Source of the DNA: Thermoplasmata archaeon
GTDB taxonomy: Archaea > Thermoplasmatota > Thermoplasmata > UBA10834
Reading direction: 5' to 3'
NCBI GenBank assembly: GCA_021789945.1
Contig: JAJYIS010000001.1
Location: forward strand, 13,476 to 77,475
DNA: 64,000 nt
In this document: piece after piece, positions 1-64,000 of the stretch
Position numbering within the stretch: position 1 is the stretch's first letter
Layout of the letters: each line of letters starts with the position of its first letter
The notes under the pieces: generated by a model
The model's database searches: none
Told to the model about the DNA's origin: nothing
Seen by the model: the letters and a program-made list of their open reading frames with translations, nothing else
Made by a program: the position numbers and the translations under genes

Positions 1-2
1 GC

Positions 3-317
3 GCTCTGCTCATAGGCGCGGTCGATACCCTGATTATCTCAGAGGACGTCCGGAGAGTGAAGCTGGAGCTGACCTGCCCGTCCTGCGGGGCCAAGAAGGA
101 TGCGATGGCGAAGGACTCGACCGAGGTCGTCAAGTGCGACAAGTGCGGCACGATCATGAAGGTCGACGAGGTGGACGACCTCGTGGGGGACCTCCACAAG
201 CTCGCCGAGCAGAACAACACGAAGGTGGAGTTCGTGTCCGGGGACTCCGAGGAGGGCGGGCTGCTGATGAAGGCTTTCGGCGGAATCGCTGGCATACTCA
301 GGTTCAGGGTGAACTGA
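3..317 (+). CDS. prf1: Peptide chain release factor aRF1, C-terminal part (5' truncated by window)
   Basis: Frame is open from base 3: ALLIGAVDTLIISED, a CxxC...CxxC mini zinc domain, then EEGGLLMKAFGGIAGILRF. This is the typical aRF1 domain 3 ending. Confidence 0.88.
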   Translation, partial: ALLIGAVDTLIISEDVRRVKLELTCPSCGAKKDAMAKDSTEVVKCDKCGTIMKVDEVDDLVGDLHKLAEQNNTKVEFVSGDSEEGGLLMKAFGGIAGILRFRVN

Positions 318-321
318 CAAC

Positions 322-2043
322 ATGGCTGACGATCCTTTCACGACATTCAAGAAGCAGGCGGAGGAGGCGCTCAGGAAAGCCCTCGCGGAGCTGAAGGCGG
401 AATCGCCGATAGTCCTCGACAAGGCCCCCTCCGGCATGGGGGACCTTGCGTTCCCCTGCTTCCCGCTCGCGAAGCAGCTCAGGAAGGCCCCGGACGCGAT
501 AGCGAAGGACATCGCGTCCAGGATACAGCCCCACGACATGATAGACAAGGTGGACTCGAAGGCTGGCTACGTGAACTTCTCGGTGAGCTTCGACAGGCTC
601 GCGAAGAGCACCCTGAACGAGGCGATCGCGAGGAAGGGCGACTACGGCAGCCCGGAGAGGAAGAAGCCCACCAGGATACTCGTGGAACACACGAGCGTGA
701 ACCCTACCGGACCGATACATGTCGGCCGCGCGAGGAATCCGATCATCGGCGACACGCTCGCGCGCATACTCAGGCACGCGGGCTACAGGGTCGATACGGA
801 GTTCTACGTGAACGATGTCGGCCGGCAGGTGGTCATGATGACCTGGGGCGTGAAGCACCTGACGGCGGACGCCAAGCCCGAGCGCGACAAGGACGACTAC
901 AGGTACGTGCTCTTCTACCAGAAGGCGAACAAGGTCCTCGAGGAGAAGCCGGAGCTCGAGAAGGAGATCGGCCAGATGCTCTACAACCTGGAGCACGGAG
1001 ACCCCGAGACCGTGAGGCTCACGCACGAGGTCTGCGAGCGCGTGCTCGCGGCCATCACCGACACGCTCTCGCGGCTCAACATCAGGATCGACAACTTCAC
1101 CTGGGAATCGAGGTTCGTGGCCGACAAGAGCGTCGACAGGATAATCGAGAGGCTCAAGGGGTCTGAGTTCTGCCACGAGGAGGGCGGGGCCTACTTCCTG
1201 GAGCTCGAGAGCTTCGGCATCGCGGGCAGGGAAACGAAATGGTTCTTCACGCGCGCGGACGGCACATCGGTCTACACCACGAGGGACCTCGCCTACCACA
1301 TGGACAAGTTCACGAGGACCGACACTGCCGTGAACATCCTGGGAGAGGACCACAAGCTGGCCATGCAGGAGCTCGCCGCGGCGCTGTCGATCATCGGGGT
1401 CGAGAAGAAGCCCGAGATAGTCTACTACGCGTTCGTGTCGCTCCCCGAGGGGAAGATGTCCACAAGGAAGGGCATCGTCGTCAACCTGGACGACCTTGTG
1501 GACGAGGCGATGGAGCGCGCGTACGAAGAGGTCAAGAAGCGCAGGACCGACCTTTCGGAGGACAAGATGCGGGACATCTCGAGGATCGTTGGGATCGGGG
1601 CGCTCAGATACAACATCGCGAGGGTCCAGGCGGAGAAGCAGATTGTGTTCAAGTGGGAGGACGCGCTCAACTTCGAAGGGACGAGCGCCCCGTTCATCCA
1701 GTACGCGCACGCGCGCGCATGCTCCATACTGGAAAAGGCCGGTGATTGGGACCGCGGTTCCTCCGAGAGGCGCTTCGACACGGACTACGAGAGGGCGCTC
1801 GTGAAGATGATTGCGAGCTTCCCGACGGTGGTCTCCGAATGCGCGGAGTACAGGAAGACCCATGTCCTGGCGGTGTTCGCCCAGGATCTCGCGGCCCAGT
1901 TCAACCAGTTCTACAGGTTCGTCCCGGTCTTGAAGGCCGAGGGGCCAGCCAGGGACGCGCGCCTGGCCCTTGTCGAGGCGAGCATGTGGACCCTGAGAAA
2001 CGCGCTGAACTGCCTGGGCATCGAGGCGCCCACGGAGATGTAG
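322..2043 (+). CDS. argS: Arginine--tRNA ligase
   Basis: 573 aa with GDLAFPCF N-domain, HIGH-like VEHTSVNPTGPIHVGRARN, KMSTRKG and YIQYAHAR-like motifs. Confidence 0.96.
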   Translation: MADDPFTTFKKQAEEALRKALAELKAESPIVLDKAPSGMGDLAFPCFPLAKQLRKAPDAIAKDIASRIQPHDMIDKVDSKAGYVNFSVSFDRLAKSTLNEAIARKGDYGSPERKKPTRILVEHTSVNPTGPIHVGRARNPIIGDTLARILRHAGYRVDTEFYVNDVGRQVVMMTWGVKHLTADAKPERDKDDYRYVLFYQKANKVLEEKPELEKEIGQMLYNLEHGDPETVRLTHEVCERVLAAITDTLSRLNIRIDNFTWESRFVADKSVDRIIERLKGSEFCHEEGGAYFLELESFGIAGRETKWFFTRADGTSVYTTRDLAYHMDKFTRTDTAVNILGEDHKLAMQELAAALSIIGVEKKPEIVYYAFVSLPEGKMSTRKGIVVNLDDLVDEAMERAYEEVKKRRTDLSEDKMRDISRIVGIGALRYNIARVQAEKQIVFKWEDALNFEGTSAPFIQYAHARACSILEKAGDWDRGSSERRFDTDYERALVKMIASFPTVVSECAEYRKTHVLAVFAQDLAAQFNQFYRFVPVLKAEGPARDARLALVEASMWTLRNALNCLGIEAPTEM

Positions 2044-2045
2044 GC

Positions 2046-2801
2046 TCAGAACTTGAAGTTCCATTCCTTCTTCGAATAGCGCTCGGCCAAGAGCTTCGAG
2101 ACGAGCTGATCCTCACGCGGACTGAGGCATGAGGCCGAGAAGTTGGCGTCGAGAGCCTCGCCCAGGGAGAACGCGAAGGCACCCTTGACGAGGTCCATGT
2201 CAGGCGGATCCCCCAGGAGCGCCCGAAGCGTCGTCACCCGCTCCGACGGGCGCGAGATAACGCCTCGGGAACCGCCGCCGACCCTGAGCACAGCGTCCAT
2301 CAGATCGAGGTCGGTGTCGACGAGGATCGTCCCATGCTGCAGCACCGAGCCCTTCCTCCGCAGCTGCGCGCTCCCGGAGATCTTCCTGCCGCCGACCTCA
2401 ACATCGTTCACTGGCCGATACCGCGCCTCGACCCCGAAGCTCCCGACGGCCTCGGCAATCGCCTGGCACACCGGCCTGAAGGACTCCGTCCGGTCTCCAG
2501 GCAGGTCCTCCTCGCGCACCACGAACCCGTAGATCAGCTGGCCCGGGTCGGTGTAGATGGAGGACCCGCCCGACATCCTTCGGACGAGCGCGACCCCCCG
2601 GCGCTCGCACTCTGCAATGTCGACGGACTCGGACACGCGCTGGAAGTAGCCTATGGATATGGTCGGGGCCGAGCGGATGTAGAAGTGGAGAGTATTCGGG
2701 ACCTCGCCGGCCAAGTGCGCGTCAAGGATCGCCTCGTCGAGCGCTGCAGAGACCGGAGGGGACACGAGGCCGCTGTCCACCAGGCGCCAAGAGCGTGGCA
2801 T
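2046..2801 (-). CDS. lplA: Lipoate-protein ligase A family protein
   Basis: ALDEAIL, TISIGYFQ, VRRMSGGSSIY, NDVEVGGRKISGSAQ and LQHGTIL motifs. Confidence 0.9.
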   Translation of the reverse strand: MPRSWRLVDSGLVSPPVSAALDEAILDAHLAGEVPNTLHFYIRSAPTISIGYFQRVSESVDIAECERRGVALVRRMSGGSSIYTDPGQLIYGFVVREEDLPGDRTESFRPVCQAIAEAVGSFGVEARYRPVNDVEVGGRKISGSAQLRRKGSVLQHGTILVDTDLDLMDAVLRVGGGSRGVISRPSERVTTLRALLGDPPDMDLVKGAFAFSLGEALDANFSASCLSPREDQLVSKLLAERYSKKEWNFKF

Positions 2802-2861
2802 CTGCTCGGGAATGGTAATGAAAAGTGGTGTTAAGAGGTTTCCGTGGTTTCGCCTGTGGGC

Positions 2862-5825
2862 CTATTCCTCGTCCTCGGAACCGCCCTTCTCCTTCCGCTC
2901 GCGCCTCGGGCCCTTCTTCTCCCGCCTGGCCCACCTGCCCCTGAGATAGAGCAGGAGCGGGATCAGGATGATCACCGCGAGCACGCCGCCCCATAGCGCG
3001 AACTCCTTCCACGCTGGCTGGTTCACCACAAGCTGGGGCGCGTTCTTCGTGGTCGTCTTGAGCTGGTTGTCGCTCGTGACGTTCACGCGGATGGTGTAGG
3101 TGCCCTTGTTGCTAGGCGTGTACGAGAACTTGGCCTGGACCGACTGGCCGACCGTCACGACGGACACCTGCGTCCCGTTCAGCATGACGTCGGACTGCGT
3201 CGCAGTCCCTATCTGCTTCTGCGTGCCGTCAGCCTGGACGATGTAGAAGGTCAACACTATGCCGGTCGCGTTCGCGTTGCCCATGTTGGTCATGTTGACC
3301 ACTATGGTGCCCGTGCTGCCCTCGGTGAAGGCCTTCGCCGGGTCGTACGTGATCGCGTCGATTATCAAGTTCGGCCTGGGCGACGACACGATCGTGAGCA
3401 TCCTCGCCTGCACGTTGCTGTTGTTCGACAGGTCGGTCACGTTGAGCCTCAAGGTGACGCTGCCCACCAGGCTGTAGTTGTGGGTCACGTTGGCACCGCC
3501 GTCGGCGCCTGTCTCGTTGAGCCACTTGCCGTCCCCGAACTCCCACGAGAACATGAGCTGCGACAGGCTGTTGACGTTGTCGGTCGTCGCGGTCGCGTCG
3601 AAGATCAACGTCTGGTTCTCCACCAGGGTGGTGCCCCAGGTCGCGTTCTTGACGACGAAGCTCAGCGTCGGGGCCTGCGTGTCGTTCACGTTCACCACGA
3701 GCGTCGTGTTCTTCCAGTTCCCGACGACATCCGTCACGTTGAGCGTGACGTTGTACTGCCCCGAGTTCTCGTAGGCGTGGGACACGTTCTGGTTCTCGAC
3801 GGTCCACGCGACACGGGCGGAGACGTTCCCGTCTCCCCAGTCGAACTGGACATGGTCTATGATGCCGAGGTTGTCACCGGCGGTGACGGCATCATCCTTG
3901 GAGTACGACCCGTTGAAGTAGACCGTCTGCCTCTGGTTGACCGCTATCGCGTTGTTGACGATCGTGAAGCCCTGGACCGATATCACCGGCGTAGGCGCGA
4001 GGCCGTCGCACGTGACGTTGATGGAGCTCCAGTTCTGCAGGCCGACGACATCGGTCACCGTCAGGTTGGCTACCACGGACGCGCTCGCGGTGTACATGTG
4101 CACCACGGTCGCATTGGTGGTGGTCTCGACAGGCGACCCGTCCCCGAAGTTCCATGTGTACGTCAGCGGGTTGCCGTTCGGGTCCGAGGATTGCTGCGAG
4201 CTGAGGGTGACGTTCTGGCCCACGGCCACCAGGTACCTCGTTATGTTGCCGTTCACGGTGACCGCGTAGGCGTATGCGGAGCTGAGCACGGTCGCCTTGG
4301 CGACAGGTATCTCCGAGGCCTGGAAGGTCATCGACACGGTCTCCTGCCCGCCCGCGCTCACAAGGCTCGGGTTGACGACTACCGTCCGGTAGCCTCCGAC
4401 GAAGACCTGGGTCGTGCTGCTGTTCGCGACGAGTTCGTAGCCGTTCACGAGGGAGATGCTGTACTGGTAGTTCGCCTCGTTCGAGTCGTAGGTCGCGACG
4501 AAGGCGCCCGTGTACTCGTTCGCGCCTATGTCGATGGCGCTGTGAGAGGCGTACGCACATGAGTAGCCGTATGCCACGCTGTCATTCAGCGTGTCCGGGC
4601 CCGCGCCCGAAGCGAAGACCAGGTTGAAGCCGGTCATCGCGGCGTTCGCGAACGCCGTGTTGTTCACTTCCATGAGCCCGAAGCTGGAGATGTACTGAGG
4701 CCCGTACGACTGCACCTTGCTGACGAACGCGTTGATCTCGTTCGAGTCGAGGTAGCCGTTCCCGTCGCCCATGACAAGGTCAATCTGCGCCCTCAGGCTT
4801 CCCATGTCGTTGTACGGGAGCCCAGGGTAAGCGTCGTCATAGGCCCAGTCCGTGGCCACTGACAGCGAGAACGAGTTGAAGTTCGACCCGTATGTCAGGT
4901 TGACATACTCGGTCCTCTGAGTCTGCGGCGCAAGGAGCGGTATAGAGAGAGCGACGTCACTGCCCGCCACGGTCACGGTCGTAACATAGGCCGCGTCGCC
5001 GCTAGCGTCCACCACAAGAGTGAAGTTGCCGTCATAGGCATCGAACGCTACGAAGCTCCCGTAGCTCTTCAGGACCCTGACGACCCATGGGACGCTCGAG
5101 TCCTGGTCGATGAGGTACGCCACGACGTTGTTCGCAGGCCCGATCGAGTCCGCGACGAAACCCGTGATCCTGTGCGACGATGAGAGTGTGATGTTCCTCC
5201 AGCCGTCCGCGGTCACGGTAATTGGCTCGAGGTTGGTCGCGTAGGTCGCCTTCATGACCACCAGCTCGTAGTTGCTCGTGGTCTTGAACATCTTGAAGAC
5301 CGCGTTGCCATACACATCAGTTGTGGCCTTCGCCACATACTCGCCGTACTTCGCCCCGGTCGCCTGGTAATAGAACCCTACAGAGGCGCCCATGACAGGG
5401 TTTCCTCCGGAGTCGGTCACGGTGACGTTCCAGGTGGTCGACAGCGGCGCGAACCCGGGCAGGTTGATCGCCGGCGATAGCGTGTAGTTGTCGAACCCGT
5501 TGTACGCGAACTCCGCGGCATCCATGGCGTCGTAGTAGTTGGGGTCGACTACGTCCACCCTGTAGAATCCCGAGGGCGCGTTTGTGACCACGTAGGTGTA
5601 GCTCTGTGGCGAGTACTGGGCAGCTATCACCTTGCCGGTGTGCACGTCTGTCAGGTTCACCCACGCATCGGTAACGGCTGACCCGCTCGAACTTACGGGG
5701 ATGTAGATGTTCCTATACGTAGGCAATTGCGCCTGGCCCGCCATCGGGAAGGTCCCGATTGCGGACAGCGTCAGCAACAGCACGAAAAGGCTGGCTGATA
5801 GCTTGCTCATTTCGTTCCGCTTCAT
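2862..5825 (-). CDS. Large secreted, membrane-anchored surface protein with PKD repeats and a CARDB-like domain
   Basis: Signal peptide after ATG 5825 or 5810; the ORF-track extension to 5942 is probably not translated. Contains W.FGDG PKD motifs (TWNFGDG, FDWGDG, SWEFGDG), a CARDB-like PRPNLIIDAITYDP segment, a C-terminal TM helix with basic tail and many N-x-S/T sequons. Confidence 0.8.
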   Translation of the reverse strand: MKRNEMSKLSASLFVLLLTLSAIGTFPMAGQAQLPTYRNIYIPVSSSGSAVTDAWVNLTDVHTGKVIAAQYSPQSYTYVVTNAPSGFYRVDVVDPNYYDAMDAAEFAYNGFDNYTLSPAINLPGFAPLSTTWNVTVTDSGGNPVMGASVGFYYQATGAKYGEYVAKATTDVYGNAVFKMFKTTSNYELVVMKATYATNLEPITVTADGWRNITLSSSHRITGFVADSIGPANNVVAYLIDQDSSVPWVVRVLKSYGSFVAFDAYDGNFTLVVDASGDAAYVTTVTVAGSDVALSIPLLAPQTQRTEYVNLTYGSNFNSFSLSVATDWAYDDAYPGLPYNDMGSLRAQIDLVMGDGNGYLDSNEINAFVSKVQSYGPQYISSFGLMEVNNTAFANAAMTGFNLVFASGAGPDTLNDSVAYGYSCAYASHSAIDIGANEYTGAFVATYDSNEANYQYSISLVNGYELVANSSTTQVFVGGYRTVVVNPSLVSAGGQETVSMTFQASEIPVAKATVLSSAYAYAVTVNGNITRYLVAVGQNVTLSSQQSSDPNGNPLTYTWNFGDGSPVETTTNATVVHMYTASASVVANLTVTDVVGLQNWSSINVTCDGLAPTPVISVQGFTIVNNAIAVNQRQTVYFNGSYSKDDAVTAGDNLGIIDHVQFDWGDGNVSARVAWTVENQNVSHAYENSGQYNVTLNVTDVVGNWKNTTLVVNVNDTQAPTLSFVVKNATWGTTLVENQTLIFDATATTDNVNSLSQLMFSWEFGDGKWLNETGADGGANVTHNYSLVGSVTLRLNVTDLSNNSNVQARMLTIVSSPRPNLIIDAITYDPAKAFTEGSTGTIVVNMTNMGNANATGIVLTFYIVQADGTQKQIGTATQSDVMLNGTQVSVVTVGQSVQAKFSYTPSNKGTYTIRVNVTSDNQLKTTTKNAPQLVVNQPAWKEFALWGGVLAVIILIPLLLYLRGRWARREKKGPRRERKEKGGSEDEE

Positions 5826-5981
5826 TCGATTTCCCCTCCGTCTCAAGGGATCGAAACCCAGACCCCCTTCGAGAAAAAGGTATTTCGGCGAATAGATTGC
5901 CCCTTTATAAGCTTTGGGCATACGACGGAGGCCCTCCGCCACGAGCCAGGCGGAACGACTGGACGTGGTCCGGGAACCGGT

Positions 5982-7139
5982 TCAAGTCACTATCTTCTTG
6001 ACCTGCCCCGTCTCGATGGCCCGCCGGACCTCGGCGGCCAACCTCCGGCCCGTGCTCATGTTCGTCCGCCAGGTGGTATTACCATAGGGATGACCGACGG
6101 ACATGTGCACGTTCGTGCCGCCGCCGACCCTCGGCGCTACGTCGTATATGTAGAACTTGAGATCCTTGTCCACGCAGGTCTGGAGGCAGAACGGCCCTAT
6201 GATGCCCGGCGGGGAGTTCTCCATCGTCGCCTTCACGTACTTCTCCGCGAGGTCGAACGCACCCTCTATTAGGGACTCGCGCATGGTGGCCGAGTTGTGG
6301 CCGCACACGGTGTACTCAGGGGTCGCCTGGGCGCCCTCTAGGGTGATCTGCTGGTTCGCCGGCAGCCTGACATGGCCGTCCAGGGAGGTCTCGAACCGCC
6401 AGTCGACCCCCAGGAGCTCAATCCGCTCCATCTTGCTCTCGAGCGGAGAGTAGAAGAAGTCGAGGTTGAACACCGGCCCTATGATGTACTCCTCTATCCT
6501 CGCAGCCGCGAGGTCCTCCTCGGTGATGACGTTGTGGAATATGAGCTCCCGGGACTTCTTGCGGTACTCCTGGTACGATGCCGCCGTGAAGAACCCGCGC
6601 TCGAGCTTCTTGACCTTGTGGTGGAGCTTGACGATCACGAGGCCGTCGATGTCCTTGGGATCCTCGATCTTCTTCGGGAACGGCAGGCCGGCCTTGTCGA
6701 GCAGCCAGTAGTAGTCCCGCTCCTGCCCCCGCTCCTCGCTCCTCAACAGGTTCCTCGACCCGACCAACGGGACCGCGAAGTCGTTCTCTATGTCCGCCAG
6801 GTCGACATACGACGTGAAGGACCTGTTCGGCACGAAGAGCACGTTCTCCTTCCTCAGCCTCGCCTGATAGTCCGGGGTCATCATCTCGTTGAACTTCTTC
6901 AGGACCCAGCACTCGTCGACCATACCCCTGACGGCCTTGCCCTTGGCGTCCCGCTGGCACTTGAAGTATCTGGAGTAGGTCTTGTCCCTGCCCTCCTGGC
7001 AGATCCCGAGAGTCCTGAAGCCCTCCTCGACGGCCCCGTCGCAGACGTCGAGTGCAGAGTGCGAGGCCACCATCCCTATCTTCGCCTTCTTTAGGTCGTA
7101 CTTCTCGACGATGCTCAGAATCTTCTCTCGGTCGATCAA
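5982..7139 (-). CDS. purP: Formate--phosphoribosylaminoimidazolecarboxamide ligase (PurP family, ATP-grasp)
   Basis: IGMVASHSALDVCDGAVEEGFRT, FVPNRSF, GIIGPFCLQ, YDVAPRVGGGTN and MSTGRRLA motifs. Confidence 0.92.
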   Translation of the reverse strand: MIDREKILSIVEKYDLKKAKIGMVASHSALDVCDGAVEEGFRTLGICQEGRDKTYSRYFKCQRDAKGKAVRGMVDECWVLKKFNEMMTPDYQARLRKENVLFVPNRSFTSYVDLADIENDFAVPLVGSRNLLRSEERGQERDYYWLLDKAGLPFPKKIEDPKDIDGLVIVKLHHKVKKLERGFFTAASYQEYRKKSRELIFHNVITEEDLAAARIEEYIIGPVFNLDFFYSPLESKMERIELLGVDWRFETSLDGHVRLPANQQITLEGAQATPEYTVCGHNSATMRESLIEGAFDLAEKYVKATMENSPPGIIGPFCLQTCVDKDLKFYIYDVAPRVGGGTNVHMSVGHPYGNTTWRTNMSTGRRLAAEVRRAIETGQVKKIVT

Positions 7140-7200
7140 CAGAAATGCCCCCCGATACGCTCCACTCGGAGCACTTCCGAGGGATGAGCTTGGGAATATA

Positions 7201-8304
7201 TTACCCTGATTGATGCGCGCGCGGAGGACGCAGCGCGAGCTCGTCGAGCCTTATGCCCAGGCTCGAGTACACCGCCTTGAACCCGAACTGCTCGTAGAGC
7301 CTCTTGGCGCGCGGATAGCTCGTGTGCAGGTAGATTGAAGAGACGCGCCCGTTCAGCGACGTGAGCGCGCACCTCATCAGCTCCTTCCCGAGGCCGCTTC
7401 CCTGCTTCGAAGGCGTCACGTATATGTCATAGATCAGCCCGGCCTCGCCCTCGACCTTGACTATCACGAACCCCCCGTCCACGAGGAACGTCGAATAGCT
7501 CGGATCTGACCTGAACTTCCGCAGCCTGAGCATCGACTCGACCATCGATTCGTCGTAATACTCCGAGAACAGCCTGACGAGCTGCCGCCTGTTCTCGCTC
7601 CCCAGCGGCCTTGCGGAGTGGTCGAACGGCCTGGGCGTGTCGCAGACCATCCGGATCATCGTGATCGGGTGGAACTGCCTGACGAACCTGCCGAGGTCGA
7701 CCGAGAACACCGCCCAGGACTTGCCTATTGACGCGAGGTACCTGACCAGGCACTCGGCGGCCTCGAACAAGTCCTCGGTGTCGGAGGCGATCAGCATGCC
7801 GAGCCTGCGCTCCTTCTCCGGCACCACCCTCGCCGTCTCCCCATCGTCAGTATAGTACGCCCACGCCTTCCTGTCGCCCTCGCTGATCATTATCCCGCGC
7901 ATGTTCGAGCTGCTGGCGAGGTCCGGCCTCTCCCCGTCCGAGTCGATGAGCGAATCCTCCATCGGAAGGTCGTACGTGGTCACGAGCCTGCACTTCATGC
8001 TCATCCTTCTCGGGATGGCGCGCTCCACCTCCCAGCCGGCCCTCGCCAGGGCCTTCGAGAGCGTCTTCTTCGCACAGTCTTGGACGAGTATCTCGGAGTA
8101 GCCCCTGGAGGACAGCTCCTTGTCGAGCGCGACCACGGCTTCGGGGGAGAGCTTCAGGTTCCTCGGAGACACTCTGAGGAACCCCCGGGCGATGCCTTCG
8201 TCCACCGGCATCAGCTCCACCGAGAGGGCGCCCGCAGGGGATCTGAAGACGACAACATCTTCCTTGGCTGGACTGCCTCCGGAGGACGCGGCCAGGTCGC
8301 CCAC
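7201..8304 (-). CDS. GNAT-family N-acetyltransferase with a long N-terminal extension
   Basis: C-terminal acetyl-CoA motif IYVTPSKQGSGLGKELM and RAKRLYEQFGF. Confidence 0.75.
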   Translation of the reverse strand: MGDLAASSGGSPAKEDVVVFRSPAGALSVELMPVDEGIARGFLRVSPRNLKLSPEAVVALDKELSSRGYSEILVQDCAKKTLSKALARAGWEVERAIPRRMSMKCRLVTTYDLPMEDSLIDSDGERPDLASSSNMRGIMISEGDRKAWAYYTDDGETARVVPEKERRLGMLIASDTEDLFEAAECLVRYLASIGKSWAVFSVDLGRFVRQFHPITMIRMVCDTPRPFDHSARPLGSENRRQLVRLFSEYYDESMVESMLRLRKFRSDPSYSTFLVDGGFVIVKVEGEAGLIYDIYVTPSKQGSGLGKELMRCALTSLNGRVSSIYLHTSYPRAKRLYEQFGFKAVYSSLGIRLDELALRPPRAHQSG

Positions 8305-8310
8305 GCACCT

Positions 8311-9039
8311 CTAGAAGAAGTAGAACCCGACGCCGAAGTCCTTCGAGCACTTGGCCATGGCCTCGAGCCTGTTGAGGGTGCCCTCGATCCTCCTGACGAT
8401 CATCTTGCCCTCGGCAGGGGACTTCTCCCTGAGCACCTTGATCTCCTTCAGCAGCTCGTCGGCATCCTTGGAAGTGAACATCCGCCTCTGTTCTGCCGCT
8501 TCGTTGACCTTCGAGAGCAGGTTCAGGCCGTACTTCTTGGCCAGCTCTGGCACCGGGGAGCCGGTCGGGCCGAAGTTGCCCACGCAGCCCTTCTTGTTAT
8601 CCCACGAGAGGCCACATTTGCCGCAGGTGTCGTACATCTCGTCGAACTCGAGCATGTCCCACTCGGTGACGGTGTTCTCCTTCTTCGCAGCCGCGACGAG
8701 GTCCTTGCGCTCCGCCGCGGGGACCTTCTCGACGAGGATCCATTTGGTCTTGACCTCCTTCACGAAGGGCGCGAGGAGCTTCTGGTTCTCCGGGTCCTTG
8801 ACCTTCTCGAGGTAGAGCTCATCTCCCTCGACCTTCAGCCGGGCCTTCTTAAGCATCTCGTCCAGCTTGGCCTGGCCCAGCTTCGCGGCCGCGGCCTTGA
8901 GGTCAACGATCCTCTCGACCTCGACATGCTTCTCCCATCTTCCGGGGTCGTCGACGAAGACCTTGACGGTCGAGAGCTTCTTTCCCTTGCACAGCGCCTT
9001 GTCGGATTCCAGTTCCGTGATAGCCATGTTGAGTCCCAT
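8311..9039 (-). CDS. Hypothetical protein with a Cys motif (CGKC-x9-C)
   Basis: Host-like codon usage and a Lys/Glu-rich soluble composition; ATG 9039 or 9027. Confidence 0.7.
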   Translation of the reverse strand: MGLNMAITELESDKALCKGKKLSTVKVFVDDPGRWEKHVEVERIVDLKAAAAKLGQAKLDEMLKKARLKVEGDELYLEKVKDPENQKLLAPFVKEVKTKWILVEKVPAAERKDLVAAAKKENTVTEWDMLEFDEMYDTCGKCGLSWDNKKGCVGNFGPTGSPVPELAKKYGLNLLSKVNEAAEQRRMFTSKDADELLKEIKVLREKSPAEGKMIVRRIEGTLNRLEAMAKCSKDFGVGFYFF

Positions 9040-9210
9040 TCGTCCACCTTCTGATGACGGGTGTGAGATTGGTCGGGCAAATAATACTTTTCGCACGGGA
9101 ACGCGCGCGGACAACGTTTATATTACGTTATAACAACACGTTACAGTAGGTTCAAGTAATCGTTCCGAATCCCGAATGATGATAGTGTTTGTCGAGTTGG
9201 AGGTGCAGAG

Positions 9211-10653
9211 ATGCCCAAGGCGACCATGTCGGTGCTGTCCAAGAACGAGGCTGAGATGGTTCACGCGACTTCTTTGAGGATGCTCTCGGAGATCGGGTAC
9301 AAGGTCGATAGCCCGAAGGTCCGACGGATGCTCGCCGCGGCAGGCATAAGGGTCGACGACGGCAGGCAGCTCGTATTCCTGGACGAATCGACCATAGACG
9401 AGGCGTTGAGGACAGCCCCGAAGTCGATCAGGATCTGCTCGAGAGGCGGCAAGGACTACACGATCCCGGACGACGGGGTCCAGCTCGTCTCCACGGACGG
9501 ACAGCCTGCCGCGATCTTCGACGTCAGCACCGGCAAGAAGAGGCCGTCGACACTCAAGGACGCGACCGAGCTCGCGATACTTGCGGACGCGCTTCCGGAG
9601 GTGGACTTCATCTGGCCCCCGGTCGTCGCGACGGACATGCCCTCGGACAAGTCGTCATACTACGAGTTCCTGACGACCATCGCCCACAGCAGCAAGCACA
9701 TCCAGCACGCCGCCGCGAACGAGGACGAGGCGAACTTCCAGATAGACATCGCATCTGCCATCCTCGGATCGAGGGAGGAGCTGAGGAAGAGGCCGATCAT
9801 CTCAGACGTCGTCACACCGATCTCGCCGATGAGATACGACGAAGGCGGGGTGGAGGGCTTGGTCACGCTCGCGAAGGCTGGTGTCCCCCTGGTCCAGCTG
9901 TCCATGGGCATCGCGGGGTCGGTGACGCCGGTCTCCATCGCTGGCACCCTCGCCGTGATTAACGCTGAGAACCTGTGCGGCCTCACGATTTCGCAGATCG
10001 CCAACCCTGGCGCGCCCTCGATATACTCGTCTTTCTCGGGCGTCACGGACCTGAAGTCGGGAGTCTTCCTCTGCGGCACGCCTGAGGGGATTCTCATCGA
10101 CTCCGCAGGCCTCGAGATGGCACACAGGTACCGTCTCCCGACCTGTGTCGGGGGACCGGCGAACGCTTCGAGGACGCTCTCCGTGGAAGCCGGATACCAG
10201 TCGGCCATGACGGCGATAGCATCGGTCCTCATGGGCTCGGACATGATGGTCGGGATGGGAGGCCTTGACAGGGATTCGATGATCTCGCCCGAGAAGCTCG
10301 TGCTGGACAACGAGATCTGGAGATGGATGGAGCGCCTGAGGAGGGGCATCGATGTCAGCTCAGGCACCTTGGGCTTCGATGCCATGAAGAGACAGGGGCC
10401 TGGAGGGACCTTCCTCTCGGATCCCAGCACGCTCAAGCTCATGCGCCAGGAGCTGATGATACCGCAGGTCACGGGATATCATCTCCCGGGTGAGCCCGAC
10501 CACTCGCTCGACGACCTCGTCGAGTTCGCAAAGAGGAGGACGAAGGAGATCCTGAAGACCCACAAGCCGCCGCTCGTTGACAAGGCAACAGCGGAGAAGC
10601 TGGAGTCCGTCGCGAAGAAGTACGGGATCGCATACAAGGTCCCGCACACCTGA
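9211..10653 (+). CDS. mttB: Trimethylamine methyltransferase (MttB) family protein, non-pyrrolysine type
   Basis: MttB-like sequence throughout (HATSLRMLSEIG, SKHIQ, SPMRYD, PVSIAGTLA..NAENL, EKLVLDNEI). No in-frame TAG; the Pyl-equivalent segment reads CVGGP-A-NASR. Confidence 0.88.
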   Translation: MPKATMSVLSKNEAEMVHATSLRMLSEIGYKVDSPKVRRMLAAAGIRVDDGRQLVFLDESTIDEALRTAPKSIRICSRGGKDYTIPDDGVQLVSTDGQPAAIFDVSTGKKRPSTLKDATELAILADALPEVDFIWPPVVATDMPSDKSSYYEFLTTIAHSSKHIQHAAANEDEANFQIDIASAILGSREELRKRPIISDVVTPISPMRYDEGGVEGLVTLAKAGVPLVQLSMGIAGSVTPVSIAGTLAVINAENLCGLTISQIANPGAPSIYSSFSGVTDLKSGVFLCGTPEGILIDSAGLEMAHRYRLPTCVGGPANASRTLSVEAGYQSAMTAIASVLMGSDMMVGMGGLDRDSMISPEKLVLDNEIWRWMERLRRGIDVSSGTLGFDAMKRQGPGGTFLSDPSTLKLMRQELMIPQVTGYHLPGEPDHSLDDLVEFAKRRTKEILKTHKPPLVDKATAEKLESVAKKYGIAYKVPHT

Positions 10654-10659
10654 GACGGC

Positions 10660-12351
10660 TCAGACCCTTCGCTTGAACAGCCTCTCGAGGTCCGCAGGAG
10701 AGAGGACTATCATCGTCGGTCGGCCATGCTCGCAGGTGTAGGGGTTCTCCGTCCTCATGAGGTCCGCCAAGAGCTGCCTAATCTGACCCTGGGTGAGCGA
10801 ATCGCCGGCTCGAACTGCCGTATGGCACGCAACCCTCCATATGACGTCCAGGCCGAGCTTCCTGGGCTCTGACATCTGAGCGAGGTCGCTAAGGATGTTC
10901 CTCAGGGCCGACTCGCCCTGAGCGACGCCGAGAACCGTCGGGATCGAGCGGACGGCGAAGGCCGACTTGCCGAACGGCTCGAGCCCGAAGCCCGCCTTCT
11001 CTAGCATCTCCCGGTTCTCCTCGTAGACCTTCCGTTCGGATGACGCAAGGTGCAGGACCAGAGGGGTGAGCAGCTGCTGCGAGACCTCGTTCCCGGTCTC
11101 GATCGCTCCAAGAATCGTCTCGTACACGACCCTCTCCGATGCCGCATGCTGGTCGACCAGGATCAGGTTGCCCTTGGACTCTGCAAGGATGTAGGTGTAC
11201 ATCACCTGGCCCAGGGCGACGATCACCGCGTGCTCGTGCCCCTTCTCCGGGCCGACCTCGAGGACCGCCTGCGCGGGCCCTGGCTTTCCAGCCTCTGGAA
11301 TCGCCGACGCCGGCTGGAAGGACTCCGAGAACTTGGTCAGGTCGTACTTGAAGGAAAGATCGGGCCCCTCGAGCGCGCTCTGGACCGATCTGGAGACCAC
11401 CTCGAGCACCTTGCCCTCGTCATCGAACCTCACCTCGCGCTTCGACGGATGCACGTTGACATCCACTCCCGAACTCTCGAAGAACAGCCTCAGGACTCCC
11501 ACAGGGTACCTGTCCTTCATCAGTCGGGAGCCGTAGGCGCCCACTACGGCCGACACCAGCCTCGGGCTCTTCACCGGGCGGTCCTTGACCAGGAGCTTGA
11601 TCTCCGCGGGAGAGCCTCGCGTGTGCTCGAGCCTGCCGAGATACGCCTCCGCGCGGATCCCGTCGCTCTCCGCCTGCCCGAAAAGCATGCCCTCAGCGAC
11701 CTTGGGGCCGAACGCCGACGCCAGCGAGCCCTTCATGCCCTCGGCAGGCACATGGACAAGCTCGATCTGCCCGTCCGAGTGGAGGGAGAACGAAAGCCCG
11801 GGCCTGGACAGCGTGTAGCTCTCGGCGACATCGCGTATGTGGGTGAGCTCTATGGCCTTCGACTTCAGGCTCTTCCTCCGGGCGGGCATGTTGTAGAAGA
11901 GATCCTCGACGACTATCTCGGTGCCCGGAGCGCATCCCGCAGGCGAGGACGACATGAGCTTCCCGCCTGCGAGCACGACCTCGGTGCCTTCCGAGGCCCC
12001 GTGCTCCCTCGTCCGAAGCGTCACCTTCGCGACGGCAGCTATGGACGAGAGGGCCTCGCCCCTGAAGCCGTAGGACGAGAGCGTCTCGAGGTCGCCTATG
12101 GTGGATATCTTGCTGGTCGCGTGCCTCTGGAAGGCGAGCTCGGCGTCCTCCCTGGACATCCCGCAGCCATCATCCCTGACCAGGATGGACTTCTTCCCTC
12201 CGTCCTCGACGAACACGTCAACAGATGTCGCCCCCGAGTCCAGGGAGTTCTCGATGAGCTCCTTGACGACGGACGCTGGACGCTCGACCACCTCGCCGGC
12301 GGCGATCTTGTTTATCGTGAACTCGTCCAGGAGCCTGATCCTACTTGCCAC
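10660..12351 (-). CDS. mutL: DNA mismatch repair endonuclease MutL
   Basis: NKIAAGEVVERPASVVKELIENSLD, GFRGEAL, DQHAASERVVYE, ACH and CEHGRP motifs. Confidence 0.96.
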   Translation of the reverse strand: MASRIRLLDEFTINKIAAGEVVERPASVVKELIENSLDSGATSVDVFVEDGGKKSILVRDDGCGMSREDAELAFQRHATSKISTIGDLETLSSYGFRGEALSSIAAVAKVTLRTREHGASEGTEVVLAGGKLMSSSPAGCAPGTEIVVEDLFYNMPARRKSLKSKAIELTHIRDVAESYTLSRPGLSFSLHSDGQIELVHVPAEGMKGSLASAFGPKVAEGMLFGQAESDGIRAEAYLGRLEHTRGSPAEIKLLVKDRPVKSPRLVSAVVGAYGSRLMKDRYPVGVLRLFFESSGVDVNVHPSKREVRFDDEGKVLEVVSRSVQSALEGPDLSFKYDLTKFSESFQPASAIPEAGKPGPAQAVLEVGPEKGHEHAVIVALGQVMYTYILAESKGNLILVDQHAASERVVYETILGAIETGNEVSQQLLTPLVLHLASSERKVYEENREMLEKAGFGLEPFGKSAFAVRSIPTVLGVAQGESALRNILSDLAQMSEPRKLGLDVIWRVACHTAVRAGDSLTQGQIRQLLADLMRTENPYTCEHGRPTMIVLSPADLERLFKRRV

Positions 12352-14947
12352 GGGATCCCCCCAGCTTCCGCTTCAGCTCGTTGAGCTTGACGTACGCCTC
12401 CATCGGGGTCATATTCGCGAGGTTGAGCTTCCTCAGCTCCTCCTCCACCGAGGACTCGTTCTCGGGCGCCAGCAGCAGGGCCTGGGAATGCGTCTTCTTC
12501 CCGGCCCTCACCTCGAGCATGTTGTCCTCCTCTATGCCGTTGAGGACCTGCTCGGCCCTCGAGACCACGCCGTGCGGGACGCCCGCGAGCTTCGCGACCT
12601 GGATGCCGTAGCTCTTGCTTGCCTTCCCGGGGAGCACCTTCCTGAGGAAGACTATCTCCGAGCCCTGCTCCTTGACCGCCATCGAGTAGTTCTTGACCCC
12701 CTCGAGCGAATCCGAAAGTTCGGTGAGCTGATGGTAGTGGGTCGCGAATAGCGTCTTAGCCCCGACCTTCGAGCTGTCGTACAGGTGCTCCGACACGGCC
12801 CATGCGATCGCGAGGCCGTCGAACGTGCTCGTGCCCCTGCCGACCTCGTCGAGAAGGATGAGGCTGCGCCTGGTCGCGCTGTTCAGTATGTTCGCGAGCT
12901 CGGTCATCTCGACCATGAACGTGGACTGCCCGCGCGCGAGGTCGTCGAACGCGCCCACGCGAGTGAATATCCTGTCGACGAGCCCGATCCTCGCCTCGGA
13001 GGCGGGCACGAATGACCCTGCCTGGGCCATCAGGACGATGTCGGCGATCTGCCTAAGGTATGTGGACTTCCCAGCCATGTTCGGGCCGGTCAGGATTACC
13101 AGGCGGTTGAGGTTGGTGTCGAGGTGGGCGTCGTTCGGGACGAACGCCCCCCAGAGCACGCGCTCGACGACCGGGTGCCTCCCGTCCTTGACCATGATCG
13201 AGTCGCTCTCGTCCACGACAGGCTTGGAGTACCTGTTCGTCACCGCGGCCTCGGCGAACGAGCAGAGGACATCCATCGCAGCGACGGCCTGCGCGGCCGA
13301 GCGTATCCTTTCAGCGCTCTTCCCCAACTGGTCCCTCACGCGCACGAACGCCTCGTATTCCTGGTCGAATGAGTGCTCCTGCGCGGACAGGATCGCCCTC
13401 TCCCGCTCCTTGAGCTCGGGCATCGTGAACCTCTCTCCTGTCGTGAGGGTCTGCTTCCGCTCGTACTCGGCGGGGACCTGCTTCGCCAAGGATTTCGAGA
13501 CCTCGATGTAGTACCCGAAGACGGTGTTGTAGCCGACCTTCAGGGTCTTGAGGCCGGTCCTCTTCCTCTCGGTCTCCTCCAGCGAGGCTATCCAGTCCTG
13601 GCCCTCCTTCGCTGCCCTCCGGAGCTCGTCCAGGGAGGCGTCGAAGCCCGACTTGATCAGACCCCCCTCCTTGAGGGCGATTGGCGGGTCGTCGGCGATG
13701 GACCTCTCGAGGAGGTCCGACAGGTCCTCGAGATTGGAGAGCTTAGAGGAAAGATCCCTCAGCAGGGTCGCCTTCGAATCCCTGAGCGCGGCCTTCGCAT
13801 CCGGGATCGTCTGCAACGAGGTCTTTATCGCAAGCAGGTCCCTCGCGTTCGCGCTGCCGTAGGTCACCTTCCCCACGAGCCTCTCGAGATCCCTGACTCC
13901 GTCAAACGCGTCCGCTAGCTCGTGCCTGATGACTGTCTCCGAGACGAGCTCCTCGACAGCGTCCAGCCTCTCCTGAATCGCCCTGACGGACATCAGCGGC
14001 TCCATCAGCCACTTCTTCAGCAGCCTCGAGCCCATCGGGGTCCTTGTTCTGTCGAGCACGGATGCGAGCGTGTTCTCCGAGGTCCCGTCCCGCACGTTCC
14101 TAAGCACTTCGAGGTTCCTCAGGGTCGTCTGGTCGAGCACCAGCTTATCAGTGATGGACAGGAACTTCGGGCGTTCCAGGAAATCGAGGCTCCGCTTCTG
14201 GGTGGACTCCAGATACCTCAGCACGGCCCCCGCGCTCGAGATCGCGAGGGCCTTGTCCGCAATCCCGAGGCCCTCGAGGGACTGCACCTTGAAGTGGCGC
14301 TTGAGCGACGACTCGGCGGACTCCTTCAGGAAGGCCATGTCCTCGAGCGGGGTCATCGCGGCCCCGGACAGCGAGAAGTCCTCCTGGAGCTTCCTGGTCG
14401 AGAAGCCTTCCTGGTGCAGGACCTCCTTGGGGCTCCTCTGGGCGAACTCCGCGAGCACCTTGACGTCCGCGTCCTGGCCCTCCACCTGCGTGAGGGTGAA
14501 CTCGCCGGTCGAGACGTCCACGAAGGCCAGCCCGTAAGACCCTCCCGCCTCGGTGATGGCCATGAGATAGCTGTTCGACCGGCTGTCAAGCACGGTGCTC
14601 TCGAGCACAGTCCCAGGAGTCACGATCCGCACGACATCTCGGTCCACGAGGCCCTTCGCGAGCCTAGGGTCCTCCATCTGCTCGCAGATGGCGACCTTGA
14701 ACCCCTTGCTCAGGAGCTTGGGGAGATAGGAATCGAGCGCGTGCCATGGGACCCCGCAGAGCGGTATGCGCTCCTTCTTGCCCCTCTCCCGCGAGGTGAG
14801 CGTGATCTCCAGCACCTTCGAGCCGACGAGGGCGTCCTCGCCGAACATCTCGTAGAAGTCGCCCATGCGGTAGAGCAGGATGCAGTCCTTGTACTGCTCC
14901 TTGATGCGGAAGTACTGCTCCATCATCGGCGTGGCTGAACGTCCCAC
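12341..14947 (-). CDS. mutS: DNA mismatch repair protein MutS
   Basis: TPMMEQY, RMGDFYE, GPNMAGKSTY, STFMVEM, DEVGRGTST and SYGIQVA motifs; overlaps the mutL start by 11 nt. Confidence 0.97.
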   Translation of the reverse strand: MGRSATPMMEQYFRIKEQYKDCILLYRMGDFYEMFGEDALVGSKVLEITLTSRERGKKERIPLCGVPWHALDSYLPKLLSKGFKVAICEQMEDPRLAKGLVDRDVVRIVTPGTVLESTVLDSRSNSYLMAITEAGGSYGLAFVDVSTGEFTLTQVEGQDADVKVLAEFAQRSPKEVLHQEGFSTRKLQEDFSLSGAAMTPLEDMAFLKESAESSLKRHFKVQSLEGLGIADKALAISSAGAVLRYLESTQKRSLDFLERPKFLSITDKLVLDQTTLRNLEVLRNVRDGTSENTLASVLDRTRTPMGSRLLKKWLMEPLMSVRAIQERLDAVEELVSETVIRHELADAFDGVRDLERLVGKVTYGSANARDLLAIKTSLQTIPDAKAALRDSKATLLRDLSSKLSNLEDLSDLLERSIADDPPIALKEGGLIKSGFDASLDELRRAAKEGQDWIASLEETERKRTGLKTLKVGYNTVFGYYIEVSKSLAKQVPAEYERKQTLTTGERFTMPELKERERAILSAQEHSFDQEYEAFVRVRDQLGKSAERIRSAAQAVAAMDVLCSFAEAAVTNRYSKPVVDESDSIMVKDGRHPVVERVLWGAFVPNDAHLDTNLNRLVILTGPNMAGKSTYLRQIADIVLMAQAGSFVPASEARIGLVDRIFTRVGAFDDLARGQSTFMVEMTELANILNSATRRSLILLDEVGRGTSTFDGLAIAWAVSEHLYDSSKVGAKTLFATHYHQLTELSDSLEGVKNYSMAVKEQGSEIVFLRKVLPGKASKSYGIQVAKLAGVPHGVVSRAEQVLNGIEEDNMLEVRAGKKTHSQALLLAPENESSVEEELRKLNLANMTPMEAYVKLNELKRKLGGSRGK

Positions 14948-15083
14948 TGCCTTGCTCCCCCGACATAAAGACAGGGACTTGCGTATTTCTAATTATTGCA
15001 GAGGTATCCGGATGTTAGCCCTCGACCGGCTGGGATACGTTTTTGCCCAACGAATGAATATGGCTTGAGGAGGGGAATCGAAC

Positions 15084-15503
15084 TTGAAGAAAGCGACCCG
15101 ACTGCACGTGTTCACGGATGCCGCCGCTAGAGGCAACCCCGGCCCGGCGGCGATCAGCTACACTATCTACGATGAGGACGGGAACGTGGTCGAATCCGAT
15201 GCCAGGAGGATCGAGAGCACGACCAACAACGTGGCCGAGTACCAGGCGCTCGTGTGGGCGATGGAGCGGACGAGCTCGCACACCGAAGCCGATGCGATCT
15301 TCTACTCCGACAGCGAGCTGATGGTGAACCAGATAAGGGGCGATTACAGGGTCAGGAACGAGAGGATCGGAGTATTGTTTGACAAGGTCGTCAAGCTCAG
15401 GAGCAGGTTCAACTACTCCACCTTCCTCCACCGTCCCAGGGAGGACCCGCGCATATCCCTCGAGGATGACAAGGTCAACGCCGTCCTGGACGGGAAATGG
15501 TAG
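15084..15503 (+). CDS. rnhA: Ribonuclease HI family protein
   Basis: FTDAAARGNPGP, TTNNVAEY and YSDSELMVNQ catalytic motifs. Confidence 0.88.
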   Translation: MKKATRLHVFTDAAARGNPGPAAISYTIYDEDGNVVESDARRIESTTNNVAEYQALVWAMERTSSHTEADAIFYSDSELMVNQIRGDYRVRNERIGVLFDKVVKLRSRFNYSTFLHRPREDPRISLEDDKVNAVLDGKW

Positions 15504-15508
15504 AGAAG

Positions 15509-15601
15509 TAGCCCCGGGAGGATTCGAACCTCCGTCGCAAGATCTCTCCTTGCGAGAAGCAATCCAGAGTCTCGCATGATTGACCGCTACACTACGGGGC
15601 T
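15509..15601 (-). tRNA. tRNA-Gln(CTG) with a 20-nt intron at 37/38 (intron 15544-15563)
   Basis: Acceptor AGCCCCG/CGGGGCT, anticodon arm CGAGA-CTCTGG[intron]A-TCTTG, T arm GGAGG-TTCGAAT-CCTCC; canonical bulge-helix-bulge. Confidence 0.95.
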
Positions 15602-15727
15602 TTAAAGCTACAATGTGGCTATTCCGGTACTGATATTTAAGAAGTTAGAGCGCGCGGCCCGAAGGCATGACATGGCAGCGTGACGCCAGATTCATATCCC
15701 CGCCAACCGCTGCGATAGCGGTCTGGT

Positions 15728-16480
15728 ATGAATCACAAGCAGCGGGTGGAGGCGGCCCAGCATGTATCGTCGGCTCTGCTGAAACGGTACCCTGACGATA
15801 TAATCGCGGTCGGGGTGCTGGGTTCAGTCGCCCGGCGGGAGGACCGGGAGCACTCTGACATAGATTTGCACGTGATCGTCAAGGAAGGCGCCAGCCTGGC
15901 CTCCCATTTCTTCGTCCTCGACGGATGCTACTTCTCAGTCTCCGTGAAGACGGAGAAGGCCTGGATTGCCGACCTTACGAGGCCCAAGAGCGGGCTATGT
16001 CTGACGGCAGAAGCGTTCGGGAGCGTACTCGTCCTCCACGATCCGACAGGGGCCTTCAAGAAGCTCCGGGCACTGGCGGAGGCGCTGCCGGACGAGGCCT
16101 GGAAGTCTGCCATCCGGGACGGGCTGGCCGGGATGGTCGAAGACCTCGGCAGGGTCCGGAACCTCTACGCCGAGGGTGACTGGGTGAGCTTCAGGCTGTT
16201 CTCGGTGATAGTGGCGGCCGGCGCGGCAACGGTTTATGGCGACCTGACCAGGCAGATGCTCAGGACCGAGAAGGAGCTCAACGCCGTCTTCGAGAAGCGC
16301 GGGGGGCCCAGGAGTGAAGCCGCGAGGAAGTACCTCGTGGCAGCAAGGCTGGTCGAGGCCTCTGACAAGGAAACGATGGCCGCGCTGGATTGGCTCTTCG
16401 AGTTCCTCACCCAGGAGGCGAGGAGGGAGGACGCGCTTCCGCAGACATACAAGTCGGCGAAGGAGTACCAGCCGCCTTGA
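15728..16480 (+). CDS. Nucleotidyltransferase resembling kanamycin nucleotidyltransferase (ANT(4')/KNTase fold)
   Basis: GVLGSVARREDREHSDID Pol-beta motif; 250 aa with a helical C-domain like KNTase. Confidence 0.7.
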   Translation: MNHKQRVEAAQHVSSALLKRYPDDIIAVGVLGSVARREDREHSDIDLHVIVKEGASLASHFFVLDGCYFSVSVKTEKAWIADLTRPKSGLCLTAEAFGSVLVLHDPTGAFKKLRALAEALPDEAWKSAIRDGLAGMVEDLGRVRNLYAEGDWVSFRLFSVIVAAGAATVYGDLTRQMLRTEKELNAVFEKRGGPRSEAARKYLVAARLVEASDKETMAALDWLFEFLTQEARREDALPQTYKSAKEYQPP

Positions 16481-16495
16481 GAGGGCCCGTCAAGA

Positions 16496-17134
16496 TCACG
16501 CCTTGATCCTGGATATCGCCCTGATCATCTGCTCGAACACGCCGTCGATGCCGAGCGAGCCGTCGATGTCCATGAGCTTGCCCTTCTTGCGGTAGTACTC
16601 GACCAGCGGGGCCGTCTGGTCCTGGTACACCTTCAGGCGCTTCCGCACGGTCTCCTCCTTGTCGTCGTCACGCTGGATGAGCTGCGTGCCGCACTTGTCG
16701 CACTTCCCGGGGGCGTTGGGAGGGTTGTTGAGAATGTGATAGACGGACGCGTCCTTGGGGCATATCCTCCGGCCGACCGCGCGCTCGACTAGCAACTCCG
16801 TATCGACCCCTATGTTCAGGACCAGGTCGATGTCCGTTATCTTCTCGAGCTCCTTCGCCTGGTTCATGGTCCTGGGGAAGCCGTCGAGGAGGTAGCCGTT
16901 CGCGCAGTCCGGCTGCGAGACCCGGTCCTTAATTATCTGCACGATGAGGTCGTCGGGACCGAGCTTGCCCGCGTCTAGGATCTCCTTCACCTTGAGCCCG
17001 ATGGGAGTCTTCTTCGCGACGTGCTCCCTGAGCAGGTCGCCAGTCGCGATCTGCGGAATCCCATACTTCTGCGACAGTCTCTGCGCCTGTGTCCCCTTGC
17101 CGGCGCTCGGAGGGCCGAATATGACCAGCTTCAT
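16496..17134 (-). CDS. adk: Adenylate kinase, bacterial type with Zn-LID
   Basis: GPPSAGKGTQA, ATGDLLR, LLDGFPRT, LID CPKD...CDKC and QRDDD motifs. Confidence 0.95.
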   Translation of the reverse strand: MKLVIFGPPSAGKGTQAQRLSQKYGIPQIATGDLLREHVAKKTPIGLKVKEILDAGKLGPDDLIVQIIKDRVSQPDCANGYLLDGFPRTMNQAKELEKITDIDLVLNIGVDTELLVERAVGRRICPKDASVYHILNNPPNAPGKCDKCGTQLIQRDDDKEETVRKRLKVYQDQTAPLVEYYRKKGKLMDIDGSLGIDGVFEQMIRAISRIKA

Positions 17135-17280
17135 GCGTATGACCGACCGATGCATTAGGGACGGGATACTTATTCGTTGCCGAATGTTCTGGCGATATGC
17201 TTCCGAAGAACAACACTATGGAAAGGAGTTTGAAGGGGCCCCCAGGGCCCCTTGGTGGGCGCATGTTCCTGTGATCACGC

Positions 17281-17622
17281 CTATCTCTTCGGCTTCTTGG
17301 GCTCTATCGTCACCCAGTCATCTGCCTCTCTCAGGACCATGGTTTCGAAGTTGCCTGGTAGAATGAAATCCATGAACTCTGCGTTCAGACGATCTGCCAC
17401 TGGATGCGTGTATTCCCGCATCCTGTCGAGGTCAGCGAATTCCTTGAACTCATAGATCTGAGTCACATCGTGCTTGCCCAGACCCATGGTGGGGCCAAAT
17501 ATGCCTACGAAGTTCCAGCCCTCCGGAACGTACTTCGCGAGGTCCGCTCTGTTCTTCTTGTACCACTTCTTGAACTCGGTGTCCCTGCCTTCTTTCATGT
17601 TCATGCTCATAATGTGATACAT
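17281..17622 (-). CDS. Hypothetical protein (possible dimeric alpha/beta-barrel, NIPSNAP-like)
   Basis: 113-aa ORF with a purine-rich SD and an upstream TTATAT box; fold assignment is a guess. Confidence 0.6.
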   Translation of the reverse strand: MYHIMSMNMKEGRDTEFKKWYKKNRADLAKYVPEGWNFVGIFGPTMGLGKHDVTQIYEFKEFADLDRMREYTHPVADRLNAEFMDFILPGNFETMVLREADDWVTIEPKKPKR

Positions 17623-17916
17623 TCCTCATTCCTCCATTCTCCTCCTCTTGGCCCCGGACCCTCCGGGGCCGAAGGGATTGACGAAGTGATCCCTCAGGTC
17701 GCCAAATTCCCCCTTCACATATAACGTGGCGGTGTCGCTATTTCAAAGCTGTCAATCGGCTCTTGCCGATGGTGCCCCGACTCGACAGGGGCAGACGAGA
17801 TGGGATCTCCCGGGGAAGATCTGTCATGAGACCATGCGACTGGCCCGATGTAGTCGGAGGGCGGGGCGCGGCAAAACTAATTTATGCGAAGGGCGGCATT
17901 TGCTCCAGGAGCAACC

Positions 17917-19398
17917 ATGAAGAGGGCGGTATTGGACGAGCTGGAGAAGATACTGGGGCAGGAACGGATGTCGACGAAGACCGCGGACCTCTACGTCTAC
18001 GGTTTTGACGCGTCGATCCATCACAAGACACCTCATGTCGTCGTGCGGCCGAAGGATGCGCACGAGGTCTCCGAGATAGTGAAGCTCGCGAACCGCATCC
18101 GGACGCCGATCATACCGAGGGGAGCGGGCACGGCGATGTGCGGGCATACCGTTCCTCTCAAGGGCGGGATCATAGTCGACCTCACCCAGATGAACAAGAT
18201 CAAGGAGGTCAGGATCGAGGACCTGTACTGCGTCGTCGAGCCGGGAGTCGTCTACGACAAGCTGAACGCCGTCCTAGGCAAGCACGGGTTCTGGTTCCCC
18301 ACGAGCCCCGGGAGCGGCGAGGCATGCACCATCGGCGGGATGGTGGCGACGAACGCGTCGGGGATGAGGGCCATCAAGTACGGCGCGACCAGGGACTACG
18401 TCCTCGGGCTCGAGGTGGTCCTGCCGACAGGCGAGATCATGCACACCGGCACGAGGACCCTCAAGAATTCCTCGGGATACCAGCTCGACAGGCTCATGGT
18501 CGGTAGCGAGGGCACGCTCGGGATCGTGACCGAGATAACCCTCAAGCTGGCCTTCAAGCCGAAAGCGTCCGCAATGACCCTCGCGGCGTTCGACTCGCTC
18601 TACGACGCGGGCAAGTGCGTCTCCAACATCATCAAGAGGCCTCTGATGCCCTCGGCGATCGAGCTGATGGACTCCGTCTGCATCAAGGCCGTCAACAAGT
18701 GCATGAACGTGGGGCTCCCGGACAAGGCCGCGATACTCATGATCGAGGTCGACGGGCATCCGGCGGCCGTCGAGGACGAGCTGAAGATCGTGGAGGAGAT
18801 CTGCCGGCAGAGCGGGGCGGTCTCGACCGAGCCCACCAGGGACAAGAAGAGGATCGACTTCTGGACATACTCGAGGAAGGCAATCATGCCCGCGCTCAGC
18901 AGGTACGGCGAGAAGTTCGTGTCGGTCGCGCTGGCGGACGACATGTCGGTGCCAATCTCGAAGATCCCCGAAGCCGTCGTGGCGTTCCAGAAGATAGCAG
19001 AGCGGAACGGCGTCGTCATCGGCACGTACGGGCACTCGGCGGACGGCAACCTCCACACGAAGATGCTGGTCGAGCCCTTCTCGCAGGACAGCTGGCGGCG
19101 CGGGGAGAAGGCGGTGACCGAGATCTTCGACAAGGTGATCGAGCTCGGCGGGACGGTCACAGGGGAGCACGGGGTCTCGATCACCAAGGCGCCCTACATG
19201 CAGAAGGAGCGCGCGGACTCGATCGAGACGATGCGGAGGATCAAGAAGGCGCTCGACCCGAAGAACATCATGAACCCAGGGAAGATGTTCGAGTGGCAGG
19301 GCAGCATCATAGCGCACCTGCGCTATCCGGCTTTCTCTGAGCGCGCGGCCCCGGCCTCAGTAGTAGATCAGGAAGAACATCGCGCCTGCAGCAAGTAG
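17917..19398 (+). CDS. glcD: FAD-linked oxidase, glycolate oxidase/D-lactate dehydrogenase GlcD family
   Basis: PRGAGT, CTIGGMVATNASG, VGSEGTLGIVTEITLKL, GHSADGNLH, GEHG and LDPKNIMNPGK motifs. Confidence 0.88.
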   Translation: MKRAVLDELEKILGQERMSTKTADLYVYGFDASIHHKTPHVVVRPKDAHEVSEIVKLANRIRTPIIPRGAGTAMCGHTVPLKGGIIVDLTQMNKIKEVRIEDLYCVVEPGVVYDKLNAVLGKHGFWFPTSPGSGEACTIGGMVATNASGMRAIKYGATRDYVLGLEVVLPTGEIMHTGTRTLKNSSGYQLDRLMVGSEGTLGIVTEITLKLAFKPKASAMTLAAFDSLYDAGKCVSNIIKRPLMPSAIELMDSVCIKAVNKCMNVGLPDKAAILMIEVDGHPAAVEDELKIVEEICRQSGAVSTEPTRDKKRIDFWTYSRKAIMPALSRYGEKFVSVALADDMSVPISKIPEAVVAFQKIAERNGVVIGTYGHSADGNLHTKMLVEPFSQDSWRRGEKAVTEIFDKVIELGGTVTGEHGVSITKAPYMQKERADSIETMRRIKKALDPKNIMNPGKMFEWQGSIIAHLRYPAFSERAAPASVVDQEEHRACSK

Positions 19399-20043
19399 GG
19401 TCAGGACATAGACCGGCTTGCTCCAGTGCCATATCTTGGCCCCGTCGAACGGCATCACGGGTATCATGTTGAACGCGCCGAGGTAGACGCTGAAGAAGGC
19501 CAGACTTCCCGCGATGCTCGAGACCACGGCCGGGACCCCCGGGAACGAGAACAGCGCGAACGGGAGGAACGCGAGCGCGACGACCAGGTTCGTGGCGGGC
19601 CCTGCGAGGCTGATCTTGCCGTTCTGTCTAGGGTCGATGTTGCCCATTATCATCATCGCCCCGGGGGCGGCGAACAAGAACCCGAAGAACGATGTCAGCA
19701 GAGCTAGTCCCAGGAGCCTGTACTCCGCGCGGAACTCCGCCCAGCAGCCGTACCTGCGGGCGACCACCTTGTGCATCATCTCGTGGGCGAAGAACCCCGC
19801 GACGACGCACAGGGCCGCTAGGATGACGTGGTAGAGGACGCTCCTGCCATCGGAAGTGCCCTGCACCAGGTAGAACGCGATGGTGAGGACTACGATCGCG
19901 ACGGCCATGTCCCTGATCTCGATGGGGCTCGTCAGCCTGTGCCTCGGCCTCCCGACGGGACGGCCGTGGGGCGATGCCGTGTATGTGTACTCGTACCGGG
20001 GCCCCGTCGTAGTGCTCCAATCATCCCTGTTCGGAGGCCACAT
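19357..20043 (-). CDS. Site-2 protease (M50) intramembrane metalloprotease
   Basis: HEMMH, ISLAGPATN and FNMIPVMPFDG motifs in a hydrophobic protein. Confidence 0.88.
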   Translation of the reverse strand: MWPPNRDDWSTTTGPRYEYTYTASPHGRPVGRPRHRLTSPIEIRDMAVAIVVLTIAFYLVQGTSDGRSVLYHVILAALCVVAGFFAHEMMHKVVARRYGCWAEFRAEYRLLGLALLTSFFGFLFAAPGAMMIMGNIDPRQNGKISLAGPATNLVVALAFLPFALFSFPGVPAVVSSIAGSLAFFSVYLGAFNMIPVMPFDGAKIWHWSKPVYVLTLLAAGAMFFLIYY

Positions 20044-20140
20044 CGCCCCCTGGGATAGGCTGTCAAAGGATAATCGTTGCGGAGCCTAGCGCGCGGTCCC
20101 GGCAAGGTATTTACGCTAGCCAATCATAAAGAGCGCCGAT

Positions 20141-22063
20141 ATGGCAAGGCGATTCGACCACGCGCCATCGGTGCTGTACTGGTGCAACGCATGCAACGTG
20201 CCCCTGATCGGCAGGACATGCGGGCGGTGCGGCCGGACCGGCTGGAGCATCGAGCTCGCGCAGCCTGGTGATGTGAGGATCGCCCTCGAGGGCACGAAGC
20301 GCCGGCTGAGGTACCTGTTCCTCAGGCAGTTCGGAGCGCAGCAGCTCATACCCGAGCTGGTCGTCATCAACAAGAGCTCGGGGGAGGACCGAGCCGACGA
20401 GGTCATCGTCGACGGCAGGAGAATCGCGCTGCTCACCTACGACCTCGTGAAGAAGGACTTCTGGCTCACGCTCAGGATTGACGGCGCGCGCATGCTCGCC
20501 GGCTCGCAGCGCCCGAAGAAGCTCGTGACGCTCAAGAAGGCCGAGGGGCACATGAAGGGCAACTTCCTGCCCCCGGACTCGATCCAATCCTTCGACCCTG
20601 ACATCCGCAAGGACGACGATGTCGTCATCCGGATGGGGAAGTTCATCGGGTGCGGGTCCGCGAAGGTCGACGCGCCCGAGCTGAGGAGCGCTCAGAAGGG
20701 GATCAAGGTCCGGGACATCACTCAGGCAGGGCCATTGACGCCCGCGAGGAGGGCCTGGCCGAGGGACATCCTCAAGGCCAACCTCGCCCACGTAGCCGCG
20801 AAGAAGGCTAAGGCCGAGCACGAGCTCAGGGAGGTCTTCTCGAACAACAAGCTGCCGATCACGGTCTCGTTCAGCGGGGGGAAGGACAGCCTAGTGGTCC
20901 TCGACCTCGTATCCTCCGTGACGAAGGATTTCACCGCCATATTCATAGACACGGGCCTCGAGCACCCGGAGACCAGGGAGTACGTCAAGCGGACCGCGCG
21001 AGACCGGGGCATGAGGCTGCTCACGGCGGAGGCGGGTGACGCGTTCGACGACAGCTTCCCCGTGTTCGGCCCTCCCGCGAAGGACTTCCGATGGTGCTGC
21101 AAGGTGTGCAAGCTCGCTCCCGCGTCGAAGGTCATCGAGGAGAGGTTCCCCGAGGGCACGCTGACCGTCGAGGGCAACAGGAGGCTCGAGTCGTTCACGC
21201 GCTCGAGGACCGAGCTCGTGGAGGAGAACCCATTCGTCCCCGGGCAGACCATCGTCAACCCGATCAGGGACTGGACAGGGCTCGATGTCTGGCTGTACAT
21301 CATGATGCGGGACCTGAAGTACAACCCGCTCTACGACGAGGACATAGAGAGGGTGGGATGCTGGATGTGCCCGTCGTCCCTCGCGAGCGAGACCGCGGAG
21401 ATCTCCCGGATCAGCCCCGACCTCGCGAAGGCGTGGGACGCGAAGCTCAGGTCGTGGGCCGAGGAGAAGGGCCTCCCGAAGGAGTTCGTGGACTACGGGT
21501 TCTGGCGCTGGAAGCAGCTGCCGCCCAAGATGAAGGATCTCTCGGACAGGCTCGGCCTGAAGATCAAGGCCAAGAGGGCGGACACCCTTGACCTGAGGGT
21601 CCTGAAGGGCGTCAGCCCGTGCGCGGCGGGGGGCTACTCCGTTGAGGCGGTCATCAAGATGCCCCAGACGAAGGACCTGAAGCACGCCGCCGAGCTGCTC
21701 AAGACGGTCGGGCATGTGAGGCCGGTCGAGGAGTTCGGAGTGGTCATGGTCGATGCCGAGAAGGGCACCGCGAAGGTCTTCGCCGGGGGGCAGATATCCG
21801 CCGTCGGGGAGACGCCGGAGGACGCGGTGAAGCTGTTCGACCAGGTGTCCAGGGCGTTCCTGAGAGCGAACATGTGCACGCGCTGTGGGACATGCGTGCG
21901 CGTGTGCCCGAACGGGGCCATCACGCTCGGTCTGACGGAACCCCTCGTCATCGACGCCGAGAAGTGCGACCAATGCGGAAAGTGCACCAAGAGCTGCGTG
22001 GTCGCCCACTACTTCGACAAGCTAGCATCGAGGCTGCCCAAGGACGAGAGGCATGCGAGATAG
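20141..22063 (+). CDS. PAPS-reductase family protein with N-terminal Zn ribbon, PUA-like domain and C-terminal 2x[4Fe-4S] domain
   Basis: YWCNACNVP..CGRC; PP-loop SFSGGKDS; RWCCKVCK and RVGCWMCP; two CxxCxxCxxxC motifs at the C-terminus. Confidence 0.85.
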   Translation: MARRFDHAPSVLYWCNACNVPLIGRTCGRCGRTGWSIELAQPGDVRIALEGTKRRLRYLFLRQFGAQQLIPELVVINKSSGEDRADEVIVDGRRIALLTYDLVKKDFWLTLRIDGARMLAGSQRPKKLVTLKKAEGHMKGNFLPPDSIQSFDPDIRKDDDVVIRMGKFIGCGSAKVDAPELRSAQKGIKVRDITQAGPLTPARRAWPRDILKANLAHVAAKKAKAEHELREVFSNNKLPITVSFSGGKDSLVVLDLVSSVTKDFTAIFIDTGLEHPETREYVKRTARDRGMRLLTAEAGDAFDDSFPVFGPPAKDFRWCCKVCKLAPASKVIEERFPEGTLTVEGNRRLESFTRSRTELVEENPFVPGQTIVNPIRDWTGLDVWLYIMMRDLKYNPLYDEDIERVGCWMCPSSLASETAEISRISPDLAKAWDAKLRSWAEEKGLPKEFVDYGFWRWKQLPPKMKDLSDRLGLKIKAKRADTLDLRVLKGVSPCAAGGYSVEAVIKMPQTKDLKHAAELLKTVGHVRPVEEFGVVMVDAEKGTAKVFAGGQISAVGETPEDAVKLFDQVSRAFLRANMCTRCGTCVRVCPNGAITLGLTEPLVIDAEKCDQCGKCTKSCVVAHYFDKLASRLPKDERHAR

Positions 22064-22079
22064 AACTCATGCAGGTCGT

Positions 22080-22358
22080 TCAGTCGCCCTCTTCCCTGAG
22101 CGACTTCGCGACCTTCAGGGTGTGTTCCCTTGCCCTGGACACGCCCTTCTTGGTCATGTGGACCGCGGTCCTGACGGCTGGCTTGACCTCGTGGTACACG
22201 GTGTCGGTCACCAGGACGCCTGTCTCGAGCGCCTTGCCAGTTAGCGTCGCCGCCTTGCTGACGGTCTTTGACATGACGCTCTTGCTGGGACCGTACCCAC
22301 AGTGAGGGCACACGGTCGCGGAGCCCATGGCCTTGCCGCATCTGGAGCATTTCGCCAT
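22080..22358 (-). CDS. Small zinc-ribbon protein
   Basis: CSRC-x10-CPHC followed by an amphipathic helical tail. Confidence 0.65.
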   Translation of the reverse strand: MAKCSRCGKAMGSATVCPHCGYGPSKSVMSKTVSKAATLTGKALETGVLVTDTVYHEVKPAVRTAVHMTKKGVSRAREHTLKVAKSLREEGD

Positions 22359-22450
22359 ATTCTATACCTCGACGGTTCCCAGCGACGGCCCCAGCTATAA
22401 ACATATCCCCCGATAGCTTTTTGAAGATGGTAGCTTACTGGGCAGGCTGC

Positions 22451-23176
22451 ATGGTCGACGCGCTGCAGATCGTGAGCGCGGTCGCGGGCTTCGCGCCCCC
22501 GCTCGCGCTGCTGTACTTCACTCTGAAGGACTACACGTACCCGAAGGTCAAGGAGCCGTTCTTCGACGACTCCAAGATATTCAAGTTCTTCTCGCTCGGG
22601 ATCGTGCTCGGGATGGTCATCTTCGCGTTCGAGGACTGGGGCAGGACGATGGGCTCCCTGGACATGCTGGTCATCCTGAACGTGCTGTTCGCGGTGATGG
22701 AGGAGTCGATGAAGCTCGTCATCCTGAACTTCCCGAGGTTCCAGAGAAAGGTCGACACCGCGTTCTACGGGCTCTCGCTCGGCCTCGGGATCGCGATGAC
22801 GCTGACGTTCGCGTCCGTGTACTCGAGCCTGCTCGGGCTAAAGAACCCCGGGCCGTTCGAGATGGTCGTCTACTCGCTCTTCGGGCTGCAGCTGGTCCTG
22901 CTCCACGGGTCCACCACGACGCTGATCGGGGTGGGCGTGGTGAGAGGGGACATCAAGGGGTACTTCTCGGAGGCGCTCCTCATCCACCTGGGGTACGGCC
23001 TGCTCATGATCCTGTTCTTCAACGCGTTCTTCCCGCTGGACTTCGTCGGGCTCGGCCTGGCCTCCGCTGTCGTCGTCTATGGGTACTACAAGATACACAC
23101 GCTCTCGCTCCCGGTCCTGATTAGGGACGCGAAGCGGCTCATGCTCAAGACCTCGGCCGCGTCTAAGCCTGCCTAA
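22451..23176 (+). CDS. Polytopic membrane protein, PrsW-like glutamic protease family (degenerate)
   Basis: EESMK and LLHGSTT motifs; roughly 7-8 hydrophobic segments. Confidence 0.55.
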   Translation: MVDALQIVSAVAGFAPPLALLYFTLKDYTYPKVKEPFFDDSKIFKFFSLGIVLGMVIFAFEDWGRTMGSLDMLVILNVLFAVMEESMKLVILNFPRFQRKVDTAFYGLSLGLGIAMTLTFASVYSSLLGLKNPGPFEMVVYSLFGLQLVLLHGSTTTLIGVGVVRGDIKGYFSEALLIHLGYGLLMILFFNAFFPLDFVGLGLASAVVVYGYYKIHTLSLPVLIRDAKRLMLKTSAASKPA

Positions 23177-23615
23177 ACTTCCCGGGGCCGACCTCGTAGA
23201 TAATCCCGAGCTCGAGCAGTCTCGCCGCGAGCGCGTCCGGGTCCTTCTTCCCGAGGACCGTGGCGGCCTTCTCCATGTCCTCATGGCCGAGTTCCTTCTT
23301 CGACGCTACGAGCTCCGCGACCACCGCGCGCATCCTCTCGAGCGGGTCCTTGATCGACGAGATCCTTTCGGAGATAGCGTCCTCGACCACGCGCTTCCTC
23401 TTCTTCCTCGCGCGAGGCATCGGCCCAGCTCCCTTCAGAGAGGCGTTCACCTCGGCGACCATCTGGGCCAGCTCGTGGGGGGAGTCGGTCACGAACCTGA
23501 GCTTCATCCTGGCGAGCTTTATCTGCCGGCCGCACTGGCAGGTGGTCGTCTTCCTGGAGCTCTCGACGCCCCTCGCCCTCCCGCACTTCGGACAGACTAT
23601 CACGCCGTACTTCAA
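23163..23615 (-). CDS. DUF1922-like zinc-ribbon protein
   Basis: VIVCPKCGRARGVESSRKTTTCQCGR N-terminus. Confidence 0.65.
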   Translation of the reverse strand: MKYGVIVCPKCGRARGVESSRKTTTCQCGRQIKLARMKLRFVTDSPHELAQMVAEVNASLKGAGPMPRARKKRKRVVEDAISERISSIKDPLERMRAVVAELVASKKELGHEDMEKAATVLGKKDPDALAARLLELGIIYEVGPGKFRQA

Positions 23616-23640
23616 CTCAGGACCTCCGAGGGCATAGAGC

Positions 23641-24573
23641 CTAGAACGAGCGCATCTCCTTCTCGAGGAGCTTCAGCTGCGACTCGGGGAGCGTAAGCGG
23701 GCTCACGGGGACCAGCATCACGGAGTCCGAGACGGCGATCTTGTCGTTCACGTGCTGGAGCAGCTTGAGCACCTTCTGAAAGTCGTTCTGGGATATGAGA
23801 TACTCGAGCCCGGACAGAAGGACCATGCAGCTCTTGTTCTCGGAGATGAAGGTCTTGATGTCGGAGTAGAGCAGCGCCAGGTTCGTCGGGTCGCGGGCAT
23901 AGGGCTTCTCCTGGTCCATCGACAGCCACAGGAAGGGCACGTTCTTGAGCTCGTACCTGTCCTTGAGCTTCTCAGGGTACTCCCTCGTCACGCACAGGCT
24001 CGGGACGTTGTGCTTCGCCGCGTCGATGAATATGTCGTACGACTGGTCCGGGACCTCCTCCTTGACGAGATAGGAGTACCCGGACTCGAGGCTGAACTTC
24101 CGGACGTTGTCGGGCTCGTGCACCTTGCCCGGCTTCAGCAGGTCCAGGACCTCGTACACCTGCATCACGCAGGCCATGTACCCCTGGCTTGCGCACTCGA
24201 CCTCGTCCACCTCGAACCTCTTCCCGAGGAGCTGCGAGACTATCCCGGACAGGTAGCCCCTCGCGAAGTCGCAGGTCTTGCCCTCCTTCGCCTCGACGGA
24301 CTCCTCGAGGTTCACGACCATCTGGCTCTCCTCGATGGAGTCGATCCTGAGCCGACTCAGTCCGGCCTCCATCCACACGGGCTCGATGACGGACTTCGTC
24401 TCGGCGAGGCTGTCGACCGACAGCCCGAAACTCTCGACCAAGGCATGGCCGCACCTCTGCCCATATCTGTAAAGCATCAGCCTCGCGCGCTGGTCGCCCT
24501 CGACGATCTCCAGCTCCTCCCGAAGATGGGCGAGGGCGATGCCCGGCATGACGAAGAACGGGAGGGACCTCAT
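23641..24573 (-). CDS. V4R domain + DUF835 domain protein
   Basis: V4R motif TCDFARGYLSG...EVECASQGYMAC; DUF835-type LCVTREYP, FLWLS and LLSGLEYLISQNDF; ATG overlaps the GTPase stop (ATGA). Confidence 0.8.
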   Translation of the reverse strand: MRSLPFFVMPGIALAHLREELEIVEGDQRARLMLYRYGQRCGHALVESFGLSVDSLAETKSVIEPVWMEAGLSRLRIDSIEESQMVVNLEESVEAKEGKTCDFARGYLSGIVSQLLGKRFEVDEVECASQGYMACVMQVYEVLDLLKPGKVHEPDNVRKFSLESGYSYLVKEEVPDQSYDIFIDAAKHNVPSLCVTREYPEKLKDRYELKNVPFLWLSMDQEKPYARDPTNLALLYSDIKTFISENKSCMVLLSGLEYLISQNDFQKVLKLLQHVNDKIAVSDSVMLVPVSPLTLPESQLKLLEKEMRSF

Positions 24574-25082
24574 TTCGCGCCCTCCAGAAGCCTCCTGCCA
24601 ATGGAGGCGAAGGCGGCCTCGACATTCAGGCCCGTCTTGGCGCTCGTCTCGAGCACGTCGCATCCGATCGAGGAGCCGAACGAGCGCAGCTCGTCGAGTG
24701 TGAAGGCCTTGCTCAGATCGGACTTGTTGCCGAGAAGGATGACCGGCATGTCCCCGACCACGGACCTGAAGTTCCCGACCCAGGTTTTCAGGGACCTCAT
24801 CGTCTCAGGGCGGGTGAAGTCGCACACTGCGAGCGCGCCCGCCGCTCCCTTGTAGTATGCCGCGTGCAGCGCTTCCTGGGTCCTCTGTCCGAGTATGTCC
24901 CAGACCATCAGGTCCATCGTCGAGTCTCCGACGGTGACGGACTTCTTCGAGACCTTCGTCCCGAAGGACTGGATGTACTTGTCGTCGAACACGTCGAACA
25001 CGAACCTCCTCACGAGGCTCGTCTTGCCCACTGCCCCATCCCCCAGAAGGCAGAGCTTGATGATGTACTTGGCAGAGGACAT
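24570..25082 (-). CDS. Rab/Ras-like small GTPase
   Basis: G1 GDGAVGKTS, G2 region YIQSFG, G3 WDILGQ, G4 GNKSD, G5 ETSAKTG. Confidence 0.9.
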   Translation of the reverse strand: MSSAKYIIKLCLLGDGAVGKTSLVRRFVFDVFDDKYIQSFGTKVSKKSVTVGDSTMDLMVWDILGQRTQEALHAAYYKGAAGALAVCDFTRPETMRSLKTWVGNFRSVVGDMPVILLGNKSDLSKAFTLDELRSFGSSIGCDVLETSAKTGLNVEAAFASIGRRLLEGAK

Positions 25083-25192
25083 CAGAAACGAAAGTTAATG
25101 CCCGGATGGATATATAACGGTTGATAGCGCTGGAATCGGCAGGAATGGACAGGTCGGCCAGTACTGTCGCGTTGGGCGGAGGAGGGAGGTCT

Positions 25193-25939
25193 GTGAAGAG
25201 GACTTTGGAGGCCGAGAACGACGCGATCCACGCGCACAGGCTCAGGAAGGTGTACGACGACCTGGTCGCGGTCGACGACATCGACCTCAAGATCGCCAAG
25301 GGCCAACTGTACGGCATGATCGGGCCGAACGGCTCCGGCAAGACCACGACCATCAAGATGCTCGTCGGGCTGCTGAGGCTGACCTCGGGGAAGGCTTACG
25401 TCCTCGGGGAGAAGGTGCCGATCTCGCAGAACATCTCCCGGATCGGCTACATGCCCCAGGAGATGGCCATCTACACGGACCTGACCGTCCGCGAGAACCT
25501 CCAGCTGTTCTCAGAGTTGTACTCTATCGACCCGAAGAAGTTCGAGGGCCGCGCGGACGACCTCCTGAAGGTGATCGACCTCGCGGACCGCAAGGACAGC
25601 CTCGTGTCCGAGCTCAGCGGAAGCATGAGGCACAGGGTCTCGCTCGCGTGCGCTCTCGTGCACGACCCCGAGGTCGTCTTCCTGGACGAGCCGACCGTGG
25701 GCGTCGACCCCGAGCTGAGGGTGGGCTTCTGGAAGTACTTCGCGGACCTCAAGGAGAAGGGGAAGACCATCGTCCTCACGACGCACTACATGGACGAGGC
25801 CGTGAGGTGCGACACCGTCGGCATGATGAGGGCCGGCAGGATGATCGCCGAGGGCAGCCCGAAGGGGCTCATGGAGGAATCGGGGACGGCCGACCTCGAG
25901 TCCGCGTTCCTGACGTTCGCCAAGAAGGTGGGCTCGTGA
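25193..25939 (+). CDS. ABC-2 type exporter, ATP-binding protein
   Basis: GPNGSGKTT, LSGSMRHR (signature variant), FLDEPT and TTHY motifs; GTG start after GGAGG. Confidence 0.92.
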   Translation: MKRTLEAENDAIHAHRLRKVYDDLVAVDDIDLKIAKGQLYGMIGPNGSGKTTTIKMLVGLLRLTSGKAYVLGEKVPISQNISRIGYMPQEMAIYTDLTVRENLQLFSELYSIDPKKFEGRADDLLKVIDLADRKDSLVSELSGSMRHRVSLACALVHDPEVVFLDEPTVGVDPELRVGFWKYFADLKEKGKTIVLTTHYMDEAVRCDTVGMMRAGRMIAEGSPKGLMEESGTADLESAFLTFAKKVGS

Positions 25940-27063
25940 GGCTCAACAGGGTCCTGGCGATCGCGAAGAAGAACCTGAGGTCGCTGAAGCACGACAGGCG
26001 CACGGTGGGCTTCCTGGTCCTTATGCCGCTCCTCATGATAACCATCTTCGGCTACACCTTCGGAGGGACCATCCAGAACGTCAGCGTGTACATTGTGAAC
26101 CTGGACCAGGCCCCGTCCAACTCGTCTGTCTCCGAGAAGATAATCGCGAGCCTCGAGTCGACCGACACCCTGCACATCGTCAAGATGCTCACGACCCCGG
26201 ACGGGGTGGGCGCCGCGGCCGAGGAGGTTAAGGACGCGCACATCTGGGCGGCGATCGTCTTCAACGAGACCTTCTCGGCCGACGTCTTGGCGGCCTCCAG
26301 GTCCCTCGGGCCCCCGGCCTCGATCCAGCTGATCATCGACGGGACGAACCCGAACATCGTATCGGCCGTCACGGGCGAGCTCCAGACGGCCATAAGGTCC
26401 GTCATCGGGTCCGGGGCCGCCGCGCCCATGAGCGTGGCTCCCGACCTGGTCTACGGCAAGGACGCGAGGTTCATCGACTTCTTCGCGCCCGGGGTCATGG
26501 GCCTCGCGGCGATGATGGTCACGTTCATGCTCTCGATCATATCGTTCGTGCACGAGAGGAGCGGGTCCACCCTCGACCGCCTGCTCAGCACGCCCGTGAC
26601 CGAGGGGGAGATCGTCGCGGGCTATGCGCTCGCGTTCGGGTTCGTGGGCCTCATCCAATCTTGCGTGATCATATCCGCGGCCATCCTGCTGTTCAACGTG
26701 ATGATCGTCGGGAACGTGCTCCTCGCGCTCCTGGTCGTGTTCGTGCTGGGCGTCGGCAACCAAGGCCTCGGGTTCATGCTCTCGTCCTTCGCGAAGAACG
26801 AGTTCCAGGCAATACAGTTCCTGCCGCTCATACTGTTCCCGTCGATTCTCCTCTCGGGCGTGTTCTGGCCCCTCGAGGCGGTGCCCACGCTCCTGAGGCC
26901 CGTGTCCTATTTCATCCCCCTGACCTATGCCGTCGAGGGGCTGAGGTCCGTGATGATCAGAGGCTGGTCGATCGACGGCATCTGGGTGCAGCTCGTGGTG
27001 CTCCTCGGCTTCGCGGTCGCGATGCTGCTCCTGAGCGCGCTGGGCCTCAAGAGGAGGAGGTGA
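25936..27063 (+). CDS. ABC-2 type exporter, permease
   Basis: GTGA overlap with the ATPase gene; HERSGSTLDRLLSTP, LSGVFWPLE and PLTYAV motifs. Confidence 0.9.
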   Translation: MRLNRVLAIAKKNLRSLKHDRRTVGFLVLMPLLMITIFGYTFGGTIQNVSVYIVNLDQAPSNSSVSEKIIASLESTDTLHIVKMLTTPDGVGAAAEEVKDAHIWAAIVFNETFSADVLAASRSLGPPASIQLIIDGTNPNIVSAVTGELQTAIRSVIGSGAAAPMSVAPDLVYGKDARFIDFFAPGVMGLAAMMVTFMLSIISFVHERSGSTLDRLLSTPVTEGEIVAGYALAFGFVGLIQSCVIISAAILLFNVMIVGNVLLALLVVFVLGVGNQGLGFMLSSFAKNEFQAIQFLPLILFPSILLSGVFWPLEAVPTLLRPVSYFIPLTYAVEGLRSVMIRGWSIDGIWVQLVVLLGFAVAMLLLSALGLKRRR

Positions 27064-27067
27064 GAGG

Positions 27068-27892
27068 GTGATCGACGCGAAGCCCAGGGTCATCTTTGTC
27101 TCAGAAGGCCACGAGATCACCCACAGGCAGATGCAGGCCCTCGCGGAGCTCAACCTGAAAGGGAGCATGAAGAAGGCAGCCGCGTCCCTGGGGATATCGA
27201 CGCCGGTCCTGCACAAGTACATACACGAGGTCGAGGAGAAGGCGGACCTGGAGCTCGTCACGACGACCAGCACCGGCAGCCGGCTGACGAAGGACGGGTT
27301 AGAGCTCCTCAAGAAGTTCGGGGAGTTCGAGCTCCGGCTCCAGGACGACGAGCATCTCAGGGTCGCGGGGACGATAGTCTCCCAGAGGAGCGTCCTCGTC
27401 GCGGCGTCCGAGATCTCCCAGGCAGGCAAGGTCTGCATGGTCACCATAGCCACGGACGAGCAGAATCTGAGGCTCATGCGCGAGGGGAGGGTGGACTGCG
27501 TGGTCTTCGACGACGCGATCAACGCGATGGAGAATGCCCCTGAGCGGGACGTGTGCGAGATCGGCACAGACATGCTGATGCACAGGGACAACGGCCCGAG
27601 GCATGCGCGCATGGCGTTCGGCGCGCAGAGGATCGCCTTCAGGCACCTCGACGAGCAGGAGATACCGCACGAGGTCGTGAGGATGTTCCACGAGCCGACC
27701 ATGGTCGACCGCACCGAGCTGAGCTACTTCATCAACAGGAGCCTCGTGCGCACGGGCGTGGTCAAGGCCGTGGGTGCGAAGGACGCGCCGTGGTCTTTGC
27801 ACTCGATCTCCGCGCTGCAGTGCTCGGAGCATGGGGACCTGCCGGCGTTCTTGGAAGAGGCCAGGGAGGCTTGGATTTACCGGAAAGGGTAA
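27068..27892 (+). CDS. LysR/ModE-like HTH transcriptional regulator
   Basis: GSMKKAAASLGISTPVLHKYIHEVE...SRLTKDG HTH_1 pattern. Confidence 0.8.
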   Translation: MIDAKPRVIFVSEGHEITHRQMQALAELNLKGSMKKAAASLGISTPVLHKYIHEVEEKADLELVTTTSTGSRLTKDGLELLKKFGEFELRLQDDEHLRVAGTIVSQRSVLVAASEISQAGKVCMVTIATDEQNLRLMREGRVDCVVFDDAINAMENAPERDVCEIGTDMLMHRDNGPRHARMAFGAQRIAFRHLDEQEIPHEVVRMFHEPTMVDRTELSYFINRSLVRTGVVKAVGAKDAPWSLHSISALQCSEHGDLPAFLEEAREAWIYRKG

Positions 27893-27949
27893 CGCTTAAC
27901 CCTTATCAGCAAAACCCTGATATATGGCCATAGCCCTGACATAGCCTCG

Positions 27950-28474
27950 GTGAGTAGCTTGGCGGAGGCTAAGGTACCTAATCCGGAGTTCACCCGGAAG
28001 GTCATCGAGCAAGGGGGCAAGACGGTCAACCTGTGCTTCCAATGCGGAACATGCACGGGCAGCTGTCCGTCTGGACGGCAGACCGCTTTCAGAGTGAGGA
28101 AGGTCGTGAGGAGGGCTCAGTTGGGGTTCGAGGAGGACGTGCTGCCGTCGGAGGACCTGTGGCTGTGCACCACGTGCTTCACGTGCTACGAGAGATGCCC
28201 GAGGGGCGTCGAGATCGTGGACATCATCATGGCCCTCAGGAACATGGCCGTGCGGAAGGGCTACATGGCCGAGCCGCACAGGAAGGTCGCGGAGCTGATC
28301 TCCAAGACCGGGCACATGGTCTCGCTGAGGGACGAGGACAAGGCGCTGAGAAAGAAGCTCGGGCTGCAGGAGACCCCGCCGACGGTGCTCTCGGACCCGA
28401 AGATGCTGGAGCAGGTCAAGAAGATCACGGAGCTCTGCGGCTTCGACAAGCTCGTCGCCTCCGGAGGGAAGTGA
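27950..28474 (+). CDS. hdrC: Heterodisulfide reductase subunit C
   Basis: CFQCGTCTGSCPSG and LWLCTTCFTCYERCPRGV motifs. Confidence 0.93.
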   Translation: MSSLAEAKVPNPEFTRKVIEQGGKTVNLCFQCGTCTGSCPSGRQTAFRVRKVVRRAQLGFEEDVLPSEDLWLCTTCFTCYERCPRGVEIVDIIMALRNMAVRKGYMAEPHRKVAELISKTGHMVSLRDEDKALRKKLGLQETPPTVLSDPKMLEQVKKITELCGFDKLVASGGK

Positions 28475-28475
28475 C

Positions 28476-29333
28476 ATGGCGAAGTACGCGTTCTTCCTGG
28501 GCTGCATCATGCCGCTCAGGTATCCAGGGATCGAGAGCTCGACCAGGGAGGTCATGAAGTCGCTCGGCGTCGAGCTCGTCGACATGCAGGGCGCGAGCTG
28601 CTGCCCGGCGCCCGGGGTCACGAGGTCCTTCGACCAGAACTACTGGATGAGCCTCGCGGCGAGGAACCTCACGATAGCGGAGAAGATGGGCATGGACGTG
28701 CTCACGATCTGCAACGGCTGCTTCGACACGCTCTTCGAGACCGCCCACAAGCTCAACCACGACCCCGAGCTGAGGAAGAAGGTCAACAAGACGCTCAGGG
28801 ACGCGACGGGCGTGGAGTACAACGGCACGGTCAACGTGCGCCACTTCGTCGAGCTGCTGTACCGCGATGTCGGCCTCGACGCGATCAAGTCGAAGGTCAA
28901 GGGGGGCAAGAACCTCAAGGCCGCGGTGCACTACGGCTGCCACTTCCTCAAGCCGAGCAACATCAAGAAGATCGACGACGCCGAGAGGCCGCACGTCTTC
29001 GACGACATAGTCGAGGCCGCGGGCATGACGAGCGTCGCGTACAAGGACAAGGGGATGTGCTGCGGCGCAGGCGGAGGCGTGAGGGCGAGGACCCCGGACG
29101 TCGCGCTCAAGATGACGAAGGAGAACCTGGTTAACATGCAGGCCGCGGGCGTCGATGTCATCGTGGACTGCTGCCCGTTCTGCCACCTGCAGTACGACGT
29201 CGGCCAGGTGCAGCTCAAGGAGCTGCAGCAGAAGATACCGGTCCTGCACCTCTCGCAGCTGCTCGGCCTGGCTTTCGGGCTCGAGAAGGACAAGCTGGGG
29301 CTCGAGGTACACCAGGTCAAGGTAAACCTCTAG
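28476..29333 (+). CDS. hdrB: Heterodisulfide reductase subunit B
   Basis: FFLGC, SCCPAPG, CNGC, HYGCH, CCGAGGG and CCPFCHLQYD (two CCG domains). Confidence 0.94.
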   Translation: MAKYAFFLGCIMPLRYPGIESSTREVMKSLGVELVDMQGASCCPAPGVTRSFDQNYWMSLAARNLTIAEKMGMDVLTICNGCFDTLFETAHKLNHDPELRKKVNKTLRDATGVEYNGTVNVRHFVELLYRDVGLDAIKSKVKGGKNLKAAVHYGCHFLKPSNIKKIDDAERPHVFDDIVEAAGMTSVAYKDKGMCCGAGGGVRARTPDVALKMTKENLVNMQAAGVDVIVDCCPFCHLQYDVGQVQLKELQQKIPVLHLSQLLGLAFGLEKDKLGLEVHQVKVNL

Positions 29334-29353
29334 GATGGAAGGAAGTCCCGGAG

Positions 29354-29626
29354 ATGCACGTCGCACGCGTAATGGCCATAACCGAGGTGAGGAGCGTGCC
29401 TCCGGACATCCGGCCATTTGTCGATTTCAAGGCCGCGGTGGAGGACCGGAAGCTCTCGGAGGACGAGAGGGTCGCGATCCTGGTCATCGAGACGACCACG
29501 AGCTACTTCCCCGTCTTCCTGAAGGACCCCGTGACCATGGAGAAGCTCGAGTCGGACCTTGAGAAGCAGGACGCGAAGCTGGCATCGGACTCGAAGGAGC
29601 TGCTCTCGAAGCACCTGAGGCGGTAG
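29354..29626 (+). CDS. DUF749 family protein
   Basis: PFVDFKAAVEDRKL...AILVIETTTSY...QDAKLASDSKELLSKHL matches the DUF749 pattern that follows hdrCB in methanogens. Confidence 0.75.
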   Translation: MHVARVMAITEVRSVPPDIRPFVDFKAAVEDRKLSEDERVAILVIETTTSYFPVFLKDPVTMEKLESDLEKQDAKLASDSKELLSKHLRR

Positions 29627-29708
29627 TCCTCAGACAAAGTTCTTATCGAACCTTGCGATTCACCGACTTGCAGAGCGCGTTGTTCAGCCTGACCGGGAGC
29701 GGCATCTG

Positions 29709-29849
29709 ATGGCGAAGAAGTTGTACAAGTGTTTCACTTGTGGCAAGATCTACGAAGACGAGGGGGCCGCCATGAAGTGCCACGACGGGCCGATCCAGAA
29801 GCTCGTCCAGAACGACAAGGCGGGCAAGCCCAGGTTCCTTGGGAACTGA
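29709..29849 (+). CDS. 46-aa C2H2-like zinc-finger microprotein (absent from ORF track)
   Basis: MAKKLYKCFTCGKIYEDEGAAMKCHDGPIQKLVQNDKAGKPRFLGN; host codon usage; fills the intergenic gap. Confidence 0.7.
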   Translation: MAKKLYKCFTCGKIYEDEGAAMKCHDGPIQKLVQNDKAGKPRFLGN

Positions 29850-29900
29850 GCGCGACCGCCCAGGTTTCGACCGACGCGAGGGCATCACAGGGGCACCGAC

Positions 29901-31313
29901 ATGGTCATCGAGCAGTTGCACAGGGAGATAGACAGAGACTGGGCCAAGCATCTGAGGATCACGCGGGAGATCCTGAGGATACCGAGCGTCTCCTCCACGG
30001 GCGAAGGGATCCAGGAGACGGCGGATGCCTTGGAGAAGCTGCTGAAGGGAATGGGCGCCAAGACTAAGCAGTTCAGGGCCACGAGCAAGAGCCACCCGCT
30101 AGTGTACGGGCACCTGGATGTCGGTGCGAAGCACACCGGAGCGGTCTATGGCATGTACGATGTCCAGCCGATAGGAGACCCCGAGGCATGGGAGCAGCCT
30201 CCGTTCGGCGCGACGATCGTCAAGAAAAAGCCGTTCGGGGAGATCCTCGTGAACAGGGGAGTCTACAACTCCAAGGGAGCGCTCCTCGGATCGACTCTCG
30301 CAGTCCAGACGATGCTCGACAAGGGTGAGTTGCCAGTCAACCTTCATTTCCTGCTCGAGGGAGAAGAGGAATCGGGCGGCGCGAGCCTCCCGACTTTCGT
30401 CAAGAAGAACAAGAAACTCCTGTCCGACGCCGACGCGGGGTTCTGCTTCGACTACAGCGAGGACTCGAACGGCCAGGTGGACATCGCGCTCGGGATCAAG
30501 GGATGCGTGACATTCGACCTCATCGCCGAGGGGAAGGACCGGGGCGGCCCGAGCGAGGGGCCGGTCCACAGCAGCGTCTCGGTGATCCTCGAGAGCCCAG
30601 TGATCCGGCTGGTCAAGGCGCTCTCGACGCTCTTCGACGAGAACCAGGATCCGGCAGTGGACGGCATGAATGAGATCGTGAGGAAGCCCACCGCGCAGGA
30701 GCTCGAGCTCACGAGGAAGCTCTCCAAGAGGTTCGACATGAAGGGATACCTCGAAGAGTGCGGGGCCAAGAAGTTCAAGGTCAAGGGCACCGAGGAGGAG
30801 ATACTCCGCAAGTACCTGTTCGAGCCGTCTATCAACATCGCGGGCCTGCTTTCAGGGTACACCGAGGACGGCTACAGCACGATACTCCCCGACAAGGCGC
30901 TGGCGAAGGTCGACATCAGGGTCGTGCCGGACTTGACCACCGAGGGCACTAGGGAGCTTGTGAGGAAGCATCTCGACCAGAGGGGGTTCACGGACATCAA
31001 GATCACGCGGTACCCGGACTATCCGTGGTCGAAGGTCCCTCTCGAGGCTGACATCACGCAGGCCTACATCAAGGGGATCAAGTTCCACGGCAAGGACCCG
31101 AAGATATGGCCGATGATGGCCGGGTCGGCGCCGATGTTCATATTCGATGATATCCTCGGGATACCCTACGGGGGGACCGGGCTGGGGTTCGGCGGCAGGG
31201 CCCACGCGCCGAACGAGTTCGCGGTCGTGTCGACGATGAAGGACTTCGAGAAGAGCGTGGTATCGATCTTCTGCAAGTACGACGAGGTCGCATCGAAGAA
31301 GCCGAACACATGA
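29901..31313 (+). CDS. M20/M25/M40 family metallopeptidase (dipeptidase-like)
   Basis: YGMYDVQP, RGVYNSKG, EGEEESGG and GRAHAPNEF motifs. Confidence 0.9.
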   Translation: MVIEQLHREIDRDWAKHLRITREILRIPSVSSTGEGIQETADALEKLLKGMGAKTKQFRATSKSHPLVYGHLDVGAKHTGAVYGMYDVQPIGDPEAWEQPPFGATIVKKKPFGEILVNRGVYNSKGALLGSTLAVQTMLDKGELPVNLHFLLEGEEESGGASLPTFVKKNKKLLSDADAGFCFDYSEDSNGQVDIALGIKGCVTFDLIAEGKDRGGPSEGPVHSSVSVILESPVIRLVKALSTLFDENQDPAVDGMNEIVRKPTAQELELTRKLSKRFDMKGYLEECGAKKFKVKGTEEEILRKYLFEPSINIAGLLSGYTEDGYSTILPDKALAKVDIRVVPDLTTEGTRELVRKHLDQRGFTDIKITRYPDYPWSKVPLEADITQAYIKGIKFHGKDPKIWPMMAGSAPMFIFDDILGIPYGGTGLGFGGRAHAPNEFAVVSTMKDFEKSVVSIFCKYDEVASKKPNT

Positions 31314-31490
31314 AGGGCTCGAGCAGGAAGGACGGCCGGAAGGCCGACCACGGTTTCCGATGCGCGAATCCGCCGAGGATGTGGCAGGCCAGCAACAAAT
31401 CATTTTATAGCGTGTAGTCAATCTTCATCCAGTTGGGGGACTGGGTGAGAGCCCGGTCGTCTGCGGAGGAAAGAGGGCGGGGTTTAGACC

Positions 31491-34400
31491 ATGACGACGT
31501 TCGCTTTCAGAGCGACTCGTGTGCTGGCTGTGTTGATCGTGGGGACGATGCTCGCATCATCGGTGCCGACCGTGCTGCTGCTGAGGGAAGGAACGATGAA
31601 TGCGGCGGCCGTGGAGTACTATGTCAAGTGCGCCATGACGCAGGACATCGAGATATGGAACCCGCTGAACATCGCTCTGGTGTCAGAGTTCATCTCGACC
31701 TACATGATATTCAGCGTGCTGTTCCAGTATACGGAGGACTGGACAGGGCCGGTGAACGACCTCGCCACCGACTACTATCAGGTCACTCATTCGCCTCAGA
31801 ACAACATGACCACCTACATCAACATCACGCACAACGCCTACTTCAGGAACATGGCGAATCCCACGGATGTGTCGCATCCCCTGACCGCCGCGGATGTGGT
31901 GTTCTCGATCAAGCTGATACTGGCGCACCCGGGAGGCGCCTGGGACGACTACCTCACGGGAATAACCGGCGTGAACGCGACCGGCACCTACCAGGTCGCG
32001 ATCGACACGGCGTACCAGAAATCCACCCTGATATACGACCTCGTCTGGATACCCATCCTGCCGATGTACCAGTGGTCGGGGGTGGCGGGGGGCCAGATAC
32101 TCACCAACAAGGCTCCGGACTGGCTGGTCGGAAGCGGCCCCTTCATGTTCAACACATCGGTGGCTGGACAGTACTACAAGTTCGACAAAGCGCCGAACTA
32201 CCACGGGTCGACGGACTACCCCTCAGGACCGGACGAGAGGGTCGTTGACTTCGACGGGGTCATCCTGAGCATCTATACGGCCACGTCAGCGATGCTCTTC
32301 GACGTGAACAGCGGAGCCGTCGACGCTGCTGATTTCTCGGGGCAGCCGCAGGTGTTCCTGCAGTCCGTGGGACAGGGCGCGCCGTTCGTGCAGAAGTACG
32401 TCACTCAGGAGATGGGCATAATCGATGTCGCGATCAACGCCATCCCTATGGACTTCAGAAAGGGCGCATACGGGACTGGCAACCCGCTGCTGCTCGACCC
32501 GAACGTCCGTCAGGCTATCCTGATGACCCAGAACAAGTCGAGGATTGCCAACGGCCTGATGCTGGGCCTGCCGACAATAGCCGACTCTGTGATACCTCCA
32601 GGACCGTGGCACTACAACATCACCGGACTGATCACGTACAACCCTGCCGGAGGCAAGACGCTGCTCTTGAATCATGGATACACGGACTCGAACGGCGATG
32701 GGATCCTCGAGGCGACCGCATCCGCGTACCCGGTGACGATGGGCTGGGCGAGTGTGGGAGACCCACTGAGCTTCCGGCTGAGGGTGCCGGACACGGACCC
32801 CACCTATGACACGATCGCGCGGGACTGGCCGCAGTGGGCGCTGCAGGCTGGCATTCAGCTCAACTACGGTGGGCCGACGCCAGAGAAGATCATGGTCAAC
32901 AACGACTGGTACCAGTCCGACTACGACATCTGGGTATGGGCATGGTACTGGACCTCGGAGCCGCTGTCGAACCTGGCCGTCTGGCAGACCTCCCAGCTAC
33001 GCTCAGGCGGCGACAACTGCCAGATGCCGATGGGCCCGTGGTGGTACTCCGCGAAGAACTCCACGACCGGAGTCGCGTACTCGGCCTACGATGAGAACTT
33101 CTCGCTCGCGCAGAGGACGCTGGATCCAGTCGCACGGAAGGTTATCACTGACAAGCTCCAGCAATGGATATATGACTCGTGGTGCGAGCCGGTTCCGATA
33201 TACCCCGCAGGGCTCTGGAGCGTCAGCACGAAGCGGTTCACCGGCTGGGGGAACTGGTCCCAGCACATCGGGCTGGCGTTCGAATCCGACCTGCCTTGGA
33301 TCTGGTTCCGCCTGCAGCCGACCGGCGCGAACATGGCCCCGGAGATCGACAACCAGCTGCAGCAGTACTACGACATCGTCTTGGGGGACTCGCAGGTCTT
33401 CACGATAACCGCGCACGACCCCGAGGGAGACCCGTTGACGGTCACATGGGACTTCGGGGACGGAACCACGGCCGTCAACACGAGCTCGTCCGGTACCGGG
33501 AGCCCGACCGTCTTCACAAGATCGCACACCTTCAGTGCGCTTGCGATGCCGCCCACAGGGCTCTCAATGAGCGTGAACGTCTCGGACGGGAATCCTGGCA
33601 ACTACGTCGTCACGCGCGCGACGGTCTATGTAATCCCTGCCCCTGACACGGTGCCGCAGCTCTCGTTCCCGATCCTGTCGGACCCGATCGACAGCGCGTA
33701 TGTCGGGGATACCGTGACCTGGACCGCGGGCGCCAAGGACGCGGAGAGCGGCGGGACGAACGGGTTCGGGCTGCAGTTCACATGGGCATGGGACGACGGC
33801 ACGTACAACACGTCGCACTATCAGCCCACTGAGAACGGGACGCCGGTGATGGACACTGTGACGCATGTGTGGAGCGTGCCGAGCTCGGCCAATCCATACA
33901 ACGTAGAGCTGTTCGTCTGGGACGGCTCGCTGTTGCCAGGCCACAACGTGTCGCTCGGGGCGATTCCTTTCGAGGTGAAGGTGAATCAGCCGCCGGCCCT
34001 GCCGTCGATCTCGACCGTCACCGCCAACAGGAACGTGGCGGTCAACTGCCTAGCCTCGAGCAGCGACCCTGACGGGGACCCGATAAGGTTCACCTGGCAC
34101 TGGGACGACGGCACTTACAGCGTCACCCAGGGGCAGGCGGGACCTGACGAGATGGTCGTCTCGACGGTCAACCATACATGGGCGGCGGCTGGAAGCTTCC
34201 TCGTCGAGGTGTTCGCCGACGACCTTACGGGCAAGGCGGGGCACAACGTCACGGCGAACATAACGGCAGTGATATCGAACACGGGCACGAACGTCGCCCC
34301 GTGCGCCCTCGGCCTCCTGCCGGTGCCTGAGTCGACCTACCCATATCACGCGGTGACCTTCAACGCCAGCGCCGTCGACACCAACGGCGACACGCTGACT

Positions 34401-35378
34401 ATGTACCTGCTGTTCGGCGACGGCAACTCGACGACCAAGAGCACCGCCGGAGGGACGACCAGACAGAGCACCGACTTCACGCACGCGTACGCCTACGCCG
34501 GGACGTTCCTGGCCGAGCTCTGGGTGGACGACGCCAACGGCCACAACGTGACCATCAACGCGACAGTCTCTGTCCGCGAGAACAGCCCGCCGTGGCTGAT
34601 CCTCTCCTCGGAGGCGTCCGCGTACTACAACAAGGACTTCGTGCTCATCCCTGCGAGGGTGAGGGACAACGACTCCGACCCGCTGACCGTCTCGTATGAC
34701 TGGGGAGACGGCGAATGGAGCACGGGAGGCGCGCCGCCGACCTACCCGGGGAACCACACGTATCTGTCCATGGGCAACAAGACCGTGACCGTCTACGTCG
34801 ATGACGGGACCGGCCTAGCAGGCCACAACATCAGCAAGACGATAGAGATATCCATGAACGAGAACCTGAGGCCGAAGATAGTCGGAGAGGTCGTCGTGTG
34901 GCCCGCGAAGGCCCTGTACAAGCCCGGGGACAACCTGTCGTTCAACATAACCGTGAGCGACTACGAGGGCGACAAGGTCAACATCACGGTCGACTTCGGG
35001 GACGGCAGCGGTCCTGTGAAGGTGCCTATGTTCGACCCTGAGCCGGGCGAGAACGTCACGAAGACAGTGACGCACGTCTTCGAGAACGGCAGCGACACAC
35101 CGTACACGGTCACCGTGACCGTCGACGACGGACAGATAGCGTACCACTCGATCAAGACCTGGAACTTCGCAACGGTGTCCATCGAGGTCGAGAAGGAGGG
35201 CGGAGGCGGGGTCTCGGGATTGCTCCTGGGCCTCGGGATCGCGATAGTGGCCGTCGCGGCTCTGCTGGTGCTGTTCTTCCTGTTGAGGAGGAGGAAGAAG
35301 GAGCCGGGAGAGAAGCCCACGAAGGAGGTCGGAGGCATGGAGGGCATGGCCCCGCCGCCGGAGGCTCCCAAGAAGTGA
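31491..35378 (+). CDS. Peptide ABC transporter substrate-binding protein (family 5) fused to six PKD repeats and a C-terminal TM anchor
   Basis: LTAADVVFS, VGSGPF, LLLDPNVRQAI and YDIWVWAW SBP motifs; six (F/W/D)GDG/WDDG PKD signatures; LLLGLGIAIVAVAALLVLFFLL-RRRKK anchor. Confidence 0.85.
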   Translation: MTTFAFRATRVLAVLIVGTMLASSVPTVLLLREGTMNAAAVEYYVKCAMTQDIEIWNPLNIALVSEFISTYMIFSVLFQYTEDWTGPVNDLATDYYQVTHSPQNNMTTYINITHNAYFRNMANPTDVSHPLTAADVVFSIKLILAHPGGAWDDYLTGITGVNATGTYQVAIDTAYQKSTLIYDLVWIPILPMYQWSGVAGGQILTNKAPDWLVGSGPFMFNTSVAGQYYKFDKAPNYHGSTDYPSGPDERVVDFDGVILSIYTATSAMLFDVNSGAVDAADFSGQPQVFLQSVGQGAPFVQKYVTQEMGIIDVAINAIPMDFRKGAYGTGNPLLLDPNVRQAILMTQNKSRIANGLMLGLPTIADSVIPPGPWHYNITGLITYNPAGGKTLLLNHGYTDSNGDGILEATASAYPVTMGWASVGDPLSFRLRVPDTDPTYDTIARDWPQWALQAGIQLNYGGPTPEKIMVNNDWYQSDYDIWVWAWYWTSEPLSNLAVWQTSQLRSGGDNCQMPMGPWWYSAKNSTTGVAYSAYDENFSLAQRTLDPVARKVITDKLQQWIYDSWCEPVPIYPAGLWSVSTKRFTGWGNWSQHIGLAFESDLPWIWFRLQPTGANMAPEIDNQLQQYYDIVLGDSQVFTITAHDPEGDPLTVTWDFGDGTTAVNTSSSGTGSPTVFTRSHTFSALAMPPTGLSMSVNVSDGNPGNYVVTRATVYVIPAPDTVPQLSFPILSDPIDSAYVGDTVTWTAGAKDAESGGTNGFGLQFTWAWDDGTYNTSHYQPTENGTPVMDTVTHVWSVPSSANPYNVELFVWDGSLLPGHNVSLGAIPFEVKVNQPPALPSISTVTANRNVAVNCLASSSDPDGDPIRFTWHWDDGTYSVTQGQAGPDEMVVSTVNHTWAAAGSFLVEVFADDLTGKAGHNVTANITAVISNTGTNVAPCALGLLPVPESTYPYHAVTFNASAVDTNGDTLTMYLLFGDGNSTTKSTAGGTTRQSTDFTHAYAYAGTFLAELWVDDANGHNVTINATVSVRENSPPWLILSSEASAYYNKDFVLIPARVRDNDSDPLTVSYDWGDGEWSTGGAPPTYPGNHTYLSMGNKTVTVYVDDGTGLAGHNISKTIEISMNENLRPKIVGEVVVWPAKALYKPGDNLSFNITVSDYEGDKVNITVDFGDGSGPVKVPMFDPEPGENVTKTVTHVFENGSDTPYTVTVTVDDGQIAYHSIKTWNFATVSIEVEKEGGGGVSGLLLGLGIAIVAVAALLVLFFLLRRRKKEPGEKPTKEVGGMEGMAPPPEAPKK

Positions 35379-35464
35379 CCGTCCTGCAGAAACCCCTTCC
35401 CAAACTTCATTTATTCTCTCGATCCGCATGAACGAGCTCGGGGAACGGTGTCGGCTTGGCTTCG

Positions 35465-36436
35465 ATGAGGAGGATACTGGCGAAGAGGGTCATCAACGCG
35501 TTCATAACGATCATCCTCATCATGACCCTCAACTTCATGCTCTTCAGGTGGATGCCTGGCGACCCTGCGAAGCTGATGCTGAACCACTCCCCGCACGAGT
35601 CCGACTACGCCTACCTGCGCAACGTCGAGATCATGGGCCTGAACGACCCCCTCTGGGAGCAGTTCATAAAGTACTTCGCGATGACCTTCGAGGGCAACTG
35701 GGGTTTATCGTACGCCTTCGAGATGCCCGTGATAGACGTCATAGGCCAGGCCATCCTGTGGACGATCCTCCTCATGGGCGTGTCGACGTTCTTCACGTTC
35801 GTCGTGGGCGTCTGGCTGGGCAAGATCGCAGCGAGGAAGAGGGGGCGGTCCCCCGACCTGGCGATAACCGGCTTCGGGCTGTTCTTCTACGGCATGCCGA
35901 TCTTCTGGTTCGGCATCATGCTGCTGGTGATATTCGTCGGCTACTGGCACATCCTCCCCTCGAAGGGATACATGTCGGATGTGCCCCTGTACCCGATCAC
36001 GTTCGACAAAATCGTCGACATACTCACCCACCTCATCCTGCCGGCGGCGACCCTGACGATCGGGTCGATCGCGGGGGTGACGCTGATCATGCGCAACTCT
36101 TTGGTCGACGTCCTCACGGAGGACTACATCGTCACCGCGTACGCGAAGGGCCTTGACGACCGACAGGTCATGAGAAAGCACGCCTCCCCGAACGCCCGCC
36201 TCCCGATCGTGACGACCGTCGCGATGGACACGGCGTTCATCCTCGGTGGGGTGTTCCAGATCGAGGTGGTGTTCGGATACAAAGGCATCGGCTGGTACTC
36301 GATGCAGGCCATCTGGAACGAGGACTATCCTGTGCTCCAGTTCGTGTTCTTCATAGGCGGGGTCGCGGTCGTGCTCGCCAACCTCATCGCCGACATCATA
36401 CTGGTCCAGCTGGACCCGAGGGTGAAGATCACATGA
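35465..36436 (+). CDS. dppB: Peptide ABC transporter permease (DppB/OppB)
   Basis: MPGDPA, GLNDPLWEQF, EDYIVTAYAKGL (EAA loop) and DYPVLQ motifs. Confidence 0.92.
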   Translation: MRRILAKRVINAFITIILIMTLNFMLFRWMPGDPAKLMLNHSPHESDYAYLRNVEIMGLNDPLWEQFIKYFAMTFEGNWGLSYAFEMPVIDVIGQAILWTILLMGVSTFFTFVVGVWLGKIAARKRGRSPDLAITGFGLFFYGMPIFWFGIMLLVIFVGYWHILPSKGYMSDVPLYPITFDKIVDILTHLILPAATLTIGSIAGVTLIMRNSLVDVLTEDYIVTAYAKGLDDRQVMRKHASPNARLPIVTTVAMDTAFILGGVFQIEVVFGYKGIGWYSMQAIWNEDYPVLQFVFFIGGVAVVLANLIADIILVQLDPRVKIT

Positions 36437-37365
36437 AGTTCGAGAAGGTCCTCCCGGCCATCACTCAAAGGCTCTTCGCGTCCAGGCCGTTGCTGGCAGA
36501 CAAGCTCGGCCTCCTTGCGAGGGACGCGGGAAAGGTGACCGACCTGTTCCTCAAGACCTGGCTGGGCAGGGTCGGCATGGCCATCATACTGTTCTTCGTG
36601 ATACTGTCGATATTCACGCAGCTCGCGGTGCCCTACGATCCCAGGATCGGCTCGGACGACATCCGCCAGGACAGCAGCTGGGAGCATCCTTTCGGCACGG
36701 ACGACATCGGGAGGGACGTCCTTGTCAGGACGCTCCACGGGACGGCGGCATCGCTCACGGTGGGGTTCGTCGCGATGGCCATCTCGATGGGGCTTGGGAC
36801 CGTGGTCGGCCTCGCCTCGGGCTACGCCGGGGGATGGAAGGACGAGGTCATCATGAGGATCAACGATGTCTTCCTGTCCATCCCGTGGCTCGTCCTTATG
36901 ATAGTCATTGCGGCGGTCATGCACACGCAGAGCCTGTGGGCGATAATCCTCGTGATAGGGATCACCGGCTGGTCGACGACCGCGAGGATAGTCCGGGCAC
37001 AGGTGCTCACGCTGAAGGAGAGACAGTTCGTCGAGCGCGCGCGGGCCATAGGCTCCCGCGACTGGCACATAATCAGGAAGCACATCCTGCCGAACGTCGT
37101 GCCCCTGATATTCGCGAACGCCATCCTCACGGTCGCGATCTCGATCCTCTCCGAGAGCACGCTCAGCTTCCTGGGGCTCGGCCCCAGGGATGTCGAGACC
37201 TGGGGGAAGATACTCGAGGACGCGTACAGGCTGAACGTCGAGATCGTCGGGCCGTACGCGTTCATAATAATGCCCGGGCTGTGCATCGTCTTCGTCGTCC
37301 TCGGGTTCACCTTCGTGGGGTACGCGATGGACGAGGTCCTCAACCCCAAGTTGAGGGTGAGATAG
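36433..37365 (+). CDS. dppC: Peptide ABC transporter permease (DppC/OppC)
   Basis: HPFGTDDIGRDV, FVERARAIG, KHILPN and ESTLSFLGLG motifs. Confidence 0.93.
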   Translation: MKFEKVLPAITQRLFASRPLLADKLGLLARDAGKVTDLFLKTWLGRVGMAIILFFVILSIFTQLAVPYDPRIGSDDIRQDSSWEHPFGTDDIGRDVLVRTLHGTAASLTVGFVAMAISMGLGTVVGLASGYAGGWKDEVIMRINDVFLSIPWLVLMIVIAAVMHTQSLWAIILVIGITGWSTTARIVRAQVLTLKERQFVERARAIGSRDWHIIRKHILPNVVPLIFANAILTVAISILSESTLSFLGLGPRDVETWGKILEDAYRLNVEIVGPYAFIIMPGLCIVFVVLGFTFVGYAMDEVLNPKLRVR

Positions 37366-37491
37366 GCCGTTCCGGGCACCAGCTGGCATGCCGCGAATTC
37401 GCAGCTCGCATGCCCTGTGCGAGACACGGCAATCTTTTAATATGGAAACCTGTTATCGAGCATCCCTAGTCAGCTAGACAGAGGTATCTCA

Positions 37492-38271
37492 TTGGCCCAG
37501 AAAGCTAGAGCAACCGCGAAGAAGGTCAAGGACAGATGGCGGGCGAAGGAATGGTACAAGATCTACGCCCCCGAGATGTTCAGCAAGATGCAGCTGGGGG
37601 AGACCCCCGCCGAGACCCCGGACGGGGTCATGGGCAGGATAACGGAGGCCACCGTCCAGGACCTCATAGGCGATTTCTCGAAGATGCACATCAAAATCAA
37701 GTTCAAGGTCAACAACGTGAGCGGGCTCGACGCGCACACGATGTTCGTCGGACACGACCTGACGAGCGACTATGTCAGGCGGCTCACGAGGAGGAAGAGG
37801 ACCAAGACCGATGCGGTCGTTGACGTGACGACCAAGGACGCGTGGGAGATCAGGGTCAAGCCGATGGCGGTCTCCGAGCAGAGGATTCAAGCATCCCAGG
37901 AGACGGCCATCAGGAACATCATGCGGGACGAGGTCAAGAGGATCGCCTCCGAGGTCACGATAGGCGAGTTCGTCCGCATGCTCATCATGGGTGACCTGGC
38001 CAGGGGCATCTCGGAAGCCTCGAAGGTCATCGTGCCCATCAAGAGGATAGAGATACGCAGGAGCGAGGTCACGAGGATGGGCAAGCTGCCCGAGCCGGGC
38101 GAGCAGCCGATCGCAGGACCTGTCAGGGAGGAGGAGCCGCAGGAGCCCGCGGAAACGCCTGCGGCGCCGGAGCAGCCGGCACCTGAGGCTGCCGCGGAGC
38201 CGCCAGCCCCTGAGCCTGCGCCAGAGGTCCTGCAGCCCGAGGCCCCTGCAGAGGAAGAGAAGAAGGAGTAG
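37492..38271 (+). CDS. rps3ae: 30S ribosomal protein S3Ae (eS1) with an acidic Pro/Ala-rich tail
   Basis: KDRWRAKEWYKIYAP, GHDLTSDYVRRL and IVPIKRIEIRRSEV motifs. Confidence 0.95.
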   Translation: MAQKARATAKKVKDRWRAKEWYKIYAPEMFSKMQLGETPAETPDGVMGRITEATVQDLIGDFSKMHIKIKFKVNNVSGLDAHTMFVGHDLTSDYVRRLTRRKRTKTDAVVDVTTKDAWEIRVKPMAVSEQRIQASQETAIRNIMRDEVKRIASEVTIGEFVRMLIMGDLARGISEASKVIVPIKRIEIRRSEVTRMGKLPEPGEQPIAGPVREEEPQEPAETPAAPEQPAPEAAAEPPAPEPAPEVLQPEAPAEEEKKE

Positions 38272-38312
38272 GCCGGTGTCTCTGGATCTCGGTTCGATCT
38301 GTTTGCGAAAAA

Positions 38313-38420
38313 GTCGGGGTGGCTCAGCCTGGTGGAGCGTCGGACTCATAGGGAGTTGCTTTGACCAAACGCTCCTTGGACATCCGGAGGTCACGGGTTC
38401 GAACCCCGTCCCCGACACCA
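38313..38420 (+). tRNA. tRNA-Met(CAT), elongator type, with a 31-nt intron (38351-38381) and encoded CCA
   Basis: GTCGGGG/CCCCGAC acceptor, TCGGA-CTCATA[intron]A-TCCGG, ACGGG-TTCGAAC-CCCGT; G1-C72 and no triple G-C anticodon stem, so not initiator. Confidence 0.92.
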
Positions 38421-38460
38421 TCACTGTCGATCGTGTTGTCATGACAGAGGATGCGAGAGC

Positions 38461-39693
38461 ATGAGGGTCATCATCTATACCGGCAAGGGAGGCGTCGGGA
38501 AGACATCCGTCGCTGCGGCTACGGCCTTGAGATGTGCAGAAATGGGTTATCGCACCGTGGTCATGAGCACCGACGCCGCGCACAGCCTCTCCGACTCGAT
38601 CGAGTACCAGCTCTCGGGCGAGGTGCAGAACATCTCGAAGAACCTCGACGGGCTGGAGGTGGACATCCAGTACGAGCTCGAGCACAGGTGGAAGGAGATC
38701 CAGACCTATCTTTCGGACTTCCTGACATCACAGGGGATGGATGGCGTGACGGCCAAGGAGATGGCCGTGTTCCCCGGCATGGAGCTCATGTCGGCGCTGT
38801 TCTACGTTGAGGAGTGGCACAAGGCGAAGAAGTACGACGTGGTCGTCATGGACACCGCCCCGACCGCAGACACGCTCCGCCTCCTCGCGTTTCCCGACAC
38901 GGCCAACTGGTACTTCGACAAGCTCTTCGGGATGGTCAAGAACGTGATGAAGCTCGCGCGCGTGACCGTGGGGAGGGTGATGTCCACCCCGCTCCCCTCC
39001 GACAGGTTCCTGGACGACCTCGAGGCCCTCAGGTTCAGGCTCGGATATGTCAGGGATCTTCTGACCGACCCTGAGATATCATCAGTCAGGCTGGTCCTGA
39101 ACCCCGAGCGCATGGTGATCACGGAGACTCAGAGGGCGTACACCTACCTCTGCCTCTACGGATACACGGTCGAGGCGCTTGTGATAAACAGGGTCCTGCC
39201 GAAGGACATCAGCGACTCGTTCTTCGACGACAAGTTCGAGGAGCAGGCGGCCCATCTCCAGACGATCGTCGAGGCGTTCTCGCCCCTGAAGATGCTCCAG
39301 GCGGAGCTGATGCCACGGGAGATCGTCGGGCGGAAGGCGCTCGAGATGCTCGCGGACCAGCTGTTCGGGAAGCAGGACCCTTCGGCGGTGTACTCCAAGG
39401 AGTCCCCGATGAAGATGTACGACGAGGAGGACGACAACAGCGTCCTCGCCATCAAGATGCCCTTCGAGCTCAACCGGAAAATAGAGCTTTATACGCGAAA
39501 AGACGATTTGGTGCTGCAGCTGGGTGCGTTCAAGAAGTCGATCACGCTCCCGCACTCGATGGCCAACAGGAAGATCCTGGGAGCGGACCTGCAGAACGGC
39601 TGGCTGAGGATCAAGTTCGAGGGAGAACATGTCACCACAAAGAAAGGCAGGAAAGGGCGCCGAGGCCGCAAGGCGCGTGGAAAGGAGCCTTGA
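38461..39693 (+). CDS. ArsA/GET3-family ATPase with a C-terminal HSP20-like domain
   Basis: GKGGVGKT, STDAAHSLSD, PGMELM and DTAPT motifs; beta-rich C-terminal extension (LVLQLGAFKKSITLP...GWLRIKF). Confidence 0.88.
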   Translation: MRVIIYTGKGGVGKTSVAAATALRCAEMGYRTVVMSTDAAHSLSDSIEYQLSGEVQNISKNLDGLEVDIQYELEHRWKEIQTYLSDFLTSQGMDGVTAKEMAVFPGMELMSALFYVEEWHKAKKYDVVVMDTAPTADTLRLLAFPDTANWYFDKLFGMVKNVMKLARVTVGRVMSTPLPSDRFLDDLEALRFRLGYVRDLLTDPEISSVRLVLNPERMVITETQRAYTYLCLYGYTVEALVINRVLPKDISDSFFDDKFEEQAAHLQTIVEAFSPLKMLQAELMPREIVGRKALEMLADQLFGKQDPSAVYSKESPMKMYDEEDDNSVLAIKMPFELNRKIELYTRKDDLVLQLGAFKKSITLPHSMANRKILGADLQNGWLRIKFEGEHVTTKKGRKGRRGRKARGKEP

Positions 39694-39955
39694 GGAGATC
39701 GCAGGCGTGGTCAGCAGGGACTCGATGACCCACTTCATGAACGCGGGCCTCGAGATGCTCCAGGCGGCAAACGCCGCTGTGGAGAAGATGAACTTCCCGG
39801 AGGAGACGAAGATCAGGGTCCACAAGGCCGAGAAGGAGGTCCTGCTCGGCTGGAAGGCGGCTATCGACGCCGTGCTTCAGCAGGTGGAGAAGGAGATCCC
39901 TCCGAAGAAGGCCGCAGAGCTGAAGAAGATCGAGATAAGGCGCAAGGCGAAGTGA
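39629..39955 (+). CDS. Small helical hypothetical protein overlapping the ArsA-like gene end
   Basis: 108 aa, amphipathic, host codon usage. Confidence 0.65.
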   Translation: MSPQRKAGKGAEAARRVERSLEEIAGVVSRDSMTHFMNAGLEMLQAANAAVEKMNFPEETKIRVHKAEKEVLLGWKAAIDAVLQQVEKEIPPKKAAELKKIEIRRKAK

Positions 39956-40088
39956 GCCCGCAGCGACATGCTCGCGGGAGCACATCGGCTCGACTCGGCC
40001 AGCTGCGGACTTTCGGGCCCGACAATCACCTTTTTTATTCGAACTCCATTACTCTGCAGAAACATAGTTTGTCAGGGGGACAGATACC

Positions 40089-40538
40089 ATGACGAAGATG
40101 TTGGTACCGTACCCGGAGAACTGCACTGGCTGCCGGATGTGCGAGATGGTCTGCTCGATCTACCACGAGGGCAAGGTCAACCATGCCGACGCCAGGCTGC
40201 AGGTCCACCGGAGGAATGTGAAGCTCGATTTCCCGTCTGTGTGCACCCACTGCGTGTCGTGCGGCGACGAATGCTGCATGCTACGCTGCCCGGTCGAGGC
40301 GATCAAGAAGAAGGACGGCGTGGTCTACGTCGACCAGGAGCTCTGCACCGCGTGCGGGGAGTGCGTTGAGGTCTGTCCCTTCGGCGTGATGCGCATGGAG
40401 GAGAAGGCCTTCAACTGCGACCTGTGCGGCGGGCATCCCACCTGCGTGAACTTCTGCCCGATGCATGCGCTCATGTACGAGGAGCCTAAGCCGGAGAGGT
40501 ATGAGCAGGTCAAGAGACTACTTGCACCGGAGGAGTGA
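40089..40538 (+). CDS. 4Fe-4S dicluster electron-transfer subunit (DmsB/HycB-like) of AOR
   Basis: Four Cys clusters: CTGCRMC, CTHCVSC, CTACGECVEVCPFG and CDLCGGHPTCVNFCP. Confidence 0.88.
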   Translation: MTKMLVPYPENCTGCRMCEMVCSIYHEGKVNHADARLQVHRRNVKLDFPSVCTHCVSCGDECCMLRCPVEAIKKKDGVVYVDQELCTACGECVEVCPFGVMRMEEKAFNCDLCGGHPTCVNFCPMHALMYEEPKPERYEQVKRLLAPEE

Positions 40539-40540
40539 CC

Positions 40541-42370
40541 ATGAAGGGTTACACTGGCAGGATACTCAAGATTGACCTCACGTCCGGCAAGTCCTTCACG
40601 AGGACATTCGACGAGAGCTACGTGAGGAAGTACCTCGGAGGGCAGGGGTTCGCCGTGGAACTCGTGTACCACGGCGTCCCGAAGGGCACGGATGCGCTCG
40701 ACCCCAAGAACGTGCTCGCGATGTCCGGCGGGGCGTTCAACGGGTTCCCGATCGGCACCGCGAGCAAGGTCGCATGGGCCTCGAAGTCCCCGGCGACGGG
40801 CACGCTCGCCGAGAGCATCATGGGCGGGTCGATCGGGCCGGAGCTGAAGCACGCGGGCTACGACGCGCTCGAGATCGTCGGCAAGGCCAGCGCGCCATCT
40901 TACATCTACATAGAGGACGACACGGTCGACATCAGGGATGCGGGCGACCTCTGGGGGAAGGACACCAGAGTGGTCCCGGAGACGCTCAAGATGCGCCATG
41001 GCTGGGACGTGAAGGTTGCGTGCATCGGCGTGGCCGGGGAAAAGCTCTCGAAGATCGCGGGCATCGACTGCGACGACAGGCAGGCTGGGAGGGCGGGCCT
41101 CGGAGCGGTCATGGGCTCGAAGAACCTCAAGGCGATCGTAGTCCGCGGGACGAAGGACCTCGTGCCCCACGACCCGAAGGCGGTCCTGAGGCTGGCGTAC
41201 CAGTACCAGAGGATCTACCAGGCTGCCGGATCCTGGGTCGAGGACACGAAGTACGGCACCGGCGAGTTCCTGGGCTGGGTCAACAAGGAGAGGGGCGTCT
41301 TCCCGACGAGGAACTGGCAGGAGAGCGTCTTCAACGAGCGGGAGAAGATAGATCCGTACTACTGGGCCACGAGATACGTCACGAAGAACAAGGCGTGTTT
41401 CTCGTGCACGAAGCCCTGCGGGAAGCTGTTCGAGGTCAAGGACGGCAAGTTCAAGGGCGTCGCGATCGACGGAATCGAGTACGAGACACTCTACTCGCTC
41501 GGCGCGGCGTGCGGCAACGCAGACGTCGAGTCTGTCGCGAGGGCGAACGAGCTGTGTGACCTGCTGGGCATCGACACCATATCCGCAGGTGTCACGGTCG
41601 GGTTCGCCATGGAGCTGTTCCAGCGCGGGATCATCACGGAGAAGGAGACCGGAGTCAACCTCGCCTGGAGCAACGCCTCGGACGCAGTCCCGCAGATGAT
41701 AGAGCTGATGGGCAACAGGAAGGGCTTCGGCGATGTCCTCGCGGACGGCGTCAAGGTCGCCGCGAAGAGGATCGGAAAGGGCTCAGAGAGATACGCGATC
41801 CACACGAAGGGACTGGAGCCGCCGGCGTACGACGTCAGGGGCATGAAGGGCCACGGCCTCGCCTACATGACCTCGACCAGGGGCGCGTGCCACCTGCGGG
41901 CCGGGTTCTACGCCCCGGAGCTCGTGGGCAAGTTCTGGAAGTGGGAGGGCATAGACAGGTTCTCCGCCGTCGGCAAGGGCCCCATGGTCGCCACGATGGA
42001 GAACTTCATGTGTGTCTACGACTCCGTCGGCCTGTGCAAGTTCTCGAGGGGGTTCTATCTCATCGCGAAGCTTCCCGAGGTGCTCGAGGCGATCACCGGC
42101 CTGAAGTTCACCGAGGATGAGCTGCTCAAGATCGGCGAGCGCATACACAACATGAAGGGCAACTTCAACGCGCGCGAGGGCGTTACGAGGAAGGACTGGC
42201 TCCTCCCGCCCAGGATCCTCGAGGACCCGATCCCCGAGGGCGTCTCGAAGGGCCACAAGATAAGCGTCGAGGAGATGAACCTCATGCTCGACGACTACAT
42301 GAAGGCCCGGAACTGGACGAGCGACGGCGTCCCCACGCCGGAGAAGCTGAAGGATCTCGGGATCGACTAG
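40541..42370 (+). CDS. aor: Tungsten aldehyde:ferredoxin oxidoreductase family protein
   Basis: GYTGRILKIDL, KSPATG, GRAGLGAVMGSKNLKA, EYETL, DLLGIDTIS and RGACH motifs. Confidence 0.93.
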   Translation: MKGYTGRILKIDLTSGKSFTRTFDESYVRKYLGGQGFAVELVYHGVPKGTDALDPKNVLAMSGGAFNGFPIGTASKVAWASKSPATGTLAESIMGGSIGPELKHAGYDALEIVGKASAPSYIYIEDDTVDIRDAGDLWGKDTRVVPETLKMRHGWDVKVACIGVAGEKLSKIAGIDCDDRQAGRAGLGAVMGSKNLKAIVVRGTKDLVPHDPKAVLRLAYQYQRIYQAAGSWVEDTKYGTGEFLGWVNKERGVFPTRNWQESVFNEREKIDPYYWATRYVTKNKACFSCTKPCGKLFEVKDGKFKGVAIDGIEYETLYSLGAACGNADVESVARANELCDLLGIDTISAGVTVGFAMELFQRGIITEKETGVNLAWSNASDAVPQMIELMGNRKGFGDVLADGVKVAAKRIGKGSERYAIHTKGLEPPAYDVRGMKGHGLAYMTSTRGACHLRAGFYAPELVGKFWKWEGIDRFSAVGKGPMVATMENFMCVYDSVGLCKFSRGFYLIAKLPEVLEAITGLKFTEDELLKIGERIHNMKGNFNAREGVTRKDWLLPPRILEDPIPEGVSKGHKISVEEMNLMLDDYMKARNWTSDGVPTPEKLKDLGID

Positions 42371-42714
42371 ATCATCTTGATGGTCTCGGCGATCTCATCG
42401 AGCTTGCTGATGGCCAACGCCGCGTCGCCCTTCCTTCCGACGACCGCCACGATCAGGGCCTTCCTCCCGGCCCCGACGACGACCATCTTCGCGTCCTCGC
42501 TCTCTACCGTGACATGCAGCGGGATGCCGACCCTCAGCTCGGAGTTCGCCGTCGAGGCGGCGCCCAGGAGGGTCGCGCACATGATGCCGAACGTCTCCAT
42601 CGAGACCCCTTCGGGCACGTCGGCGGCGATCACCAATCCGTCCCTGCTGATGACCGCGGATGCGGTTGCACCGCAGCTCTGTCTCAGAGCCCTGAGTGCG
42701 GGCTTCAGTTCCAT
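42367..42714 (-). CDS. Roadblock/LC7 (MglB-like) domain protein
   Basis: ASAVISRDGLVIAA...FGIMCATLLGAA...VTVESEDAKMVVVGAG pattern. Confidence 0.85.
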   Translation of the reverse strand: MELKPALRALRQSCGATASAVISRDGLVIAADVPEGVSMETFGIMCATLLGAASTANSELRVGIPLHVTVESEDAKMVVVGAGRKALIVAVVGRKGDAALAISKLDEIAETIKMI

Positions 42715-42715
42715 C

Positions 42716-43126
42716 CTATTCCCCTCCGAGCATCTCGACCTTGAAAACGCAGTGCTTGTCGCCCTTCGCAGCGCACTCGATCTCCTCGCAGTGGACCCGC
42801 CTGTGGGTCTTGGCCTCGTAGACCTTCCTGACGATGCCCCTCAGCCGGTGGCACGCGACGGCCTCCGAGGGAGCCGCCTCGATCGAGCCCTCGGCGACAG
42901 CGGTGGACTCCTGGAAGACGATATTGTCCACCCACCCGCGAGCGCGAAGCAGGTTCCCGCAGACCTCGAAGTACTTCTCGGGCTCCTGCATCGCGATCTT
43001 GGATATCTCCTCGCCGAAGATCATGCCCTCCCTGAAAAACAGCCCGTAGCAGGCCTGGGACATGACGCCTTCGTACAGCTTCCTTATCTGGTCGTACTCT
43101 GACTGGGAGAGCTTGACGAATTTCAT
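42716..43126 (-). CDS. Stand-alone V4R domain protein
   Basis: ACHRLRGIVR...CEEIECAAKGDKHCVF V4R Cys/His pattern. Confidence 0.82.
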   Translation of the reverse strand: MKFVKLSQSEYDQIRKLYEGVMSQACYGLFFREGMIFGEEISKIAMQEPEKYFEVCGNLLRARGWVDNIVFQESTAVAEGSIEAAPSEAVACHRLRGIVRKVYEAKTHRRVHCEEIECAAKGDKHCVFKVEMLGGE

Positions 43127-43252
43127 TGGACTCAGCTTCTAACAGATTTGTATGGTGCATATTTAATCTTTGGCGACAGGGGTTCAGGCCAGAGCCGGGC
43201 AGATGTGTGCCGGCTGACCTCAGACTGCCTCGAGGGTTCGGTATCTGCGAGG

Positions 43253-44134
43253 TCACGGTCGACCGTGGTCGACTGATGACAGACCGCCAATCTTCTTCCC
43301 GACTATGTTCGCGGCCACGCGGTCGAAGAGAGACTCGATCGCACTCCTGACTCGCCTGGTCCTAGACAGGACCACGACGAATACTCCGACGGCCGCTCCA
43401 GACACAACATCCATGGGCCAATGAACCCCGAGATACAGGACAGAGAAGACGATACTGGAAGTCGCCACGACCAGGAAGAATGCGTATCTCCTGTACTGCC
43501 TGCCCGCGAGCGCGAATGTCAAGGCCGTTGCGACGCACAGGCTCGTGTGCCCACTCGGGAAGCCATTGTTCAGGGGATCGATGCTGGTGACCATCCTCCC
43601 CCAGTTGGACTTCACGTACAGCAAGGGGGTCATGCCGGACCCAGGATAGCCGCCAGGAACCGAGACCGGGAAGAAGATGACGAACGGCAGAAGAACGAGG
43701 TAGTTCAGGATCAGGGCTATCGAGTATCTCCTCAGCGTTTCCCTGTCGTCCTTCGCGAGCAGAAGAATCGGCGAGAAGAATGACACGAACGTGAAGACCC
43801 AGACGTAGGCGAACACAAAGATGTCAGTGAAGAGTCCGTAGTTGAGCCAATTCTGGAGCACACGAATCGCTCCGCCCCCGAGCTGGTAGAGCCAGCTCGT
43901 ATAGATGTCCTCACGGACAAGGCTGTTGGGGCTCTGAGGCACAAGCATATCGATGAGGATGATTACCGACGGCAAGGCGAACAACATGAGGATATAGACG
44001 GCGTTGAAACGCAGAGAGCGGAGAGTCTTGTGGAGGTACATATTTCCGTACCCGACAAGAACGACGAGGCCTGCGAACACCGCTAGGGCGAGGCTCACGA
44101 CATAGAGGACCAAGAACAGGCCGAAGGGTATCAT
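43253..44134 (-). CDS. PAP2/AUR1-like membrane phosphatase or phosphotransferase
   Basis: NGFPSGHTS and LYLGVHWPMDVVSG motifs. Confidence 0.85.
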   Translation of the reverse strand: MIPFGLFLVLYVVSLALAVFAGLVVLVGYGNMYLHKTLRSLRFNAVYILMLFALPSVIILIDMLVPQSPNSLVREDIYTSWLYQLGGGAIRVLQNWLNYGLFTDIFVFAYVWVFTFVSFFSPILLLAKDDRETLRRYSIALILNYLVLLPFVIFFPVSVPGGYPGSGMTPLLYVKSNWGRMVTSIDPLNNGFPSGHTSLCVATALTFALAGRQYRRYAFFLVVATSSIVFSVLYLGVHWPMDVVSGAAVGVFVVVLSRTRRVRSAIESLFDRVAANIVGKKIGGLSSVDHGRP

Positions 44135-44258
44135 CCTATTCGACGAGATGAATCGCCTCTGACACTAGTAGTTCTTCCCGTTCGTGAAGGCATACCACCT
44201 TGGGGCATTCCTCTAAAGACTTTTATGTCGGGTACTCTATCCTGCTGACTCGACATCG

Positions 44259-44876
44259 ATGTTCTCAGACGAAGATGGGAAGATCGCGGTGAAGATTGCC
44301 CGTGCTATCGTAGAGTCCCATGTCAAACGTGAGAAGCAGCCGGAGTTCGAGGTCCCCGAGATCTTCAGGAACAACGGTGGAGTGTTCGTCACGCTCACGA
44401 CCTATCCCGAGGACGACCTGCGGGGATGCATCGGATATCCGGAGCCGATCATGCCGCTCATCGATGCCCTGAAGGATGCGGCCGCGAGCGCGGCCTCCAG
44501 AGACCCTCGCTTTCCACCCGTGAAAGCGCCAGAGCTGAAGAAGATCAAGGTGGAGGTCAGCCTGCTCACGCCGCCGGTCGAGATATGCGTCGAGAAGCCC
44601 CAGAAGCTGGTCGAATGCGTCAAGATCGGCGAGGACGGCCTCATCGCGCAGCGGGACTGGGCCAGAGGCCTGCTCCTCCCCCAGGTACCCATCGAGTGGC
44701 AATGGGACGCCGAGGAGTTCCTCTGTCAGACCTGCGTCAAGGCCGGCCTGATGCCCGACGCATGGCTCCAGAAGGGCACGAAGATGTTCAAGTTCCAGGC
44801 GGAGGTCTTCTCGGAGTCGAAGCCCGGAGGAGAGGTCAAGAGAAGGAAGCTCGGTGAAGAACATGGACATTGTTGA
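44259..44876 (+). CDS. AMMECR1 domain protein (TIGR00296 family)
   Basis: GVFVTL, LRGCIG, DPRFPP, EVSLL and GLLLPQV motifs. Confidence 0.93.
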   Translation: MFSDEDGKIAVKIARAIVESHVKREKQPEFEVPEIFRNNGGVFVTLTTYPEDDLRGCIGYPEPIMPLIDALKDAAASAASRDPRFPPVKAPELKKIKVEVSLLTPPVEICVEKPQKLVECVKIGEDGLIAQRDWARGLLLPQVPIEWQWDAEEFLCQTCVKAGLMPDAWLQKGTKMFKFQAEVFSESKPGGEVKRRKLGEEHGHC

Positions 44877-46125
44877 GGGCCGGTTCTTCATCTCCGGGAG
44901 ATTCGAGGATTGCTGTGTCGGGATCCAGGATGGGAGGATCGCTAAGATCGCCAAGGTCCTCGAAGGAGATACGAGGAGGAGGTTCGGGGGCGCCGGGATC
45001 CTCCCAGGGGCGATCGACGCGCACGTGCATTTCAGGGACCCGGGGATGACCTCGAAGGAGGACTTCGGGACGGGCTCGACCGCGGCACTGCATGGAGGCG
45101 TCACCTGCGTTCTCGACATGCCGAACACATCGCCGGCTACGACCACTCTGTCCGCGCTGAGGGACAAGAAGAAGCTCGCATCGGCCAAGAGCATGGTCGA
45201 CTTCGGACTCTACGCCGGAGTGCGCGAGGGGATAGACGTCCGAGCCCTCGCAAAGGAGGCCGTCGGGTTCAAGCTGTACATGGCCAGCACGACCGGGGAG
45301 CTGATGGTCCAGTCGCTGGCCGATGTCAAGTCTGAGCTCTCGGCGATTGCCGGGACGGGCAAGGTACTTGCCGTCCACGCGGAGGACGAGAAGCTCAGGA
45401 AGAAGGAGCCGGAGAAGGACCTCGATGACCATCTAAGGAACAGGAACAACGAGTGCGAGACGAGCGCCATCCGGAAGGTGAAGGATGCCGCGAAGGGCTG
45501 CAGGATCCACATCTGCCATGTCTCTGCCAAGGACTCCCTGCCCCTGATCCAAAATACGAAGGAGCTGACATCAGAGGTCACCCCGCACCACCTCATTCTG
45601 GACAAGGATATCAAGGTCGGCTCGCACGCGAAGGTCAACCCGCCGCTCAGGAAGCGCGAGGACCGGCATGCGCTCTTCAAGGCGCTTCAGGGAGGGACGT
45701 TCGACATCATCGCCTCCGACCACGCGCCGCACACGCTCGACGAGAAGGCGGAGGACTTCGACTACGCTCCGAGCGGCATGCCAGGGGTCGAGACGATGCT
45801 CCCGCTCATGTTGCACATGGTCGAGGAGAAGCACCTGGACCTCGCAGGGGCGGTCGCCAGGCTGTGCTCCCGCCCAGGCGAGATCTTCGGCATCCCGAAG
45901 GGGAAGATCGCGGTCGGGTATGACGCGGACTTCATTGTCGTCGATTTCTCGCAGTGCGTAATGGTGCGCGCGGACCGGCTGCCTTCGAAGTGCGGCTGGA
46001 CGGCGTACGAGGGAATGCCCGCGATATTCCCGAAGTCGGTAATCGTCCGCGGGGAGACGATCCTCGACAGAGGGGATGTCGTCGGAGACCAGATCGGGCG
46101 GGACGTGATTGCAGCGCGGAAGTGA
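44863..46125 (+). CDS. pyrC: Dihydroorotase
   Basis: IDAHVHFRDPG, DMPNT, EVTPHHL, KVNPPLR and IASDHAPH motifs. Confidence 0.88.
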   Translation: MDIVEGRFFISGRFEDCCVGIQDGRIAKIAKVLEGDTRRRFGGAGILPGAIDAHVHFRDPGMTSKEDFGTGSTAALHGGVTCVLDMPNTSPATTTLSALRDKKKLASAKSMVDFGLYAGVREGIDVRALAKEAVGFKLYMASTTGELMVQSLADVKSELSAIAGTGKVLAVHAEDEKLRKKEPEKDLDDHLRNRNNECETSAIRKVKDAAKGCRIHICHVSAKDSLPLIQNTKELTSEVTPHHLILDKDIKVGSHAKVNPPLRKREDRHALFKALQGGTFDIIASDHAPHTLDEKAEDFDYAPSGMPGVETMLPLMLHMVEEKHLDLAGAVARLCSRPGEIFGIPKGKIAVGYDADFIVVDFSQCVMVRADRLPSKCGWTAYEGMPAIFPKSVIVRGETILDRGDVVGDQIGRDVIAARK

Positions 46126-47269
46126 AGGGCCGCTCGAGGTCGACCTGTCCGAACTCTCCGGGAGGTCCTACAGATGCATCGAGAACTGCGCCCTGTGCTG
46201 CCTCTGCCAGCCGGAGCTGCTCCCCGACGAGGAGGCGAGGTTCAGGGCGGATCCCAGGCTGGCGGAAGGGGTCACGGACCGGCACATCTCGTCAGAGGTC
46301 AAGGGGGCCGCGCTCAAGCTCAGGGGGGCGCACGGATCATGCTGGTTCCTGGCGGGAAGGCGGTGTCGGATCTACGGCGACCGCCCACACTTCTGCAGGG
46401 CCTTCCCGGTCAGCGTCTTCGTCGGCTGGCGCGTCCAGCTGAACGCGAACCTCTCGTGCAGGGGCATCGGCCTCCCGGGCGAGCGGCTCGAGGACGTCGG
46501 GAAGGGACTGCTCGAGGAGTACGGCGACAGCCGGCTGAGGGACGAGCTCAAGGCTGCGGGCAGGGTCTTCTCAGACTTCGTCAAGAACTGCCGAGAGGCG
46601 TGGGTCGCCCAGTCGTTCTCATCCTTGCGCGATGCCGGCAGGGCTCTCGGAGACGAGCTCATGGATGGCATCGGCCTCAGCAGGGTGCTCACATACGCTG
46701 AGACCGGAAGGACTGCGCAGAACTCGCCGGCTCGGGACATCGTCAAGAAGGTCAGGCGAACAGAGCCCGAGGCGGACATCGAGGAGAGAGCGCTCATTGA
46801 CGGGACAGAGCTGTTCGACCTCCATGACCTGAGCCTCCTACCCATATACCTGGACGAGAACCTGACTTGGAGGATATTCAGGCTGGTCGGGAGGAAGATC
46901 GTGGGCTACGAGCTCGCCGAGGACGGGGGCACGAAGGAGACATCCAGCACCGATCCCGACGAGGTCGAGCTCCTGCCCATGGGAGCAGGCGCAAAGGAGG
47001 CGATGAAGGAATACCTCGGGACGGTCAACTCGAGGGACTGCTTCCTCGGGCATGCGGCGTACCTGTGCGACTCTGAGAACTATGACTACAACCTCGCCCA
47101 GGTCTACCTGGGCGCGCTCGCGAACAACGCGCTCGACCTGTGGTGGAGGGCATCGTTCCTGGCGCACCTGAAGGGGAAGGACTCCCTGGGGCGCCCCGAG
47201 GTCCGGGAGGGCATCGTCTTCTTCGATATGGACCTGCTTGACCTCCCGACGATCGGGGCGTTCATATAG
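46109..47269 (+). CDS. YkgJ-family Cys-cluster (CxxCxxCC) protein with a long C-terminal region
   Basis: CIENCALCC, CWFL..RRCRIYGDRPHFCRAFP motifs. Confidence 0.8.
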   Translation: MQRGSEGPLEVDLSELSGRSYRCIENCALCCLCQPELLPDEEARFRADPRLAEGVTDRHISSEVKGAALKLRGAHGSCWFLAGRRCRIYGDRPHFCRAFPVSVFVGWRVQLNANLSCRGIGLPGERLEDVGKGLLEEYGDSRLRDELKAAGRVFSDFVKNCREAWVAQSFSSLRDAGRALGDELMDGIGLSRVLTYAETGRTAQNSPARDIVKKVRRTEPEADIEERALIDGTELFDLHDLSLLPIYLDENLTWRIFRLVGRKIVGYELAEDGGTKETSSTDPDEVELLPMGAGAKEAMKEYLGTVNSRDCFLGHAAYLCDSENYDYNLAQVYLGALANNALDLWWRASFLAHLKGKDSLGRPEVREGIVFFDMDLLDLPTIGAFI

Positions 47270-47274
47270 GGGTT

Positions 47275-47715
47275 CTATCTGACTTCCAGCGCCTGGAACC
47301 CGGAATCGGGGTCGTTCCCGAACGCGTCAAGCCTTCCACGGATCATCCATGTGTGGCGCACCTGGCCATTGTACGTGGGCTGGCCCATCGGCAGGCTGAT
47401 CGTCCCCTCGAAGGTCTTGCTCTCGTTCGGCTGAAGCACGAAGGCCGGGCCCACGGGGATCGACTGCTTGACGGTCTCGTGGTTGATGTTGACCATCTGC
47501 TGGCAGTGGTTGCACTTGACCTGGCCCTGCTCTGAGGCGTGGATGTCCACGAAGACCCCGCCAGATTTCACTTCCTTGCCCATCGAGACGACGGTCACCT
47601 TGACCTGCAAGGGATCTCCCGGCTTCATCGGCTGATGCGCGTATTCGATGCTCACCTTCGCTGCGCCGCCCGTGACTGCCTGGGCGGCTGACTTCATCTT
47701 GTCTAGGAAGCCCAA
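47275..47715 (-). CDS. Spo0M/arrestin-like beta-sandwich protein
   Basis: MGFLDKMK...GGAAKV N-terminus; WMIRGRLDAFGNDPD C-terminus; TTG start. Confidence 0.6.
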   Translation of the reverse strand: MGFLDKMKSAAQAVTGGAAKVSIEYAHQPMKPGDPLQVKVTVVSMGKEVKSGGVFVDIHASEQGQVKCNHCQQMVNINHETVKQSIPVGPAFVLQPNESKTFEGTISLPMGQPTYNGQVRHTWMIRGRLDAFGNDPDSGFQALEVR

Positions 47716-47974
47716 TTGACCCACCTAGCGAAAGATTGGCACAGCGCGGGTTATGTCCTTTTCGGACGCAATATCAAGAACGATAATCATCTGGCATGCT
47801 GGGTTCAAATAGGCCTTCGCCCTGGCCGGACCCTCTGGGAGCCGAAAGTCAACGGCCGCAGCGCGTTCGCCTTCGTAGATTGGTCATCCCCGCTATATTC
47901 GAAACTAGGCGTATCGAAAGCGTTATCAATGCGAAATGATTGTACTCTTTTCGAATATTTTGGGGGAGGACGCG

Positions 47975-48448
47975 TTGACGGAAAAGCAACCCGAAGTGAC
48001 CCTTGACAAGAACGACAAGATCATCCTGAAAATGCTTCAAGAGGACTCGAACGTGAGCCTCAAGAAGATCGGCGAGAAGACTGGCCTCTCGTCCTCGACG
48101 GTGCACTACAGGGTGAACAGGCTCATCGAGGAGAAGGTCATAACCGGGTTCAAGGCCAGCGTGGACCCGCTCAAGGTGGGCAAGGAGATTCTCGCGATAT
48201 CGCTCGTGACCGGCAGGTACGGGCCGGACTACTCCAGGAAGATCGGGGAGAAGATCGCGAAGATCCCAGGAGTATGGGCGGTCTACTTCCTGCTTGGGAA
48301 CATCGATTTCGCCGTGCTCCTGAGGGCCTCCTCGAGGGAGGAGCTGAAGGAGGTCGTGGATGCCTTCATCAAGATCGAGGAGGTTGAGCGGAGCAACACC
48401 TACCTCATCCTCGACAGGATCAAGGAAGACACGACGGTTCAGCTCTGA
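47975..48448 (+). CDS. Lrp/AsnC family transcriptional regulator
   Basis: LDKNDKIILKMLQEDS...IGEKTGLSSSTVHYRVNRL...GVITGF; C-terminal RAM domain. Confidence 0.92.
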   Translation: MTEKQPEVTLDKNDKIILKMLQEDSNVSLKKIGEKTGLSSSTVHYRVNRLIEEKVITGFKASVDPLKVGKEILAISLVTGRYGPDYSRKIGEKIAKIPGVWAVYFLLGNIDFAVLLRASSREELKEVVDAFIKIEEVERSNTYLILDRIKEDTTVQL

Positions 48449-48536
48449 TGACACAGCCAGAAGGCCCGAATTGGCGCAGTGTTACTACGAAAAGGTTTAA
48501 GTAAAGTACCCGTTATCAGGCAGATGGTGATCTAAT

Positions 48537-48752
48537 TTGCAGAAACCCCTGGCTGTTCTAAACAAGGCCATCAACCAGCAGGTGATAGTCGAGCTCAAGG
48601 GCAAGAGGGGCTACCGGGGGACTCTGGACGGGTACGACCCGCACATGAACCTCGTGCTGAAGAACGCCGAGGAGATTCACGAGGACAAGGTCGTCAAGAA
48701 GATCGAGTCGACCATCGTCCGCGGGGACAATGTGATATACATATCACCTTGA
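48537..48752 (+). CDS. Sm-like (Lsm/SmAP1) protein
   Basis: [24 protein letters not shown]...[12 protein letters not shown]. Confidence 0.95.
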
Positions 48753-48765
48753 GGCAGGGTCGGAG

Positions 48766-48933
48766 ATGACAAAGGGCACCCCGTCAATGGGAAAGCGCAG
48801 CGGCAAGAAGACTCACATCGTCTGCAGGCGCTGCGGCAGGCGAGCGTACCATGTGAGGCACAAGGTCTGCGCGTCATGCGGCTTCGGCGCAACAGCTAAG
48901 ATGAGGCACTACAACTGGGCTAAGCAGCATTGA
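48766..48933 (+). CDS. rpl37e: 50S ribosomal protein L37e (absent from ORF track)
   Basis: [41 protein letters not shown]; conserved position after Lsm. Confidence 0.96.
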
Positions 48934-48962
48934 CCGCATCTATCTTCGGAGGGGGTTGAGGT

Positions 48963-50372
48963 CTGGAACCTGAGCACCCGCAGGACGAGTGCGGCGTTTT
49001 CGCGATAGCCTCCATCTCGAACACGTCGGTGGACATCTTCTACGCGCTTCGCGTGCTCCAGCATCGGGGCCAGGAGTCCGCCGGCATCGCGGTCTACAAC
49101 AACGGCATCAAGGTGATCAAGGGCATGGGCCTGGCGCACCAGGCCCTTAAGCCGGACGATGTCAAGAACCTCAAGGGCGACCGCGGGATAGGCCATGTGA
49201 GGTACTCGACCTTCGGCTCGTCCACCATCGAGAACGCGCAGCCGATCGTCGTCTCCACGAACTACGGCGACATCGCGCTCTGCCACAACGGCGAGATCGT
49301 CAACGCGGACAAGATCATGGACGAGCTCAAGAAGAAGGGCTGGGCGTTCATAACCTCCACGGATTCGGAGATCGCGGTCAGGCTGCTCGCGAACGACATC
49401 GCGAATACTGGGGACCCTGTCAAGTCCCTCAAGAACCTCATGACGATGCTCCAGGGCTCGTACTCGATGACCCTGATGATTGACAGCAGAGTCTTCGCCA
49501 TCAGGGACCCTTTGGGCATCCGCCCGCTCTGCGTCGGGAGGACCAAGACCGGCTACGCCGCGGCCTCCGAGAGCGTCGTGTTCGACACGCTCGGCGGGGA
49601 GTTCTTGAGGGACGTCGAGCCGGGGGAGATCGTGGAGCTGCTTCCGGGCGAGGTCAAGTCGATCAAGACGGGCCTCGCGAAGGGCAGGGCCCATTGCATG
49701 TTCGAATGGGTCTACATCGCACGAGCGGATTCGACCATCGAGGGGCAGCTCGTCTACGAGGTCAGGCGGAGGATAGGCCAGAAGCTCGCCAAGGAGCAGC
49801 CTGTGGAGGCGGACGTCGTGGTGCCCATACCTGACTCGGGAAGGTCCCACGCCATTGGATACGCCGAGGTTGCCGGGATACCCTACTCGGAGGGCCTGAT
49901 GAAGAACAGGTATGTCGAGCGAACGTTCATCATGCCCGAGCAGGCGGAGCGCACGACGAACGTGATGCTCAAGCTCAACCCGCTCAAGAGCGTGATCAAG
50001 GACAAGAGAGTCGTCCTCGTGGACGACTCCATCGTGAGAGGCACGACCATAAGGCAGATCGTGCAGCTCGTGAGGAACGCGGGCGCGAAGGAGGTACATG
50101 TGAGGGTAGGTTCGCCCCCGATCCGCGCGCCCTGCTATTTCGGCATAGACATGAAGACGAGGGACCAGTTCGCCGCGACCGGCAGGACAGTCGAGGAGAT
50201 CGGAAAGATGATCACCGCGGACAGCCTTGGCTACATCTCGGTCGAGGGGCTCGTGGAGGGGATTGGCCTGCCCGCAGGCGACCTGTGCCTCGGATGCCTC
50301 ACCGAGGAGTATCCGATGGCCGTTCCGGGCGAGAAGGTCAGGTACCAGAAGAAGCTGGACTCCTTCGTGTGA
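48963..50372 (+). CDS. purF: Amidophosphoribosyltransferase (probable CTG start)
   Basis: PQDE-CGVF N-terminal nucleophile motif at 48990; LQHRGQESAG, GHVRYST, VDDSIVRGTT and PCYFGID motifs. Confidence 0.94.
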   Translation: MEPEHPQDECGVFAIASISNTSVDIFYALRVLQHRGQESAGIAVYNNGIKVIKGMGLAHQALKPDDVKNLKGDRGIGHVRYSTFGSSTIENAQPIVVSTNYGDIALCHNGEIVNADKIMDELKKKGWAFITSTDSEIAVRLLANDIANTGDPVKSLKNLMTMLQGSYSMTLMIDSRVFAIRDPLGIRPLCVGRTKTGYAAASESVVFDTLGGEFLRDVEPGEIVELLPGEVKSIKTGLAKGRAHCMFEWVYIARADSTIEGQLVYEVRRRIGQKLAKEQPVEADVVVPIPDSGRSHAIGYAEVAGIPYSEGLMKNRYVERTFIMPEQAERTTNVMLKLNPLKSVIKDKRVVLVDDSIVRGTTIRQIVQLVRNAGAKEVHVRVGSPPIRAPCYFGIDMKTRDQFAATGRTVEEIGKMITADSLGYISVEGLVEGIGLPAGDLCLGCLTEEYPMAVPGEKVRYQKKLDSFV

Positions 50373-50431
50373 GGGCGCCGGAGCCTCGGGAAGTATTAAC
50401 TAGACCAATCATATACATCGCAATCCAACAT

Positions 50432-50503
50432 GGGCCGGTAGATCAGCGGCAGATCGCCCGCTTGGCATGCGGGAGGTCGCGAGTTCAAATCTCGCCCGGT
50501 CCA
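50432..50503 (+). tRNA. tRNA-Ala(GGC), no intron, CCA not encoded; probable island integration site
   Basis: GGGCCGG/CCGGTCC acceptor with G3-U70, CCCGC-TTGGCAT-GCGGG, GCGAG-TTCAAAT-CTCGC. Confidence 0.95.
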
Positions 50504-50506
50504 CAC

Positions 50507-51538
50507 TCACGCATAGCCAGACAAATATTTTTCCGTTTCAATTAAATCGTTTTTGCCCGAATTGATTTTTCGAGCTTTTTCAGAGGGATTAACCGAGCCC
50601 CAAGCCCGGTCTATCTCCTCCCGCACCATGGCGTCCGATTTCCGGCAGTAGTAGGTTTCCGTGGTTTTAGTCGACGAGTGCCCCATGCTTTTCGACACTG
50701 CATCAATCGTTGCCCCTCGATCGAGAAGAAGCTGCCCGTAGGTCCGTCTCAGGCTCCTGATGTCGAACTTCACGCCTGACAGTCGCTCCACCTGCCGCTT
50801 GAGCGTGCCTATGCCCTGAGCCGTGTAGAAGTCCATTCTCCCTCTGGGAGAAATGCTGGGGATGAGCGGAACGACATCCTCGCGAGCACCGTGCTCATAC
50901 AGCATCACTGCCCTGGCAGTCATGAAGCGGACCACATGCTCTCTTGCTGGCTCTGGTATGTAAACTACCCTCTTCTCACCCCAGCTCGCCTCGCCCTTCG
51001 GGTGGCGAACCCTGATGGTCCAATTCTGCATGTCTAAATCTTCCAAGTGAGCGAGCCTAAGCTCACTCATCCGGAGGCCACAGTAGCCATAGACGGCCAT
51101 CAGGAAACATGCCACACGGCCCCTCCACCCAGGGATTACGCCCGCGGATGCCATTATCTTGCGGAAGTCATTCTCCGACAATGAGGGCAGCCTCCTGACG
51201 CGCTGCATGGGTATGGCCTGCTTGTTCTGCTCCTGGAGGTTGGCAATTACGGGGTTCCCGCACCACTCGAGGAAGACCTTGAGCTGACCCATCTGCTTGC
51301 TGACTGTGTTGACACTCAAGCCCCTCTCTCTCATTTGCCTCAGCAGCTCCGTCACCTCTAGGACGCCTATCTTCGTCGGGTCGTCTGTCCGGACCTTCTT
51401 CTCGTTCTTCAGCCGACGCAAATCCAAGCCGAGCCTCCTCAGCTTCCTGAGCGTTTCCGCGACGGTCGAGGGGGAGTAGAACCCCTCGGTCTCCTTCGCG
51501 TAGCGCGCTAGAAGCATCAGGTAGGGGTATCTGCCCAT
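50507..51538 (-). CDS. Tyrosine recombinase/integrase
   Basis: GLRMSEL (R), HPKG (K), IRSLRRTYG (R) and MGHSSTKTTETYY (H, Y); ATG 51538 preferred over the ORF-track start. Confidence 0.92.
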   Translation of the reverse strand: MGRYPYLMLLARYAKETEGFYSPSTVAETLRKLRRLGLDLRRLKNEKKVRTDDPTKIGVLEVTELLRQMRERGLSVNTVSKQMGQLKVFLEWCGNPVIANLQEQNKQAIPMQRVRRLPSLSENDFRKIMASAGVIPGWRGRVACFLMAVYGYCGLRMSELRLAHLEDLDMQNWTIRVRHPKGEASWGEKRVVYIPEPAREHVVRFMTARAVMLYEHGAREDVVPLIPSISPRGRMDFYTAQGIGTLKRQVERLSGVKFDIRSLRRTYGQLLLDRGATIDAVSKSMGHSSTKTTETYYCRKSDAMVREEIDRAWGSVNPSEKARKINSGKNDLIETEKYLSGYA

Positions 51539-51810
51539 GGATTGACCCCTCCGCTTCCGGCCGGGCTTGCGCCGATGCTGGCCCACGGAGGCCTCGCCAC
51601 TGCCGCTTTCTGCCTGTTGGACGGCATTGGATCGGCGCTCCACGCCCTGTTCGGGCGCAGGCCTGGAAGAGCTTGCAGAAAGTTTAACCCTTGCCATTCA
51701 GACCAGCACCAGAATAGAGCAGTTTGGCAGGATCTGCGATGGAGGGAGGAAATGCGAGAATTGGAATGCTGGCACGGTAACCGGTCTGTTTGCGTTTCCA
51801 GTGAATCGAT

Positions 51811-51860
51811 CCACGTGGAAAGATTTGGGGGGTATCGGAGCGTGGAATCTTTCCACATGG
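51811..51860. repeat. Inverted repeat CCACGTGGAAAGATT-N20-AATCTTTCCACATGG (14/15 match)
   Basis: Read directly; the same 15-mer recurs at 53200-53214. Confidence 0.85.
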
Positions 51861-52117
51861 GTAGAAAATGAGCTCGCGGCGATACCCTGGATCGAGTTGG
51901 CTCTCGACCCCCGCGCAGTCTTTCCATATGGCTGGACTCGTAGCAAGAAGGAGTGGCGACGATGCCAGACCCGAGAATTTGTCACTGTCTCTGGAGGTTT
52001 TGGAATTCATCAAAACCAAGCGCTCCGATCCTGGACAGTCAATGGGATGAAAACGACACGCCAATCCAGTCTTCGTGGATTGGCGCCCTAAGGGGTTTGA
52101 ACATCATATGAGCCAGC

Positions 52118-52309
52118 TCACTCGTTCTGGTCCTCGACCTCGGAGTCGTCTTCCTCCTCTTCGCCCTCATCTTCGCCGTCGGGGAAGCTCTCGATGTACT
52201 GCAACACGGCGTGGAGTACCAATTCGCGAACGGTGATGCCCATTGCCTTGGCGGTTTCCTTCAGTTGCTCAACAATCTCGCCTTCAAATTCTACCGACAC
52301 ACTACCCAT
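52118..52309 (-). CDS. CopG/ribbon-helix-helix-like small DNA-binding protein with an acidic tail
   Basis: SVSVEFEGEIVEQLKETAKAMGITVRELVLHAV beta-alpha-alpha pattern. Confidence 0.65.
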   Translation of the reverse strand: MGSVSVEFEGEIVEQLKETAKAMGITVRELVLHAVLQYIESFPDGEDEGEEEEDDSEVEDQNE

Positions 52310-52608
52310 GTTCTTCTCCTGGGCCGTAGCCCGCAGGAGGTTATCTCTGTCCGTTGGATATGTTGGAGGTGTGACGGTTTTTCCATGCCTTGCGCGGAAT
52401 TTGACCACGCTACGTCCTACGCAAAGGCAAGCAAGCTGGATGCCATGAGTTAATCCAAGATCATTGGTCGAGAATTGGATTAATTACGTAATATTGACCG
52501 AAAAGTGATTTCCGTTCTTCCTATTTCCTTTTCTACCTTTCTTCCCGTTTTCCCAGTCACCAGTGCTGACGCTATCGAAGTCTTCTTCCTTGCATCGATC
52601 CTTTCACA

Positions 52609-52968
52609 TCAAGCTGAGGATCGTTCTGCTGATGCCTCCTTGACCGATCCGCGGTACTGCCGCAGGTAGCAGTTCCAGCACAATCCCTTCGCTTTGACTG
52701 CAGCCTTTCCGCACCTAGTGCAGAGATGGCCAGGGCAGTACTTCCTTGGATGCTGCACTGGAGTTCCACATATCTGGCAACGATGCTTCTTCCTTTCCGC
52801 ATCGCGCACTCTCTTCTTGCGCTTGGATCGCTTTCGAATCACGTCCTGCATTTTCCAGAGGCATCGACGCGAGCAATAAGGTGAGTTCGCTCGTTCCTTC
52901 GGTTTATTGGCGCCGCAGATTATGCAGAACGGCCATAGGTCGCGACTCTTGCGTCTGTTGATTGCCAT
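52609..52968 (-). CDS. Basic multi-zinc-finger hypothetical protein
   Basis: CIIC..YCSRRC, CQIC..YC, CTRC..CWNC; Arg/Lys-rich. Confidence 0.6.
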   Translation of the reverse strand: MAINRRKSRDLWPFCIICGANKPKERANSPYCSRRCLWKMQDVIRKRSKRKKRVRDAERKKHRCQICGTPVQHPRKYCPGHLCTRCGKAAVKAKGLCWNCYLRQYRGSVKEASAERSSA

Positions 52969-53194
52969 ATCGAAGCACCTCCGACTTCTTTCTCGTGAGG
53001 GCCAAAAATGCCCTCTTCGCGCTAAAAGGATCAAACAGTTCGAATGGTTCTGTTTCAAAGATGCTCGAATCGTTTCTGAAGTTGCCGTGCAGGCTATTTG
53101 GAAGTACTCTGTCCGTGTAGATTAAACCTACGCTGGACGGGGGTATGTCTAGCCACATCGAAAGACAAGCGTAGCAGCTCTGGCCGAAGTCAGG

Positions 53195-53214
53195 TCTTTC
53201 CACGTGGAAAGATT
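53195..53214. repeat. Perfect 18-bp palindrome TCTTTCCACGTGGAAAGA containing a copy of the 51811 motif
   Basis: Read directly. Confidence 0.85.
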
Positions 53215-53364
53215 GCTCAATTCTCGATCACGATCATGAGAGCCGGAAATGGACATCGACGGCCACTCCGCGGCTTGCATGGCTCTGCGTTCATACCATC
53301 GCTCCGAAAGTAACTGTGGCGAGTTTTCTTTCTAATTGAACGGGATTAGTCAATGTTTAGCTCG

Positions 53365-53382
53365 AGCGAGTTCAAGGCTCGC
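53365..53382 (+). repeat. Direct repeat copy 1, AGCGAGTTCAAGGCTCGC (tRNA-Ala T-arm-like hairpin)
   Basis: Exact 18-nt match to 58867-58884; 15/17 match to tRNA-Ala 50479-50495. Confidence 0.85.
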
Positions 53383-53549
53383 CGGTCTCAACTTGGCATG
53401 GCGAAGAATGTCATTTCGACCTCGTCGAGGTCGAAGTGAGTTCATGGCATTTGTCCCTCTGATGGAGAATCAGGAGTAGATCGTGTGAGATGCCAGTGAA
53501 TATTGAAACGAAAGGAAAGAGGTTTCTCCCAGGAGATACTACTCGCTCA

Positions 53550-53834
53550 TCACCAGCAGGGACAGGATCCATAGCTACCATTGTATCCGCCGTTAGTGTA
53601 GTACATCGGGCAGTTCCAGGATCCGTAGCCGCCTGAGGTTGGGGTTCCATAACCGCCCATCATCCCACCGCCCATGTGGCTTCCGCCCATCATGCCGGAC
53701 CCTCCACCGTAGGCTCCACCGTAAGCCGTCGGTGTCGCGGAGCCTGCAGCCCCTAGACCGGAAGTCAAAGCGATTCCTGCAACTACAACCAAAGCCACTG
53801 CCGCGATGATTGCGAACGCAATTGATGTCTTCAT
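53550..53834 (-). CDS. Small exported/membrane Gly-Met-rich protein with C-terminal Cys motifs
   Basis: N-terminal hydrophobic helix; GMMGGSHMGGGMMGG, WNCPM and SCPCW; GGAGGTG SD. Confidence 0.72.
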   Translation of the reverse strand: MKTSIAFAIIAAVALVVVAGIALTSGLGAAGSATPTAYGGAYGGGSGMMGGSHMGGGMMGGYGTPTSGGYGSWNCPMYYTNGGYNGSYGSCPCW

Positions 53835-54002
53835 TCCTTGTTCACCTCCTTTGTTGGCCGGTTTGTCTAACCGGATTCCCGCTACTGCCATTTGGTTGAA
53901 GAGGCACTTAGACCTATCCTGAAAAGCACTGAAAGCGCTTTCATCTGGTGAAAACTAAGCTGAAAATGCCCATCCGTGCAGGATTGAGGAGTCTCTGTCC
54001 AT

Positions 54003-54410
54003 TCAAGATTCACCCCTGATCTTCCTCGCGCTAGTTCCGCTTGTTCTCACGGGGCACCACGGTTGCTGCTTTGCTCCCCGCGCGGATACCCATTCCAGAA
54101 GGGGGATGAGGCGTTCCCTTAGTTCGCGGCCGTCACGAGTGAGCGAATACTTGACGCTTGGAGGGGACGTAGGCAACACTTCCTTGCCCACGAGGCCAAG
54201 CTTCTCGAGCTTCTTCAGGGTATCGGAGAGGGTCTTTGGACTGATACCCTTTAGCTCCTCCCTGAGTTCGTTGAATCGCTTCACGCCCTCGTTACCAAGG
54301 ATCGCGACGACCAGCAATGACCACTTCTTGCCAACGACATCCATGAGGCCGAATAGAGGACAGAAACAGAACTGTTCCGCACACTCATTCGCTTCGGCCA
54401 AGTGTATCAA
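54003..54410 (-). CDS. HxlR-family winged-helix regulator
   Basis: CPL...VVGKKWSLLVV...RFNELREELKGISPKTLSDTLKKLE. Confidence 0.9.
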   Translation of the reverse strand: MIHLAEANECAEQFCFCPLFGLMDVVGKKWSLLVVAILGNEGVKRFNELREELKGISPKTLSDTLKKLEKLGLVGKEVLPTSPPSVKYSLTRDGRELRERLIPLLEWVSARGAKQQPWCPVRTSGTSARKIRGES

Positions 54411-54491
54411 GTATCGTGTATGAAACTGCCGATATTAATAGGTTCATCTCCAATACTTGGTTCAGAAAATGAACCGCCCGAAGGCCGGAAC

Positions 54492-56399
54492 ATGCCGGAA
54501 GATGAACGCTCTGAGAGCATCGAAGGGAAATGGTACTCCTACCCACCGTTGCGAAATGCAATGATATCCGGAATCTTGACCGGACTGACCTTCGGATTGC
54601 TGCTGTCGGGCCTCGCATCTCTCTCTCTTGGAGTCTACATCTACACAATTGCCATGATCATAGGAGGATATCATTGGGGCAGAGAGGGAATAGAGCGCCT
54701 TGTGGAAGAACACAAGATTGGCATCGACATATTGATGCTCGCGGCAGCGACTGGAGCTGTCATCCTCGGAGTCTGGGAAGAGGCGGCCTTTCTCGTCTTC
54801 CTGTTCGCTGCTGCCGAGGGCATCGAAGAATTCGCCTATGCAAAGACCAGGTCGTCTATCAGGGCACTGCTAGATCTTGCACCAAAGGAAGCTAGGATTC
54901 TGAGGAATGGTTCGGAGGAGATGATTCCGGCTAGTGGGCTGAAGATTGGTGACATCTTCCTCGTGAGAGCAAGCGAAAGTATTCCGACAGATGGTGTTAT
55001 CCTCCGCGGGACATCGAGCGTGAATGAAGCTCCTGTGACAGGAGAGTCGAATCCTGTTGCGAAAGAACCGGGCACGAAGGTCTTTGCAGCGACGATCAAT
55101 CTCGACGGATTTCTCGAGGTCAGGGCGACCGCTTCCTTTCTCGACAACACCCTCTCAAAGATCATTCACATGGTCGAGGAGGCACAGGAGAGGAAGGGCA
55201 AGGTGCAGATGTTCATCGAACGGTTTGGAGATATCTACAGTCCCATCGTGCTCCTCTCCGCGATGCTTCTTGTGGTCATGCCACCCCTATTTGGTGATTC
55301 ATCCTCGATATGGGCCATGAAGGCGGTCGTCCTTCTTGTCGCTGCGGCGCCTTGCGCCCTAGTAATGTCTACGCCTGTCGCCATTGCAGCCGGCATTGGC
55401 AGAGCGGGAAAGAAGGGGGTTCTCATCAAGGGAGGCGTTCACCTTGAGTCCTTGGGCAAGATCAGAGTTGTGGCTTTCGACAAGACTGGCACTTTGACGA
55501 GAGGCGAGCCTGCAGTCACTGATGTTGTTCCATTTGAAGGAGACGAGTCCAGGTTGCTGGATTTGGCGTGCAGTGTCGAGAGGTGTTCAGAGCATCCGAT
55601 AGCCAAAGCGATAATGAAAAGGGCGTCCACCTCAAATGCGACTAAATCCCAAGGCTCCAATTTCTGTGCTGTTCCCGGCTTTGGCGAGAAGGCGAAGGTG
55701 GGCGATTGCACGGCGTACGTCGGGAAGCCCGAGCTCTTTGGAAAGGCGGCTATTGGTCCAGAGATCTGGGAGCGGATGAAAGCGCTTCAGAAGGAAGGCA
55801 AGACAACGGTGCTCATCGGGAAAGAGGACTCGGTCTATGGAATTGTTGCGTTGAGAGATGAGATCAGACCGGAGGCGAAGGCCGCACTCGCCAGACTCCG
55901 TGCCAGAGGCGTCAAGACCATTATGCTTACAGGAGACAACCCCGCCACCGCCGCGGCTGTTGCCAGGGATTTAGGAATCCAAGAATTCAGAGCCAACCTG
56001 AAGCCCGGAGACAAGATTGAAGCAATCAAAACCTTGAAAGAGAAGTATGGGGAGATCTTGATGGTGGGAGATGGTATCAATGACGCTCCTGCACTAGCAC
56101 AGGCCACGGTTGGAGTTGCGATGGGGACCATTGGCACCGATGCGGCCATTGAAGCGGCGGATGTCGCCCTAATGGCGGATGATCTTGGGATGATTCCCTT
56201 CGCGCTTGAATTAGGCGATAAGGCCAGAAGAATCAGCAGGCAGAACATCATCTTCTCGATCGCGTTGCTTTCGGTTATGATACCTTCTGCCCTGATTGGC
56301 TTGATCACAATAGCGGGGGCGGTAATATTGCACGAGACCTCAGAACTCATTGCAGTTGCCAATGGAATTCGGGTCGGAAATGATTCCAAGAATGTGTGA
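54492..56399 (+). CDS. Heavy-metal P1B-type ATPase (P1B-4-like: APC and HETS motifs, no N-terminal metal-binding domain)
   Basis: TGES, APCALVMSTP, DKTGT, SEHP, GDGIND and LHETSE motifs. Confidence 0.93.
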   Translation: MPEDERSESIEGKWYSYPPLRNAMISGILTGLTFGLLLSGLASLSLGVYIYTIAMIIGGYHWGREGIERLVEEHKIGIDILMLAAATGAVILGVWEEAAFLVFLFAAAEGIEEFAYAKTRSSIRALLDLAPKEARILRNGSEEMIPASGLKIGDIFLVRASESIPTDGVILRGTSSVNEAPVTGESNPVAKEPGTKVFAATINLDGFLEVRATASFLDNTLSKIIHMVEEAQERKGKVQMFIERFGDIYSPIVLLSAMLLVVMPPLFGDSSSIWAMKAVVLLVAAAPCALVMSTPVAIAAGIGRAGKKGVLIKGGVHLESLGKIRVVAFDKTGTLTRGEPAVTDVVPFEGDESRLLDLACSVERCSEHPIAKAIMKRASTSNATKSQGSNFCAVPGFGEKAKVGDCTAYVGKPELFGKAAIGPEIWERMKALQKEGKTTVLIGKEDSVYGIVALRDEIRPEAKAALARLRARGVKTIMLTGDNPATAAAVARDLGIQEFRANLKPGDKIEAIKTLKEKYGEILMVGDGINDAPALAQATVGVAMGTIGTDAAIEAADVALMADDLGMIPFALELGDKARRISRQNIIFSIALLSVMIPSALIGLITIAGAVILHETSELIAVANGIRVGNDSKNV

Positions 56400-56416
56400 G
56401 AAAGGTGACCCTAGTT

Positions 56417-57094
56417 TCAGGTTTCAATCTCGATGCGGACCTTGTTCGTCATTCCGTATCTCAATTTCGAAACAACCCCTTTCTCCTCAAGTCTGTCTAT
56501 GACCCTTGATACTTTGGCGTCCGACATCTTGGTTCTGGGCATCAAATCCTTCTGGAGAGCCTCACCACCAGAATCCATCAATGCTTTGAACATGGACCTT
56601 TCGTCCCCACTAAGAAGGCGAAGAGTGAGGTAGTAAGTCGATTGATGACCATTATCGGGCACGGGGGCAATCGATCCCTCGGCGGCAGCCCGAAGACCGG
56701 TTGATGCGGGTTGATCTGACACACTAGGAGTTGTTCTGGCCTGGGAGCTGGAGAGAATGTCTGGTTCTGACAGGACTCTCCCGGGCGCTCCGATTGCAGA
56801 AGTAGAGGGCGTTGAAGGAATAGTAGGAATTGCCGATTGAGGCAATGGCTCGTATTCTTGCCTGAAGAGGAGGTACATCAGTCCCGATGTGAACATGAAA
56901 GCGCCAATAATCGCGATTAGGAGGTTAGTGGCAGTATATGCAGTCATTGTGCTTGGCATCTGGTCCATCCACATGCCACTCTGAGTCGTAGTGCGTGTTG
57001 TCGTCAAGATAAACGAGATTACCATCAGGATGAGACCCGCAATCACAAGCCCTAATGGCAGAACGTTGTGTTCCCAGTTCCTTCTTTGGACCAT
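56417..57094 (-). CDS. Membrane-anchored HTH protein (COG2512-like)
   Basis: Two TM helices, a Pro/Ser/Thr linker and C-terminal LSGDER...QKDL...SDAKVSRVIDRLEEKG..YGMTNKV. Confidence 0.8.
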   Translation of the reverse strand: MVQRRNWEHNVLPLGLVIAGLILMVISFILTTTRTTTQSGMWMDQMPSTMTAYTATNLLIAIIGAFMFTSGLMYLLFRQEYEPLPQSAIPTIPSTPSTSAIGAPGRVLSEPDILSSSQARTTPSVSDQPASTGLRAAAEGSIAPVPDNGHQSTYYLTLRLLSGDERSMFKALMDSGGEALQKDLMPRTKMSDAKVSRVIDRLEEKGVVSKLRYGMTNKVRIEIET

Positions 57095-57529
57095 CTCCGC
57101 TTGCCTCCTTTCAACTCCCTGCCGTCCTATCCGACTTCGTGCAGAAGATGAGGATCATCTCTCCGGTATGAATATCAGACCACGCTGAGGGTGAGATGCC
57201 TTCCGCATACGATACCTAGGAGCCACAATATTAGTGCCTTTCCCTTTACGCTTTCTTAGTTGACCTCGATGTCGGGCTCAAGATCCATCAGATCTGGGGC
57301 CGGAACTGACTGGGTGGACGAAACAAAGAAGACTCTTCATTATCGTCAGAGCGTGAGGGAGCGCCCCAAACACTCTCAGTTCTTTCCTCCACCAAGGGTC
57401 TGCATGTGAAGTTCTCAGGAGATTGTTCCGAAGGACAACCGCACGAAGGGTGAGGGACCAGACAACGGAAGTATTCGAATCGTGACAAGAATTATGCGTG
57501 CTACCATGGATAACGGAAAGGAGGCAGAC

Positions 57530-58627
57530 ATGGCCACCGCAGTCAAGAAGGCTATCCAAGAGCTAGAGCAAGGAATGAAGCTGGGGAAATGCAAGAAATG
57601 TGGATGCATGCGGGATTTGCTGCAGACATTGGAGGCCTCTCTGCCAGGCCTGAACAGTGAAGAGGCGTCGCTGCTACTTGAAAGAGTCGGGTTTTGGATC
57701 GGTCAGCTCCAGGAGACACAGTATTCCTGTCTAGGCTGCAAACACTGTCACCCTTCCGTCGCCACGAATGCACTCAACAAGAAGTTCCCGGGGATTGATG
57801 CCGGGGACGTGTGCGGCTCGTTCGAGGTGGGCGAGGGGTGGCCTGCTGTGCCTGGCGAATATCATGTGCTATCTCGTGACTCAAGCTCCGCCGTTGCGAT
57901 TTCCACTCTAGCGAATGCTGAGCTGGCGGACGACCTGGCGGATCGATCGCCTAAGGGATTGGCAATCGTCGGGAAGACCGAAACGGAGAACATAGGCATC
58001 GACAAGGTGATCAAGAACATTGTGACCAATCCTTCGATTCGCTACCTGGTCCTATGCGGCGATGAACCGAAAGGACACATGAGCGGCCACACTCTGGAGA
58101 AGCTATGGGAGAACGGTGTTGATGACAGCATGAGGGTAATCGGCTCATCAGGCAAGAGACCGATCCTCAGGAACGTCTCCAGACATGAGATCGAGGCGTT
58201 TAGGAAGCAGGTGAAGGTCATCGACATGATCGGCGAAGAGAATCCGCAGGCCATCATTGCAGGAGTGAGCGATCTTGCAGGCAAGATCCTGCCCTCGGCC
58301 TCCCGCAATTGCGGCAAGTCTGTGAAGGTACCACCAGGTGCTGGAAAGGCTATCGAAGCGAAGAAACATAAGGACACCAACCTAGACAAAGCTGGATACT
58401 TCGTCATTATACCCCAGGGTGAAGGTCTCATTATGGTTGAGCACTACTCTTACGAGAACAAGTTGCTGAGAACCCTAAGAGGGACGAATGCTAGAGACAT
58501 CTACTTGACCGTCATCGAGAACGGATGGGTGACCGAGTTGAGCCATGCTGCGTATCTGGGAAAGGAACTGACTCTGGCTGAACTATCGATGAAGTCGGAT
58601 GTCAGATATGTTCAGGACAGGGCATGA
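57530..58627 (+). CDS. Cys-rich N-domain + MtrA-like cobamide-binding domain + DUF4346 fusion protein
   Basis: WPAVPGEY, AIVGKTETENIGIDKVIKNIVTNPSIRYLVLCGDEPKGHMSG and IEAFRKQV (MtrA-like); DKAGYFVI...SHAAYLGKEL (DUF4346); GGAGG SD before ATG 57530. Confidence 0.85.
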   Translation: MATAVKKAIQELEQGMKLGKCKKCGCMRDLLQTLEASLPGLNSEEASLLLERVGFWIGQLQETQYSCLGCKHCHPSVATNALNKKFPGIDAGDVCGSFEVGEGWPAVPGEYHVLSRDSSSAVAISTLANAELADDLADRSPKGLAIVGKTETENIGIDKVIKNIVTNPSIRYLVLCGDEPKGHMSGHTLEKLWENGVDDSMRVIGSSGKRPILRNVSRHEIEAFRKQVKVIDMIGEENPQAIIAGVSDLAGKILPSASRNCGKSVKVPPGAGKAIEAKKHKDTNLDKAGYFVIIPQGEGLIMVEHYSYENKLLRTLRGTNARDIYLTVIENGWVTELSHAAYLGKELTLAELSMKSDVRYVQDRA

Positions 58628-58866
58628 GGCTGGGGAATTGCGTTGAATGGAGAATGATAGCGTATCATGGACAGGTCATCACACATGGGTCCCAACAACG
58701 AGCTGGGCAGAGACCATGGCATGTGAGTCTACCCTTGGGCTTCATCACCAAGTAACGTGCGAGGGCCTGCAGAATCCGATTCTTGATAGAAGATGAGAGG
58801 GTGATCTGGAGACGATTCGCTGAGATTCCTCTTTGACTCGATCAAAAAGAACGAATGTCTGACTCT

Positions 58867-58884
58867 AGCGAGTTCAAGGCTCGC
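58867..58884 (+). repeat. Direct repeat copy 2, AGCGAGTTCAAGGCTCGC, within an extended hairpin TAGCGAG-TTCAAGG-CTCGCTA
   Basis: Exact match to 53365-53382. Confidence 0.85.
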
Positions 58885-58900
58885 TAAGTCCATCTGTCCT

Positions 58901-59266
58901 CTAATCGCACTCAGCTAGCGCCTTTGTCCCTCGGGGAGTTATCGAATATATCATCCAGTTCTTAGTCCTCCTCGAAGAGACTAAACCAGCTCTCTCGAGA
59001 ACGTTGAGATGGTAAGACAGCTTGGAATCAGACAACTCTGCAATCCGCTTTAGTATGCAAGGGCAGAGATCCACTATGGAGAGTGCCCAGAGCAGTCTGA
59101 GCCGGACCGGGTCCGAGAGGGCCTGGTGTCGCCTAGCCATACTCTTCATCTTCGACTCCTTGGGAAGTCGCTCGATGAGCTTACTAAGCCCGCCTAGCTT
59201 GGAGAGTCGCACGGCAACCTTCTCCGGAAGCTCCAGTGGAGTTCCATCCTTTCCGCAACAGAGCAT
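58901..59266 (-). CDS. arsR: ArsR/SmtB-family repressor
   Basis: ALSDPVRLRLL, DLCPCIL and SKLSYHLNVLERAGLV motifs; N-terminal CC. Confidence 0.88.
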   Translation of the reverse strand: MLCCGKDGTPLELPEKVAVRLSKLGGLSKLIERLPKESKMKSMARRHQALSDPVRLRLLWALSIVDLCPCILKRIAELSDSKLSYHLNVLERAGLVSSRRTKNWMIYSITPRGTKALAECD

Positions 59267-59307
59267 TTCAAAATCTTTTGAAACCACAAACCCTTTATAG
59301 TCGGCTG

Positions 59308-59333
59308 AGTATTTCAAGTTTTGTAGAAATACT
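59308..59333. promoter_or_regulatory. Candidate ArsR operator AGTATTTC-N10-GAAATACT, just downstream of a TTTATAG box
   Basis: Perfect 8-bp inverted repeat between divergent arsR and the fdx-acr3 operon. Confidence 0.45.
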
Positions 59334-59425
59334 GAGGGGAATCAAATGGGCCCCGCATTCGCTGCAAATCGGGTTTCGTCGGTCGGTGAGCTGATGGATT
59401 CGATATCTCACAGGAGGGCGAAGGT

Positions 59426-59713
59426 ATGAGCAAGCGTATGTACAACGGACTTCCCAGAGAAGAGATTCCATGGTTCCCCCGAGTCGATTCTAAGCGCTGC
59501 ACTGGCTGCGGTACCTGCATCAGGATCTGTCCGAACAAGGTCTACCGAGAAAGAGACGGCAAGCCCGAAGTCGCGGACCCCTTTGGCTGTGTGGTGGGTT
59601 GCTCTGGCTGTGTGCCCCAGTGCCCGGGACAGGCAATCTCATTTCCATCCCTGATCGAGCTCAGAGATGTCCTGAAATCTCTCGAGACAAAGTACGCCAA
59701 GAAGGCTAGGTGA
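59426..59713 (+). CDS. 2x[4Fe-4S] ferredoxin
   Basis: CTGCGTCIRICP and CVVGCSGCVPQCP motifs. Confidence 0.9.
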   Translation: MSKRMYNGLPREEIPWFPRVDSKRCTGCGTCIRICPNKVYRERDGKPEVADPFGCVVGCSGCVPQCPGQAISFPSLIELRDVLKSLETKYAKKAR

Positions 59714-59717
59714 TATC

Positions 59718-60851
59718 ATATCAACTTCAGGAGAAAGTTCCGGCGATGGCGCAGTCCCCGCGAAGAAACAGCTTTCCTTCCTGAATAAGTACCTGACAGT
59801 TTGGATCTTCCTGGCGATCTTCATAGGTGTCGGTCTGGGAGCAGCTGTCCCCGGCATTGCCGACGGCCTCAACAAATTGAGTATTGGAACCACATCCATT
59901 CCTATCGCCATTGGCCTAATTCTCATGATGTGGCCCCCGCTGGCCAGAGTGAAGTACGAAGAACTTAGGGAGATTCCCAAGCAGCCGGAGGCCAAGTTGA
60001 TGTTCGGCACATCGCTGGCCCTGAACTACATTGTTGGCCCCTTGCTTATGTTCGCATTGGCATGGATCTTCCTTCCTGACAACGTCTATTTCCGCATCGG
60101 CTTGATACTCGTCGGCGTGGCACGCTGCATCGCTATGGTCATTGTCTGGAACGGCCTCGCCGATGGGGATGCGGAATACGCGGCGATCCTAGTGGCACTC
60201 AACTCGGTCTTCCAGATTGCCCTATACTCCTTCTACGCCTACTTCCTAGTGGCCATCGCATCAAACTGGGTGTCCCCCGGCTCGGGCACGGAGATAAGAA
60301 TCGGAGTGTGGGAGGTCGCGCAGAGCGTCCTGATATATCTGGGCCTCCCGTTCGCGATGGGCATAGCGACGAGATATCTGCTGCTGCCAAGAAGAGGAGC
60401 CGATTGGTACAACAACAAGCTCATGCCAGTACTTGGTAGGGTTTCCCTCCTCGCGCTGCTGTTCACAATCGTCGTGATGTTCGCCTTCAAGGGCGAGTAC
60501 ATCCTCGACCGGCCGCTAGACGTCGTCAGGATCGCGATACCCCTGGTGTTCTACTTCGTCATAATGTTCTTCCTGTCATTCGGACTGTCGATCAAGCTCA
60601 AGTTTGACTATCCGCATGCGACGGCGCAGAGCTTCACCGCGGCCAGCAACAACTTCGAGCTAGCCATCGCGGTGGCCATAGGCGTGTTCGGCATCGGGTC
60701 GTTGGTAGCCTTCGCTGCCGTGATTGGACCTCTGGTGGAGGTGCCGGTCTTGATTAGCCTAGTGAACGTGGCTCTCTGGATTAGGAAGAGGTACTATGGC
60801 GCGGACGGGAGGCTTCTGTCTTCCCCAGCCGCTCCTGCCAGAGGCGAATAA
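59718..60851 (+). CDS. acr3: ACR3 arsenite/antimonite efflux transporter (start appears to be ATA)
   Basis: LSFLNKYLTVWIFLA, MMWPPLARV, ARCIAMV, SNNFELAIAVA and GPLVEVP motifs. Confidence 0.93.
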   Translation: MSTSGESSGDGAVPAKKQLSFLNKYLTVWIFLAIFIGVGLGAAVPGIADGLNKLSIGTTSIPIAIGLILMMWPPLARVKYEELREIPKQPEAKLMFGTSLALNYIVGPLLMFALAWIFLPDNVYFRIGLILVGVARCIAMVIVWNGLADGDAEYAAILVALNSVFQIALYSFYAYFLVAIASNWVSPGSGTEIRIGVWEVAQSVLIYLGLPFAMGIATRYLLLPRRGADWYNNKLMPVLGRVSLLALLFTIVVMFAFKGEYILDRPLDVVRIAIPLVFYFVIMFFLSFGLSIKLKFDYPHATAQSFTAASNNFELAIAVAIGVFGIGSLVAFAAVIGPLVEVPVLISLVNVALWIRKRYYGADGRLLSSPAAPARGE

Positions 60852-61021
60852 TGATCTGTGAGACCTGCCGCCTCCATCCCGACTGCGAGTTGGGGCCTCC
60901 GAAGGAGGGTGAGACTTGCCCCTACTTCCAGCCGAAGGAGACGCTCCAATTGACATTCACGGAAGAAGGATGGAAGATGGGGGAGTGAAAGAATCCGGAA
61001 TAAGAAACGAGTGTGAGAAAA

Positions 61022-61660
61022 ATGGAAAACGAGAAGCAGGTAAAGCTGCCAGATTGGACATGGGAGTTCCACGGCCACCGCTGCCCGTTCATGCCGATAG
61101 GGTACCGGATGGGGGCGATAGCCTTGCGGGAACTCGGGATCGAGAAAGTCAAAGACCACGGCGCGTTCGCGCTGCCGGAGATGGGCGTGGGCCATCCGCA
61201 GACGTGCATGATGGACGGGGTCATGTCTGCGACCGGATGCACCTACGGGAAGCTGATGATGGAGCGGCTGAACTACGGCAAGGTCGCGAGCATCGTACAT
61301 GCTCCCGGGAAAGGTGCGGTAAGGGTCTACCTCGAGTCCGACTTCCAGGACGAGCTGGGCAAGGAGGAGTTCTTCGCCTACAGGAAGCGAGGCGTCGAGC
61401 CATCGGACATACCTTCTGAGGTGACCGAGCGTGCGGTGAAAATCGTGCTCGAGACACCCGAGGACGACATGTTCAAAATCGAGAAGCTGCCGGACTTCAA
61501 GTTCTCCAGGCCGAAGGGTTCTTTCGCGAAGGTGAAGTGCTCGAAGTGCGGGGAGTACGTCTTTGAACGCTATGTCCGGACTGTTGAGGGCGAGCCCGTG
61601 TGCATACCCTGCTCTGGGTTCACAGAATCGAGACTTGATGCCCTAAAAGCTATACAGTGA
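61022..61660 (+). CDS. FmdE-family protein with C-terminal zinc finger
   Basis: FHGHRCP, CMMDGVMSATGCTYGK, CSKCGE...CIPC motifs. Confidence 0.88.
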   Translation: MENEKQVKLPDWTWEFHGHRCPFMPIGYRMGAIALRELGIEKVKDHGAFALPEMGVGHPQTCMMDGVMSATGCTYGKLMMERLNYGKVASIVHAPGKGAVRVYLESDFQDELGKEEFFAYRKRGVEPSDIPSEVTERAVKIVLETPEDDMFKIEKLPDFKFSRPKGSFAKVKCSKCGEYVFERYVRTVEGEPVCIPCSGFTESRLDALKAIQ

Positions 61661-61672
61661 GAGGAATCGAGA

Positions 61673-62446
61673 ATGGACCTCACGCTCCTGGCCGCCATCA
61701 TATCCGTCCTTCTGATATCCCTAGTGTTCTCGATGTTCGGCCAGGGGGGAGGATCTCTCTACACCCCCGTCCTCTTCCTCCTGGGGTATGCCACGCTTGT
61801 GTCGATCTCCACCTCCCTGGTCCTCAACCTGGTGACCGCGTTCTCGGCGACTCTGATCTACTACAGGAACAAGATGGTGGACCTGAAGCTCTCGCTGGCC
61901 TTCATTCCGGGGATATGCATAGGAGCACTCATAGGAGGAGCCTCCACGAAGTACGTGGACTCGACTCTCCTGATGTGGCTGTTCGTGGTGTTCCTAATCG
62001 GTGCCGGCGGCAGGATGGTGTACACCTACTGGGAGAAGACGAGGGAGAATGAATCATGTCCTCTGAAGTTAACGAATCCGATGTTCGCGCTGATTACGGT
62101 CTTCAGCTTCGGTGTCGGGATCATGTCCGGGCTCCTCGGAGTGGGGGGCGGGATAGTCATAGTGCCGTTCCTGATATTCCTGTGCAAGCATCCGACCAAG
62201 GGCGCTGCGGGCACTGCCGCCTTTGTAGTCATTTTCTCCTCCATATTTGGCGTGATAGGACATTCTGCCGTGGGACGCCTGGACACTGGGCTCATTCTCG
62301 CGACCGTGGTGGCGGTGTTCACCGGGGCGCAGATAGGCGCGCGCTACATGGTCAAAGCGAAATCGGATATGATCAAGGTCGGGTTCGGACTAATAATGTG
62401 GCTGTTCGCAGTCCAGCTCGTGCTGAAGCTTCTAGGATACTTGTGA
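61673..62446 (+). CDS. TauE/SafE (TSUP) family sulfite exporter
   Basis: FGQGGGSLYTP and SGLLGVGGGIVIVP repeats; 8 TM-like segments. Confidence 0.9.
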   Translation: MDLTLLAAIISVLLISLVFSMFGQGGGSLYTPVLFLLGYATLVSISTSLVLNLVTAFSATLIYYRNKMVDLKLSLAFIPGICIGALIGGASTKYVDSTLLMWLFVVFLIGAGGRMVYTYWEKTRENESCPLKLTNPMFALITVFSFGVGIMSGLLGVGGGIVIVPFLIFLCKHPTKGAAGTAAFVVIFSSIFGVIGHSAVGRLDTGLILATVVAVFTGAQIGARYMVKAKSDMIKVGFGLIMWLFAVQLVLKLLGYL

Positions 62447-62488
62447 AGGATGGATTGGGAGAAAATGGTGAAGAAGAGAGGTGATTGA

Positions 62489-62932
62489 GTGCCAGAAGAA
62501 AAACAGATGGAATGGAAAGCCGGAGAGAATACGCATGAGAATTTGATATACGCCTGCTTCGGAGGATTGTCAAACACTGGGATAACGGCTACGCTAGCAA
62601 GCATGGAAGCCGTCAAAGACCTTGGGTTGAGGAAAGTGGGAATCGGTTGCCTTGCAGGGCTTCCCATCGAAGTGGAGCCTGTCCTTGGCAAGACTAACGC
62701 GGCAAAGAAGATCATAACGGTTGACGGCTGCCCCTTCGAATGCAGCAAGAAGGTCGTCGAACGGGCCGGGTTCAAGATCGCGAGAAGCATTGTGCTTGTA
62801 AGAGACATCGGAATGAAGAAGAAGCCGTTTCATGAGGACATCGGAGGAGATTTGAAGGGCATGATGAACTACGTCTCCACAGAAGACGTCAGGAAGGCGA
62901 AGGAACTCATAATCCAGGCTATCAGAGAATAG
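62489..62932 (+). CDS. DGC-domain putative zinc-binding protein
   Basis: IYACFGGLSNTG, GCLAG and TVDGCPFECSK motifs. Confidence 0.85.
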   Translation: MPEEKQMEWKAGENTHENLIYACFGGLSNTGITATLASMEAVKDLGLRKVGIGCLAGLPIEVEPVLGKTNAAKKIITVDGCPFECSKKVVERAGFKIARSIVLVRDIGMKKKPFHEDIGGDLKGMMNYVSTEDVRKAKELIIQAIRE

Positions 62933-62975
62933 AAGAACCACGGAAATTCGCACACGAGAAAGGAAGGCGCACGCG

Positions 62976-63938
62976 ATGGCGAAACTCAACATAGATAGCT
63001 CCGAGTGTACGCAATGCGGCATATGCATTGATATCTGCCCAAACAACGCGCTCGAGCTCCGAGACGTCGGACCCGAGCTGATGCATCCCGAGCTGTGCAC
63101 GGAGTGCGGCGTGTGCGAAGACCAGTGCCCGTCGCGCTCAATCACCGTCCTCCGTCGCCAACAGTTGTCGATGCCCGGAGCGAAACCGACCGCAGACCTC
63201 CAATGGAATGCCGCATCAGAGCAGATGGTGTCGCTGCTCGGACTGGCGAAACCGCCTGTGGGGATATGCCTCGTGAAGAGCGCAAGCGATGTACCGCCTG
63301 GATTCGTGACGATGGACTTCCCCATCAGACACTGCGTCTCGATCCACATGGCATCGCTTGGAGCGGCCATCTTCGTCCCAGCGCAGCAGCATGCGTGCTC
63401 CGCCGGCAAGGCGGCTCTTGGAATCTCTGAGTTGCCCGACAAAGTCAAGTCCGGTAAGGTCCCTTACATGCACGGACTCGCATCAACCGAGCCAGCTGCC
63501 GCGCGCACCATGGAGGAGATACCAAAACTCCCCATAGGGACTTGTACAGGTACCGTGGTCGCACCTCTGGCCTGCTTCAAGCTTCCACCAGAGGTCGTGG
63601 TGCTGACCTGCTTGCCAAAGCAGGCAATGTGGGTTGCTAACTCGCTGCTATTCGAGACGGGGGGACCTAGGATAACGGCGAACTTCGCTGGAATGCAGGC
63701 ATCCTGCGGCGACGTTACCGCCCTTCCCATCCTTACAGGCAGTGTCAATTTCAGCCTTGGGTGCTACGGATGCCGCTCGGCAGGGAAGCTGAAGGACGAC
63801 GAGATGTATGTGGGAATCCCGAGGGCAAGAATAGAAGAGGTGGTCTCCGGTCTACAAGGCCTTCGGAGAGCGATGGGAAAGTTGGAGCGGACACAAAGAC
63901 CCGGAAACCCCATGGAAGCTGGGAACAGAGAGGAATGA
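62976..63938 (+). CDS. 2x[4Fe-4S] ferredoxin-DUF169 fusion protein
   Basis: CTQCGICIDICP and CTECGVCEDQCP; DUF169 motifs PPVGICL, ACSAG, QASCGD and SLGCYGCR. Confidence 0.85.
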   Translation: MAKLNIDSSECTQCGICIDICPNNALELRDVGPELMHPELCTECGVCEDQCPSRSITVLRRQQLSMPGAKPTADLQWNAASEQMVSLLGLAKPPVGICLVKSASDVPPGFVTMDFPIRHCVSIHMASLGAAIFVPAQQHACSAGKAALGISELPDKVKSGKVPYMHGLASTEPAAARTMEEIPKLPIGTCTGTVVAPLACFKLPPEVVVLTCLPKQAMWVANSLLFETGGPRITANFAGMQASCGDVTALPILTGSVNFSLGCYGCRSAGKLKDDEMYVGIPRARIEEVVSGLQGLRRAMGKLERTQRPGNPMEAGNREE

Positions 63939-64000
63939 AAATGGACGATAGAACGCTGGAATTGGTTGGAATAGCTGCTTCGGTCGCAGGGCACTGCCAG
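63935..64000 (+). CDS. Carboxymuconolactone decarboxylase/AhpD-like protein, 3' truncated by window
   Basis: MKMDDRTLELVGIAASVAGHCQ; ATGA overlap with the DUF169 gene. Confidence 0.65.
   Translation, partial: MKMDDRTLELVGIAASVAGHCQ

Follow-up and report, generated by a model that had tools for sequence, protein, structure and literature searches.

On the minus strand of the window, by which we mean the whole 64,000-nucleotide stretch of DNA that was analysed, two genes follow one another and share four bases. The first (24570..25082) encodes a Ras/Rab-like small GTPase of 170 aa, identified as an open reading frame with a Pfam Ras match, and the second (23641..24573) encodes a protein of 310 aa in which Pfam identified a V4R and a DUF835 domain. 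The plus-strand bases 24570-24573 read tcat, that is, ATGA on the minus strand, so that the TGA of the GTPase gene (24572-24570) overlaps the ATG of its partner (24573-24571). This stop/start overlap (24570..24573, minus strand), a signal of translational coupling, had been described correctly to the base in an earlier sequence-only reading. The partner reading frame can be extended to an in-frame upstream ATG, giving a product of 340 aa; the 310-aa start was chosen on the basis of about 120 listed homologues, each of 302-311 aa and beginning with MRxxPFFVMPG. At all 19 related loci compared, the partner has a candidate start codon that overlaps the GTPase stop by at most 4 nt or follows it by no more than 16 nt; at six of them GTG or TTG is the sole candidate. 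The region upstream of the GTPase gene is short and is common to a divergent ABC-transporter gene. It contains a TATA-like box, TTATATAT (25110..25117, minus strand), 28-35 nt upstream of the GTPase ATG, which on sequence grounds is a putative promoter element of the GTPase gene.

The GTPase and its relatives

The GTPase matches the Pfam family Ras (PF00071) at 9e-35, scoring 120 bits where the cut-off is 21.6; it also matches TIGR00231 (small_GTP) at 7.7e-18. Reading of the sequence placed G1 at G14DGAVGKT21, G2 at T42, G3 at W61DILGQ66, G4 at N119KSD122 and G5 at E145TSAK149, in exact agreement with the complete G1-G5 set (WDILGQ, NKSD, ETSAK) noticed before. These five motifs in a single G domain of about 170 aa, together with the Pfam match, place the protein in the Ras superfamily. 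As every catalytic motif is present, with the catalytic Gln66 in G3, the protein is predicted to bind and hydrolyse GTP.

The 60 best PDB sequence matches of the GTPase are all Rabs, 59 of them eukaryotic and one from Thorarchaeota; they include Rab21 (1.6e-29), Rab1B, Rab11A and the Thorarchaeota Rab 7ezb (8.7e-27). The protein also contains YYKGA, which resembles RabF4 (YYRGA), and its switch I reads SFGTK, not TIGVDF. Its C-terminus, ending in GRRLLEGAK, shows no Cys past residue 141 and no lipidation signal; it lacks the CC or CXC cysteines for prenylation that follow the hypervariable tail of a Rab proper. The protein may thus be called Rab-like by its best matches only. The archaeal Rab-like GTPases (PMC4915359) and the Asgard small GTPases (PMC10933270) likewise combine Rab-like features with the absence of C-terminal cysteines. 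Surkont & Pereira-Leal (2016) reported one Rab-like protein each in a "Thermoplasmatales archaeon" and in Aciduliprofundum (PMC4915359). Rab-like GTPases of Thermoplasmata have therefore already been published; it is the V4R-DUF835 partner that is new to the literature searched.

In a GTPase tree the protein falls in a clade of 13 V4R-DUF835-linked GTPases (SH-aLRT 97). Linked GTPases cluster on this tree, with 7 label changes against 19.8 when labels were shuffled and none of 500 shuffles giving so low a value. Within switch II, L72 and Y77 are specifically kept in the V4R-linked GTPases, a signal that consists of these two positions only. None of the four other GTPase paralogues of the genome has a V4R or DUF835 gene next to it, implying that only this paralogue is linked.

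Conservation of the gene pair in Thermoplasmatota

A synteny survey, one of the checks suggested by the sequence-only reading, revealed that the linkage is conserved. The GTPase gene lies directly upstream of the V4R-DUF835 gene at 77 of 80 species-representative loci, drawn from MAGs of Thermoplasmata and from Methanomassiliicoccales and reaching down to about 40% identity in the partner, although much of this count comes from related genomes whose wider neighbourhood is also syntenic. In a sample of 401 genomes of the phylum, this type of V4R occurs in 40, of which 39 also encode the GTPase, these counts being lower bounds (Fisher p=1.5e-39 for co-occurrence, with kinship ignored), and a coordinate comparison, checked in part, found that at least 44 of the 59 matches of this V4R subfamily abut a Ras-like GTPase gene. 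The linkage of the two genes is thus beyond chance.

The arrangement has also been reworked repeatedly. The order is reversed, with V4R-DUF835 preceding the GTPase, in two families (f42 and f49, loci L065-L069); at five loci (L037, L040, L044, L060 and L076) the GTPase is followed by a stand-alone V4R without DUF835; and at L033/L034 GTPase, V4R-DUF835, GTPase and V4R genes stand in tandem. A natural Ras::DUF835 fusion, confirmed by Pfam, occurs at L046, and three representatives of 50%-identity clusters (P0206, P0221 and P0230) are further fusions of this kind. No GTPase::V4R fusion was found in the representative search or by Pfam on ten long candidates, the fusions being GTPase::DUF835 only, and the best 120 matches of a search with the concatenated proteins for a single GTPase::V4R::DUF835 chain were all unfused orthologues.

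One explanation of this linkage is that the two genes are co-regulated neighbours, serving the same pathway or merely expressed together without direct contact, and that their adjacency is inherited synteny. Indeed, in relatives the whole neighbourhood is syntenic at 64-71% identity (it comprises TetR, ABC transporter, HTH_1 and HdrCB-like genes to one side of the pair and a PAPS-reductase-like gene to the other), and two genomes of family f4 (G055 and G131), probably Aciduliprofundum, have kept both the GTPase gene and a related V4R gene unlinked. However, adjacency survives in other classes with different flanks, as well as through reversal, duplication, loss of DUF835 and fusion, the last being classic evidence of physical or functional interaction, and at 19 of 19 loci the candidate starts of the partner are no more than 16 nt from the GTPase stop. 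We therefore regard this explanation as rather improbable. The earlier proposal that the two genes form a functional unit is borne out by their adjacency at 77 of 80 loci in several classes, in varied order, and by the fusions.

A 2026 preprint describes predicted conflict systems that contain fusions of V4R to ParA NTPases and to TIR/HEPN effectors, and by this analogy the pair could instead belong to a defence module against viruses or mobile elements. Such a role seems highly improbable from the context: the pair encodes no effector (nuclease, TIR or pore), is single-copy, occupying one place per genome in each of the 80 species, and, in three genomes from the order to which the window belongs, has the same conserved surroundings.

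The V4R and DUF835 domains of the partner

The V4R domain comprises residues 1-145 of the partner (24139..24573, minus strand), with the Pfam match (PF02830) at residues 87-139 (1.3e-12; 48 bits, cut-off 31) and a sequence match of 1.7e-4 to the V4R protein MJ1460 (2osd). When aligned with PoxR (5fru), its residues C101, E124, C127 and C135 correspond to C151, E174, C177 and C185, and their spacing of 23/3/8 is that of the proven zinc ligands of PoxR, MopR and DmpR (C149/E172/C175/C183 in XylR numbering). Between families these four residues vary little or not at all. With its Pfam match, an alpha/beta two-layer fold and the Cys-Glu-Cys-Cys zinc site, the domain is a V4R of the sensor type.

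Foldseek searches with the model of this domain (pLDDT about 70-88 in the full-length model) retrieved DmpR, PoxR and MopR at about 2e-7, and also MJ1460. They further retrieved Bet3/TRAPPC3 of mouse and human, TPC6 and Thorarchaeota TRAPPC3 at E-values from 2e-5 to 4e-4 (TM 0.6-0.73), including Bet3 chains in TRAPP-Ypt1/Ypt32 complexes (3cue_D, 7kmt_F and 7u05_F). Judged from the model, the V4R domain is structurally as near to the PoxR/MopR/DmpR/XylR phenol sensors as to Bet3/TRAPPC3. Pfam matches of the partner at E<=0.01 included no TRAPP family, and a PDB sequence search at E<=1 returned no TRAPP chain. Consequently, the homology to Bet3 claimed at the outset holds for the fold, whereas membership of the TRAPP/Bet3 sequence family does not.

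In eukaryotes the TRAPP core, composed of the Bet3/TRAPPC3 family and longin subunits, is a GEF for Rab1/Ypt1. TRAPP and the locus described here share the pairing of a Bet3-fold protein with a Rab-like GTPase, and homology might suggest that the V4R, as a Bet3-fold homodimer, is itself a nucleotide-exchange factor, or the core of one, for the GTPase. This would imply a functional relationship between the Bet3 fold and Rabs that is older than eukaryotes and present outside Asgard archaea; the host is, as noted before, a non-Asgard archaeon, here of the Thermoplasmatota. In support of this idea, the V4R model matches the Bet3 and TRAPPC3 structures listed above, Rab1 is among the best matches of the GTPase, and GTPase/V4R pairs without DUF835 occur. 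Likewise, a V4R-Roadblock gene pair (27 of 30 loci) indicates that Bet3-fold and Roadblock proteins, the latter longin-like, are also coupled in this lineage. Nevertheless, we consider this reading unlikely. Bet3 alone is not known to act as a GEF. The exchange surface of TRAPP needs longin subunits besides Bet3, and no longin or Roadblock gene is present in the GTPase/V4R-DUF835 operon. In contrast to TRAPP, the V4R domain has no Pfam TRAPP/Bet3 match, retains the Cys-Glu-Cys-Cys zinc site and ligand-sensor features of the bacterial sensors, which match it better by Foldseek E-value, and carries a pseudo-KaiC domain, while the GTPase has no prenylation site. The GTPase::DUF835 fusions without V4R imply, in addition, that V4R is not the sole link between the two proteins, and even the Asgard TRAPP/V4R proteins are most likely ligand-binding (Tran et al. 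2024, PMC10933270). The pair is not a proven forerunner of eukaryotic TRAPP-Rab.

A bolder proposal, to which we also give a low probability, is that Thermoplasmatota keep a minimal ancestral partnership of Bet3 fold and small GTPase, in which a zinc-containing, ligand-gated V4R dimer would sit on the switch face of the GTPase and control its nucleotide state. If this were true, the V4R-GTPase and V4R-Roadblock pairs of the same genomes would be the two halves from which a GEF platform of the TRAPP/Ragulator type could be assembled, and the logic of TRAPP-Rab would have originated before, or outside, the Asgard-eukaryote lineage.

The V4R domain is joined to DUF835 by a linker (residues ~146-164; 24082..24138, minus strand) that is modelled with low confidence (pLDDT <50 at residues 150-175 of the full-length model) and varies in sequence and length between families. 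DUF835 itself occupies residues 165-310 (23644..24081, minus strand) and matches PF05763 at residues 175-307 (4.8e-32, 111 bits against a cut-off of 33), so that both domains named in the sequence-only reading score above their cut-offs. Its AF2 model (pLDDT 94) retrieved KaiC (4.6e-5), FlaH (5.9e-5), PH0284 and Sso2452 by Foldseek, with TMq of 0.6-0.69, and its sequence profile matches FlaH (4yds) at an E-value of 0.018. A pattern search for Walker A, [AG]x4GK[ST], found none in the domain. It thus has a KaiC/RecA-like fold without a P-loop, in line with its earlier description as inactive, and is an iKaiC domain in the sense of "DUF835 (iKaiC)" (PMC5847659).

As had been anticipated from the sequence, DUF835 is common in signalling proteins of this lineage: the genome holds 14 copies, preceded by transmembrane regions or a DnaA-like AAA domain, among others, and elsewhere, in Pfam analysis of ten long candidates, it comes after 7TM, REC-PAS and AAA domains, or in tandem. 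In this lineage DUF835 thus serves many different sensor domains as a shared C-terminal module for output or oligomerisation. Makarova et al. in 2017 reportedly described KaiC-like ATPase signalling "hubs" of archaea. On contig C40 of the genome V4R, KaiC-like ATPase and DUF835 genes form an operon, and KaiC-like genes lie divergently beside V4R-DUF835 at two (L123 and L124) of the three loci without the GTPase. A general adjacency of DUF835 and KaiC genes was rejected in this genome, where only 1 of 13 DUF835 genes is next to a KaiC-like gene, which makes a connection to a KaiC hub a weak step of the scheme outlined below.

A putative switch-sensor pair

As the pair has been kept together across Thermoplasmatota, it very probably represents an undescribed GTPase signalling module. 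Our preferred reading, which we consider probable, is that the two genes encode a cognate switch and sensor feeding a pseudo-KaiC output domain. Both proteins would be made in one translationally coupled unit. The GTPase would act as a molecular switch of the Ras/Rab type, binding and hydrolysing GTP, and the V4R domain as a zinc-stabilised sensor of the PoxR/MopR/DmpR type, whose ligand would be a small molecule. The GTPase would contact V4R-DUF835 directly, probably by way of its switch II face. The state of the catalytically dead KaiC/RecA-like DUF835 would then depend jointly on whether V4R carries its ligand and on which nucleotide the GTPase holds, with the partner as either regulator or effector of the GTPase, and the DUF835 module would relay the signal, possibly to KaiC-type ATPases as downstream targets.

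Several known systems resemble this proposed arrangement. In MglA-MglB, the conservon CvnA-D and Rup group 1 (PMC4316618), a single-domain GTPase of the Ras superfamily likewise lies beside a non-enzymatic protein of its own, which presumably sets or senses the nucleotide state of the GTPase, and is, as here, part of a prokaryotic signal-transduction circuit. The pair is not of the MglA-MglB type, however, as its partner is V4R-DUF835 and not Roadblock/MglB, and, in contrast to MglA, the GTPase has a canonical DxxGQ G3 and sides with the "Rup"/eukaryote-like branch. The sensor (A) domains of the sigma-54 activators XylR, DmpR, PoxR and MopR have the V4R fold and an identical C-x22-E-x2-C-x7-C zinc site, and in both cases the sensor is followed by a domain of the P-loop type; here, by contrast, that domain is a dead KaiC-like module instead of an active AAA+ ATPase with a DNA-binding domain, and the V4R protein has a GTPase as partner. 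DUF835 also lies C-terminal to sensor or receiver domains in the published REC-DUF835 response regulators, described for Methanomicrobia and Thermoplasmata (Galperin et al. 2018, PMC5847659), whereas that report lists neither Ras::DUF835 fusions nor a V4R-DUF835 protein whose gene has a GTPase as its obligate neighbour.

Hardly any partners of archaeal Ras/Rab-like GTPases are known. Wuichet & Sogaard-Andersen (2015) described archaeal Rup GTPases without conserved partners and did not mention V4R (PMC4316618), and no partner was given for the Rab-like and Asgard GTPases (PMC4915359, PMC10933270), whereas here the pairing is the rule. Tran et al. (2024, PMC10933270) state that in the Asgard archaeon MK-D1 genes for Roadblock, longin or TRAPPC3 proteins generally do not share an operon with those for small GTPases, and Asgard operons reportedly give no hint as to which regulator serves which GTPase (PMC10933270). 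The locus thus offers one obvious, co-translated partner for a Rab-like GTPase, conserved phylum-wide and present in the cultivable Methanomassiliicoccales, and with it a tangible system of two proteins for studying how a eukaryote-like GTPase of a prokaryote is regulated. It would also test a GTPase-linked role of the Bet3/V4R fold before eukaryotes, and ties V4R sensors and pseudo-KaiC (DUF835) modules, both poorly understood, to a GTPase switch.

A possible third member of the unit is a gene for a zinc-ribbon protein of 150 aa (23163..23615, minus strand), located 25 nt downstream of V4R-DUF835 on the same strand. The ribbon is N-terminal, and the Pfam matches are weak and below cut-off (DUF5817, 1e-6; DUF1922, 2.7e-6). 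At 66 of the 80 species loci a homologue is encoded no more than 1.2 kb downstream of V4R-DUF835; it is missing at loci L033-L035 of other classes, so that this linkage may just reflect synteny. The genome has two Roadblock genes, one on contig C135 and one in the window (42367-42714), neither beside the GTPase gene described here. A separate V4R-Roadblock gene pair (42367-43126) lies in the window 18 kb from the locus and is conserved in 27 of 30 loci.

The GTPase and its overlapping partner gene

The window belongs to contig C110 of a 2.0-Mb genome (61% G+C, 88% complete). On its minus strand, positions 24570-25082 encode a Ras-family GTPase of 170 aa (Pfam Ras 9e-35, with matches also to Roc, Arf and TIGR00231 small_GTP), and all five G motifs could be read from the sequence: G14DGAVGKT21, T42, W61DILGQ66 with the catalytic Gln, N119KSD122 and E145TSAK149. 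This confirmed, at the exact coordinates, the complete G1-G5 GTPase claimed in the sequence-only reading. The best 60 matches among solved structures were all Rabs, 59 eukaryotic and one from Thorarchaeota (Rab21, 1.6e-29; Thorarchaeota Rab 7ezb, 8.7e-27; also Rab31, Rab1B and Rab11A). The protein ends in ...LLEGAK and lacks a C-terminal cysteine; therefore, prenylation as in a true Rab is impossible.

The downstream gene (23641-24573, minus strand) encodes a 310-aa protein whose predicted V4R and DUF835 domains both scored above their Pfam cut-offs (PF02830, 48 bits against 31; PF05763, 111 bits against 33), and here too the gene coordinates given earlier were exact. Bases 24570-24573, tcat on the plus strand and ATGA on the coding strand, bear out the proposed overlap of the GTPase stop TGA with the partner ATG. 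An upstream in-frame ATG, giving a partner of 340 aa, was ruled out, as the homologues are shorter and have a conserved start. About 120 of them among the matches listed measured 302-311 aa and began with MRxxPFFVMPG, implying that the start within ATGA is the real one. All of 19 loci from different families had a candidate partner start codon, its position ranging from 4 nt of overlap with the GTPase stop to 16 nt beyond it; at six of these loci it was GTG or TTG only.

Conservation of the linkage in Thermoplasmatota

In two relatives, with partner identities of 71% and 64%, the order GTPase, V4R-DUF835, zinc-ribbon gene was maintained; as the wider neighbourhood was also syntenic in both, broader sampling was required. 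A V4R-DUF835 profile applied to one genome per species recovered 80 loci, all of them in Thermoplasmatota. Here and elsewhere, locus annotation relied on ORFs delimited by stop codons, searched by phmmer with the domains of the window proteins, rather than on a gene caller. A GTPase gene ending at the V4R-DUF835 start on the same strand was present at 77 of these species-level loci. Two of the three GTPase-less exceptions, L123 and L124 from Thermoplasmatota MAGs, had a divergent KaiC-like ATPase gene upstream. The zinc-ribbon gene (23163-23615 in the window) followed V4R-DUF835 at 66/80 loci, within the window's class only, and may be a passenger. Partner homologues were labelled Thermoplasmata archaeon, Thermoplasmatota archaeon and, at ~45% identity, Methanomassiliicoccales; the host is therefore a non-Asgard archaeon, as had been proposed.

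In a survey of 401 genomes of the phylum, whose counts are lower bounds, close relatives of the GTPase were found in at least 56 genomes and the V4R subfamily in at least 40. The GTPase was present in 39 of the 40 genomes with the V4R subfamily (Fisher p=1.5e-39, phylogeny ignored). By coordinate comparison, at least 44 of 59 V4R matches directly abutted a listed GTPase; about nine were second V4R genes of the same cluster, five lay at contig ends or beyond the matches listed, and one (G076) came from a genome without a GTPase among the matches listed. Two genomes of family f4 (G055 and G131) had a related V4R gene not adjoining the GTPase.

The association also persisted through rearrangement: the order was reversed in families f42 and f49 (L065-L069), the GTPase preceded a stand-alone V4R protein at L037, L040, L044, L060 and L076, and L033 and L034 carried the tandem GTPase, V4R-DUF835, GTPase, V4R. 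Single-chain Ras::DUF835 fusions occurred at L046 (G190:C59:10024-11247, Pfam-confirmed) and in the 50%-identity cluster representatives P0206, P0221 and P0230. These fusions, recurrent in at least four such clusters, consist of Ras-GTPase, linker (Gln-rich in L046) and DUF835, without a V4R domain.

The window's genome contains five Ras-family GTPases, the other four without a V4R-DUF835-type neighbour. In a tree of 59 GTPase domains of the phylum, V4R-linked members were strongly clustered, with 7 label changes where shuffling gave 19.8 on average (0/500 shuffles as low), and the window's GTPase was one of 13 V4R-DUF835-linked proteins that formed a clade (SH-aLRT 97). V4R-linked and unlinked paralogues differed mainly at L72 and Y77, both in switch II, a weak hint that the partner may read the switch face of the GTPase.

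Several independent lines thus place the linkage beyond chance, and adjacency, spacing, fusions and tree clustering strongly support the functional coupling put forward in the sequence-only reading. Obligate adjacency, coupling and fusions are, at the level of gene organization, the signature of two proteins predicted to act on each other.

A sensor, a switch and a putative output module

The AF2 model of the full-length partner (pLDDT 77) had a disordered linker. In Foldseek searches, its V4R domain best matched the ligand-sensor domains of DmpR, PoxR and MopR (E ~2e-7), then the archaeal V4R protein MJ1460 (1e-5), and next Bet3/TRAPPC3/TPC6 (2e-5 to 4e-4, TM 0.6-0.73), including Thorarchaeota TRAPPC3 and the Bet3 chains of TRAPP-Rab complexes; H-NOX, BcsD and YslB were further matches. 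HMMER aligned partner C101/E124/C127/C135 with PoxR C151/E174/C177/C185, and the C-E-C-C spacing (23, 3, 8) is that of XylR C149/E172/C175/C183, positions stated to have been proven to bind structural zinc in PoxR, MopR and DmpR. Across families, the four residues vary little or not at all. These matches, together with the conserved zinc-ligand positions, identify the V4R as a bona fide sensor type. It has the Bet3 fold, in line with the homology cited in the sequence-only reading; by sequence it lies outside the Bet3 family, a Pfam search of the partner having given no TRAPP match.

Modelled alone (pLDDT 94), DUF835 resembled KaiC, the archaellum KaiC-like FlaH, PH0284, Sso2452 and Rho (Foldseek E ~5e-5, TMq 0.6-0.69), and its sequence profile found FlaH weakly (E 0.018). 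The domain lacks a Walker A motif, in agreement with the published label "DUF835 (iKaiC)" (PMC5847659) and with the inactive KaiC/RecA-like fold previously assigned to it. DUF835 is a widespread C-terminal module, with 1,511 representatives at E<=1e-10, and was found behind 7TM, REC-PAS, AAA, DnaA-like and transmembrane regions; V4R was carried by only ~21 of the best 150 representatives, and the window's genome has 14 DUF835 loci. Because DUF835 is regularly C-terminal, behind sensor or receiver domains, and the GTPase is N-terminal in the fusions, we read DUF835 as an output or assembly module. It would be fed by two inputs: a small molecule, or perhaps thiol/zinc redox, through V4R, and the nucleotide state through the GTPase.

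The KaiC genes beside GTPase-less V4R-DUF835, and an operon elsewhere in the genome (C40:4182-5892, minus strand), suggest KaiC-type ATPases as downstream partners; however, only 1/13 DUF835 genes of this genome adjoin a KaiC-like gene. The operon encodes, in order, a stand-alone V4R protein (126 aa), a KaiC-like ATPase whose Walker A (GEPGTGKT) is intact, a stand-alone DUF835 protein (176 aa) and a P-loop protein (VLTGPGKGKT...), linking V4R with active and dead KaiC modules. Towards the GTPase, the partner could act as a GEF, a GAP or an effector. A TRAPP-like mechanism, unproven as it is, we consider rather less likely than the sensor, switch and output arrangement; the TRAPP analogy is structural only.

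Rab-like GTPases were reported in 2016 in a Thermoplasmatales archaeon and Aciduliprofundum, with no partners given (PMC4915359), and a 2015 survey of prokaryotic Ras-superfamily GTPases described archaeal "Rup" without conserved neighbours, V4R being unmentioned (PMC4316618). The paper proposing V4R as the Bet3 ancestor mentions neither GTPases nor operons. According to a 2024 structural study covering Asgard GTPases, Roadblock and TRAPPC3, small GTPase genes in MK-D1, an Asgard archaeon, generally lie outside operons with Roadblock/TRAPPC3-type genes, and Asgard TRAPP/V4R proteins probably bind ligands (PMC10933270); fusions of V4R with ParA NTPases feature among the predicted immune systems of a 2026 preprint. 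Full-text searches for V4R with GTPase or Roadblock returned no description of the pair. The closest working analogue is MglA-MglB, likewise a GTPase with an operon-encoded partner. Small GTPases with a dedicated partner are already known, whereas the V4R-DUF835 type of partner is undescribed in the literature searched. The pair offers a tractable two-protein system relevant to how Rab-like GTPases and the Bet3 fold evolved before eukaryotes.

Related genes in the window and beyond

Roadblock proteins are longin-like. The window encodes a second V4R protein, stand-alone and of 136 aa (42716-43126, minus strand), followed within 1-2 nt by a Roadblock/LC7 protein of 115 aa (42367-42714, minus strand). 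This V4R protein is present in 86/121 genomes of the class, with Roadblock directly downstream at 27 of the 30 loci examined; no GTPase was found within 1.5 kb of the pair. The literature searched contained no description of a Bet3-fold protein paired with Roadblock.

At window positions 25121-29333, divergent from the GTPase, are genes for the ATPase and permease of an ABC transporter, for a regulator of HTH_1 type and for HdrC/HdrB-like (Fer4/CCG) proteins; in relatives, a TetR gene that this locus lacks separates the transporter from the GTPase.

One GTPase subfamily bears a C-terminal helical extension of ~100 aa with the motif ...DFCxxYGD... and no Pfam match (C99:14190-15011, minus strand, and C104:14792-15619, plus strand, in the window's genome; also L040, L048 and L061), and a stand-alone copy of the extension (L070:2385-2705) lies inside another genome's GTPase-V4R cluster. 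In a 716-aa protein of the window's genome (C122:6678-8852, plus strand), a AAA+ domain of the bacterial DnaA type (PF00308, 5.8e-49) is combined with a zinc ribbon and, at the C-terminus, DUF835; its N-terminal region (motif FTGY..., no Pfam match) resembles one joined to a GTPase in L059. Other Thermoplasmatota families (L036, L050-L056) have several proteins per genome, 330-360 aa long, in which TPR repeats are fused to a Ras GTPase, as identified by Pfam in L053, by the same repeats in three more and by length in the others. In some genomes of the phylum, Ras-like GTPases number at least eight, which recalls their expansion in Asgard archaea.

Follow-up and report, generated by a model that had tools for sequence, protein, structure and literature searches.

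The window, i.e. the whole stretch of 64,000 nucleotides analysed here, comes from a MAG of a Thermoplasmata archaeon (88% complete, 152 contigs), a misassembly being formally possible. It carries a tRNA-Ala(GGC) gene, a tyrosine integrase gene with its stop codon 3 nt away from the tRNA, a module of small ORFs, a cargo cassette and further accessory DNA, with one 18-mer present on both sides of the cassette:

50432..50504, plus strand: tRNA-Ala(GGC) (ARAGORN; Rfam tRNA, 66 bits)
50479-50504, plus strand: attL/attB core, the tRNA 3' part GCGAGTTCAAATCTCGCCCGGTCCA, within tRNA-Ala(GGC)
50505..50560, minus strand: putative P' arm, an inverted arm copy (TTTAATTGAAACGGAAAAATATTTGTCTGGCT...) overlapping the integrase 3' coding end (nhmmer 50560-50515, E 0.0026)
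50507..51697, minus strand: tyrosine integrase, intact, 396 aa (Pfam PF00589, E 1.7e-13)
51698..53229, minus strand: conserved small-ORF module of the element (identity to contigs L090/L091; weak Pfam matches)
52118-52408, minus strand: CopG/RHH-like ORF (weak Pfam match)
52609-53058, minus strand: zinc-ribbon-like ORF (weak Pfam match)
53316..53390, plus strand: putative att module 1, P arm with AGCGAGTTCAAGGCTCGC (53365-53382) and the degenerate remnant CGGTCTCA (nhmmer E 2.2e-14)
53391..58787, both strands: integrase-less cargo cassette (Pfam, NCBIfam)
53550-53891, minus strand: small membrane ORF, cassette gene
54003-54410, minus strand: HxlR (Pfam/NCBIfam)
54402-56399, plus strand: P1B heavy-metal ATPase (Pfam/NCBIfam)
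56417-57094, minus strand: membrane DUF7343 HTH protein (Pfam/NCBIfam)
57482-58627, plus strand: MtrA-like/DUF4346 protein (Pfam/NCBIfam)
58788..58892, plus strand: putative att module 2, P arm of full length but diverged, with the 18-mer (58867-58884) and the degenerate TAAGTCCA (nhmmer E 1.6e-12)
58893..64000, no strand assigned: further accessory DNA with ArsR, ACR3, FmdE-like, TauE and Fer4-DUF169 (Pfam, NCBIfam)

The 18-mer and its attachment module

The first-pass annotation had reported an exact, direct repeat resembling the tRNA-Ala T arm, and both observations hold. The sequence search places AGCGAGTTCAAGGCTCGC at the two positions given above, both on the plus strand, and it agrees with the T arm of the tRNA-Ala(GGC), GCGAG-TTCAAAT-CTCGC at 50479-50495, in both stems and in five of the seven loop bases. 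Compared in the same orientation with the last 25 nt of the tRNA (BLAST, ARAGORN and nhmmer having served to search for tRNA fragments), the copies, taken from 53366 and 58868, exhibit 76% and 80% identity, respectively. Apart from this related T arm, the 18-mer was found nowhere else in the 2.0-Mb genome. The scan proposed in the same annotation, for GCGAG-N7-CTCGC, returned, once a TTCAA loop was required, three sites only in the 2.01-Mb assembly—both copies and the tRNA-Ala T arm—and the motif is therefore not a dispersed repeat. None of 100 dinucleotide-preserving shuffles of the sequence matched the 18-mer, with up to 2 mismatches allowed.

Each repeat is the core of an attachment module of ~100 nt, composed of a conserved upstream arm, the T-arm mimic and a remnant of the acceptor strand. 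Compared directly, the two copies are alike to ~13 nt upstream of the 18-mer (27/31 matching), and a profile made from foreign members only lengthens this likeness to ~70-105 nt. This nhmmer profile, 112 positions long and based on 27 foreign modules with the window sequences left out, matches copy 1 (E 2.2e-14), copy 2 (E 1.6e-12; positions 7-110 of 112), the tRNA 3' end (1e-4) and the inverted arm in the integrase 3' end; both sites thus belong to one module family. Module 1 shares 81% identity with a module of another MAG (G007:C76) and 80% with the attR of contig L092. Concerning the inverted arm, 25/32 positions aligned with foreign arms at a score of 34 against a null maximum of 22, and the same match is present in L097-L099. 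As judged from sequence, the assignment of both copies as attachment sites of the family of the tRNA-adjacent integrase is supported.

MAGs of Thermoplasmata and sediment metagenomes yielded ~30 occurrences of the module, always in the orientation of tRNA-Ala(GGC) and often 2-4 in a row; a pattern scan found it in 2 MAGs and 22/24 metagenome contigs, the conserved arm being there in all, and nothing was found in the viral contigs scanned. Arrays of the same orientation lie downstream of tRNA-Ala(GGC) in L067, L070/L073 and L077, and L074, L082 and L084 contain 2-3 modules each. Complete elements are ordered tRNA, integrase (88-92% identity), cargo and module (11.3 kb in L092, 10.7 kb in L095). 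That the copies bound cargo, as had been proposed, is corroborated by these contigs, many of which have homologous modules closing integrase elements and separating cassettes. L066 and L069 are identical for ~372 nt upstream through CCGGTCCA (99.5% over 397 nt) and then unrelated, and the pairs L070/L084 and L066/L088 have unlike upstream sequences and identical ones from the core on; such alignments show that the module behaves like a recombination junction in other genomes. Remnants of the integrase end, 5-124 nt long, follow the cores in G007, L080, L067, L095, L092, L077 and G009, which shows repeated integrase loss.

In 20 relatives the tRNA-Ala(GGC) gene recurs with its T arm unchanged, and its loop reads AAAT, never AAGG, in all tRNA-Ala seen (these relatives and the metagenome tRNAs), including the attL sites adjoining an integrase. 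The element-borne loops vary (AAGG, AATG, AAAG, AATT, ACTG, AAAT). Since the loops vary while the tRNA keeps AAAT, and since the homology breakpoints follow CCGGTCCA, the exchange is placed 3' of the T loop, and the earlier suggestion that the loop is the spacer setting partner choice is not supported. From the breakpoints, the exchange probably falls within CTCGCCCGGTCCA, its exact position being inferred. It is exactly this segment that is degenerate in both window copies, which differ there from each other and from the consensus: the 18-mer is followed by CGGTCTCA in copy 1 and TAAGTCCA in copy 2 versus CCGGTCCA in the tRNA. Both cassette borders thus have the arm and the 18-nt 5' core with an altered putative exchange segment. 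The 18-mer is perfectly kept in both, despite the strong divergence of the copy 2 arm and the degeneration of the adjoining 8 nt; this uneven conservation is unexplained by simple neutral decay.

The integrase element, the cassette and the distal DNA

The R..K..RxxR..H..Y signature is readable in the integrase translation. Homologues of 83-92% identity all adjoin tRNA-Ala(GGC); the close ones abut it in 7/7 contexts, with CCGGTCCA joined to CACTCAYGCATAGCCAGAC, and the gene is intact in the integrated state both here and in these seven contexts. The small-ORF module carries palindromic CCACGTGGAAAGA sites (repeats I3, I7, I19, I20), and the window from 50400 to 53229 shares 83% identity with L090/L091 over 2834 nt before diverging into the arm. 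The left flank and the tRNA are kept at 77-84% identity in relatives of the same genus and the same family, every relative having a different sequence 3' of the tRNA. The locus thus combines an integrase gene beside an intact tRNA, a distal direct repeat—albeit with degenerate 3' halves—and absence from relatives, as expected of an island built by a tDNA-targeting tyrosine integrase.

The cassette consists of five genes on both strands, two regulators among them, and its Pfam content is cargo and regulators only; tblastn with the integrase detected no integrase remnant or pseudogene in 53391-58866, and neither integrase nor transfer genes lie inside the unit (tblastn, Pfam), as is required of a CIME. 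Behind neither copy did tblastn or the family profile find an integrase remnant, so that a former integrase of the cassette is putative. The family profile found no P' arm at the left border, after copy 1, unlike at the integrase end. The cassette has a GC content of 0.51-0.55 versus 0.62 for the host; it was not found in 40 relatives, and neither the relatives nor the other arrays contain the cassette or its genes. The nearest MtrA-like homologue (72% identity) adjoins a P-type ATPase gene on a contig without an att module. Neither a 9-mer after copy 1, CTTGGCATG, equal to the tRNA anticodon loop, nor a possible degenerate tRNA half at that place exceeded shuffled scores.

The distal accessory DNA is patchy in relatives and shares 88% identity with a genome of another family. 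No further att module occurs from 58893 to the contig end, 2.3 kb past the window, and the far end of the island lies off the contig. A possible right flank near 11332 of contig C49 of the same assembly, to which G014 and G003 had pointed, contains no att fragment, and a tRNA-like match in C49 (13009-13036) is due to chance, lying inside a coding sequence and lacking a T loop; this assembly lacks the stretch that G001, G003, L071 and L084 suggest as the native flank. Neither the assembly nor the exact-pattern matches contained an alternative junction (circle, empty site or deletion allele).

A probable tandem stack and its alternatives

Based on the module family and the array architecture elsewhere, the window is read as integrative elements stacked in tandem on the 3' end of tRNA-Ala(GGC), an interpretation we consider probable. 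The order would be tRNA, integrase element (50505-53390), metal-resistance cassette (53391-58892) and further accessory genes, the first element being a minimal one of 2.9 kb, devoid of cargo, with copy 1 as its right end (attR type). The family attP would comprise a P arm of ~70 nt with the boxes TT(T/G)A(A/T)TTGAA and AATGTCTGGCT, followed by 26 nt that mimic the T arm and acceptor 3' strand, AGCGAG-TTCAAnn-CTCGC-CCGGTCCA, and finally the inverted arm copy overlapping the 3' end of the integrase gene. The integrase would recombine this attP with the tRNA inside CTCGCCCGGTCCA, and because such an exchange lies 3' of the T loop, the tRNA would keep its own loop and end beside the integrase gene (attL), the arm and mimic of the element, own loop included, ending at the far side (attR). 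Copy 2 would then be the attR of an older, integrase-less family member, now the 5.5-kb metal-resistance cassette; concerning the order of arrival, we infer that insertion of the newer element into the regenerated tRNA site displaced the cassette distally. A nested module, as first envisaged, fits less well than such tandem accretion, the left border of the cassette being without the inverted P' arm of the integrase end. With the arm and the 5' core preserved in both copies, excision by the resident integrase is conceivable in principle, either of the cassette alone or of the cassette together with the integrase element, in a CIME-like cis-mobilisation; the degenerate exchange segment in both copies and the missing P' arm, however, make its present-day mobility doubtful.

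An outside chance is left to a cassette platform anchored at tRNA-Ala, in which integrase-less cargo units of Thermoplasmata, each ending in one module, are taken up, stacked and rearranged by one tRNA-adjacent integrase acting in cis or in trans; under this reading, exchange immediately after GCTCGC with non-canonical partners would account for a perfect 18-mer next to a variable 3' half, and archaea would possess a functional counterpart of integrons working via tRNA mimicry. It is likewise rather unlikely that the copies are a matched site pair through which the resident integrase at present moves the integrase-less 5.5-kb cassette, as a 5502-bp circle, by excision, capture or shuffling independent of the rest, in what would be an integron-like array anchored at the tRNA. 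The arm and identical 5' core at both sites agree with this idea, as do the frequency of module-bounded cassettes lacking an integrase—some adjoining the tRNA without an integrase remnant (L070)—the occurrence of one cassette behind differing neighbours, and the single module at each cassette 3' end, formally like an ORF with its attC. The switches of neighbours are, however, explained equally by serial insertion at the tRNA, and the integrase-end remnants indicate that integrase-less units arise by deletion. Moreover, the exchange region is not the loop, the putative exchange segment differs between the copies, the left border has no P' arm, the integrase reaches 40 bits on the integron-integrase model, whose cutoff is 265, and the exact-pattern matches include neither a circle nor a deletion junction. 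The integron-like label given initially also fits less well than tandem accretion: the integrase is not IntI-like, and the five genes occupy both strands with regulators of their own.

It is very improbable that the copies are displaced and mutated 3' fragments of the host tRNA, without any element-borne module. Such fragments are the usual way in which island ends are recognised (PMC4383910), and the identity to the tRNA end, the direct orientation and the position downstream of the tRNA would suit them; but AAGG is foreign to the tRNA-Ala(GGC) of the 20 relatives and the metagenomes, and the copies have this GG in common, as well as an upstream arm that the tRNA lacks and that is conserved in ~30 foreign sites. 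Still less credible is a functional tRNA-like RNA, i.e. a minihelix or processing signal ending the cassette transcripts, instead of a recombination site. A T-arm hairpin with an acceptor-like 3' strand does exist, and MAFFT aligned TGAACCGG, a part of the arm, with the 5' acceptor strand of the tRNA, TGGGCCGG; against this, neither copy has an Rfam match, RNAalifold (31 members) gives only the T hairpin plus 4 pairs with no covariation, the T-stem variants ATGAG, ACGAG and CCGAG..CCCGT are uncompensated, and the module is a homology breakpoint between contigs. A chance repeat, terminator or dispersed repeat unconnected with cargo borders can practically be dismissed, since the short 5-bp stem-loop resembles a terminator but is not followed by a T run in either copy, the shuffles gave no match, the three genomic loci are all here and the profile E-values are 1e-12 to 1e-14.

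The tandem-stack interpretation thus defines the attachment-site architecture, the target and the likely exchange window of an integrative-element family not described before, which shuttles metal-resistance, restriction-modification and surface-protein genes among uncultured sediment Thermoplasmata. The module offers a compact signature for mapping island borders, tandem stacks and integrase-less remnants in MAGs, all of which would escape standard island finders that need an integrase in every unit. As the loop of the mimic differs from that of the tRNA, the family also provides a clean natural experiment on the strand-exchange position of a T-arm-targeting integrase. Should mobilisation of the integrase-less units be demonstrated, archaea would have a system of cassette capture.

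Comparison with known systems

Stacking at a tRNA is a known kind of island behaviour. In the Islander class, 1836 islands with attP in the T-stem region and 125 tandems have been listed (PMC4383910), and tandem integration and integrase loss are documented in archaea (PMC8371274). The tandem islands of that class resemble the present locus in the tDNA-adjacent tyrosine integrase, the direct repeats of the tDNA 3' end at the island ends, the stacking at one tDNA and the exchange in the T-stem/3'-end region. They differ in carrying a plain tDNA fragment, whereas here a mimic carried by the element, its T loop unlike that of the tRNA, is joined to an arm of ~70 nt that has an inverted copy in the integrase 3' end; moreover, the Islander tandem rule needs an integrase in each unit, which most of the stacked units here do not have.

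CIMEs and accretion have been defined, with decay followed by new integration as their origin (PMC5704250). Like the CIMEs related to ICESt1/ICESt3 of Streptococcus thermophilus, the cassette is an att-flanked, integrase-less unit in tandem with an integrase-bearing relative, and it could in principle leave alone or with its neighbour. Unlike those CIMEs, the host is archaeal, conjugation genes are absent, the left site has no P' arm and, 3' of the loop, the two cores have degenerated.

Integrons likewise have variable cargo units, each ending in one conserved module, beside a single tyrosine recombinase gene. The present integrase is, however, not of the IntI type (TIGR02249, 40 bits versus a cutoff of 265; NF011946, 26 versus 435), and the module is no attC-like imperfect palindrome: it folds into the 5-bp T hairpin plus 4 pairs, and its arm is not self-complementary, the inverted partner lying across the core in the integrase gene. 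Integron cassettes are mostly single promoterless ORFs in one orientation under a common promoter, whereas those here are multi-gene, lie on both strands and have regulators of their own; a tRNA gene serves as anchor instead of attI with the promoter Pc.

Among archaeal systems, the SSV-type ("suicidal") and the non-partitioning (pNOB8-type) tyrosine integrases are alike in targeting a tRNA gene, and the non-partitioning type also in leaving the integrase gene intact after integration. In the SSV type, att lies inside the integrase ORF and the gene is split; here the gene stays whole, the inverted P' arm overlapping the last ~50 nt of its coding region and the att core lying outside.

Attachment modules around the cassette

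The locus is organized around the following features:

50432-50504, tRNA-Ala(GGC), with the T arm GCGAG-TTCAAAT-CTCGC at 50479-50495
50507-51697 (-), tyrosine recombinase gene int (PF00589; 396 aa), ending 3 nt past the tRNA
50515-50560, opposite strand, inverted arm within the 3' end of int
53316-53386, attachment module of copy 1, with the repeat at 53365-53382 (+)
58788-58892, attachment module of copy 2, with the repeat at 58867-58884 (+)

The 18-mer AGCGAGTTCAAGGCTCGC is exactly present in both copies, as the first-pass annotation had noticed, and was matched in none of 100 dinucleotide-preserving shuffles, even at two mismatches, the repetition being thus non-random. It is directly followed by CGGTCTCA in copy 1 and TAAGTCCA in copy 2, the tRNA equivalent being CCGGTCCA. 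Since GCGAG-N7-CTCGC with a TTCAA loop occurs at only three sites in the whole assembly (2.01 Mb, 152 contigs; the window is C110:13476-77475)—the tRNA and the two copies, all at this locus—and no T run is found 3' of either copy, the repeat is neither dispersed nor a terminator. The stretch 53391-53460, located after copy 1, contains CTTGGCATG, found identically in the anticodon loop region of tRNA-Ala, along with a GAGGTCG..GAGTTCA stretch; these may be what is left of an earlier tRNA fragment, but the similarity is not significant against shuffles.

Concerning the cassette, the 5.5-kb cargo between the copies, its search yielded a single informative match, i.e. the 74 nt of 53314-53387 in contig C76 of the same-genus genome G007, where the same upstream arm is followed by AGCGAGTTCAATGCTCGCCCGGTCCA and then by 18 nt equal to the window sequence just past the tRNA, i.e. 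the 3' end of int. Pattern scans revealed the motif with its arm also in a second metagenome-assembled genome, RBG_19FT_COMBO_56_21, and in 22 of 24 metagenome contigs. The module consensus reads ..GGTTTG..GACGCCTTGGTGCAAT....TTTGATTGAACCGAA....GAATGTCTGGCTCGA-GCGAG-TTCAAnn-CTCGC-CCGGTCCA-C, beyond which the members have nothing in common. A profile of 27 foreign members, with the window sequences excluded, had as its top matches in the whole genome the modules of copy 1 (E 2.2e-14) and copy 2 (E 1.6e-12, covering nearly the entire profile), the tRNA 3' end (E 1.4e-4) and the inverted arm in int (E 0.0026). The last one, TTTAATTGAAACGGAAAAATATTTGTCTGGCT, matches a foreign arm at 25 of 32 positions (score 34; shuffled maximum 22) and is found again in homologous integrase genes. 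Both repeats are genuine attachment modules delimiting cargo, which supports part of the initial idea.

The same genome also contains arm-like modules (TTGATTGAA..N..GAATGTCTGGCT) fused to cores resembling the 3' ends of other tRNAs (e.g. ..GGTTCATGGCCCGGCGGCCGCA), as well as two integrase paralogues, each placed end to end with a tRNA gene as int is:

C99:20403-20465 (-), arm-like module
C79:2361-2402 (+), arm-like module
C68:~3235 (+), arm-like module
C51:15-1004, integrase paralogue beside tRNA-Arg(TCG), 40% identity
C47:10276-11313, integrase paralogue beside tRNA-Val(GAC), 33% identity

The arm is therefore an apparent superfamily feature and the core its target-specific part, suggesting a superfamily of elements with a common arm and target-specific cores.

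Related elements and the probable point of strand exchange

The close homologues of the integrase (63-92% identity) originate from metagenomes only, its best match inside its own order reaching 40%. In every context examined the integrase adjoins tRNA-Ala(GGC), and the junction reads CCGGTCCA|CACTCAYGCATAGCCAGAC.

Whole elements and module arrays in other contigs (the arrays are oriented like the tRNA)
L092, whole element: tRNA, Int (88% identity), restriction-modification genes, module at 11.3 kb, loop ACTG
L095, whole element: tRNA, Int (92% identity), MmeI-like system, module at 10.7 kb, loop AAAT
L067, array: tRNA, modules at 3419 and 7074
L070/L073, array: tRNA, modules at 4516 and 5763
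L077, array: tRNA, modules at 967, 2837 and 5306
L074, L082 and L084, arrays: 2-3 modules

The restriction-modification cargo of L092/L095 is either Eco57I-like with methylase and Alw26I-like, or MmeI-like, and giant Kelch/NosD surface proteins are encoded in L090/L091. The arrays in other contigs hold varied cargo that bears no relation to the window's own. L066 and L069 share an identical stretch that takes in ~372 nt of upstream sequence plus ...GCTCGCCCGGTCCA (99.5% over 397 nt) and are unrelated from the next base; in the pairs L070/L084 and L066/L088 the upstream arms differ and identity starts from the core onward. In these alignments the module is a homology breakpoint between contigs. 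The sequence directly 3' of the tRNA in the relatives G001 and G003 is that found 3' of the terminal module in L071 and L084, which is an attB/attR relation.

It should be noted that L097, L098 and L099 share the same small element (Int of 83% identity, ORFs of 58 and 309 aa, IS110 transposase) with a different distal neighbour in each contig. A second T-arm-like relic, (G/A)CGAGTTCAATTCTGGA, is located 60-80 nt past the tRNA or past the terminal module (~60 nt after tRNA-Ala in L014 of G001 and L016 of G003; L080:1156; L084:10203) and may be a trace of another element family at tRNA-Ala.

The loops on elements are AAGG, AATG, AAAG, AATT, ACTG or AAAT; the loop AAAT is present in every tRNA-Ala gene, those fused to an integrase end included, and 20 of 20 extracted tRNA-Ala(GGC) copies have this loop in an unchanged T arm. 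Strand exchange in or 5' of the T loop would pass element loops to tRNAs, which is not seen, and the breakpoint lies after CCGGTCCA, which leaves only CTCGCCCGGTCCA(C), 3' of the loop, for the exchange. This rules out the T loop as overlap region, contrary to the spacer role originally proposed for it. In an attP-like site, counting along the sequences puts the point halfway between the inverted GTCTGGCT boxes at CTCGC|CCGG, which may represent the exchange point. The exchange segment inferred is degenerate in both copies (CTCGCCGGTCTCA in copy 1, CTCGCTAAGTCCA in copy 2) and differs between them; the view of the copies as a matched pair of sites is not supported.

Gene content and probable history of the island

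The GC content drops from ~0.62 to 0.51-0.55 past roughly 52000. The genes of the cassette and of the DNA beyond it are:

53365-58884, cassette: small membrane ORF, HxlR regulator, P1B heavy-metal ATPase (TIGR01525, 582 bits), membrane DUF7343 HTH protein, MtrA-like/DUF4346 protein
distal to copy 2: ArsR, ACR3 (TIGR00832), FmdE-like protein, TauE, Fer4-DUF169

Same-genus and same-family relatives keep the tRNA together with its left flank (77-84% identity), the DNA 3' of the tRNA is different in each relative, and the cassette is absent from 40 of 40 relatives. The DNA distal to copy 2 is accessory, too, being patchy among relatives; its Fer4-DUF169 segment (62462-63948) is 88% identical to G025, a genome of a different family, and this DNA identity points to a probable recent lateral transfer of distal accessory genes. 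The far end of the island lies beyond the contig end.

Palindromic TCTTTCCACGTGGAAAGA sites at 51804-51865 and 53195-53214, likely operators by prediction, lie on either side of the integrase element's RHH-like and zinc-ribbon-like ORFs, their positions being conserved in L090/L091. Elsewhere in the window, tRNA-Arg(TCT) at 15508-15601 (-) has a called length of 94 nt, exceeding a standard tRNA, and may contain an intron.

The segment 50400-53229, holding the tRNA, int and the small ORFs, matches L090/L091 at 83% identity over 2834 nt; past 53229 the window departs from them and enters the copy 1 arm, and L090/L091 run on with >8 kb of cargo. The region 50505-53390 is thus a family member reduced to a minimum, without cargo, and copy 1 is its attR. 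The cassette ends with its own diverged full-length arm and core (copy 2), and no integrase or integrase remnant was found inside it. Integrase-end remnants of 5-124 nt are found 3' of the cores in G007, G009, L067, L077, L080, L092 and L095; deletions that remove the integrase are thus frequent among these elements. In the simplest history, an older element would have occupied the tRNA and then lost its integrase, the minimal integrase element next entering the regenerated tRNA site, i.e. tandem accretion.

Comparison with known systems

Both tandem integration and integrase loss are known in archaea (PMC8371274), and CIMEs are integrase-less units formed by accretion that keep their att sites beside an integrase-bearing relative (PMC5704250). 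The mechanism proposed in the first-pass annotation, with the loop as spacer, a matched pair of sites and integron-like nesting, is not supported, and a better fit is obtained with tandem accretion that left a CIME-like remnant. In contrast to integrons, the window integrase fails IntI models, the module does not resemble attC and the cassette holds several genes, on both strands; the locus is not an integron, and its being a true cassette-capture platform is unlikely. An SSV-type partitioning system was rejected because int remains intact. The features peculiar to this case are a conserved arm that recurs in inverted form within int, the mimic loop unlike that of the target tRNA, and the abundance of integrase-less units.

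What the first reader, a model, noticed from the sequence alone, without database searches (positions are those of the whole stretch)
57530..58627. Orphan MtrA-like corrinoid protein with a six-Cys N-domain and DUF4346, inside a metal/arsenic island
Seen: a complete MtrA-type domain retaining the His of the cobalt-ligand motif (EPKGHMSG, cf. MtrA EVKGHITG), no membrane anchor, N-terminal CKKCGC...CLGCKHC and C-terminal DUF4346; no other mtr genes nearby. Neighbours are a Co/Fe-type pump, ArsR, a 2x[4Fe-4S] ferredoxin and Acr3. Established: mercury methylation uses a corrinoid protein plus ferredoxin (HgcAB, a different fold) that is often ArsR/ars-linked, and methylcobalamin can methylate As, Sb and Bi. 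Inference: an undescribed cobamide-dependent metal(loid) methylation/demethylation or cobalt/corrinoid-handling system.
Basis: partly seen in the sequence, partly recalled or inferred. Interest (0 to 1): 0.78.

Follow-up and report, generated by a model that had tools for sequence, protein, structure and literature searches.

The report
Cysteine-rich B12 protein on metal island
This archaeon picked up, on a mobile island, a gene from a large unstudied family of vitamin-B12-type proteins with a six-cysteine head; the family sits beside toxic-metal and arsenic resistance genes in many microbes, which hints at an unknown B12-based way of handling such elements.

Summary
Window 57530-58627 (+) encodes a soluble 365-aa protein with three parts: a helical N-domain with six invariant Cys, an MtrA-type corrinoid domain, and DUF4346. 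The MtrA domain keeps every cobalamin contact named for solved MtrA. The genome has no other mtr gene, no MtrH and no McrA.

It is not a one-off. At least 1815 homologues share the architecture, mostly bacterial. NCBIfam already models it full length under the name "MtrA", but I found no paper on it.

In 98 non-redundant loci, metal-resistance, regulator or Cys-relay genes are about five-fold enriched within 2.5 kb. These include ArsR, P1B ATPases, CDF, Czc/Cus RND, Acr3, ArsC, ArsA/D and ArsM. No folate, thymidylate or MtrH context appears. Relatives are fused to a 4-TM "GCCGSP" domain, a periplasmic OB domain or a thioredoxin-like domain. One relative has TGA (probable Sec) at Cys67.

Here the gene lies in a 5.5-kb repeat-flanked cassette of a tRNA-Ala island that 60 relatives lack. 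ArsR, ferredoxin and Acr3 belong to the next module, and no ferredoxin recurs elsewhere, so the HgcAB analogy is weak.

Best reading, at about 0.35: a cobamide protein passes a methyl group to or from a Cys-bound soft metal(loid). The function is untested.

The parts
57530..58627 (+). Complete gene for the 365-aa three-domain protein (six-Cys N-domain, MtrA-type corrinoid domain, DUF4346). A GTG at 57482 is an alternative start.
   Evidence: NCBIfam NF002128 matches residues 2-365 at 399 bits, below its cut-off of 568.
57530..57823 (+). N-terminal helical domain with six invariant Cys. CxxCxC sits at 57590-57607 and CxxCxxC at 57728-57748.
   Evidence: Invariant in alignments A1 and A3. AF2 pLDDT is 87 with no PDB fold match. 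The domain is found only in this architecture. One relative has TGA at the C67 position.
57827..58285 (+). MtrA-type Rossmann corrinoid-binding domain. The His183 codon is at 58076-58078 and the Glu153 codon at 57986-57988.
   Evidence: Pfam E 1.5e-41. PDB 5LAA E 5e-33 with about 42% identity. Foldseek TM 0.83 to 5LAA. All contact residues listed in PMC4915002 are kept.
58382..58618 (+). DUF4346 (Pfam name PterinBD-DUF4346), a beta-beta-beta-alpha-alpha domain of unknown role.
   Evidence: Pfam E 2.8e-19. Invariant D286, GYF, EHY304-306, W333 and HAAYLGxEL. No PDB sequence or fold match.
53352..53382 (+). Left copy of a 31-nt direct repeat containing the tRNA T-arm-like core GCGAGTTCAAGGCTCGC. 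It is the left boundary of the 5.5-kb cassette.
   Evidence: The tRNA-Ala has GCGAGTTCAAATCTCGC at 50479-50495.
58854..58884 (+). Right copy of the direct repeat (87% identical over 31 nt, core identical). It is the right boundary of the cassette and lies between the MtrA-like gene and arsR.
54402..56399 (+). P1B-type heavy-metal ATPase in the same cassette. It has no HMA domain and carries APC in place of CPC.
   Evidence: TIGR01525 582 bits, TIGR01512 501 bits. Metal specificity was not tested.
56417..57094 (-). Membrane-anchored winged-helix regulator (DUF7343/MarR-like), divergent from the MtrA-like gene. It is a candidate local regulator.
   Evidence: The regulatory link is an inference from the divergent arrangement.
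54003..54410 (-). HxlR-family regulator in the cassette.
53550..53891 (-). Membrane-anchored Gly/Met-rich protein ending in CP...CPCW. It may bind metal and matches no family.
50432..50504 (+). tRNA-Ala(GGC), the integration site of the island.
50507..51697 (-). Tyrosine recombinase/integrase of the island.
   Evidence: GC drops from 0.62 to 0.52-0.58 from this point on.
58901..59317 (-). ArsR/SmtB regulator of the adjacent module. It is convergent with the MtrA-like gene and outside the cassette.
59426..60851 (+). Ferredoxin (59426-59713) and Acr3 (59877-60851), the first genes of the adjacent ars-type operon. They are not conserved partners of the family.

Best explanation
The gene encodes a soluble corrinoid protein that binds its cobamide base-off/His-on. 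It belongs to a widespread, uncharacterised family with three parts: a six-Cys N-domain, an MtrA-type domain and DUF4346. The family works in the handling of thiophilic metals and metalloids, not in methanogenic C1 transfer. In this archaeon the gene is horizontally acquired cargo of a tRNA-Ala integrative island.

Proposed mechanism. The paired Cys motifs (CxxCxC and CxxCxxC; Sec at one position in one relative) hold a soft metal(loid), for which As(III)-type S3 coordination is the model. They hold it next to the exposed upper face of the cobamide. A methyl group then passes between cobalt and the bound element. In one direction CH3-Co(III) methylates the element. In the other, Co(I) demethylates a methylated species.

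In many relatives a Cys relay appears to feed this site. The relay consists of a periplasmic OB-fold protein, a 4-TM GCCGSP domain and a Cys-rich tail. This archaeal copy lacks those partners.

Shown: the architecture, conservation of the cobalamin contacts, the invariant Cys, the enrichment of metal genes nearby, the fusions, and the horizontal acquisition.

Inferred: cobamide loading, metal(loid) binding by the Cys site, methyl transfer, its direction, the methyl donor and the element.
For: Corrinoid binding:
- About 42% identity to solved MtrA.
- Tyr18, Thr53, Glu54, Asn55, Gly57, Val61, Asn64 and His84 of MtrA correspond to Y111, T152, E153, N154, G156, V160, N163 and H183. These are invariant or at least 90% conserved in 68 relatives.
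- Foldseek TM 0.83 to 5LAA.
- All 24 carrier genomes tested have other B12-binding proteins, five of them in the host.

Link to metals:
- Metal or relay ORFs make up 14.9% of ORFs within 2.5 kb and 2.9% beyond 5.5 kb (p 6e-6).
- 18 of 29 loci with at least 2.5 kb on both sides have such a gene.
- HTH_5 (ArsR) is the commonest Pfam family among 150 near neighbours.
- Example operons are arsD-arsA-arsC-X-nikR_C in the 60%-identical relative, czcCBA-DUF302-arsR-X-trx-dsbD_TM-YHS, X-acr3-arsC, and ArsM beside X.
- These contexts are spread across the whole family tree.

Cys site as a working site:
- Six invariant Cys.
- TGA at the Cys67 position in a Clostridium MAG.
- The N-domain occurs only in this architecture.
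- Fusions to a GCCGSP 4-TM domain, a TM plus OB periplasmic domain, and a TM plus thioredoxin-like domain.

Chemical precedent (established knowledge). Methyl-corrinoids transfer methyl to thiolates in Mtr, MetH and MtaA. Methylcobalamin methylates As, Se, Sb, Te, Bi and Hg abiotically and in methanoarchaeal extracts.
Against: - No biochemical datum exists for any member.
- No methyl-loading enzyme (MtrH, AcsE, MtaB-type or DHPS-like) recurs nearby.
- A class-I SAM methyltransferase is present in only 8 of 98 loci.
- The role of DUF4346 is unknown, and its 'pterin' label could not be tested.
- The six Cys could instead bind an Fe-S cluster, because CxxCxxC is ferredoxin-like (not significant).
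- The contexts span As, Cu, Zn/Cd, Co and Ni systems, so no single element is implied.
- About a third of well-flanked loci show no metal gene, and one lineage simply sits by parAB.
- Only 9 of 24 carrier genomes have CbiB, and the host has none, so the cobamide would have to be imported.
- This copy lacks the accessory Cys motifs and the relay partners of most relatives.
- An earlier agent's Hg-C reading for the same family is recorded as having fallen on a later check, with the reason not given.
Confidence: 0.35

Rival explanations
1. The protein is a redox enzyme, not a methyl carrier. The six Cys bind an Fe-S cluster, or act as redox thiols, and reduce the cobamide to Co(I). Co(I) then reduces a soft metal(loid), such as Hg(II), As(V), Se or Te oxyanions. 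Alternatively it drives a thiol-disulfide relay across the membrane towards periplasmic thioredoxin-like or OB-fold partners.
For: - A CxxCxxC motif beside a corrinoid domain recalls corrinoid Fe-S proteins and reductive dehalogenases (established knowledge).
- There are weak PsaC-motif matches.
- Relatives are fused or adjacent to thioredoxin-like, DsbD_TM and 4-TM Cys domains.
- No methyl-loading enzyme is conserved nearby.
Against: - MtrA-type His-on corrinoid sites are known only from methyl transfer.
- Probable Sec at Cys67 is unusual for an Fe-S ligand.
- No electron-donor gene recurs nearby.
- The N-domain fold matches no Fe-S protein.
Confidence: 0.22
2. The protein is a non-catalytic metal(loid)-binding protein, acting as a chaperone, sink or sensor. 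Its Cys sites bind soft metals, and the MtrA fold serves as a scaffold or as a cobamide-dependent switch.
For: - The family has a median of 13 Cys per protein, and this copy has 9.
- Most members carry a CxCxxC linker motif, the pattern of the As(III) site of R773 ArsR (recalled knowledge; motif seen).
- The family co-occurs with exporters of many different metals.
- Relatives are fused to a relay with a MerT-like motif.
Against: - Invariance of all cobalamin contacts across phyla argues that the cofactor matters.
- DUF4346 is equally conserved.
- Sequestration proteins rarely keep such a fixed three-domain architecture.
Confidence: 0.18
3. The protein is an ordinary C1 methyl carrier, for example one feeding a core methionine synthase or another corrinoid-dependent methyltransferase. 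In that case its metal-gene neighbours reflect carriage on mobile islands, not function.
For: - The host has MtaC-like corrinoid proteins. A first-reader note, unchecked here, reports a non-Pyl MttB homologue in the window.
- Price 2021 (PMC7857596) predicts that MtrA donates methyl groups to MesA.
- Several loci show no metal gene.
Against: - No methionine synthase, MtrH, folate or methylamine methyltransferase gene recurs nearby.
- Enrichment of metal genes is family-wide.
- Fusions to Cys-relay membrane and periplasmic domains make no sense for a cytoplasmic C1 carrier.
- The gene is absent from all 60 relatives of the host.
Confidence: 0.1
4. This particular copy is an inactive passenger. 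It was acquired without the partners of its family and is not used by the archaeon.
For: - The genome has no GCCGSP membrane protein or OB partner.
- The host has no CbiB.
- The copy lacks the accessory Cys motifs of most relatives.
- The gene lies in a mosaic island.
Against: - The ORF is intact, with a GGAGG before the ATG.
- All invariant residues of the family are kept.
- Its 72%-identical sister has the same reduced Cys set and also sits by a P-type ATPase, which suggests a maintained subtype.
Confidence: 0.15

Closest known systems
MtrA and the cytoplasmic MtrA homologues of methanogens (PDB 5LAA, 5L8X, 8Q3V; Wagner, Ermler and Shima 2016, PMC4915002)
   Same: - The same Rossmann-type fold (TM 0.83) and about 42% identity.
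- The cobalt-ligand His, its Glu partner and all the tail and ring contacts are kept.
- It is therefore most likely the same base-off/His-on cobamide site.
   Different: - No membrane anchor, and no MtrB-H partners anywhere in the genome.
- An added six-Cys N-domain and a C-terminal DUF4346.
- The meander motif GAIPYxEN is changed to GKRPILRN.
- Metal-resistance context, mostly bacterial distribution, and carriage on mobile elements.
HgcAB mercury methylase (corrinoid protein HgcA plus ferredoxin HgcB)
   Same: - A corrinoid protein encoded near ArsR-type regulators and ars genes. The preprint 10.1101/2022.10.17.512643 reports ArsR-like control of hgcAB.
- It is the only known corrinoid enzyme that acts on a metal.
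   Different: - An unrelated corrinoid fold with His-on ligation, whereas HgcA uses Cys-on ligation in a CFeSP-like domain.
- No transmembrane domain in this copy.
- No conserved ferredoxin partner.
- The neighbouring ferredoxin scores 45 bits on the HgcB model (cut-off 99) and lies in another module.
mer operon relay (MerP, then MerT, then NmerA/MerA)
   Same: Relatives combine an exported Cys protein, a membrane domain with a vicinal CC pair in the motif CCxxP followed by a cytoplasmic Cys pair, and a cytoplasmic Cys-rich enzyme. This is the same logic as handing Hg(II) inward.
   Different: - Homology is not established. hhalign against MerT gives probability 14.5%, and there are no Pfam or NCBIfam hits.
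- The cytoplasmic enzyme is a corrinoid protein, not a flavin disulfide reductase.
- The window's copy has none of these partners.
Corrinoid iron-sulfur protein (CFeSP, AcsCD) of the Wood-Ljungdahl pathway
   Same: A Cys-cluster domain is fused to a corrinoid domain. The cluster may serve reductive reactivation of the cobalt.
   Different: - A different corrinoid fold and a different Cys motif.
- No acs/cdh genes nearby.
- A probable Sec substitution at one Cys.
ArsM (SAM-dependent As(III) methyltransferase)
   Same: - Proposed analogous chemistry on a Cys-bound metalloid.
- Occurs in the same ars neighbourhoods and lies next to the family in L107, L017 and L055.
   Different: No sequence or fold relation. 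ArsM uses SAM as its cofactor, whereas a cobamide is proposed here.

Membership tests
MtrA (Pfam PF04208) corrinoid-binding domain | Domain model match above the curated cut-off | tested here: met
   142 bits against a cut-off of 25. PDB MtrA chains match at E about 1e-33. Foldseek TM 0.83.
MtrA (Pfam PF04208) corrinoid-binding domain | Cobalt-ligand His84, its H-bond partner Glu54, and the tail and ring contacts Tyr18, Thr53, Asn55, Gly57, Val61 and Asn64 | tested here: met
   H183, E153, Y111, T152, N154, G156, V160 and N163 are present. They are invariant or at least 90% conserved in the family.
MtrA (Pfam PF04208) corrinoid-binding domain | Actual cobamide binding | not testable with these tools
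   This needs reconstitution with UV/Vis or EPR.
MtrA subunit of the MtrA-H methyl-H4MPT:CoM methyltransferase (TIGR01111 equivalog) | Score above the equivalog cut-off | tested here: not met
   TIGR01111 gives 134 bits against a cut-off of 249. NF002126 gives 150 against 161.
MtrA subunit of the MtrA-H methyl-H4MPT:CoM methyltransferase (TIGR01111 equivalog) | C-terminal transmembrane anchor, and mtrEDCBFGH partners in an operon or elsewhere in the genome | tested here: not met
   No hydrophobic segment. No MtrH, no second MtrA and no McrA in the genome.
MtrA subunit of the MtrA-H methyl-H4MPT:CoM methyltransferase (TIGR01111 equivalog) | Meander motif GAIPF/Y-x-EN | tested here: not met
   The aligned segment reads GKRPILRN. 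Only G, P and N are kept.
NCBIfam NF002128 (PRK00964.1-6, named 'MtrA'), the full-length three-domain model | End-to-end match above the cut-off | tested here: inconclusive
   Residues 2-365 match model positions 10-370 of 390 at 399 bits (E 2.5e-119), but the cut-off is 568. A bacterial long form also stays below it at 418 bits.
Six-Cys / MtrA-like / DUF4346 family (as defined here) | Invariant CxxCxC and CxxCxxC motifs, an MtrA domain with the His, and DUF4346, in that order | tested here: met
Six-Cys / MtrA-like / DUF4346 family (as defined here) | Metal-resistance or ArsR-type neighbourhood | tested here: met
   The window has a P1B ATPase in the same cassette and an ars module next door. 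For the family as a whole.
Six-Cys / MtrA-like / DUF4346 family (as defined here) | GCCGSP membrane domain and exported OB-fold Cys partner (present in about a fifth of loci) | tested here: not met
   Neither is in the window or the genome.
HgcAB | HgcA CFeSP-like corrinoid domain with cap-helix Cys and a TM domain, plus an HgcB ferredoxin above its cut-off | tested here: not met
   The corrinoid fold is MtrA-type. The ferredoxin scores 44.8 bits against a cut-off of 99 on NF040864.
MerT-type mercuric transporter (for the fused GCCGSP domain of relatives) | Profile-level homology to MerT | tested here: inconclusive
   hhalign gives probability 14.5% and pairwise E 0.0019. It aligns the CC pair and the downstream Cys pair. 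There is no match to a divergent MerT and no Pfam or NCBIfam hit.
Pterin-binding function implied by the Pfam name PterinBD-DUF4346 | Similarity to a known pterin-binding fold, or a folate/pterin gene context | tested here: not met
   No PDB sequence or fold match. No folate or pterin genes nearby. No paper mentions the domain. Binding itself cannot be tested here.

The most novel reading that the evidence does not exclude
The family is the missing oxygen-independent, cobamide-dependent enzyme that makes or breaks methyl-metalloid bonds. One example would be Co(I)-dependent demethylation of methylarsenicals such as MAs(III) and DMAs(III); the reverse methylation is also possible. The metalloid would be held on the Cys/Sec site of the N-domain. 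That would give a third biological route of metal(loid) methyl transfer beside ArsM and HgcAB. It would also offer a candidate for anaerobic demethylation of dimethylarsenate, whose mechanism is stated to be unclear (PMC10579292).
Probability: 0.15. Interest if true: 0.9.

Novelty: new variant of a known kind. Interest (0 to 1): 0.62.

Why it matters
MtrA-type corrinoid sites are known only from the sodium-pumping methyltransferase of methanogens. This variant is soluble and cysteine-studded. It occurs in at least 1815 proteins across many bacterial phyla and some archaea. Annotation pipelines routinely mislabel it 'tetrahydromethanopterin S-methyltransferase subunit A', and it sits in metal and arsenic resistance islands.

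If it acts on metal(loid)s, it would be a new class of B12 enzyme. It would also be a new determinant of arsenic or other metal speciation in anoxic soils and sediments, where the enzymes for anaerobic demethylation are unknown.

Even on the conservative reading the result has uses:
- It corrects an annotation that falsely suggests methanogenesis genes in non-methanogens.
- It defines a tractable target for biochemistry: one soluble protein of about 40 kDa.

Tried and rejected
- HgcAB analogy (corrinoid protein plus ferredoxin). Rejected as a conserved pairing. No ferredoxin family recurs near homologues, the local ferredoxin is sub-threshold for HgcB, and it lies in another module.
- Folate or thymidylate context. 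Not seen for this six-Cys family.
- Fold searches. The full model matches only MtrA. The N-domain model has no match better than E 1.4. PDB sequence searches with DUF4346 and with the N-domain gave nothing significant.
- Literature. No paper holds DUF4346, PterinBD, PF14251, TIGR00284 or MJ0107. None links 'tetrahydromethanopterin S-methyltransferase subunit A' with ArsR or metal resistance. Price 2021 and GapMind 2026 do not mention this family.
- Riboswitches. No cobalamin, NiCo, THF or SAM riboswitch lies near the gene in 20 loci or in the window.
- Operator palindrome in the 435-bp upstream region. None found.
- SECIS after the TGA in L017. A hairpin forms, but it is no more stable than shuffles (z 0.06), so Sec is probable but not shown.
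- Cobamide synthesis as a correlate. Only 9 of 24 carrier genomes have CbiB, while all 24 have B12-binding proteins. This is uninformative, because 12 of the 14 control genomes do too.
- Naming the host organism. Cluster look-ups gave no names.
- The 'acc/noacc' labels printed on the tree were position-sensitive and were not used.
Full report
**1. What is there**

Window 57530-58627 (+) is an intact ORF of 365 codons. A GGAGG lies 6 nt before its ATG, and a GTG at 57482 is an alternative start.

Pfam finds MtrA (PF04208, E 1.5e-41) followed by PterinBD-DUF4346 (PF14251, E 2.8e-19). The first ~98 residues match no Pfam or NCBIfam family. They carry CKKCGC (C21, C24, C26) and CLGCKHC (C67, C70, C73).

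There is no hydrophobic segment; the highest 19-residue Kyte-Doolittle mean is 0.92.

The assembly is 2.0 Mb and about 88% complete. PF04208 and PF14251 each hit only this gene in it. MtrH and McrA give no hit.

**2. The corrinoid domain looks functional**

The domain aligns with solved MtrA proteins (5LAA, 5L8X, 8Q3V) at E about 1e-33 and about 42% identity. The AlphaFold model (pLDDT 80) superposes on 5LAA with TM 0.83.

Wagner et al. (PMC4915002) name these cobalamin contacts: His84 as the Co ligand, Glu54, Asn55, Thr53, Gly57, Val61, Asn64 and Tyr18. The aligned residues here are H183, E153, N154, T152, G156, V160, N163 and Y111. In an alignment of 68 full-length relatives they are invariant or at least 90% conserved.

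Only the 'meander' motif GAIPYxEN, which is tied to energy coupling in the pump, has changed, to GKRPILRN.

The domain fails the equivalog cut-offs for true MtrA. TIGR01111 gives 134 bits against 249. It should not be called a subunit of the Mtr complex.

**3. It belongs to a large, unstudied family**

The word-indexed search returned at least 1815 proteins at E no higher than 1e-3. The best 120 all carry both Pfam domains. The close ones are 50-55% identical over the full length. The hits that carry names are bacterial: Acidobacteriota, Blastocatellia and unclassified bacteria.

Species-level genomes add Deltaproteobacteria, Anaerolineae, WOR-3, Omnitrophota, Aquificales, Clostridium, Saganbacteria and one Thermoplasmatales archaeon.

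NCBIfam NF002128 is an 'equivalog' named MtrA. It matches residues 2-365 end to end at 399 bits, below its cut-off of 568. So the three-domain architecture is already modelled, but under a misleading name.

Full-text searches found no paper on DUF4346, on this architecture, or on any link between 'MtrA' annotations and ArsR or metal resistance. [quoted passage not shown]

**4.

I collected 25 loci from species genomes (two decayed copies were set aside), 80 from metagenomes and 9 by exact look-up. I called ORFs, removed near-identical loci and kept 98. I classified neighbours through BLAST clusters, my own HMMs and Pfam or NCBIfam on representatives.

Recurrent neighbours, by number of loci:
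- ArsR/HTH_5: 16, often directly upstream and co-directional
- RND/MFP of the Czc/Cus type: 10
- P1B ATPases: 9
- CDF: 6
- Acr3: 3
- LMW ArsC: 3
- MerR: 2
- Class-I SAM methyltransferases: 8. One is a true ArsM at 315 bits (cut-off 263), and two more are ArsM-like.
- ArsD-ArsA-ArsC, DsbD_TM, thioredoxin, YHS, NikR and LspA also occur.

Metal or relay ORFs make up 14.9% of ORFs within 2.5 kb and 2.9% beyond 5.5 kb (odds ratio 5.8, Fisher p 6e-6). The categories were defined from near neighbours, so the contrast is somewhat inflated.

Among 29 loci with at least 2.5 kb on both sides, 18 have such a gene.

A blind Pfam tally of 150 near-neighbour ORFs put HTH_5 first. It showed no folate, thymidylate, MtrH, DHPS or ferredoxin family.

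One lineage (11 loci) simply sits upstream of parAB. Several loci show nothing metal-related. Metal contexts are scattered over the whole family tree.

**5. Fusions and partner genes**

An exhaustive HMMER search with the N-domain alone found 173 cluster representatives. All ten representatives I scanned are N-domain, MtrA and DUF4346 proteins or fragments of them. The six-Cys domain therefore appears specific to this architecture.

Variants add further parts:
- an N- or C-terminal domain of about 150 aa with four TM helices, carrying an invariant GCCGSP and a Cys-rich tail
- a TM helix plus an OB-fold domain, weakly CcmE-like
- a TM helix plus a thioredoxin-like domain

The first two also occur as separate adjacent genes in about a fifth of loci. 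The exported OB protein carries a conserved GCxDxC.

This mirrors the logic of MerP, MerT and MerA. Homology to MerT is not established, however. hhalign gives 14.5% probability, although it does align the CC pair and the downstream Cys pair. Neither partner has a Pfam or NCBIfam model.

In a Clostridium MAG the codon for Cys67 is TGA in an otherwise open frame. This points to selenocysteine and so to a reactive rather than purely structural Cys. The downstream hairpin is not statistically distinctive.

**6. The local setting**

The GC fraction falls from 0.62 to 0.52-0.58 after tRNA-Ala(GGC) at 50432-50504. An integrase gene abuts the tRNA.

A 31-nt direct repeat at 53352-53382 and 58854-58884 has the core GCGAGTTCAAGGCTCGC. 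This mimics the tRNA T-arm GCGAGTTCAAATCTCGC. It brackets a 5.5-kb cassette that contains:
- a Gly/Met-rich Cys-tailed membrane protein
- an HxlR regulator
- a P1B ATPase with no HMA domain and an APC motif
- a membrane-anchored DUF7343 winged-helix regulator, divergent from the target
- the MtrA-like gene itself

ArsR (convergent), the ferredoxin and Acr3 lie beyond the right repeat, in an ars-type operon. That operon continues with FmdE-like, TauE, DGC and Fer4-DUF169 genes. The ferredoxin and Acr3 are therefore island-mates, not operon partners.

None of 60 relatives, including 18 of the same genus and 18 of the same family, has the gene. It is a recent horizontal acquisition.

The closest homologues:
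- The 72%-identical one sits beside a P-type ATPase and a NikR. That ATPase is only 40% identical to the window's.
- The 60%-identical one lies in arsD-arsA-arsC-X-nikR_C.

The window protein and these two homologues lack the accessory Cys motifs found in 65-94% of the family. These are CxGxxC before the MtrA domain, the MIGCED Cys and the CxCxxC linker.

The host genome has no GCCGSP or OB partner and no CbiB. It does have five B12-binding-domain proteins, including MtaC-sized ones, so cobamide is presumably available by uptake.

**7. Mechanism**

Shown:
- a conserved His-on corrinoid pocket
- a family-specific six-Cys domain, whose two motifs the model places side by side (a bridge between residues 24 and 65)
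- an invariant DUF4346
- metal-linked genomic context
- fusions to Cys-relay parts

Inferred: what the cobalt does.

I commit to methyl transfer between the cobamide and a soft metal(loid) held by the Cys site, at about 0.35. My reasons are these:
- MtrA-type sites are known only as methyl carriers.
- The nucleophile-to-CH3-Co(III) chemistry that works for thiolates also works for As(III)-type centres.
- Arsenic genes are the commonest specific context of the nearest relatives.
- ArsM and other SAM methyltransferases recur nearby.

The direction of transfer, the element and the methyl donor are open.

Rivals:
- a Co(I)/Fe-S reductase or thiol-relay driver (0.22)
- a non-catalytic metal-binding protein (0.18)
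- an ordinary C1 carrier whose neighbours are incidental (0.10)

Separately from these, this copy could be an unused passenger (0.15).

Notes from earlier agents of this scan describe the same family in at least six other genomes, with similar readings. One Hg-specific bold reading is marked as having fallen on a later check, with no reason given. I therefore keep Hg-specific claims low and treat those notes as leads only.

**8. Comparison with known systems**

It works most like a cytoplasmic MtrA homologue, but it is not a member of the Mtr complex. It lacks the anchor and the partners, falls below the equivalog cut-offs and has a changed meander motif.

It is not HgcAB. The fold and the cobalt ligation differ, and there is no conserved ferredoxin.

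The relay of its relatives resembles mer transport only by motif and topology.

The 'pterin-binding' label on DUF4346 has no support that I could find. There is no fold or sequence match and no pterin context.

**9. Verdict**

The feature is real. The specific HgcAB-like pairing is not supported.

The family is catalogued but mislabelled and uncharacterised. I rate it a new variant of a known kind, with interest 0.62.

The boldest reading still allowed is an oxygen-independent cobamide enzyme that makes or breaks methyl-metalloid bonds. I put it at about 0.15. It would address the unclear mechanism of anaerobic methylarsenical demethylation (PMC10579292).

Noticed in passing
window 50432-58884: The island is mosaic. 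tRNA-Ala(GGC) abuts an integrase. Then come a 1.4-kb block bracketed by an exact 16-nt repeat (51810-51825 and 53199-53214) and a 5.5-kb cassette bracketed by T-arm-like repeats. This looks like serial integration at one tRNA.
   Followed up: partly
window 53550-53891 (-): A 113-aa membrane-anchored protein made largely of Gly, Met and Tyr runs (MMGG repeats), ending in CPMYY...CPCW. It has no Pfam or NCBIfam match. It could be an extracellular Cu/Ag-type metal binder.
   Followed up: partly
window 59426-63938: The acr3 operon is padded with Cys/Fe-S proteins: ferredoxin, FmdE plus a zinc ribbon, TauE, a DGC domain, Fer4-DUF169 and a CMD-like start at 63761. No ArsC or ArsM is in view.
   Followed up: no
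L017:1150-1152: An in-frame TGA sits at the Cys67 position of the MtrA-like gene in a Clostridium MAG, and an ArsM-like gene lies downstream. This is probably a selenoprotein form that gene callers split in two.
   Followed up: partly
L082:1512-2354, also L083-L085: A DUF5714 plus CMD protein lies next to the family. It matches NCBIfam 'metal-binding double selenoprotein MbdU' at 391 bits (cut-off 600). A separate stand-alone 137-aa DUF4346 protein lies at L082:2808-3221.
   Followed up: no
L124:2071-2289 (Salinibacter ruber plasmid pSR60): A MerT-MerP fusion protein is followed by a 'GDCCVxC domain-containing (seleno)protein' and an RND pump. I met this while fetching MerT as a yardstick.
   Followed up: no
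L064, L072-L074, L078, L091, L094, L100, L104, L106, L114: In one lineage of the family the gene sits directly upstream of parA-parB, and several loci also have a CT398-like zinc-ribbon gene or a histidine kinase gene upstream. This is a conserved chromosomal position with no metal gene in view.
   Followed up: partly
G000 contigs C96, C39, C42, C25: The host has four B12-binding-domain ORFs of 219-272 aa, the size of MtaC, but no McrA hit. The archaeon may be a non-methanogenic methylotroph, or the assembly may be incomplete.
   Followed up: no
L025 (Gracilibacter sp. BRH_c7a): A decayed copy of the family, with several in-frame stops in the N-domain region.
   Followed up: no
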